DNA of 29,129 nt from a virus (lineage: Duplodnaviria > Caudoviricetes): positions 1 through 29,129 of the IMG/VR virus record IMGVR_UViG_3300020161_001148. One strand, given 5' to 3'. The notes below the pieces were generated by a model, which was given only the letters and a program-made list of their open reading frames with translations, was not told the origin of the DNA and did not search any database. Shown here in pieces: positions 1-29,129 of the stretch; the stretch's first letter is position 1, and the number at the start of each line of letters is the position of its first letter. The translations under genes were made by a program, and so were the position numbers.

Positions 1-17
1 GGACTGCCCACACCATG

Positions 18-236
18 TTACTTGATGAACTTGGTGTTGGCTTGGTCGATTGCGTCCATGCATTCAGCCAGCGTCTCGCTCACATTGAGAGCGGTGCCGT
101 CGTCGTGCATGAACTTGATGTCGGGGAACCACTGGGACTTGCTCGCCTTGCGAATCGTGTGGATGTACACGGCGGTCGCCTTGCGGATGTTCTTGATGGT
201 CTTCGTGTCGGGTTTGGGGGCGTTGGGTTTGGTCAT
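18..236 (-). CDS. hypothetical protein (72 aa)
   Basis: ATG preceded by CACCAAC, about 20 nt downstream of the -10 box of promoter P1; same strand as neighbours. Confidence 0.6.
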   Translation of the reverse strand: MTKPNAPKPDTKTIKNIRKATAVYIHTIRKASKSQWFPDIKFMHDDGTALNVSETLAECMDAIDQANTKFIK

Positions 237-256
237 GTTGGTGCCGTTAGGCAGGA

Positions 257-288
257 TAATAATACCATGGTTCTGTATATAGCAATGG
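257..288 (-). promoter_or_regulatory. early promoter P1 (CCATTGC-N14-TGGTATTATTA)
   Basis: Extended -10 (TGnTATTAT) plus upstream CCATTGC; same motif and spacing at 2216-2247 and 5778-5809. Confidence 0.75.
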
Positions 289-333
289 GTTGATTGATTG
301 CGTGTGCTGTGACTTCGAACACTGCAAGCACAT

Positions 334-365
334 CATGCGTGTACATGTATGCGTGTGTGTGTGTA
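334..365. repeat. 32-nt perfect purine/pyrimidine alternation including a (GT)n run
   Basis: catgcgtgtacatgtatgcgtgtgtgtgtgta. Confidence 0.85.
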
Positions 366-411
366 AGTTGCCTCGGCACACGAATTTTTTCAACCCTTTG
401 CGTATACAGGC

Positions 412-504
412 TTAGTAGAACCAGAGCCAGTCGTAGAACTGGGCGATTGCGTAGATGACTGCGATGATAGTCGCAACCACGAGGGGGAATTCCAAATATC
501 GCAT
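412..504 (-). CDS. 30-aa single-TM micropeptide (MRYLEFPLVVATIIAVIYAIAQFYDWLWFY)
   Basis: Hand-translated ATG 504 to TAA 412; one hydrophobic helix; lies 26 nt after the stop of the upstream gene. Confidence 0.55.
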   Translation of the reverse strand: MRYLEFPLVVATIIAVIYAIAQFYDWLWFY

Positions 505-530
505 AAAATTTTTTACCCTTCGGGTAATGA

Positions 531-956
531 TTAGGCGAGGTAGGCTTTCACCTTGGATACACAATCACCAATGCCACGAACTTTGAATCCGTGGTTGTAC
601 TGGCGATTGGCAATCTGGTTAATGGTCTTCCGAATGTGTTTACGGATAGAGTAATCAGTCTCCAGACATTGCTTCTGAAGGTCTTCAATCTGTCCGTCAT
701 ATTCGTGATACTTATCGTCAGCCTGTTTCCACTTGGCTTCGATAATGGTGAGGTAGGCTTCAGCCACAGAGCGGGAGCAATAGCCTTTGAGAATAGTCTC
801 AACGCCACGCTCCATCTTGTAGTACTTAACCTGTCGAGGTCTACAGTTGAACCCGTAGTAAACGGGGCTGTAGGAAGTATCAAGAGACTTGAGCGGATAA
901 CCTTCGCCCTCGTTCTTGAACTTCGGTGTGACCACACTGTCCTGTTGGTGTTCCAT
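531..956 (-). CDS. hypothetical protein (about 141 aa, coiled-coil middle)
   Basis: Start moved to ATG 956 (MEHQQ), preceded by TAACACACAT right after the stop of the upstream ORF. Confidence 0.7.
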   Translation of the reverse strand: MEHQQDSVVTPKFKNEGEGYPLKSLDTSYSPVYYGFNCRPRQVKYYKMERGVETILKGYCSRSVAEAYLTIIEAKWKQADDKYHEYDGQIEDLQKQCLETDYSIRKHIRKTINQIANRQYNHGFKVRGIGDCVSKVKAYLA

Positions 957-963
957 ATGTGTG

Positions 964-1230
964 TTAGGAGTGAGTGATGGTGATGGTGATGACCACAGTC
1001 TTGGTCTGCTTCGCATTACGCATGGCTTGTTCAGCCTTACGCTTAGCCCAACGAGCCTTATGAGCGATGCTCATGAGTTGTCGGGTGTGCTTACTGCGAA
1101 TGTAAAGACCACGACCATCGGTCTTCCGTTTGAACGGAGCCGCCAACGCTTCAAGTTTCGCTCGCATACGAATGCGGTCACGCATCTCAGCCATGTTGTG
1201 GGCAGGAGGGAGTTGAATCTTGGTACGCAT
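964..1230 (-). CDS. basic hypothetical protein (88 aa)
   Basis: TAATG coupling with upstream ORF; very R/K rich. Confidence 0.65.
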   Translation of the reverse strand: MRTKIQLPPAHNMAEMRDRIRMRAKLEALAAPFKRKTDGRGLYIRSKHTRQLMSIAHKARWAKRKAEQAMRNAKQTKTVVITITITHS

Positions 1231-1496
1231 TAGAGTGAATCGTTGTTGTTGATGGTGTCTTCAACATTGTGTTGGTCGTTACGCACAGCCACGCACCACT
1301 TCTTGTGGGTGAGGCTGATGCCTTCCATGAAGCCAAGAATGAAGTTGTGGGCTTCCATCTTGGTATCGAACTCGTAAACATCTTTGATGGTACCCGTGGG
1401 TTCCTCGTAGACATTAACGGTGAAGACATCGAACGGCTTGCTGATGTCGAGCGGAGGAGCGATAGGCTCCATGTTGATTCCGATGAGAGGTTTCAT
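1230..1496 (-). CDS. hypothetical protein (about 88 aa; start could be 1535)
   Basis: MKPLIG start overlaps (ATGA) the stop of a small upstream ORF; FDTKMEA beta-alpha motif of a kind common in small phage proteins. Confidence 0.65.
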   Translation of the reverse strand: MKPLIGINMEPIAPPLDISKPFDVFTVNVYEEPTGTIKDVYEFDTKMEAHNFILGFMEGISLTHKKWCVAVRNDQHNVEDTINNNDSL

Positions 1497-1570
1497 GGTG
1501 AATTGCCTTTGGACGCTGTGCTTTTGTTGATGCAATCGTGCAATCGGTTGTAGAGACCAATTGCATTCAT
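1493..1570 (-). CDS. possible 25-aa peptide MNAIGLYNRLHDCINKSTASKGNSP
   Basis: Fills the gap between two genes; starts 9 nt after the upstream stop, and its TGA overlaps the next ATG. Confidence 0.3.
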   Translation of the reverse strand: MNAIGLYNRLHDCINKSTASKGNSP

Positions 1571-1579
1571 GCTATCAAG

Positions 1580-2137
1580 TTAGGCGTTGTTGCCCTCCTT
1601 CTTCTCGTTCTGCTTGCTCAAGAACTGCTCGACCTCGCCAAGGGCGAGACGGAAGTTCTCGATGAGCATGTGGGAGTGAGTGACATGGCGAGCCTCCTTC
1701 CACCACGAGTCGAGACCCTTGTTGGAATGAGTGAGCATGGAACCGACTTCGAGAGCGACCAGCGACATGAGCGTGGACATGTCACGGACTTCGTAGTTCT
1801 GACGACCATCCTGCTTCACGCAGGTGATGCGATACTTGTACGACCAGTGGCGGTCATAGTCGTTCGCCTTGCAGTCGAGGGACTTCTGCGTGATGGTCGC
1901 CAAGACATTGATGGCTTTGCTGTGACCCGTGAAGACTTGGGTCTCGACATCATCCATGCTGTGGTTGCCGTTGTTGCTGTAGGTGCCAATGCTCAACACG
2001 ATGGACATCGTGCTGGCATACGAGAGCATCGCTTCGTTGAAAGCGAGCGTAGGCGAAGCGTTGTTGGCTTCGTCCGTGTTGTTGTTGATGTCGCTGTTAA
2101 CGGACAGCGACTTGCCGTTGGTTTGAGCATTGCTCAT
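1580..2137 (-). CDS. hypothetical protein (185 aa)
   Basis: First ORF after promoter P2 and its CAA-rich leader. Confidence 0.8.
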   Translation of the reverse strand: MSNAQTNGKSLSVNSDINNNTDEANNASPTLAFNEAMLSYASTMSIVLSIGTYSNNGNHSMDDVETQVFTGHSKAINVLATITQKSLDCKANDYDRHWSYKYRITCVKQDGRQNYEVRDMSTLMSLVALEVGSMLTHSNKGLDSWWKEARHVTHSHMLIENFRLALGEVEQFLSKQNEKKEGNNA

Positions 2138-2200
2138 GGTGTTGTTGTTTGGTTTTGGGTTCGCCTTCGCATCATGCCTCGCCAGTAGTTGGCTCAGTCA
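2138..2200 (-). promoter_or_regulatory. 5' leader: UGACUGA-GCCA(ACUAC)UGGC hairpin, GCA-N3-UGC-GAAG, then CAA-rich tract to ATG
   Basis: Near-identical motif with a compensatory base change at 5706-5762. Confidence 0.6.
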
Positions 2201-2215
2201 CTCGCTCCAGCAAAT

Positions 2216-2247
2216 TAATTATACCAGTGTTCTGGTATGTGCAATGG
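2216..2247 (-). promoter_or_regulatory. early promoter P2 (CCATTGC-N14-TGGTATAATTA)
   Basis: Consensus extended -10 TGGTATAAT; repeated motif. Confidence 0.8.
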
Positions 2248-2341
2248 ATGAACCATTGCGGAAAGAAGAAGCGTGTTGCTTCGTGGGGTGTCGCATAAAG
2301 CGTTCCACATCCACAACACGCTGAATAGCCTCTACAATAAT

Positions 2342-2419
2342 TTATCTTTTGTCGTCAGATAGAACTGCGACTAAAACAATTACTGCGGTGATGGCACCTA
2401 CAATGTCTACCGCCGACAT
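2342..2419 (-). CDS. 25-aa single-TM micropeptide (MSAVDIVGAITAVIVLVAVLSDDKR)
   Basis: ATG overlaps the DUF932 gene stop (TAATG); hydrophobic helix with charged C-tail. Confidence 0.6.
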   Translation of the reverse strand: MSAVDIVGAITAVIVLVAVLSDDKR

Positions 2420-3381
2420 TAGTTGAGTGCTGGCGTATTTTTCTGGATGGTGTCGAAGTAATCAGCGTCATGGGTCATGCGAGCAAGCGATTCCAATGAC
2501 GACTGATTAATGCGTTCGCTAATCTCAACCTGTCCTCGGTCATCATAGTGGCGAGTGATTCGCTCAGTGATGGCGTTGTACAGATTGTACATGTTGCGAC
2601 TGCGGTCTTCCTCATACGATGGGCGTTGCCACACCTGCGACACTTCCTTGTAGAAGCGTTCGCTCATCACCTTGCGGTGAACGAGCGATTGCAGGATGAC
2701 TTCGCCTTGTCGCTGGAGGATTGGGCGTTCAGCCATACAGCCAAACAGCACAAGAGATTCTTCGAATCGAGCCACCGCTTGGGCAACGCCAAGCGATAGG
2801 AACTCAAGACTGATTACTCCCTTGTGTCGTTTGTTCGCAGAGATTTCGTTCTGCAACGAGGTCATGCCGTTGGTGCAAACCAAACGAAGCATTCCCACAT
2901 TGAAACGAGCCTGCGAACTTCCGTCATGCGAGTTGCGAACCGTGATTCGCATCGCAAGGTCATCGCCCTTCATCAACGAACCAGCCTTAACCTTGCGGAC
3001 ATAATTGCCGAAGGTGAAGGTAGTTGCCATGCGAGCACCGTGATTCCAAACACTGGAGTGTTCCTCCCAGTGTGACAAACCTTGAAGGACAAACGCCTTC
3101 TTGGTCTGGTTCAGCAAGTCACCATGCTGAAGGATGGTGTAGTTGTCGCTGACATTGCCAACGACATAACCATTATCATCACGGCGGTTGCACCAGTACT
3201 CAGTGGGAGCACCATCGCTAGTGAATAGCGGCTCTTGATGTACAGTGAAGTACGGATTGTTGTCTGACTTTTCGACACCATCGAAGTACTGTTCAAGCAG
3301 GTTCTGATGGTTCTTGCGGAGCGTGTCCTTAACGGACACAGGGGAGTTACCCCCGTTGGAGTGAGCGTTGTAGTTGCTCAT
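2419..3381 (-). CDS. DUF932-family phage/plasmid protein
   Basis: Motifs VSDNYTILQH, GARM, NSHDGS...RLVCTNGM, RH, YNLYNAITE typical of DUF932. Confidence 0.85.
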   Translation of the reverse strand: MSNYNAHSNGGNSPVSVKDTLRKNHQNLLEQYFDGVEKSDNNPYFTVHQEPLFTSDGAPTEYWCNRRDDNGYVVGNVSDNYTILQHGDLLNQTKKAFVLQGLSHWEEHSSVWNHGARMATTFTFGNYVRKVKAGSLMKGDDLAMRITVRNSHDGSSQARFNVGMLRLVCTNGMTSLQNEISANKRHKGVISLEFLSLGVAQAVARFEESLVLFGCMAERPILQRQGEVILQSLVHRKVMSERFYKEVSQVWQRPSYEEDRSRNMYNLYNAITERITRHYDDRGQVEISERINQSSLESLARMTHDADYFDTIQKNTPALN

Positions 3382-3410
3382 GGTGTTGTTGTTGTTTTGG
3401 TTTTGGGTTC
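3382..3410 (-). repeat. CAA-rich translation leader, near copy of 2138-2162
   Basis: GAACCCAAAACCAAAACAACAACAACACC-ATGAGCAA vs GAACCCAAAACCAAACAACAACACC-ATGAGCAA. Confidence 0.8.
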
Positions 3411-3972
3411 AGCCGTTAGCGTCATTGCCTTCGGCAGATTCGGTTTTGTCCTTGCGGACACGGGAGTCATAAAAACGAGGCTTAGTTGCCTCGGCATCGG
3501 CAATCTTTTTGATTGCGTCCCACAGCGGGATGTCGGCGTACAATTCGCTGTCATCGTGGTTACGAACGAATCTCGATAGAGTGTCGCCCGATTGACGAGA
3601 CAGAGCCTTGATGAGCCAATCATTCCACTCACGCTTGGACTTGTGCGAAACATTAGTCCACAGTCCCCACAGATTGATTAGGTCAGTGGGCTTGAGGGAA
3701 TGTTTCTCTCCATCGACATGCCATGTGTTGGTCCATCCAAGGTCGTTGAGAATCGCAAGTCTGCGGTGAGCCTCTTTGAAGTTGTCTTCATTGAGCGGAT
3801 TGTTTGCAGTGTCGTACTGCAACGCTAACTGAGTCCACACCAAGCAAGTTGCTTCGACCCAGTTGCACTTTTCGCCAGCATGGTCTACATACTGGAAGTA
3901 CTCGTGAGGAAGTTCTTTGCCGTGATGTTTAGCCGTGTCTTCATTACACGGCAGATGCCAATCGAGACTCAT
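3409..3972 (-). CDS. hypothetical protein (187 aa, Trp-rich)
   Basis: ATGA overlap with upstream ORF; WGLWTNVS motif. Confidence 0.8.
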   Translation of the reverse strand: MSLDWHLPCNEDTAKHHGKELPHEYFQYVDHAGEKCNWVEATCLVWTQLALQYDTANNPLNEDNFKEAHRRLAILNDLGWTNTWHVDGEKHSLKPTDLINLWGLWTNVSHKSKREWNDWLIKALSRQSGDTLSRFVRNHDDSELYADIPLWDAIKKIADAEATKPRFYDSRVRKDKTESAEGNDANG

Positions 3973-4310
3973 ACGATTTCTTCTCCTTCGCTATCGAGGC
4001 GGTCTTGGAAGAGCATCGCATGTTCATCGACTACTCGTGTGACAGTTACATCGATGTCATCGATGACTGTGTTCTCACACAAGTAAACAAGTTGATGCGT
4101 AGGCCCGTGTGATTCGGGCGTTAGCATCACGCTCCAGTGGTCTGGATTAGAGAGCCACTGATGCACATGTTGTTTTAGTTTAAGATTCCCCGTGAGGAAT
4201 CCGCTGTCTACCATCTCATCGTTATTATTATTGGCGAACGATGCTCGCATACGCACTCGGATGGTGACATCCGTATAGGTCGTGCTGACCATATTGATTT
4301 CGTCTGACAT
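3969..4310 (-). CDS. hypothetical protein (113 aa)
   Basis: A/C-rich leader before ATG; coupled to neighbours. Confidence 0.7.
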   Translation of the reverse strand: MSDEINMVSTTYTDVTIRVRMRASFANNNNDEMVDSGFLTGNLKLKQHVHQWLSNPDHWSVMLTPESHGPTHQLVYLCENTVIDDIDVTVTRVVDEHAMLFQDRLDSEGEEIV

Positions 4311-4315
4311 GTTGG

Positions 4316-5068
4316 TTATGTATTTTGGTTTGGGTTAACGAAGGCTCCTAGTTTAGATTCGGCTTTCGTAGCATGGCCTTTACTACGCAGTCCGATGACA
4401 AACCCTTTACCTTTGTGGTCGGTGTGGGGGTCAAGGAATCGAAGGTCATTGATGTCTCCATCAAGTACCTTGTATCCATTCCAAGTCAGTGGAAGTTCTT
4501 CTTCACGCTTACACGCAAAGACAACGGCAACATTGTATCCCTCTTGCAAAACGCTCAGACTATTATCTAAGCGACCTTCTGAGTGAGAGAAGGTGAGGTG
4601 GTAGCGTTCTGGGAATCCATTACGCCGCCGCTTCTGATGCATGAAACTTTCCATTCTGCGATAATCCTTTGTGTAATCGTAGAATTGAGTCTCGTGGAAT
4701 GTGTCTATTACCGAAGTGAAGTGCTTGTCGAAGATGTCACTCGTACCATTCAGTCGCACACAAGGCTTGAGGCGGTGCTTCTTGCTGGTCGCAATGTGAT
4801 TCTTGATTTCACGCTTCAGTTGTTCGATGAACTTCTCTCTTTCTTCATGCCAGAACTTTGTCCGCTTGATGCGGGCTTGGTTGATTGACTTGAATACGAG
4901 AGAGTGTCCAGAGTTGTACAGACAAAGTCTGCGACACTGTCGTGTCGCAAACTTGCATGTGTTGACAACGCCCGATGCATCTGAAGGAGCCAGATACATT
5001 ATTGCGGTACGCCATCCGACTTTGTTGCCCTTGACTGTCTTTGCGTTATTGAATGTTAGAAGTTTCAT
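4316..5068 (-). CDS. GP88-like protein with CX6CX3C (radical-SAM-like) cluster
   Basis: NAKT-KG, LAP, CKFATRQCRRLC, VRLNGTSD, QFYDYTK, YHLTFS, DGDINDLRFLDP, GLRSKG motifs. Confidence 0.8.
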   Translation of the reverse strand: MKLLTFNNAKTVKGNKVGWRTAIMYLAPSDASGVVNTCKFATRQCRRLCLYNSGHSLVFKSINQARIKRTKFWHEEREKFIEQLKREIKNHIATSKKHRLKPCVRLNGTSDIFDKHFTSVIDTFHETQFYDYTKDYRRMESFMHQKRRRNGFPERYHLTFSHSEGRLDNSLSVLQEGYNVAVVFACKREEELPLTWNGYKVLDGDINDLRFLDPHTDHKGKGFVIGLRSKGHATKAESKLGAFVNPNQNT

Positions 5069-5705
5069 CAGACTTCTTATGTTCAATTGCAATGTGCGAA
5101 GCGTTCACAAACAGTTGGTGAATCGCCTTGGCAACGAGGGTTGGAAGTTGTTTTTCTAGGACAAACTTCTTAATCTCATCGGACAGCATCGTGGCAAACC
5201 AATCACGCTTGAGTTCTTCTGAAACTCGGTCAGCGAGGTCAGAGTGCTTAACGACTTCGTCATCGAGGAGTTCCTCGGACTTCAGCATGATGTCATCGAC
5301 ATCAAGGTCGTTGCGAGTAAGGACATCGTGGTCAGAGAGAGCAGTCTCCCAGTCCAACTTATCCATTACCTTATCAGCGGCTCTGTCCCAATCGACTGCT
5401 TCACGCAGTTCGTAGTCCCAATCTTTGCTAGAGATTGCGTCATCAACTGCGGACTCAACGGCATCAGAGAAGTCATAGTCAGTAAACTTCTCTTCGATTG
5501 CTTCTGCGATTGCTTCTTTCAGTGCGTCACTTGCAGTGGCGGTATGCTCACGGATTAGTTCAAGCACTCGCTCTTCCGTGATAGCAGGAGCGTGTGCGTT
5601 TGCGTTTGCATCAACTGGCTTAACGCTTATGGGCGTGAAGGTGATGTTGATGTTGTGGGTCATGTGCATCTCGTTAAGGAATGCACTTACTTCTTGTTCC
5701 GTCAT
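5046..5705 (-). CDS. acidic helical hypothetical protein with repeated D-[WF]-[DES] motifs
   Basis: First ORF after P3; about 50 D/E vs about 20 K/R by hand count. Confidence 0.8.
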   Translation of the reverse strand: MTEQEVSAFLNEMHMTHNINITFTPISVKPVDANANAHAPAITEERVLELIREHTATASDALKEAIAEAIEEKFTDYDFSDAVESAVDDAISSKDWDYELREAVDWDRAADKVMDKLDWETALSDHDVLTRNDLDVDDIMLKSEELLDDEVVKHSDLADRVSEELKRDWFATMLSDEIKKFVLEKQLPTLVAKAIHQLFVNASHIAIEHKKSDETSNIQ

Positions 5706-5762
5706 GTTGTTGTTTTTGTTTTGGTTGGCTTCGGCACCCTGCCCCAGTCGTTGGGTCAGTCA
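5706..5762 (-). promoter_or_regulatory. 5' leader: UGACUGA-CCCA(ACGAC)UGGG hairpin, GCA-N3-UGC-C-GAAG, then CAA-rich tract
   Basis: Second copy of the motif at 2138-2200, same distance from the -10 box. Confidence 0.6.
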
Positions 5763-5777
5763 GAACCTCGGCTGAGT

Positions 5778-5809
5778 TAATTATACCACGGCTCCACAGA
5801 ACGCAACGG
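5778..5809 (-). promoter_or_regulatory. early promoter P3 (CCGTTGC-N14-TGGTATAATTA)
   Basis: Consensus extended -10; repeated motif. Confidence 0.8.
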
Positions 5810-5838
5810 GGGTGGGTCGTGCGGAATCACGATTCTGG

Positions 5839-5898
5839 GGAAAGGCGGCACAATGCCAGCAATGTCGAGGTCACTCTCGTTTGCTGAATCGCCTTTTC
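5839..5898 (+). other. nested inverted repeats (multi-stem structure)
   Basis: GGAAAGGCG/CGCCTTTTC, CAGCAA/TTGCTG and CGAG/CTCG nested; followed by AAAATTTTT. Confidence 0.5.
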
Positions 5899-5935
5899 AT
5901 GAAAATTTTTGGCGAATTTCCCTTTTGTGCCAAAA

Positions 5936-6388
5936 TTATTTCTCGGCTGGGAGGTCGATGATTTCTCCCTCTAGCATTTTATTGAGATGCTCGTGAGAGA
6001 TTTTCAGTCTGCTCTCCACGATTACAGTCGGCTGGTCTTGGAGCACGGCAATCTTGTCAATAAGAATAGCCAAGGAAACTGGCATCATGCCAATCGGGAT
6101 GTCATCGATTTCCGTATTGAGCCTGTGAGCACCCTTCATTACGATTTTCTTAAACAAGTCAGCCGTCTGCTTCTTGTAGGAGCCGATATCGATGTCTGAG
6201 TCACCCATCTGCTGGCGTACAGCGACCACCGTATGGCTGGATACCTTAACTTCCTCTACGATTTCCTTCTGAGTATGGCCCTCCTGCGTCATCCATTCAA
6301 TCTTCTGACGCTTTTCTGGGTCAAGTTTTTCCTGTTGACCTTCTTTACTATCGCTCTTGACACGCTCGTACTTGGATTCGTATTCCAT
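5936..6388 (-). CDS. HTH DNA-binding protein; possible terminase small subunit or regulator
   Basis: HTH (EGHTQKEIVEEVKVSSHTVVAV), helical core, C-terminal QPTVIVE...IIDL tail resembling TerS. Confidence 0.6.
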   Translation of the reverse strand: MEYESKYERVKSDSKEGQQEKLDPEKRQKIEWMTQEGHTQKEIVEEVKVSSHTVVAVRQQMGDSDIDIGSYKKQTADLFKKIVMKGAHRLNTEIDDIPIGMMPVSLAILIDKIAVLQDQPTVIVESRLKISHEHLNKMLEGEIIDLPAEK

Positions 6389-6402
6389 GGTTAACACATA
6401 AT

Positions 6403-6858
6403 ATGCACGACTTCCTAGGTCAAACAGAAACTTGGCTGGTTATCCCCCATGAGCCGCCTACCAGTACCCACCAAGCCGCTCTAAGGGTGCTAAAATCCCG
6501 CACAGGCAAGATGTTTGTGGGCAAAATGAAGAACAGCAAGATTAAGGGCTGGATGCGTACCTTTGAGCCTTGGGTGGCTGAATCTAAGCCCCAGCACCCT
6601 ATGGAGGGGCCAGTGGAGGTCCATATCAAGTTGCTGTACAGCCCTCCCAAGTACCTGCTTAAGAAGATTCACAGATTTAAGACCCTGCCCAAAACGACCA
6701 AGCCAGACTGTGATAACGCAGTCAAGGTCATCTTGGACTTGTTCACAACGCACGGATACTGGCTTGACGATAGCCAAGTCTGGAGCATAACCATTGAGAA
6801 GTACTGGAGCATCGAACCCTCGGTGCAGGTACTGTTCAAACACACAACACAACAATGA
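6403..6858 (+). CDS. rusA: RusA-family Holliday junction resolvase
   Basis: TKPDCDNAVKVILD...DDSQV...K motif. Confidence 0.9.
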   Translation: MHDFLGQTETWLVIPHEPPTSTHQAALRVLKSRTGKMFVGKMKNSKIKGWMRTFEPWVAESKPQHPMEGPVEVHIKLLYSPPKYLLKKIHRFKTLPKTTKPDCDNAVKVILDLFTTHGYWLDDSQVWSITIEKYWSIEPSVQVLFKHTTQQ

Positions 6859-7634
6859 ATACACAAGTCCTAAAAATCACGGAGAAAGAATACCGCTCTC
6901 TCCCTCACCTCAATGCTTCCAAGTTCAAGGCGTTCTACAAGTCGCCTATGCACTTCAAGCATCAAGAGCAACCCGAAGAAACTGAAGAGATGCGTATTGG
7001 CACTGCCGTACACACGCTTCTTCTTGAGCCTAACAACTTCCACAACACTGTGGCTTACGCTCCGCTTGGTCTGGACAGACGCAAGACCGAAGACAAGTTG
7101 CGTTACAACGAGTTCATCGAAGCCAGTGCTGGCAAGATGGTGCTCAAGGGCGAGTCCCGTGCGATTGTCGAAGGCTGTGTGAACGCTATCTCGATGCATC
7201 CCACTGCCGTGAAGATTATGCGGAAGTGCGAAAACGAACAGGTGATTGTTGCTGACCTTGTTGAGGGCGTTACCTGCAAGGGTAAACTTGACCTAATCTG
7301 TGTGCCTTGCGGTGTGCTGGCAGACATCAAGACCACGGGTAAGAGTGCTGACCATACTTCGTTTACCTATGCCATGCAGGACAGCCTGTACTGGCTACAG
7401 GCGGGGTTCTATGCCCTGCTGGCTGAAGCCCACTACCAGAAGGAGTTCAAATTCTCGTTCATCGTAGTGGAGAAGGAAGCCCCTTACGGTGTGGCTGTGC
7501 ATGCTATGGCTCCCGAACTGCTCAAGCAGTGCAAGGACAAGGTTCGCCTGTTGCTGACTGAGTACGCTCACTGCCAGACGCATGATGCGTGGCGTGGTCT
7601 GAATGACTCTGTCATCTCTAGCCTACGAATCTGA
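6855..7634 (+). CDS. PD-(D/E)XK exonuclease VIII (RecE/DUF3799)-like protein
   Basis: NASKFK, MRIGTAVHTLLLEP, KGKLD, ADIKTT, YWLQAGFY, VVEKEAPY. Confidence 0.88.
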   Translation: MNTQVLKITEKEYRSLPHLNASKFKAFYKSPMHFKHQEQPEETEEMRIGTAVHTLLLEPNNFHNTVAYAPLGLDRRKTEDKLRYNEFIEASAGKMVLKGESRAIVEGCVNAISMHPTAVKIMRKCENEQVIVADLVEGVTCKGKLDLICVPCGVLADIKTTGKSADHTSFTYAMQDSLYWLQAGFYALLAEAHYQKEFKFSFIVVEKEAPYGVAVHAMAPELLKQCKDKVRLLLTEYAHCQTHDAWRGLNDSVISSLRI

Positions 7635-8290
7635 TGAACCCAAAATTCACTGGTGTCTGGCTCCCGAAAGAGATTCTGGAGCATGACAACCTGTCCGTGA
7701 CCGCTAAGATGGCCTATGGCATCATTGATGGTCTGGATGGGGACGAGGGTTGCTACGCCTCCAATGGCTACCTAGGACGCATCCTAGGGGTCTCTGAGCG
7801 GCAGGTAAAGAACATCGTGGGTGACCTGCTGGACGCAGGGGTCATCACCCGTGTGCTTGAGAGCAACGCCCAAGGGTCCGTCCGCTACCTGCGGACTGTG
7901 GCCCGTGTGGCCCTGCTCAAGGCACAGGAGGAAAAAAATTGCACGGGGGGAGGGAAGCCTGTTGCACGGGGGGAGGGAAATCCAGTTCCCCCATATAGAA
8001 AAGAAGATAAAAAAGAGGATAAAGATACAATGGTTCTTCCCTACGGAGAGCCTTTCAGACTGGCTTGGGAGAAGTGGGTAGCCTACCGAAAGGAAATCAA
8101 GAAGGCCATGAAGCCTACCACCATGCGTGAGCAGTTGGCTCTGTTCGCCTCTTGGAACAGCGAGGAAAATTCTATCGCTTCAATCAACAAGAGCATTGCC
8201 TTTGGCTGGCAGGGTGTCTTTGTTGTCAACGGTCAGAACAACAAAACTAAAACCACGCTAACCTCACAAGACCACGCCAATGGCTTCTAA
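7634..8290 (+). CDS. phage replication initiator (N-terminal winged HTH, lambda O-like organisation)
   Basis: CYASNGYLGRILGVSERQV HTH; C-terminal WEKWVAYRKE...SIAFGWQG; internal iterons; followed by a loader gene. Confidence 0.85.
   Translation: MNPKFTGVWLPKEILEHDNLSVTAKMAYGIIDGLDGDEGCYASNGYLGRILGVSERQVKNIVGDLLDAGVITRVLESNAQGSVRYLRTVARVALLKAQEEKNCTGGGKPVARGEGNPVPPYRKEDKKEDKDTMVLPYGEPFRLAWEKWVAYRKEIKKAMKPTTMREQLALFASWNSEENSIASINKSIAFGWQGVFVVNGQNNKTKTTLTSQDHANGF
7939..8030 (+). repeat. putative replication origin: two 18-bp iterons TTGCACGGGGGGAGGGAA (period 23) plus A-rich tract
   Basis: Exact repeats at 7939-7956 and 7962-7979, partial third unit, then purine/A-rich run to about 8030, inside the initiator gene as in lambdoid origins. 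Confidence 0.7.
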
Positions 8291-8969
8291 GTGCATTCAC
8301 TGCAAGGCTAACGCAGTTCCCGTCTGGGACGCAAACAGCGGCAAGTTCAAGCCGTATGTCAATGTGTGCCTAGACTGCTTCCCTAACAAGGAGCACCACG
8401 AGTATCCGTACAAGTATCTGGAAGTGTTCGACAAGCACGGCTGGCGATTTGCGGCTGTGCATCCAGAGACTCCCAGTGCCTTCCTGCACACAGTGGACAA
8501 ACAGTTGTCCGCTTCGATGCAGAAGGCCATTGCTGAGTACACCCCTAACACAACCCAGAGCATCCTGCTCCATGGCGTTACAGGCACAGGCAAGACCCGT
8601 GCCGCATGGAGACTGTTCAACATGGCGTGGATGAATGCCTACCCTAAGCACTGCGAGTTCATCACCATGCGTAGGCTTGAGCAGAAGATTGAGGGAGGCT
8701 TCGCCAACCAGAACCATGGCGATGTCTTGGACACCCTCATCAACCGTGCCGTGCTGGTCATTGATGACCTTGGCAAGGAGCGTCTGACCGCTCGCATGGA
8801 GTCTGACCTGTTCGCCATCATTGACGAGCGTACAGCCAACGAGAGAGCCACCATCATCACCACGAACTACAATGGCTCTGGACTGAGCGACAGATTCCAG
8901 AACTCTGAGACTGGTGCGGCTATCATCCGCAGAATCAAGGACTACTTCAAAATCTATGGGGCTTCCTAA
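8280..8969 (+). CDS. DnaC/IstB-like AAA+ helicase loader
   Basis: CxxC..CxxC N-terminus, Walker A GVTGTGKT, Walker B LVIDDLGKE, IITTN, IIRRI. Confidence 0.9.
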   Translation: MASKCIHCKANAVPVWDANSGKFKPYVNVCLDCFPNKEHHEYPYKYLEVFDKHGWRFAAVHPETPSAFLHTVDKQLSASMQKAIAEYTPNTTQSILLHGVTGTGKTRAAWRLFNMAWMNAYPKHCEFITMRRLEQKIEGGFANQNHGDVLDTLINRAVLVIDDLGKERLTARMESDLFAIIDERTANERATIITTNYNGSGLSDRFQNSETGAAIIRRIKDYFKIYGAS

Positions 8970-9405
8970 TGTCATTGCACTACTCGTGCTTACGCATGCC
9001 GCCCATGCATACGACCTTACAAAGACCCTCGATTCTGTCTCTTGGGCAGAGACTAGAGGGGTCTTACTGGTTGGGGATAATGGACGCTCGCTGTCTCATT
9101 ACCAGATTTACGACTCAACATGGGAACATATTAACCAAATCCGCAAGGACTCTGGCTTGCCGCAACTTCCGCATTCTTCAGCCCTACAAGAAGGGGTTGC
9201 ACGGCAAATGGCCTCGACCTACCTTGAGTGGCTTGCTGGAAAATATGAATCTCTTACCCGCAGAAGACCTACTCCAGAAATCCTATATCTCATGTACACC
9301 ATGGGATTCAGTGGTGCTAAGAGAATCGGCTTTAGAATCTCAAGTGCTCCTAGCGTCAAGCGAAAGGGCGTGTCTCGTTTCGTGACCCACTACTATGGAA
9401 AATAA
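8956..9405 (+). CDS. lysozyme/lytic transglycosylase-like protein with N-terminal signal peptide
   Basis: Signal-like MGLPNVIALLVLTHAAHA; AET-x5-VGDNGRSLSHYQI resembles the lysozyme-superfamily catalytic Glu and GxxQI region. Confidence 0.6.
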   Translation: MGLPNVIALLVLTHAAHAYDLTKTLDSVSWAETRGVLLVGDNGRSLSHYQIYDSTWEHINQIRKDSGLPQLPHSSALQEGVARQMASTYLEWLAGKYESLTRRRPTPEILYLMYTMGFSGAKRIGFRISSAPSVKRKGVSRFVTHYYGK

Positions 9406-9607
9406 TACCGCAGAATATTGGGAGAACAAATATCGCTACATCAAACTGCATTACGATTTGAACGAAATGCAACTTGACGAAATTCTCTCCTGCATTAGTG
9501 ACCTTGACAAGCGTCACGCTCACGCAACTAAAATCGCTTTCCGAAAAGCCCTTGTTGACAAGGCACTGAAAGCGGACACATTTACCACTTCTTCCCACCA
9601 TGAATAA
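9395..9607 (+). CDS. hypothetical protein (70 aa)
   Basis: Overlaps neighbours in the operon. Confidence 0.7.
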   Translation: MENNTAEYWENKYRYIKLHYDLNEMQLDEILSCISDLDKRHAHATKIAFRKALVDKALKADTFTTSSHHE

Positions 9608-9797
9608 CAACACAGAACAGTATGCAGTAATCAACGCCAGCAAGTATGTCCTGCTTCCAGATGGTCGCATGGCTCGCTTGCTCAAGCCCGTCAAGGTAGC
9701 CAAGTACAACTACTACACCTACCGCACGGACGATGGCAAAGTGAAGCGTATCAATGTCGAAAGCATTGAGCAGATTCGCAAGCCCTACACCGCCTAA
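9600..9797 (+). CDS. hypothetical protein (65 aa, beta-rich)
   Basis: CCCACC-ATG start; coupled to neighbours. Confidence 0.7.
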   Translation: MNNNTEQYAVINASKYVLLPDGRMARLLKPVKVAKYNYYTYRTDDGKVKRINVESIEQIRKPYTA

Positions 9798-9800
9798 TCT

Positions 9801-10487
9801 ATGACCACCGATATGTCGTTCGAAGACCGCCAGTCCGCACTGTGCAAGGCTCTTGTCCTTGCCATCTCTGAACTTGAGGATGTCAAGGCAGATTCCACCA
9901 ACCCGTTCCACAAGAATTCTTATGCCAGCCTTTCGGCTCATCTGAAGCAGATTAAGCCTGTGTTCGCTAAGCACGGTCTTGCTATCGTTCAGTGTCCTAT
10001 CGGCTCTGCTGACACTGTGGGCGTTCGCACTATCGTCATCCACACGGATGGCGGCTCGCTTGAATCCGACTGCTGTATCCGACAGGATGACAAGATGGAC
10101 GGACAGAAGGCTGGCTCCATTATCTCGTACCTTAGACGCTACTCGCTGGCGGCTGTCGCTGGCGTGGCTACGGACGATGACGATGCTCAGTCCGCTACCC
10201 CTGCTCCTTCCTCTGGCTACGGTAAGTTCATCCCTAACCCGTCTGCGGCTCCTGCCTCTAGCGGTGAACCGAACTTCGACCTGCCTGTCCCGTTTGGCAA
10301 GAACAAGGGTACCACGCTGAACAACCTTCCTATGGGTGACCTTCAGTACTGGGCTAACACTTGGGAGCCTAAGCCGTGGGAAAAGACTGGCAAGGTCAAC
10401 CCCAAGGACTTGCTCCTTAAGAAGTCCGCACAGGCTCTCTTGAGCATCAAGTCTTCCTCTCAGCCCACTGAGGAAGAACCCTACTAA
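9801..10487 (+). CDS. ERF-family ssDNA annealing protein with C-terminal PFGKxKG domain
   Basis: NPFHKNSYASL, KHGL, QKAGSIISYLRRYSL, DDDA motifs. Confidence 0.9.
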   Translation: MTTDMSFEDRQSALCKALVLAISELEDVKADSTNPFHKNSYASLSAHLKQIKPVFAKHGLAIVQCPIGSADTVGVRTIVIHTDGGSLESDCCIRQDDKMDGQKAGSIISYLRRYSLAAVAGVATDDDDAQSATPAPSSGYGKFIPNPSAAPASSGEPNFDLPVPFGKNKGTTLNNLPMGDLQYWANTWEPKPWEKTGKVNPKDLLLKKSAQALLSIKSSSQPTEEEPY

Positions 10488-10493
10488 GGTTTC

Positions 10494-10565
10494 TGCCCTG
10501 TAGTTTAACGGATAGAACAGGCGGTTTCTACCCGCCTAGTCTTGGTTCGATTCCAAGCGGGGCAA
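10494..10565 (+). tRNA. tRNA-Arg(TCT), no encoded CCA
   Basis: Acceptor TGCCCTG/CGGGGCA, D-arm GTTT/GAAC with GGATA, anticodon stem GGCGG/CCGCC with loop TTTCTAC, T-arm CTTGG-TTCGATT-CCAAG. Confidence 0.9.
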
Positions 10566-10668
10566 TTTACCATGTACAACAACAACAACCCAAAATCTAA
10601 TACACTAAGAGGTTGTGCCATGATGCTTGGAATGGATGTCCAAGCACTGGCTAACCTTCTTAACTTCT

Positions 10669-10848
10669 ATGAAAGCGAAAAGAAGCGTTTTGAAAGTGGA
10701 CAGTCGTCTTGCCTATTTAGTGGGCTGGGCGAAGAAGGGGGGCAAGCAACGATACATCATGCTGACCCTACAGGAAGCCGAGGACATCCTAGCGTACCTA
10801 CGCAGGGAAGTGTCCGAGATGCCAACCAGCGTCCGAATTCGGGACTAG
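10669..10848 (+). CDS. hypothetical protein (59 aa)
   Basis: MKAKRSVL... protein-like composition; nested in the alternative ORF 10572-10865. Confidence 0.5.
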   Translation: MKAKRSVLKVDSRLAYLVGWAKKGGKQRYIMLTLQEAEDILAYLRREVSEMPTSVRIRD

Positions 10849-10851
10849 GCC

Positions 10852-11145
10852 ATGTGTGCGATTAATAAAATGACTCTGAGAGAAATCTACAGGCTCGCAT
10901 TGATGGACGGGCTTACGGCCCAAGAGGCTGGTCTGCGGTACGACTGCAATCCAGACAGCCTCATAAAGATTCGCAAGCGTCATGGTTTCAAGCCGCTCAT
11001 CAGCAAGTACGACCTTAATGAATATCGTTTTCTACAAAAATTGACAGTGGCTGGTATCAAGGAGTATCTTGACCTGCTTGAGCCAGATTCCAAACAACAC
11101 AAATTTGTCAGCAAAATCCTTAAAAAGCGTGAAGCAAAAGCGTAG
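10852..11145 (+). CDS. putative HTH protein (start may be 10870)
   Basis: GLTAQEAGLRYDCNPDSLIKIRKRHG HTH-like. Confidence 0.6.
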   Translation: MCAINKMTLREIYRLALMDGLTAQEAGLRYDCNPDSLIKIRKRHGFKPLISKYDLNEYRFLQKLTVAGIKEYLDLLEPDSKQHKFVSKILKKREAKA

Positions 11146-11155
11146 GCCAGAAATC

Positions 11156-11278
11156 ATGAAACCTAGCCTCAAACTTCTTACGCCATACGAGAAGAAGGTT
11201 GTACTTACACACGGACTTAAGGTTGCCGAGATGTGGAAGGAACTGTTCTCTCGTAACAAGTGGACTTTAATCAAATGA
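11156..11278 (+). CDS. hypothetical protein (40 aa)
   Basis: Fills gap; ATGA overlap with next gene. Confidence 0.5.
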   Translation: MKPSLKLLTPYEKKVVLTHGLKVAEMWKELFSRNKWTLIK

Positions 11279-12015
11279 AAAAACGCATCAAATTCATTGC
11301 TGTTGGTGACAACCACGGGGACAAAGTGGACCAAGAAGTCGCCAAGAAACTGTTCGCATTCATCAAGGAGTTTCGCCCAGACGAGCGTATCCACTTGGGG
11401 GATTGCTTTGATTTTCGTAGCCTAAGAAAAGGAGCCTCTGGTAAAGAGGAGAACGAATCCCTAGCCTCCGATGTGAAGGCAGGGATGGACTTCATCTCCA
11501 GATTCAAACCTACTATTTTTCACTATGGAAACCACGAAGATAGACTCAGCCAAATCATTGACGGTTCAACCAACGGTCTTATCCAAGACTATTGCATTCA
11601 GTTGGACACTGATATCAAGAATCATCTCAAGAAGCATGGATGCCGTAAAATCTATCCTTACCATGCCGATGAGGGTGTTCACACAATGGGACCAATCAAG
11701 ACCTGCCATGGCTACACCTGTGGAATCAATGCAGTTGAAGAGCATGCCAGACATTACTGTGAGCCTAAAGGAGCAGTACTCATTGGACACATCCACCGAA
11801 TTGAACAAGTCTGTGCAAGAAAGCATGGAGGTGCAGTGGGTTTCTCTGGAGGATGTCTTTGCCTCAAAGGAGAGATGGGCTACGCTAAAAACCGACTTGC
11901 CACTAGCAGATGGGGTTCGGGATGGCTATATGGATTTGTACAAGGTTCTGAATGGAAAGTGTGGCAAGCACATAAAGTCGGAGATGATTTCATCTTCTCA
12001 CATGCTGACCTATGA
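11275..12015 (+). CDS. calcineurin-like metallophosphoesterase
   Basis: GDNH, LGDCFD, GNHE, HG and GHIH motifs. Confidence 0.92.
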   Translation: MKKRIKFIAVGDNHGDKVDQEVAKKLFAFIKEFRPDERIHLGDCFDFRSLRKGASGKEENESLASDVKAGMDFISRFKPTIFHYGNHEDRLSQIIDGSTNGLIQDYCIQLDTDIKNHLKKHGCRKIYPYHADEGVHTMGPIKTCHGYTCGINAVEEHARHYCEPKGAVLIGHIHRIEQVCARKHGGAVGFSGGCLCLKGEMGYAKNRLATSRWGSGWLYGFVQGSEWKVWQAHKVGDDFIFSHADL

Positions 12016-12266
12016 GAAAAAAAGACCTAGACCTGTTGGAAAGCATGGTTCAAAAGGGAATCGTGGAAACTCCTCCAAAGGGGTGGTTCACGGTAAGAGA
12101 GTACTCAGAAAAGGTAAGAAGAACTCCACAGCACTGTCAAAAAATGCTAAAGCGAACCGTAGAAAAGTTTCCAGACAAGATTACTACTAAGTCCTTTACC
12201 ATCCAAGTCGGCAAAAGAATCTACCCTGTAATCCACTACTATGTTAAATCCAAGAAAGGTAAGTAA
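12012..12266 (+). CDS. basic hypothetical protein, possible winged HTH
   Basis: ATGA overlap; PPKGWFTVREYSEK..., PVIHY. Confidence 0.7.
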   Translation: MRKKDLDLLESMVQKGIVETPPKGWFTVREYSEKVRRTPQHCQKMLKRTVEKFPDKITTKSFTIQVGKRIYPVIHYYVKSKKGK

Positions 12267-12567
12267 GGCTGAACTCAAGGACAACGATGAACTCTACAAA
12301 GGATGCCCGATGCTTGAGCCTAGACAGTGGCTTGACTCTGCTATCATTGGCAAGGATGCGGCAACTGGTGGAGTCATCTATGACTACCAGACTGTTGTCG
12401 AGTGCTTCTGTCTTAAAGACGGGCTGTCGCTGGAGCAAGCGGAAGAGATGGTTGACTTCAATACGGAGCGGTCTCTGCCCTACATGCCCAACCCTAAGCC
12501 CATCCTGCAACGGGAATCTGAAGGCATCGACACTTGGGGGGACATTTGGACGGATGATGATGAATGA
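12241..12567 (+). CDS. hypothetical protein of a type often seen in phages (DSAIIG...VIYDY...EAEE..DFN)
   Basis: Motif pattern recalled from uncultured phages; last gene of the rightward block. Confidence 0.7.
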   Translation: MLNPRKVSKAELKDNDELYKGCPMLEPRQWLDSAIIGKDAATGGVIYDYQTVVECFCLKDGLSLEQAEEMVDFNTERSLPYMPNPKPILQRESEGIDTWGDIWTDDDE

Positions 12568-12615
12568 GAAGTGGGACTAACCACTCTCGCAGGTAGTAGA
12601 GTGGTAGTCCGCTTC
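12568..12615. terminator. long bulged hairpin between convergent blocks (no U-tract)
   Basis: GAAGT-G-GGACT-A-ACCACTCT / AGAGTGGT-AGTCC-GCTTC, about 18 bp. Confidence 0.5.
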
Positions 12616-12656
12616 CAAATGCTGACCCACAAACGCCAACAACAACGCAACCTGCA

Positions 12657-13364
12657 TCAGCCTAAGTCGCCATCAACTTTGCTGGTTGCAGGAGCGTTGT
12701 CAATGGGTCTCTTTGCAAATAAATTTTTGGCGAGCATTACGACTAGAGAAAAAACTACAATGCCAACAGAAGTTGCCGCAATGTATGTAAACCATTCACT
12801 GTCGAACAGCCACAGCGATGCCATGGCAAGCATGCCTCCTCCCATCACGATTCCACCAGACTTCTTGAACGGAGTGAACGCAGTGACCAACACTCCAACG
12901 ATAAACAAGCCAAGCCCAGCAGTGCTGAACTGCCACAACACCTTTTGTTTAAACTCAGCATCAGCCCTCGCATGAGCCTCCGCTATCTCAAAGTCCTTCT
13001 GCTCTACCATAGCGTACAGTGCTGTCGTTTCTGCATCTACTTTAGATGCTTCCTTCTTGTCCTGCTCAACAGCCTTGGTGTCGTTCTGTTTGATGATGCG
13101 GGTAAACTCTTCGACCTTTGCAACTGAAGGCTTAGCAACGCCAGAGAGGCGGGTTACTTGGGCTTCGACAAGTCCTCGTACATTGCCTTGAGCGAGGTTA
13201 GGAACGACAGCAGTAAGGGCAGAAGCGGAATCAGAGACGATATCTTCGACCCTAGCGATGTACTTGTCCTTCTCTTGGTTTTTCGTTTCAACGGGTGCAG
13301 GTGGTATGGGTTTAGGGGCGGTGGAACAACCCACCAGTAGCAGTGATAGGATTAGTAATCTCAT
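12657..13364 (-). CDS. lipoprotein with C-terminal TM helices; unimolecular spanin candidate
   Basis: Lipobox LVGC with Ser at +2, Pro-rich linker, helical region, three hydrophobic C-terminal segments; downstream of the holin. Confidence 0.6.
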   Translation of the reverse strand: MRLLILSLLLVGCSTAPKPIPPAPVETKNQEKDKYIARVEDIVSDSASALTAVVPNLAQGNVRGLVEAQVTRLSGVAKPSVAKVEEFTRIIKQNDTKAVEQDKKEASKVDAETTALYAMVEQKDFEIAEAHARADAEFKQKVLWQFSTAGLGLFIVGVLVTAFTPFKKSGGIVMGGGMLAMASLWLFDSEWFTYIAATSVGIVVFSLVVMLAKNLFAKRPIDNAPATSKVDGDLG

Positions 13365-14665
13365 TCAAACCAACCTCCACCATTTCCGTAGTATCCTAGG
13401 TTGTTAAGGAATGCTTTTAGATATTCTGGGTTTCCACGAACAGCCTGTCCACCAATACTAGAGATAGGATTCATCTCGATGTATCTTGGGTCATTAACAA
13501 CACGGCGATACTTTTCTAGGGCTGGACCAATTCCGTCAGTATAAGAGTCAAGAGCGACATCCATCCATGGTCTAAGACTGAATGGGTCAGAGCCTCTATA
13601 GTTAGCAATCATCTGGTCGTCACTGTTTGCGTCAATGATTTGGTCGGCAATCTGCAACGGAGTAAGAGCGGCATTTAAAACACCCATCACAGGTTTAGCG
13701 GCCCTTCCTACATTGCCAGCAAACCTTAGTGCGTTAGCCGCCTTGTCGGGAGGTCCAGCCACTCTAATTGTAGGTGTCTTGTCTGGAAGAACATTGGCAA
13801 CTCTTCTTGCTTTCTGTGCCATGCCTACAGGAACAAACACTTCATTCTTAGGACTGCTACTTACGCTGGCACCAAGTCTTGTTCCGTATCTTTTATGGGC
13901 GTTCCCTCCGTGAATATCGAGAGCCTCCATGGCTTTATGCACATCAATGCCTTTAAATTGTCCATCAAAAGGCTGATATCCAGCCAATGAATACCTTGGA
14001 AGATTCTCATCCATTAACATTTTAACTGGAAATGTTGTCTCTCCAGCACCAGCATGTCCGCTTCTTTGACCGCTTAGGGCAAACTGAAGGTAGGCACTTA
14101 GACCTTTTTCTGGGTCATCAAGATGATGAATTACATTCGGATATGATGTGTGGAATCTGTTTTCGATTCTTGAAAGAGTCCTAATTTGGTTAAGACCATT
14201 GTTCATGTTCTCTAAATAGTGAGCCTTCTGTACTTCATCTGGAACTACACTGAACAACAGTCTTCCATCCTCTCCAACTTGATGAACTCCATTGAGCATT
14301 ACTGGTCTTTGCTTATACGGGTTGGGCTTAAAATTAGCAATGGCCCGATTAATTGTTGCTTCTCTTTTTCCGATGGTAGTCTTGTAGTCTCTTCTGCCAT
14401 GCGAAGTTAACTTTTGGTCTGCCGAATCGAGGGCATTCCAACCAGTCTTTACTCTGTAGCCAATTCCTTCCTTTGAAACATTGTTCTTGTTCCAGAACTT
14501 CAGAAAGTCATCAGAAATAAGGTACTTCTCCGCATCTACTGGAGAACTGAAATCGCGGTTTTGGTAAAAATGATAATTTTCACGAGGCGATGTGATGTAT
14601 TTCTTTAGGAGTAAAGATGCTATATTTGTGTCTGGGGTAGACTGTGGGTCTTTTTCTAAAGCCAT
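13361..14665 (-). CDS. cysteine-free hypothetical protein (434 aa), possibly virion-delivered
   Basis: Long ORF, visibly AT-richer than neighbours, no Cys, Ala/Gly-rich amphipathic segment near the C-terminus. Confidence 0.8.
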   Translation of the reverse strand: MALEKDPQSTPDTNIASLLLKKYITSPRENYHFYQNRDFSSPVDAEKYLISDDFLKFWNKNNVSKEGIGYRVKTGWNALDSADQKLTSHGRRDYKTTIGKREATINRAIANFKPNPYKQRPVMLNGVHQVGEDGRLLFSVVPDEVQKAHYLENMNNGLNQIRTLSRIENRFHTSYPNVIHHLDDPEKGLSAYLQFALSGQRSGHAGAGETTFPVKMLMDENLPRYSLAGYQPFDGQFKGIDVHKAMEALDIHGGNAHKRYGTRLGASVSSSPKNEVFVPVGMAQKARRVANVLPDKTPTIRVAGPPDKAANALRFAGNVGRAAKPVMGVLNAALTPLQIADQIIDANSDDQMIANYRGSDPFSLRPWMDVALDSYTDGIGPALEKYRRVVNDPRYIEMNPISSIGGQAVRGNPEYLKAFLNNLGYYGNGGGWFE

Positions 14666-14669
14666 TTTA

Positions 14670-14972
14670 TTATTTTAGAAATCTGTTAATCAGTTTAGAT
14701 GTGACGAACTCAACAAGTTCTGGAGCGATAGCACCACTGATGCTGAACAGCACAGCCTTGTACATCGGGTCCATGTCAATTGGGTACAGTGCAAAGTAGG
14801 TAAGCACACCAACAATGCCACCTGCGGCAATCTTCTTAACCCAGACTACCCAGTGGTATTTCTGGGCAGATAGCATAAGCCTAGCCGCCGCACCCATTGC
14901 TCCAAGGATGCCTACAATCCAACCGCCCTTGATAAACTCAGAGGCTACTTCCTGTAGGCTACGGTCACTCAT
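14670..14972 (-). CDS. holin (LydA-like, about 3 TM)
   Basis: 100 aa from MSDRSL; three hydrophobic segments, basic C-terminus; start overlaps the end of the giant gene. Confidence 0.75.
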   Translation of the reverse strand: MSDRSLQEVASEFIKGGWIVGILGAMGAAARLMLSAQKYHWVVWVKKIAAGGIVGVLTYFALYPIDMDPMYKAVLFSISGAIAPELVEFVTSKLINRFLK

Positions 14973-17900
14973 CGAACATGCGAGCCACCGCATCCTCCTC
15001 GTTTTCAAAGACTCCAGCCAAGACACCGCTGGGGAAGAACACCTTAAACTTGGTATCCCATCCTCTTTGATATCTGTTCTGTTCACGGATAATGGTGAAG
15101 CCTTCATTGTTAGTTACGGCAGTCCAGTCCTGCATGACAGGCTCCATACCCTTGCCGTTGTAAATCGGACCTTCCTCGACAACGGAGAACGATGTCTTGT
15201 TATCGATAGACTTCGCTCTTTCGTCCTTGGGAGGCTGGTCGTGTCTGGAGATGTCCGCTGTGCCAGTCACGATTTCGCTTGGCTTAGCCTCTTGTCCAGT
15301 GACGGGGGCAACGCCCTGCTGTTCGTATTCGAATCTAGCACGAGCCAGACGCTCCTTGGCGGCTACAACGCTGGGGTCTTTATACCAAGAACCCTTGCTG
15401 AAGATGTATTCTCCGCTGGAATGCAGTCTGTTCCAAGTCTGGCTGTTAGGGTAGATTACAATCTGACGCTTAGCACCAGTGTCGGGATTGGAAAGCCAAG
15501 TGACATCGGGGTATCTTCCAATCTCAGCGAGGTTGGTTTCAAGTGTTCTTGCGATTTCTGGAGAAAGCATGTTGGCATGCGTCTCAAGGAATGAGCCAGT
15601 GAACGAAGCGAGTTCGTGGGCGGGAAGGACTCTGGACTGGTTCTGGCTTCTAGCCATCAGTTCGACACGCTTGATGTCGTCATGGAACATTCTGATGCCA
15701 ACCTGCAATCTCTGTAGGTCGGGGGCAGTCATGATGTGCGAAGCCTTAAGGTCAACGAGACCATCGGCAGACTTGTAGCCAGCAAAGAACAACTTGTAAG
15801 AGGAGCCTTGCTTGAAGGCGTGGAACATCCCGTTGGGGGTTCTGAACAACGCATCATTCGGGTTAGCGACAGGCACATCAAGAGTCTTTCCGTCAGAGCC
15901 AACGACAGCCTTACCGTACTCCATGTTGGGAGACAGCAGTTTAAGCGAGTCATCGATAGCCAGCACATTGTCTCTGGCTTGGGGTCTGCTGTTCCAGAAT
16001 CCTTCTACCTGCTTCTTGAAAGACTTGATGGCAGTATCCGTCTGAGCCAGTTCAAGGAAGAGTTTCTTGGTGTCTTCAAGCAACTTCTTATGAGTGCTTT
16101 CCAACTGCTTACGCTTGAACTCTTCGGTGATGGATTCCTCGTAGACCTTCTTCTTCTCAGCCTGTCTTGTAGCCTTGTCGTCTTGAATCTTGCGAATGAT
16201 GTCATCGACCATCGTCTTCTTGCCCTGTGTGTTGTGAGCCAAGAATCTAGCCGCAGACTCCCAGTCGTCACCAAAGATAGACTGAAGGTTCTTTCCTTCG
16301 TTTCTGGTAAAGGCTTGGATAATGGATTCTCTGTAAAGCGGGTTCTCTACCAGTTCGGTTACGGGGATGTATCTCTTGTCCTTGGGGTCGTTGACCTTGG
16401 CAAGCAGGTGGAAGGCGAAATCAAGTTCTTCAAGTTTCAGTTTGCTGAAGTCAATCTTGCCATCCTCACGCAGGTTTTCTGGAAGCATCAGTTCTGCAAG
16501 GCGTTCCTTGCCAGAGATTCTGCCAATGGCATGCTCAATGACTTCTGGTCTTTCAGAGATTTCCTTGAGGTAAAGGTCAAAGGCTCTGTCTAGGAAGGTG
16601 CCTTCGACTTCAAGTTCCTTAATCTTCTTTGTTTCACGGACACGCTTAGCGTAGCCGAACTTAGCAAGTTTCTCTTGGTGACCAAACTCAGCCTTGATGT
16701 CGAACTTCAACTGAGAAGCCATGTCTGGGAAGTACGCACGAAGAAGGGCGTAACCTTCTTGGTCGATAGCAATAGGCATACCAGAACCCTGCTTAGCAAT
16801 CTGTCCTTCAACCTGCGACTTTCTTGCAAGTGCGGCACCGAAGATGTCAATCTCACGGACACCACGCATGGCAAGGAACTTGTTTCTGGTCATCTCACCA
16901 CGAATGATTTCGGAGATGATTGGGTTGGTAGTAGTGACACCGCCAACGATGGCTCCGTATCTGTAGCCCTGCGAAGACGAGTCTTGGACACGCTCGGATG
17001 TCTGTCTAGACTCCCACTTTGTATAGGAAGAGGCGGTTGCAATGTCCGCTCTGCTAGGATGGAATTCAGAAAACACGCTTGGGAATACGGCGGCTTCTTG
17101 AGATGTAGGAGCAAACTTCTTAAGAGGGTCTCCAGACATTCCTTCTTCCTGCCAACGCTTGAGCAGAGCAGATGTCTTAGAGTTGGGGTCAATGAAACTG
17201 AACTCGCCAGCAGTCTCGTTAATCGTGGCAATCTCGGCGTTAACACGCTCAAGTTCAGCCGCTCTAAGGATTTCCAAAGACGATTGAACTTCCTTGATGT
17301 ACTTAACATACACCGTCTTCATCTCTTCTGGGAGCAAAGCGTGGGTAGCGTCAATCTGCTTTAGTCTGTAGGCTCTGGCTTCCCTGTACTTCTCTTCGAC
17401 AATCTTGTTAGCCTTGTTGGCTTCAAGAACTCTGTCTGTTCCTTCAAGTTGTGCGATGACGGCATGCTTGATTCTGTTCTCAGAGAGGGCAGTCATGTAG
17501 TCCTTCTCAATCTGAGACCACATATCTACAGCCACCTTGAAGTCTTTTGCTTCTGGGCTTGCTGTGTGGTGCTCAAGGAATTCTTCCGCAGTTCTGATGT
17601 TATCGCCCATGCTACGAATCATTTCCTCTCTGCTAAGAGGACCGTCAGCAGACTTGATAGGCAGAAGACTAGCGTCAGTCTCAAGGACCGTCTTAAGGTC
17701 AAGTTTATCAAGAGCGGTAGGGTCGCCAAACTTCTTGTAGGTTTCGGAAAGGTCAGAAAGCAGGAGTCTGAATCTACGCATGTACTCCTCTGTTGACACA
17801 AACGGTTCCTTTTCAGCATAAAGTTCGGTGGGATTACCAAACTTATCAAGAATAGGTTCAGACAGGGGGAGGTATCTCGGCTTTTTAACCTCACGCTCCT

Positions 17901-20900
17901 TGCCCTGCAAACCAAGGCTTTCAGCCATCAGTTGTTCAACGGTTCCAATAGCGACATCATCTTCCTTGTCGGGGAACTTCTTATCGATTCTGGCAACTTC
18001 TCTTTCGTAGGCTCTACGCTCTTCCTTAGAGAGCACCTTGCCGCCACCACTTCTACCAGTGAGAAGCGTACCGCCAGTGGTGATGCCCTTAAGACCTTCA
18101 AGGACTTTGTCAGAGCCGCCTTTTGCGGCAAACAACTGACGCTCAAGCCAGTTCATCTCTCTCTCAAGAGCATCAAACTCGTCACGGAAAGAACCAGTCG
18201 TTCCGTTTTCGATAAGGTCTAGAATCTCTCCGTTCTTTGTCATCTCAGTATGACCAGCAACAACCTGCTCAATCGCTCTGCTTACGACTTCTCTAGGAGG
18301 GGCGGTCTCAGTATCGGAGAGTTTAGCGTACTCCCCTTCGTTGACCATGTCGCTATCCCAAAGGTCTCTTTCATACATATCCAAGTCTTCCTTGGTTTCG
18401 AACATTTTTCCTTCACCAACAAGGGCATCCTGTGCTTCCTTGTTCTTAAGAAGACCTTCCGTTGTCAGATAGAATAGGTGCTTGTCAACCTCCTTGCCCG
18501 TTTCATCAATCAAGTCCTTAAGTCTCTTGGATTCGTTCTTAAGGTATCTAGGTGTAGCATCCTTAAGCCCACGCTTAATCAATTCTTCTCTAGCACCAGC
18601 CTCAAGTTCACGAATGCGTTCCTTGATTTTCTTGATTCTTTCTGGGTTTCTCTTGAGCACTTCCCAAATCTTTTTCTTTTCCTTAACGAAGTTGGCAGAC
18701 ATCAAAGCCTTCATCTGCTTCGTAAGTCTTGCGTGGAAGTTAAGGGTGGTGTCGATGTCGATGTAATCTGCATCGTTCATCTTGGCGAGCATGTCAGTGA
18801 CCTGCTTAGGGGTGTCGTAGTGAGTGACCCATTCAACGCCAGCCATCTGACCGTTCTCGTCAGTCACGATTCTGTACAGGTCTCCAATGGCCTTTTTGCC
18901 TTTATTGAATTCGCCCTGCGATTCACGGGCAATCGTCTCAATGTTCTTCATTCTGCCACCCTTGACAGGCACCTTGGACTCTGGCTCAAGTCTTGTAAGG
19001 ACATCACGGCGGTTGTCCGATGTGACAAGAAGAAGGTTACCAGCACGGTAGACAGCCAGTTTCTTGAACTCTGCGGCGGCCTTAGAGCCAGTCACATTTA
19101 CGGTGACGGGAATCTTTCTCTGATTAAAGCCCTTTCCAGAGGGAAGGTTAGGATTGTAGTTAGGGTTATCCTCAAATGTCTTCTTCGTCTGCTTAAACTC
19201 TGTGGCTTCCTTTACCGCTTCATCGTACTTAATGCCAGTGCTAGACTGAATCATAGCAAGGGCGGCAGTATAGGCATCATTGCCAAGTCTCTGTGCGGTC
19301 TTGAACAGCACCTCGTCAGCATGGAAATCTCCAGCATCGATAGTCGCAAGACGCTTGGCTTCTTCAATTGTCTTAAAGTACTTACCATCGATATGCCAGC
19401 CGTTAGCCTTGTAAGCGGCGTATCTAGGCTGTTGTTTGCCAAGGGTAAGTTCACCAATGTCCTTGAGGGTGATACGATTAATCGGTCCTCTAATCTCTCC
19501 AGACACTAGTTCGTTGAAATTTCTGTAGGTCTGAGTCTTGGTGTCTTCATTGAGACCCTTATCTCTGGACCAGTAGTAAGTGTTTTTTGCCTTATCAAAG
19601 GTAATCTCGCTGAACGGAATCACTTTGATTTCCTTTCCGTCAATGGCTTTGGCGATTACATACTTAGGCTTCTTGTCGATGTAGATAATTCTGCCATCGG
19701 TTTCCTCAAACTTGTTATCTTTAAAGGAGGTGAATTCGCTCCATCTCTTGATGGTTCTGATTTCTCCAGTAAGTCCAAGGTCAAACTCCTTGCCATCCTT
19801 GCCGTCTCTTTCGACCTCACGCATTTTAACGCCCTTGTAGTCATTGTTCTTGGCGTATTCAATGATGTCAGCGTCAGTAGCCACATCTTCCTCGATGCCA
19901 AATCTCTTACGCAAATCGGCAAGTGCTCTGGCAAGTTCTCTGTCAGACACCTTAACTCCATCAAAGGTAGTGAACACTACTCTCTCCTTCTTGACCTGCC
20001 ATCCCTTGGGGAACTTAAGTTGGTCAACCGTATCAATTGTCTTCTGGGCAGGAACTTCAAGTTTCACATAGTGACCAGTAGCATCAAGAACTTGCTTCTT
20101 TGAATCGCCAGACCAGTTCATCGAGATGAAACCGTAGTCCAGCATCTTAGCGTAAGCCGCCTTGAGTCTGACATCGGTAACCTGCTCGGTTTCCTTGAAC
20201 ATCTTCTCAAGGCTGGCAAGTTTCTGCTTGATGGCTGGGTTGTTGCTATGCTTCTTGTAGGTTCTAGCAAGCGACTGCATCAGAACAGTAAATCTCTGGA
20301 GCGGAGTTTTGATTCCGTCCTTCTTAATGCTACGCTGGAGAACCTTGTAGGCTTCGTCCATGGCATCACGGTACTTGCCGCTTTCATCAGCGTTAGTAGT
20401 TCTCGATTCTGGGTCCGTGACCTGTCGTTCTTCCGTAACTCGCTTCTTGAACGACTCTGGCATGGTAACGCCGTCTCTTTCGAGGGCGATTTCAGTCATC
20501 TGAGCCAGTTCTGGGTCTTGTTCTGAGGCTCTCATCGCTTCAATCTCAGCGATTCTAGCATCGTAATCCATCTGGAGGATTTCGTGGACCTTCTTTTCCG
20601 CTAGGTCAGCCTTCTTCCAAGTGTTTACAATAGGGTCTTCACCTTCAATCGCTTTAGTCAGTTGAAGAATCTTAGAGCGGAGTTCGTTGCTGAAAGTTCT
20701 GGCTTCAGTTGTGTCCTTCTTCTTGGAATGGGTCTCAGCCGCCTTGATGTCTTCGTCATTCTTTTCCAGTTTCTTCTGGTAAAGAGCAAGGTCGTCCAAC
20801 TGTTGCTTTCTGAACTTAGCATGAGTCTCAAGGTTGTACTTGTTGAAAGTTTCAATGACATCTTGCAGACCAGTAGTGGTCATCTGCTTTCTTACATTCG

Positions 20901-23900
20901 TAAGTTCACCAACATTGAATACATCCATTGCCCCGATTGGGTCGGGTCTTCCAAGGTAGTACTGGGCAAGACCAGCCATCATCTCATAGCGAAGAGAATT
21001 GTCCTTTGAGATTTCAAAACTCTTGGCAGTACCCTGCTTGCTGATGGGTCTGGCAGGTTCAAAGTCGTTAGGATTAGATGTAGTTCTCAGAACATTGACC
21101 TGCTTGGTCTTTGTCGAGGGAGTGGCACCAAGAACCTCGTCAGCCACATCGAACATCTTGTAAGACGCAAGCATCTGAACGAGTTCGTTTCTGATAGCAT
21201 CAAGTTCAGTATTGTGCTTGGCTTCAGCCTTACGCTTCTGTTCCCAAGTAGCCTTGATGTCTGCCTTGGTCTTGGCAATAGACTGCTGGAGTGCGTATCT
21301 ACGCTTCCAGTTTTCCATCAGAGCCATGTCAATGTCAGCGGCAGTTCTCTGCCTAATGTCACGAGGAAGAACACCACGCTCTCTGTAGGCTTGGTACTCA
21401 ATAGGAGATAGAGACTGAAGTACGCCGAAGGAAACCTTGCCGCCCTTGGTGATATTGATGGGAGCATCTACACCAAAGACGCTGTTGTACATGGAACGAT
21501 ACAGTTCCGCTTCAGTCCAGCCCTTGAATTCTGGAGTCTTCAGAAGATGACCAATGAACTGCTGTCTTGATGTTTCGTTTTCCTTTCTGACTTCAGCCCA
21601 CCAAGAGGATTCTTGAATGAGTTGATTCTTCTGGGAGGCAGAGCGGTTAACCAGTTTCTGCTGGGCAGGAGAAAGGACTTTGGTTTGAGGCTGTACAACG
21701 ATGTCAGCGGCGGCAGTGACGGGGATTTCGTTTTGAGTTACTGCGGTGATGGCACTAAGTTTCTCTTGAAAAATTTCAACAACAGCGTCTTTAGGGTTTG
21801 GAAGAGTCTGAGTAACTTTACCATAAGCCTCAGAAAGAGCCATAAACTCATTATAAAGTTTCAAGCGTTCTGGGTTCTTTCTAATCTCTTCTCTGCTAAG
21901 TCCTTGTGCGGCAAGAGCCTTTTCTTTTTCTGAAAAAGCCTTCTCTGCCGTACGAGACTTGCCAAATGATTCATCCATTTTCTTTTGGTTTTCCGCAACA
22001 ACTCTGTCGTATTCAACAGTCATTTGCTCGATGGTTCTTTCTGCAATTTTTCTTGCTTCTGGAGTCATGAGGGAAACCTGTTTCTGGAACATCAAGTAAT
22101 TAGCACCTGTATTCTTTGTATCATCAAAGAATGAAAGCCCTCTGCCTTTCATGGATTGTCCAAAACTTCCAAACATAGATACCGCTCTAGACATTCCCAT
22201 TACCTCCTCGCTAAGTTGATTTGTCTTAGGCGGCTCGGAAGGAACTCCAGTTCTGGCTCTGGTTCTTTCACCAAGAGACATACCCTTAGGAATGATTGTG
22301 CTAGACTGCTCTTGCTCACCAAGTCTTGCTCTCGTTCTGTCACCAATTCTGGTGCTCTTAGGGGAGAAGTTTCCAGTGATAAAATCAATGGCAGAGATGT
22401 CAGTCTGTCTGAAGTTCTGGAAATCAGTAAACGCAACGACTCTTTCACCTTCTGCCGTTCTTACGGCAACGGCTTTGTAGCCCATAGACGCAACCTTGCC
22501 TAGGAAAGTTCTATCCAGTTCCTTGAGGGAATGGATTCCGTCACTGTCAACAAGGTCAAGAACCTCGCTTGCACGAAGTCTCATGTAGCCTTCAGTTAGG
22601 GTGCTATGGTTCTGGTTAGCACGGTCCTTATCGAACCAAGCGTAATGAACTCCATCAACCTTGTCGCTGGCAAACAGTCGGTAAGGCTCGCCGCTAGGAC
22701 TCTTAAAGGTAGTTTCGTCTTGGAGCACACGCTCGGACGGACTCAGTTCTCTGCCAGTGTGGTCACGAAGAGCCTTAGAGGACGGTGCAAAGTTGCCCTT
22801 GTTAAGAGGGTGGGCATGCTTGTGGTTGTAGTAGAAGCCTTCACCATGGAGGTGCTTAGGCTGGTCAAGGACACGGTCTACACGGAAAGAAGAAAACACC
22901 ATGAAGCCTTCGTTCAGAGGGCCACCAATGTTCTCTCCGTCACGATTCTTCTTGAAGGGAACCTGCAAGTCAGACGGGTAATGGAAACCCTTCTCCTGCA
23001 TGACTTCTGGAGAATGTCTGGAAGGTCTGGCACCAATGATGCCGTTAATGATGTCACGCTTTGCTCTTCCTTCGGAGCCACCACCAAAGAAGTCAGCACC
23101 AGCCATGGCAATATCGCCAAGGGAGTAGTTGCTAAGAAGTCTCTTGATGTCGTGGTGAATCTCTTCTTCCGATTCGTAGTACTGCTTAACCGTGGCAGAA
23201 CTGATGGAGCGAGGAGAGTCGTGCCTACGCATATGGTTGTAGGCGTATCTGACACGGCGGTCCAAAGCCTTCATGTCCATGCCATGAACGACAAGGACAG
23301 GCTTACCTACGAGGTAAACGACATCTGGGTCATCGATTTCAAACTCTTCACGAAGAGCCTTAGTCATTTTTCTACGCTCAAACTTAAGGTTCATCTCGTA
23401 GGGGATGATGTCACGGGTCTTTTCTCTGCCGCTGACACGCTCGTTACCAACTCCAGTAGGAGAGCCTTCCTTGGTATAGGAATAGCCCTGCTGTGTGTCG
23501 CCCTTGTAGGTAAATCTAAGGATGTTGTTTCCGTCAGAACCCTTGTTGTGAATGGTTCTGTTGAAAGCCGCCATTCTCTTTACAACGCTGGCAGGTAGGA
23601 ACTCGCTGAACAGGTTAACTTCAGCGTCAGTCATGTAGCCCTTGATGGTGTACTCTACAGGACCATAAGCCTCCGACTCCTTCCGCATGGTATCAAGGTC
23701 GATGTCCCATTCTCTTTCCGTAGCCAAAGCCTTCTGTTCTTTTCTGGAAAGATTAGCCTGTTTCTCAGCCTCTCTGAGAAGTTTTCTCTGTCTCTTCTTG
23801 ATTTCGTTTTCAACCTTCTTGGCTTCGGCTTCAAGTTCCTTGGCCTTCTTGCTCTTAGGAGCAAACGAACCTTCTGGAGCAGTGGCAGAAGCCTTGACTT

Positions 23901-25425
23901 CAGTAAACACAAGACCCTTTTCTTCTGGCTTGAGTTTAGCGTGAGCGGCAAGAAGACCGCTGAACGACTTAGTCATCTCACGCTCAACCTGTGCTTCAGA
24001 CTTTAGCACCATTTGACCCTTTTCGTTGCGGGTAAACATATGCTCGGCATCCTTGAGCATGATGTGGTAAGGGTTGGCGTTGTCTCTGATGGGGAAACCT
24101 TCAAGGGCATCCTTGTCACGCTTCATTTCACGGACAAGCATACGCATAGCCTTGTCCATTTCTGCAATTACGACACGCTTACCGCTTCCGTCTAGGAAGA
24201 AGCCTTCTGGCTCTCCAGACTTAAACTGGATTCTTCCACCAAGTTGTTCAGTGTCACCAAACATCATGGAGCGAACCAACTTCTTGGCACCATCAAAGAC
24301 GCTTTCCAACGGGCTGTTGCCCTTCAGAAGGTAGTCAATAGGCTTATCTTCGACCCAGCGGTTGAAGTACGCTTCCGCAAACTCTTCAAAAATAGGATAA
24401 AGCGTTTCGGGCTTCTCGCCTCTTCTGACTCTTTCGATGGCATCGTCAAAACTCTTGAGCATGCTTCTCTGAGCACCTTCGCCAGCGGTAGAATCGAGGT
24501 CAAGGTAGGCTCTCTTGAAGTCTTCAAGAACCTTGATTCTGGTTTCTGGTTCAAGTTTGTAAAGGAAGCCGTTCGTATCAGCAGTACCAAGCAGATTCTT
24601 GACAATGTTTTCCTTCATCGACTGACCGTAACGCTGAAGAAGTGCGGCGTGGAAAAGTTCTCCAGTCACCGCAGAGTGAGCGGCATAGTCAGCGTTGATG
24701 ATTGTGACAATCTCACCGTTTTCGGCTCTTCTAGTAGTGAAGCCACCGAACTGAGGGTCTTGCATCAGTTTGCTGTACTCAGCCCATTCGGGAGAGTCGC
24801 CAAGCATAGACCTAATCTGCTCGCTTGTAAGGATAAGGTTTCTACCGTTCTTGTTCAGACGCTCAGTAGCGGCGATGTTAGCCATCGTTCTAAACATCTT
24901 TTCCTGTCCGTAAACCTGTTCGATGTTTTCAAGCAGTCTGTTAACACCAACACGCTTGGCTTCGTCAAAGCCTTCAGCCACATAAGCAAAGTGCTTCTGG
25001 GCATTTTCAATCTGTCTCTGGGTTCGGTTGCCAACGATGCCATAGGCACCGCCAAGCATGTGGAACGAACCAGCAAGACCAATGCCAGTACCGACACCAC
25101 TGTAGAATCCTTCTTCGCCACCCATGGCAAAGCCAAAGGCACCACCATACATCGAGCCGTGGAAGGTAGACTTAACGCCCTGCGTAGCCCAGTCGGTAAG
25201 ACCGTTCATACGCATGGCAATACCGCCAAGAGAACGAACAGCGGGGTCCGTGCTCTGGTAGGCAAGTCTGTCTGCAATGGTCAGATAAGAAGGAGTCTTA
25301 GCGTGGGCAAGAGCCTCGGCGGCAGTCTTGGCGGCAATTTCAGTAACCTTAGAGCCAAGCCAAATGCCAGCAACGGGAGACAGGAAAGGAACCTGTGCAA
25401 AGTATGCACCAGCACCAAGAGCCAT
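14965..25425 (-). CDS. giant cysteine-free internal virion/ejection (polyvalent-type) protein, 3486 aa
   Basis: Gly/Ala hydrophobic N-terminus, degenerate zincin (GELFH...EEFAEAYF) and ART-like segments, no Cys, last of an ejection-protein series. Confidence 0.75.
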   Translation of the reverse strand: MALGAGAYFAQVPFLSPVAGIWLGSKVTEIAAKTAAEALAHAKTPSYLTIADRLAYQSTDPAVRSLGGIAMRMNGLTDWATQGVKSTFHGSMYGGAFGFAMGGEEGFYSGVGTGIGLAGSFHMLGGAYGIVGNRTQRQIENAQKHFAYVAEGFDEAKRVGVNRLLENIEQVYGQEKMFRTMANIAATERLNKNGRNLILTSEQIRSMLGDSPEWAEYSKLMQDPQFGGFTTRRAENGEIVTIINADYAAHSAVTGELFHAALLQRYGQSMKENIVKNLLGTADTNGFLYKLEPETRIKVLEDFKRAYLDLDSTAGEGAQRSMLKSFDDAIERVRRGEKPETLYPIFEEFAEAYFNRWVEDKPIDYLLKGNSPLESVFDGAKKLVRSMMFGDTEQLGGRIQFKSGEPEGFFLDGSGKRVVIAEMDKAMRMLVREMKRDKDALEGFPIRDNANPYHIMLKDAEHMFTRNEKGQMVLKSEAQVEREMTKSFSGLLAAHAKLKPEEKGLVFTEVKASATAPEGSFAPKSKKAKELEAEAKKVENEIKKRQRKLLREAEKQANLSRKEQKALATEREWDIDLDTMRKESEAYGPVEYTIKGYMTDAEVNLFSEFLPASVVKRMAAFNRTIHNKGSDGNNILRFTYKGDTQQGYSYTKEGSPTGVGNERVSGREKTRDIIPYEMNLKFERRKMTKALREEFEIDDPDVVYLVGKPVLVVHGMDMKALDRRVRYAYNHMRRHDSPRSISSATVKQYYESEEEIHHDIKRLLSNYSLGDIAMAGADFFGGGSEGRAKRDIINGIIGARPSRHSPEVMQEKGFHYPSDLQVPFKKNRDGENIGGPLNEGFMVFSSFRVDRVLDQPKHLHGEGFYYNHKHAHPLNKGNFAPSSKALRDHTGRELSPSERVLQDETTFKSPSGEPYRLFASDKVDGVHYAWFDKDRANQNHSTLTEGYMRLRASEVLDLVDSDGIHSLKELDRTFLGKVASMGYKAVAVRTAEGERVVAFTDFQNFRQTDISAIDFITGNFSPKSTRIGDRTRARLGEQEQSSTIIPKGMSLGERTRARTGVPSEPPKTNQLSEEVMGMSRAVSMFGSFGQSMKGRGLSFFDDTKNTGANYLMFQKQVSLMTPEARKIAERTIEQMTVEYDRVVAENQKKMDESFGKSRTAEKAFSEKEKALAAQGLSREEIRKNPERLKLYNEFMALSEAYGKVTQTLPNPKDAVVEIFQEKLSAITAVTQNEIPVTAAADIVVQPQTKVLSPAQQKLVNRSASQKNQLIQESSWWAEVRKENETSRQQFIGHLLKTPEFKGWTEAELYRSMYNSVFGVDAPINITKGGKVSFGVLQSLSPIEYQAYRERGVLPRDIRQRTAADIDMALMENWKRRYALQQSIAKTKADIKATWEQKRKAEAKHNTELDAIRNELVQMLASYKMFDVADEVLGATPSTKTKQVNVLRTTSNPNDFEPARPISKQGTAKSFEISKDNSLRYEMMAGLAQYYLGRPDPIGAMDVFNVGELTNVRKQMTTTGLQDVIETFNKYNLETHAKFRKQQLDDLALYQKKLEKNDEDIKAAETHSKKKDTTEARTFSNELRSKILQLTKAIEGEDPIVNTWKKADLAEKKVHEILQMDYDARIAEIEAMRASEQDPELAQMTEIALERDGVTMPESFKKRVTEERQVTDPESRTTNADESGKYRDAMDEAYKVLQRSIKKDGIKTPLQRFTVLMQSLARTYKKHSNNPAIKQKLASLEKMFKETEQVTDVRLKAAYAKMLDYGFISMNWSGDSKKQVLDATGHYVKLEVPAQKTIDTVDQLKFPKGWQVKKERVVFTTFDGVKVSDRELARALADLRKRFGIEEDVATDADIIEYAKNNDYKGVKMREVERDGKDGKEFDLGLTGEIRTIKRWSEFTSFKDNKFEETDGRIIYIDKKPKYVIAKAIDGKEIKVIPFSEITFDKAKNTYYWSRDKGLNEDTKTQTYRNFNELVSGEIRGPINRITLKDIGELTLGKQQPRYAAYKANGWHIDGKYFKTIEEAKRLATIDAGDFHADEVLFKTAQRLGNDAYTAALAMIQSSTGIKYDEAVKEATEFKQTKKTFEDNPNYNPNLPSGKGFNQRKIPVTVNVTGSKAAAEFKKLAVYRAGNLLLVTSDNRRDVLTRLEPESKVPVKGGRMKNIETIARESQGEFNKGKKAIGDLYRIVTDENGQMAGVEWVTHYDTPKQVTDMLAKMNDADYIDIDTTLNFHARLTKQMKALMSANFVKEKKKIWEVLKRNPERIKKIKERIRELEAGAREELIKRGLKDATPRYLKNESKRLKDLIDETGKEVDKHLFYLTTEGLLKNKEAQDALVGEGKMFETKEDLDMYERDLWDSDMVNEGEYAKLSDTETAPPREVVSRAIEQVVAGHTEMTKNGEILDLIENGTTGSFRDEFDALEREMNWLERQLFAAKGGSDKVLEGLKGITTGGTLLTGRSGGGKVLSKEERRAYEREVARIDKKFPDKEDDVAIGTVEQLMAESLGLQGKEREVKKPRYLPLSEPILDKFGNPTELYAEKEPFVSTEEYMRRFRLLLSDLSETYKKFGDPTALDKLDLKTVLETDASLLPIKSADGPLSREEMIRSMGDNIRTAEEFLEHHTASPEAKDFKVAVDMWSQIEKDYMTALSENRIKHAVIAQLEGTDRVLEANKANKIVEEKYREARAYRLKQIDATHALLPEEMKTVYVKYIKEVQSSLEILRAAELERVNAEIATINETAGEFSFIDPNSKTSALLKRWQEEGMSGDPLKKFAPTSQEAAVFPSVFSEFHPSRADIATASSYTKWESRQTSERVQDSSSQGYRYGAIVGGVTTTNPIISEIIRGEMTRNKFLAMRGVREIDIFGAALARKSQVEGQIAKQGSGMPIAIDQEGYALLRAYFPDMASQLKFDIKAEFGHQEKLAKFGYAKRVRETKKIKELEVEGTFLDRAFDLYLKEISERPEVIEHAIGRISGKERLAELMLPENLREDGKIDFSKLKLEELDFAFHLLAKVNDPKDKRYIPVTELVENPLYRESIIQAFTRNEGKNLQSIFGDDWESAARFLAHNTQGKKTMVDDIIRKIQDDKATRQAEKKKVYEESITEEFKRKQLESTHKKLLEDTKKLFLELAQTDTAIKSFKKQVEGFWNSRPQARDNVLAIDDSLKLLSPNMEYGKAVVGSDGKTLDVPVANPNDALFRTPNGMFHAFKQGSSYKLFFAGYKSADGLVDLKASHIMTAPDLQRLQVGIRMFHDDIKRVELMARSQNQSRVLPAHELASFTGSFLETHANMLSPEIARTLETNLAEIGRYPDVTWLSNPDTGAKRQIVIYPNSQTWNRLHSSGEYIFSKGSWYKDPSVVAAKERLARARFEYEQQGVAPVTGQEAKPSEIVTGTADISRHDQPPKDERAKSIDNKTSFSVVEEGPIYNGKGMEPVMQDWTAVTNNEGFTIIREQNRYQRGWDTKFKVFFPSGVLAGVFENEEDAVARMFDE

Positions 25426-25478
25426 TGAGGACGAACGGATGATAGAGTCCTTGGCGATAATTTTACCGCTAGATGTGG

Positions 25479-26360
25479 TCAGCGTTTCAACGCCAAGAAG
25501 TTCTCCAACCTTTTGACAGGGTACTCAAAAAGCCCCATGCTCTTTTTAGCAAGAACACCAGCACCACCCTCAATAGCAAGAGTAGCCTTTTCGGCAAGGT
25601 TAGCACCCTTGACTGCAACTTTAGCCGCAGAAGAAGTGATAGCATGACCAATTGCGGTTCTTGCGAACATCGAACCAATCTTCAGTTCTGGCATCAGAAT
25701 CGAAGGGTCAAGAATCATCTCAGCACCCGCTACGCCCTTCTCGTTAAAAGACTTAATCTTCCAACCTTCAACATCCCATTCCTTCTTAGGAACCCAATAG
25801 CCATTGTTTTCAATCTCGTCTGTTTCTCTCTGGAAACGAAGAGTCTCTTGGAAATCAGCGTACTGCTGTTCTGGGCTACCCTGTGAAAACAGAGCACGAT
25901 TAATCGGGTTAGAGGGGTCATACTTGATAGTATCAAGCATGTTGACAAAGTATCTGGTACCACGACCCGCACCTTCAACTACGGTGCCAGCAGTCGTAAC
26001 TGGGTTAAGAACATCACCACTAGTAACCATGTCGTAGACACCACCAAAAACAGTGCTAGTCGCATGCTTGGTAGCATCCCAGAGCAAGCCCCAACCATTA
26101 GGGTCAGTAGCCTTTCTGTAAGTCATGTACGCTTGGTGACCTTCAAAGGTAGGCACATAGCCTCGCTTGGCGTAATTAGAGATAAGGTAAGCCTCACGCT
26201 CACCTTTGGTCATGATGTCTTCCTGCGACTCTTCCTGCTTTTGCTTAGCCTCTACCGAAAACGGATTCTTAAGAGGGTCTTTTACTGTATCAAGATACAG
26301 CAAATCCTGCCGAATCTTATCAAGGTTTTCAGCGTTATCGTAGTAGAAAGACTTGTTCAT
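25479..26360 (-). CDS. 293-aa ORF, probably the true N-terminus of the giant protein (-1 frameshift or indel)
   Basis: The giant's frame is open upstream of its ATG through 25511-25514 (AAAA); adding one A fuses the two ORFs. Confidence 0.65.
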   Translation of the reverse strand: MNKSFYYDNAENLDKIRQDLLYLDTVKDPLKNPFSVEAKQKQEESQEDIMTKGEREAYLISNYAKRGYVPTFEGHQAYMTYRKATDPNGWGLLWDATKHATSTVFGGVYDMVTSGDVLNPVTTAGTVVEGAGRGTRYFVNMLDTIKYDPSNPINRALFSQGSPEQQYADFQETLRFQRETDEIENNGYWVPKKEWDVEGWKIKSFNEKGVAGAEMILDPSILMPELKIGSMFARTAIGHAITSSAAKVAVKGANLAEKATLAIEGGAGVLAKKSMGLFEYPVKRLENFLALKR

Positions 26361-28402
26361 CGTCCAAAGTCGGGGTTGTACTTTTTGATAACTGCCTTAT
26401 CGGCATCGGTCAAGCGGTAACCCTGTTGGTGTACGGCAAGAAGTTCAAGAGCCTTGGCCTTGCCCTTATCGGACTTGCCAGAAGTCATCCATCCTCGCTT
26501 ACCATCTGGCTGAACAACCTTATGGGTGTTAAGCAGAGCAATAGCCTTCTGCTCAAGAACGCCCTTAACGGCATCGAATTCAGCAATATTGGCATCGTCA
26601 TTAAACCATGTTTCAAAGGCATCTGGGTCTCTGAAGAGTTGGTCAAGTCTAGACTGGTCTGGCTCGGTAACAACACCGCTACCAAGGATAATCTTTCTAA
26701 TCAGAGGCTGTGCTCTTCTGATAAGACCCTTAATCTGAGCACGGGCAGAACTGGCAGGATTGATTCGCTCAATGAAGTTATGCTTTGTGTACAGTTCCTT
26801 AAGCATATCCATATACTCATTGAATGCATCCATGTTATTGAGCGATTCAGTGAGGTCAGTAACACCCTTATCATCAAACGCAGTAGCACGACCATTGATA
26901 ATAATGTTACCGTATTGACCGTTAAAGTTAAGCATGTTGTCTTTGCCTTGGGCTTCTGTAATCTTCCAAGCGTCAACAGGAGAAGGCATAGATTTTTCAG
27001 CAGTAACATCCTTCCAAGTGTCTCCAATTTTAACGAATGTCTTAACTGCACCAGTAGGTCTGCCGTATTCGTCAACCTGCGGGATAACTCTAGTAACTTC
27101 TGGGACACTAGCCGCAATGTAAGCGGCCTTAGGAAGGGGAGGGGGGAGACCCTTTTCCTTCCATCGAGCGGCAACTTGGTCGTATCGAACAGAAGCCAGC
27201 ACGGCTTCATTGTCGATTGTTTCTTCAATCTGTTCGGTAAGAATCTTCTTTTCAAACTGAAGGGCATTGCCTTCAGACTGTTTCTGAATCTCTCTGTGTC
27301 CTTTGATGATTTTGCCAACTGTAGCCAAGTCTTCGTAGCCAACAGACTCAAGTCGGTCGATTACATAGTCCTGCAATGCGTCCATCTGGCTGGAGGTAAG
27401 ACCAGCCTTGTTTCTTCCACTCCAAGAGTATCCAGAAGTAATGTCTCTACCCTTGTACTCACGAGGTACACCATTGGGGAAAAGTTTAGGATTGTGGTTA
27501 ATTACACGAATGAGTTCCTGCATGTTTTCGGCAGGACTCTTTTCAAAGGTAACCTTACCACCTTCCCCTCTAATTGACTTTCTAGAGCCACCCTTGTCAA
27601 AAATGGCTTCTGGCTCCATTCCAAGAACCTGCTTCCATCTTTCTCTAGAAGCATTAATTTCATTGTTAATGTTAGCCTCGGCAGAAGGTTCTACTGGATG
27701 ACCAATGATGGTAGCCAATTCATCTGCGGGAAGGCTTGAGACATAGGTAAAGACATCCTTGTCAACCACCTTTCCGTTCTCATCCAGACCCATTTCGGAA
27801 TAAGAACTTTCGTCAATCGGACGAACTTCGCCAGTTCTAGGGTCTTTAAAGGTAAGGTTTTTAACGCCAACGCCAGTCGGTTTTTCGGTTGTTCTCTTCT
27901 GAGGAGCAACCGTTTCCATTGATGTTTCGGCAAGGAAGTTTCTAAGGGCTTCGGCTTTGTCGAATTCAGACTGCTTTCTGACTTCTTCGCCAGTAGTAGA
28001 CTTAGTGCTGGCTTTGGCTTGATTGGTCTGAGCCTCTCTAAGGGCAATCTCGCTACGCTTGCCAGCAACACCAAGGTCAATGTCCTGCTGTTTTGAAACG
28101 GCAGAATGCATACCCAAGAACTTAACAATATCAGTGGTCGCCATCTGCTGGATACCACCACTTGTTTTAGCCTTATTAAGGAACTTGTGAATGTAGGCAG
28201 GAGCAGTTTCTCCTTGAGTCGCAAAGTGTTCGCCAAGCCCTTCGGCAGTGGCAATCAGTTGCTCTCGTTCTTTCTTCTGCTGTTCGTAAGCCTCTCTGCG
28301 AGCCTTTAGGTCAGCCGTATGTTGCTGAAATCCCTCAAGGGACTGGGAAACATTAGCCTTCTGCCAAGCAAGCAGATTAGGGTCGATGTACGACTCAGCC
28401 AT
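26357..28402 (-). CDS. internal virion/ejection protein (681 aa)
   Basis: Helical, Cys-free, C-terminal GSGVVTEPD motif; translationally coupled to both neighbours. Confidence 0.65.
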   Translation of the reverse strand: MAESYIDPNLLAWQKANVSQSLEGFQQHTADLKARREAYEQQKKEREQLIATAEGLGEHFATQGETAPAYIHKFLNKAKTSGGIQQMATTDIVKFLGMHSAVSKQQDIDLGVAGKRSEIALREAQTNQAKASTKSTTGEEVRKQSEFDKAEALRNFLAETSMETVAPQKRTTEKPTGVGVKNLTFKDPRTGEVRPIDESSYSEMGLDENGKVVDKDVFTYVSSLPADELATIIGHPVEPSAEANINNEINASRERWKQVLGMEPEAIFDKGGSRKSIRGEGGKVTFEKSPAENMQELIRVINHNPKLFPNGVPREYKGRDITSGYSWSGRNKAGLTSSQMDALQDYVIDRLESVGYEDLATVGKIIKGHREIQKQSEGNALQFEKKILTEQIEETIDNEAVLASVRYDQVAARWKEKGLPPPLPKAAYIAASVPEVTRVIPQVDEYGRPTGAVKTFVKIGDTWKDVTAEKSMPSPVDAWKITEAQGKDNMLNFNGQYGNIIINGRATAFDDKGVTDLTESLNNMDAFNEYMDMLKELYTKHNFIERINPASSARAQIKGLIRRAQPLIRKIILGSGVVTEPDQSRLDQLFRDPDAFETWFNDDANIAEFDAVKGVLEQKAIALLNTHKVVQPDGKRGWMTSGKSDKGKAKALELLAVHQQGYRLTDADKAVIKKYNPDFGR

Positions 28403-29127
28403 TAGCCTCCGAAGCCTCCGAATGCGTAATTAATGCCTTCATCAATCATGCCACCTGCTTCCTTCCACATGCCAGCCTTCCACTGCTGTTTAGCAAGTCG
28501 GTTGGAAATGTCAGCCTTATAGCGAGCCGCATCCTGCGAGAAGCCACGCTCCGATTCGGGATTAAAGATACCAGTATTGTACTGACCAAGAGACTTGCTT
28601 GCATCGCCATACAGCCCAGCAGAGTAGCCCATCTGTTTCTGACCGCTCATCGTAAGGCCAGCAATATTGTCAGCCGCTCCAGCCTCATTGCTGTAGACAT
28701 TTTGAAGCATCTTCTGACCCTGCATCATTCTGTCCTGCGAAAGGCCATAGTTAGCAAGAACATTAGCACCAACGGCCTGTCTGCCGCTAAGACCCTGCTG
28801 ACCGATTTGACGGTTAGCATTCTGGGTAGCCATGAATCGGTCTTGAGGACTCAGTTGACCAGAAGCATATTGCATGCCTTGATTGTACATCTGGTCCTGT
28901 GCGGAACGCATCAAAGGGGTCATGTACGCATTACGAGCCGCACCTTGCAGTCGATTCATCATGCCAAGTTGAGCACCGCCAAAGTCTTCCTGCATGCCAA
29001 TGCTCTGGTTCTTTGTCTGCTGAAGCATGCCCAGATAACCAGCATTGCCATTGCCTCCAAACAACTGACCGCCTAGCGTGGACTCGTTGAGTCCCTGCCA
29101 TTGCGGTCTCCACTTGGCTTCGGCATC
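28402..29127 (-). CDS. Gly/Gln/Ala-rich ejection (pilot-like) protein, 5' truncated by window edge
   Basis: Frame is open to the window end (...DAEAKWRPQWQGLNESTLGGQLFGG...); low-complexity G/Q/A/M, ends FGGFGG. Confidence 0.65.
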   Translation of the reverse strand, partial: DAEAKWRPQWQGLNESTLGGQLFGGNGNAGYLGMLQQTKNQSIGMQEDFGGAQLGMMNRLQGAARNAYMTPLMRSAQDQMYNQGMQYASGQLSPQDRFMATQNANRQIGQQGLSGRQAVGANVLANYGLSQDRMMQGQKMLQNVYSNEAGAADNIAGLTMSGQKQMGYSAGLYGDASKSLGQYNTGIFNPESERGFSQDAARYKADISNRLAKQQWKAGMWKEAGGMIDEGINYAFGGFGG

Positions 29128-29129
29128 AA

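Follow-up and report, generated by a model that had tools for sequence, protein, structure and literature searches.

Predicted 5'-terminal hairpins behind the early promoters of a phage and its relatives, with a probable role in protecting early mRNA

Two leader segments of this phage, previously singled out as copies of a candidate cis-acting RNA motif (UGACUGA plus a covarying hairpin), are each predicted to form the tip of a single irregular hairpin, 45 to 49 nt long, that starts at the inferred +1. We think it probable that this hairpin is a 5'-terminal stem-loop that protects the early mRNA and keeps a ribosome landing pad open. The feature common to all leader sizes in the relatives is, by folding prediction, a paired 5' end, and the leaders likely represent an ordinary protective trick in a new sequence variant, not a new signal.

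The window, by which we mean the whole stretch of DNA analyzed, is the complete virus record of 29,129 bases, with an estimated completeness of 68%. Its genes include those for RusA, an exonuclease VIII-like protein, an O-like initiator, a DnaC-like loader, an Erf protein, a holin-like protein, and a tRNA-Arg. The left 5.8 kb of the minus strand carries mostly genes with no assigned function, together with GP88 and DUF932 genes, and its sigma-70-like promoters and gene content suggest that it is the early region. The relevant features are as follows.

1580 to 2137, minus strand: opening gene of the P2 operon, encoding 185 aa without a family match
2260 to 2322, minus strand: terminator-like long hairpin with a U/C-rich tail, which ends the P3 operon just upstream of P2
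2419 to 3381, minus strand: DUF932 gene (PF06067, profile match), the last long gene of the P3 operon
4316 to 5092, minus strand: GP88-family gene (PF17338, profile match) of the P3 operon
5046 to 5705, minus strand: opening gene of the P3 operon, encoding 219 aa without a family match
5936 to 6388, minus strand: helix-turn-helix (HTH) DNA-binding gene upstream of P3 (weak terminase-small-subunit matches, E 0.01 to 0.07)

The terminator-like hairpin covaries, its stem being changed on both sides in relatives. Within the P3 operon, a hairpin followed by a U-run lies inside a gene (3476-3495, minus strand); all six of its third codon positions are kept in 5/5 homologues, compared with 51 to 81% elsewhere in the same gene, and the 5' half of this hairpin recurs at 366-377. 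The tRNA-Arg(UCU) gene, at 10494-10565 on the plus strand, is found in all seven related loci scanned, and the largest protein, of 3,486 aa (14965-25425, minus strand), is matched by no Pfam, PHROGs, or NCBIfam entry, its best PDB match having E = 1.

The pattern TTGC-N14-TGG-TA(A/T)AT recurs at three promoter-like sites (5806, 2244, and 285), each of which is accompanied 75 to 80 bases upstream by an AGGC-N6-GC-like word behind an A-tract.

259 to 285, minus strand: P1 promoter-like site, recognized by sequence pattern as for P2
2218 to 2244, minus strand: P2 promoter-like site of the extended -10 type (TTGC, 14 nt, TGG, TATAAT; start inferred)
5780 to 5806, minus strand: P3 promoter-like site, recognized by sequence pattern as for P2
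363-373, 2321-2331, and 5884-5894, minus strand: AGGC-N6-GC-like words

The TTGC element lies just 15 bases before the -10 hexamer, so that a standard scan with 16- to 18-nt spacing misses P2 and P3, and this short-spaced element may mark the host lineage. At P2, the promoter spacer and -10 box contain a 7-bp inverted repeat (2221-2238, minus strand), which is kept in relative L008 and is not general. In L046, L088, and L092 the +1 hairpin is made of the AGGC-N6-GC-like word, which is possibly a DNA or RNA binding site.

To place the transcript start, we relied on 19 leaders of the window and its close relatives, which were picked by the promoter pattern and a downstream A/C tract and not by a hairpin. 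The seventh base after the -10 hexamer is a purine in all 19 (17 G, 2 A), and the sixth is a pyrimidine in 18 of them. Because a pyrimidine-purine step is the usual step of transcription initiation, the seventh base is taken as +1. An RNA run, X1 (share 0.05), gave four short contig pieces, which carry neither end nor strand information; three lie in or adjoin DUF932 and none covers a leader.

Both strings of the preliminary description are present on the minus strand (2164-2200 and 5729-5762), and UGACUGA does start at the 18th base after TATAAT in both the P2 and the P3 leader, a spacing that the start of the hairpin at the inferred +1 accounts for. The apical 4-bp stem with its 5-nt ACNAC loop is likewise predicted in both leaders, with pair probabilities of 0.91 to 1.0 (P2) and 0.62 to 0.69 (P3). 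The small second hairpin, GCA-NNN-UGC, is not predicted: its pair probability is 0.00 in P2 and at most 0.013 in P3, and the two-hairpin structure (-6.2 and -5.7 kcal/mol for P2 and P3) is worse by 15 and 9 kcal/mol than a single long hairpin (-21.2 and -14.5 kcal/mol). The motif had thus been drawn too narrowly, for what was regarded as differing intervening sequence is the 5' arm, which pairs with the GCA..UGC..GAAG segment. The predicted leader hairpins are as follows.

243 to 252, minus strand: minimal hairpin of the P1 leader, with a 3-bp stem and a 4-nt loop, whose first base is the inferred +1 G
2163 to 2211, minus strand: P2 leader hairpin, 49 nt, containing 2164-2200; the inferred +1 G at 2211 pairs with C 2163
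5728 to 5773, minus strand: P3 leader hairpin; the inferred +1 is A 5773, and G 5772 pairs with C 5728

UGACUGA corresponds to nucleotides 12 to 18 of the P2 hairpin and there comprises two stem bases, a bulged A, a 2-bp stem, and a tandem GA. The P2 leader folds better than all 200 of its shuffles (z -2.74), whereas P3 does no better than its shuffles (z -0.13), with a centroid structure that holds only the apical part. Many G.U and G.A pairs occur in the P2 hairpin, whose longest uninterrupted run is four pairs and which is weak as DNA (-6.7 sense, -4.0 antisense). In the window, UGACUGA alone occurs at chance level (six found, 6.7 expected). The overall likeness of the P2 and P3 leaders is above chance, and their local score of 32 was matched by only one of 19,888 random pairs of window stretches.

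Searches that used DUF932, the opening gene of the P3 operon, and the HTH gene as queries gave, with the window included and identical or near-identical copies dropped, 19 distinct promoter-leaders from 10 records: 13 long leaders and six 10-nt hairpins. The hairpin is retained in all 13 long leaders as a rod of about 41 to 51 nt, and a G-C closing pair at +1/+2 is accepted by all 13 at a cost of 0.0 (12 leaders) or 0.3 (one leader) kcal/mol. The letters drift. Basal pairs vary among phages (GC/GC, GU/AC, GU/GC, GG/CC, GA/UC), and the seven substitutions that separate the window P2 from its closest relative fall at five unpaired positions and at two where U.G becomes C-G. The elements that had been put forward as conserved are not: UGACUGA is present in just four of the 13 long leaders, the ACNAC loop in five, and GCA-NNN-UGC in three, and the GCA..GAAG segment and the full motif occur only in the window's own two copies. 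What recurs is a core consisting of a stem, a bulged A, two pairs, tandem purine pairs, 3 to 4 bp, and a 5-nt loop, which is found in nine of the 13 rods and of which UGACUGA is merely the 5' strand; the window P3 hairpin is its most degenerate copy, with one of three outer pairs. In an unguided alignment of nine rods, the eight core pairs are 91.7% paired, against 32 to 46% in slid controls, and six show changes on both sides, a count that kinship among the rods inflates. The claim of a covarying RNA structure in two early-operon leaders stands as to there being such a structure, although the fold first drawn is mostly wrong and its conserved elements were misidentified.

The most likely source of the likeness between P2 and P3, including UGACUGA, is common ancestry or a recent copying of the promoter-leader cassette, and not conservation of a recognition word. 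The local score between the two leaders is 32 in the window and 29 in relative L006, and they are not alike in L002, L004, and L008 (12 to 14 for the long pairs). In the window and in L006, the P3 leader resembles the P2 leader of its own genome more closely than it does the P3 leaders of most other phages, which hints at copying from one promoter to another. The L006 P3 leader forms a near-perfect 15-bp stem.

The HTH gene was used as an anchor for locating the same promoter slot in more distant relatives, and phages with an HTH protein about 60 to 66% identical supplied 22 more leaders from 18 records. At this slot, 15 of 17 distant-clade leaders are folds of about 120 nt and two are hairpins of 14 to 20 nt, so that the 25 leaders behind the HTH gene in the two clades comprise six rods, four hairpins of 10 to 20 nt, and the 15 folds of about 120 nt. 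The operons behind rods, small hairpins, and 120-nt folds share genes, GP88 and DUF932 among them. Most of the 120-nt folds are predicted to be three-way junctions, in which one arm carries an ACUAC loop in five records and other loops elsewhere, and another arm ends in an A/C-rich loop of 11 to 14 nt. The junction leaders lie in the following records.

L036:9590-9731, L040, L054, L079, and L091-L093: junction leaders
L037:9582-9715, L038, L041, and L047: junction leaders
L043:9602-9739 and L044: junction leaders
L053: junction leader
L081: junction leader

RNAalifold predicts 37 pairs for a seven-member junction subgroup, 15 of them with changes on both sides; covariation was counted in this subgroup only, since MAFFT could not align 10 mixed distant-clade leaders. 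Two junction subgroups have a GAAA/AGUA base that we take to be loop-E-like. The hairpin is not universal, because in a more distant group, examined by eye, leaders of about 15 nt leave no room for it. In these records (L096-L123), a TTGACT promoter-like site lies downstream of the HTH gene, and the leader of about 15 nt ends in a pyrimidine run, TCCTTCCT, before the AUG; this run resembles the anti-Shine-Dalgarno sequence itself.

A paired 5' end is predicted throughout the series. Folded from +1 to the AUG, with the start set 7 nt after the -10 box, all 19 close-clade leaders have at most one unpaired 5' base, compared with 54% of shuffles. Among the distant-clade leaders, 21 of 22 have at most two (51% of shuffles), a comparison that is partly circular in that their -10 boxes were chosen partly by an AAGC start. 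Together, 40 of 41 leaders have at most two unpaired 5' bases, against 51 to 63% of shuffles, although the 41 are related and hence not independent. When 30 nt of coding sequence is added, the result is weaker (24 of 34 leaders with at most two unpaired bases, control 52%, four rows being one base off), since a basal stem of 2 bp is a weak competitor in the energy model.

The other end of the leader is predicted to be open. The window tracts and one related internal element are as follows.

2138 to 2161, minus strand: unpaired A/C-only tract before the AUG at 2137, with no Shine-Dalgarno sequence and A at -3
5706 to 5727, minus strand: unpaired A/C-only tract before the AUG at 5705, with no Shine-Dalgarno sequence and A at -3
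3412 to 3435, minus strand: small hairpin within the operon, containing a tandem AA/AA loop and leading into an A/C tract and the AUG of DUF932 (weak model match, E 3.7)

The window hairpins end about 22 to 25 unpaired, A/C-rich bases before the AUG, and the rods of the clade end 20 to 29 nt before it. In the close-clade leaders as a whole, 16 to 29 unpaired bases, almost all A and C, precede the AUG, the window P1 having six. A Shine-Dalgarno 4-mer occurs in none of the 41 leaders, and A stands at -3 in all 19 close-clade leaders. In the long leaders, the last 18 nt before the AUG are 84 to 100% unpaired, so no switch is apparent. The internal hairpin at 3412 to 3435 has no promoter pattern, though its design is that of the leaders, and the same promoter-less arrangement of hairpin, A/C tract, and AUG is found before DUF932 inside operons of both clades. 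Internal hairpins with a GAAA/AGUA loop stand directly before the DUF932 A/C tract in L037 (before 13328), L043 (before 12623), and L057 (before 12819); these promoter-less hairpins could protect processed 5' ends.

A plausible sequence of events is that host RNA polymerase starts 7 nt after the extended -10 box and that the first 41 to 51 nt then fold back, as predicted and as the covariation of the core bears out for that part, to pair the +1 or +2 base. If the host has decay enzymes of the familiar kinds, known enzymology suggests that the paired end would leave RppH, RNase E, or RNase J no single-stranded 5' end to act on. The A/C tract would stay unpaired as a ribosome landing site in a Shine-Dalgarno-poor context, and the purine-rich internal loops and bulges may keep the helix stacked while interrupting perfect double strand. 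The P3 message would be protected at both ends, its operon being closed by the covarying terminator-like hairpin.

RNase E and RppH require single-stranded 5' termini, which explains the effect of stabilizing 5' structures, and RppH of Bacillus subtilis needs at least two unpaired bases (PMC3997798, in part). Most distant-clade junction leaders have two unpaired 5' bases, the minimum stated there for RppH. The leaders resemble the 5'-terminal stabilizing stem-loops of the ompA/papA type (PMC3997798, in part) in that the stem begins 0 to 2 nt from the predicted 5' end, structure is kept over sequence, and the ribosome region is unpaired. They differ from them in being phage-borne, in standing at every early promoter, in ranging from 10 to about 125 nt, in having tandem purine pairs, and in carrying an A/C tract in place of a Shine-Dalgarno sequence, and their function is predicted. 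Among the considerations against protection of the 5' end are that only about 10% of Escherichia coli mRNAs are affected by loss of RppH (PMC3997798, in part) and that a plain stabilizer does not explain the bulged A and tandem purine pairs of nine of the 13 rods or the 37-pair junction.

Those unexplained elements bear on two other readings. First, the apical core could be bound specifically by a protein of the phage or its host, or by RNA polymerase as put of phage HK022 is, and could tune elongation or translation of the early operons; we consider this unlikely. The core lies behind both P2 and P3, in the nine long leaders that have it, with covarying flanks, and is directly behind early promoters, as is putL (PMC9378689, in part). 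The likeness of same-genome leaders in the window and L006 is what coevolution with one partner would give, but L002, L004, and L008 show no such likeness, and the core is missing from four long leaders and every short one. Terminator-like hairpins do occur between early genes in the junction-bearing L037, L043, L044, L057, and L081, as they also do within operons of the minimal-hairpin phages L046 and L088, and over the 20 loci scanned, with both leader sizes represented among distant phages, leader size and in-operon terminators show no link. In the close clade, a clear intergenic terminator-like hairpin stands just before the next promoter in all six loci scanned, and within the window P3 operon no clean intergenic terminator was seen before its end, only the in-gene hairpin and U-run at 3476-3495 being flagged. 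The rods also end 20 to 29 nt short of the AUG, and no antiterminator family was found among 31 window proteins scanned in a record that is 68% complete.

HK022 put has two stem-loops, spans about 70 nt, and lies behind early promoters (PMC9378689, in part). The present leaders are like it in occurring as a similar pair, one copy behind each of two early promoters in a single phage, and unlike it in being a single hairpin of 45 to 49 nt that a 10-nt hairpin replaces in relatives, and the put-like proposal of the preliminary description is weakened to that extent. Its boxA/boxB alternative fails, as UGACUGA is largely paired and kept in only four of the 13 long leaders. The boxB loop is of a GNRA-like type. 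Lambda nut (PMC3177189, in part) is similar in having a short word beside a small stem-loop near an early promoter; here, unlike in nut, the word is mostly paired, the loops are not GNRA-like, and there is no boxA-like match. No protein of an N-like family appeared among the 31 scanned, although a small N is easily missed and the record is 68% complete.

Second, rod and junction together might constitute a new class of phage leader RNA that, beyond shielding the 5' end, docks RNA polymerase for put-like antitermination or loads ribosomes without a Shine-Dalgarno sequence, a reading we hold to be about as doubtful as the put-like one. If correct, it would mean a new class of phage cis-acting RNA with three leader sizes, in an uncultured host lineage.

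Early mRNAs of phage T7 have RNase III sites, which are irregular hairpins upstream of ribosome sites. Processing of this kind, with cleavage setting message lifetime, is a rather improbable role for the rods. Their length of 41 to 51 nt and internal loops fit RNase III substrates, the L006 P3 stem is near perfect, and the RNase III sites of SP82 early mRNAs, cited in PMC4838370 (in part), are of the same kind, being irregular and placed ahead of ribosome sites in the early region. The leader hairpins differ from the SP82 and T7 sites in lying at the predicted 5' end, where there would be no upstream product to protect, in having short helices (the longest pair run of the P2 rod is four), and in shrinking in the same slot to 10 nt, too short for RNase III cutting.

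It is about equally improbable that the hairpin acts in translation only, as an insulator that sequesters G/U-rich leader bases, leaves the A/C tract open for Shine-Dalgarno-independent initiation, and has no effect on decay. The promoter-less hairpins before DUF932 in both clades and the absence of Shine-Dalgarno sequences from the 41 leaders agree with it; however, an insulator need not begin at +1, yet 40 of 41 leaders do so within two bases, and a shorter leader would serve equally well. Such a role is compatible with protection of the 5' end. It is highly improbable that the hairpins are small self-cleaving ribozymes or that they act at the DNA level as promoters of a virion RNA polymerase: CUGA and GAA words occur, and the 3,486-aa protein has the size of N4-type virion polymerases, but no Rfam match covers the leaders at E up to 10, there is no hammerhead core, the giant protein resembles nothing in Pfam, PHROGs, or NCBIfam (PDB E = 1 only), the promoters look sigma-70-like, and the P2 hairpin is weak as DNA.

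The family appears to be confined to these phages in the collections searched. As the preliminary description had supposed, it is absent from Rfam: at the gathering score, the whole window matched one tRNA only, positions 200-6400 gave four matches at E up to 10, none over a leader, and four distant loci gave none over a leader at E up to 1. The exact motif had no match in IMG/VR, a scan from which the window's own record was possibly left out. The promoter and A/C tract pattern matched 12 loci, four from the clade and eight, taken as chance, with no homologue of 15 window proteins; the pattern of core and tract matched 15, six of them known clade leaders and nine unrelated (seven inside long open reading frames). 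The covariance model that had been called for (nine rods; 46 sources) recovered 11 strong matches, all close-clade leaders; those used to train it are bound to match, and no other sequence scored below E 0.03. Neither pattern nor model searches found the core outside the close clade. Scans for K-turn box C and a hammerhead core were negative, and nothing matched a boxA 8-mer within two mismatches.

The literature searched on phage 5' stabilizer hairpins and SPO1 sites contains no account of this leader family. The searched part of the supplements to PMC10690425 gave no match, and the remaining supplements may contain these motifs. GTDB genomes and cultured phages contain no relative of the HTH protein. 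The DnaC-like protein has matches of 24 to 33% in cultured phages and, at 43 to 63%, on three contigs under three unrelated metagenome-assembled genome labels; these matches were not used as host evidence. The HTH and DnaC-like searches gave no cultured relative and no host.

If the hairpins do protect the 5' end, the phage would give every early transcript a cap in the form of a paired 5' end, together with a Shine-Dalgarno-free A/C landing pad, and the series of 10-, 45-, and 120-nt leaders at one promoter would offer a test set for relating leader structure to mRNA lifetime. The junction form in the relatives may be of larger interest, as a covarying RNA absent from Rfam and with a complexity beyond what a plain stabilizer would need.
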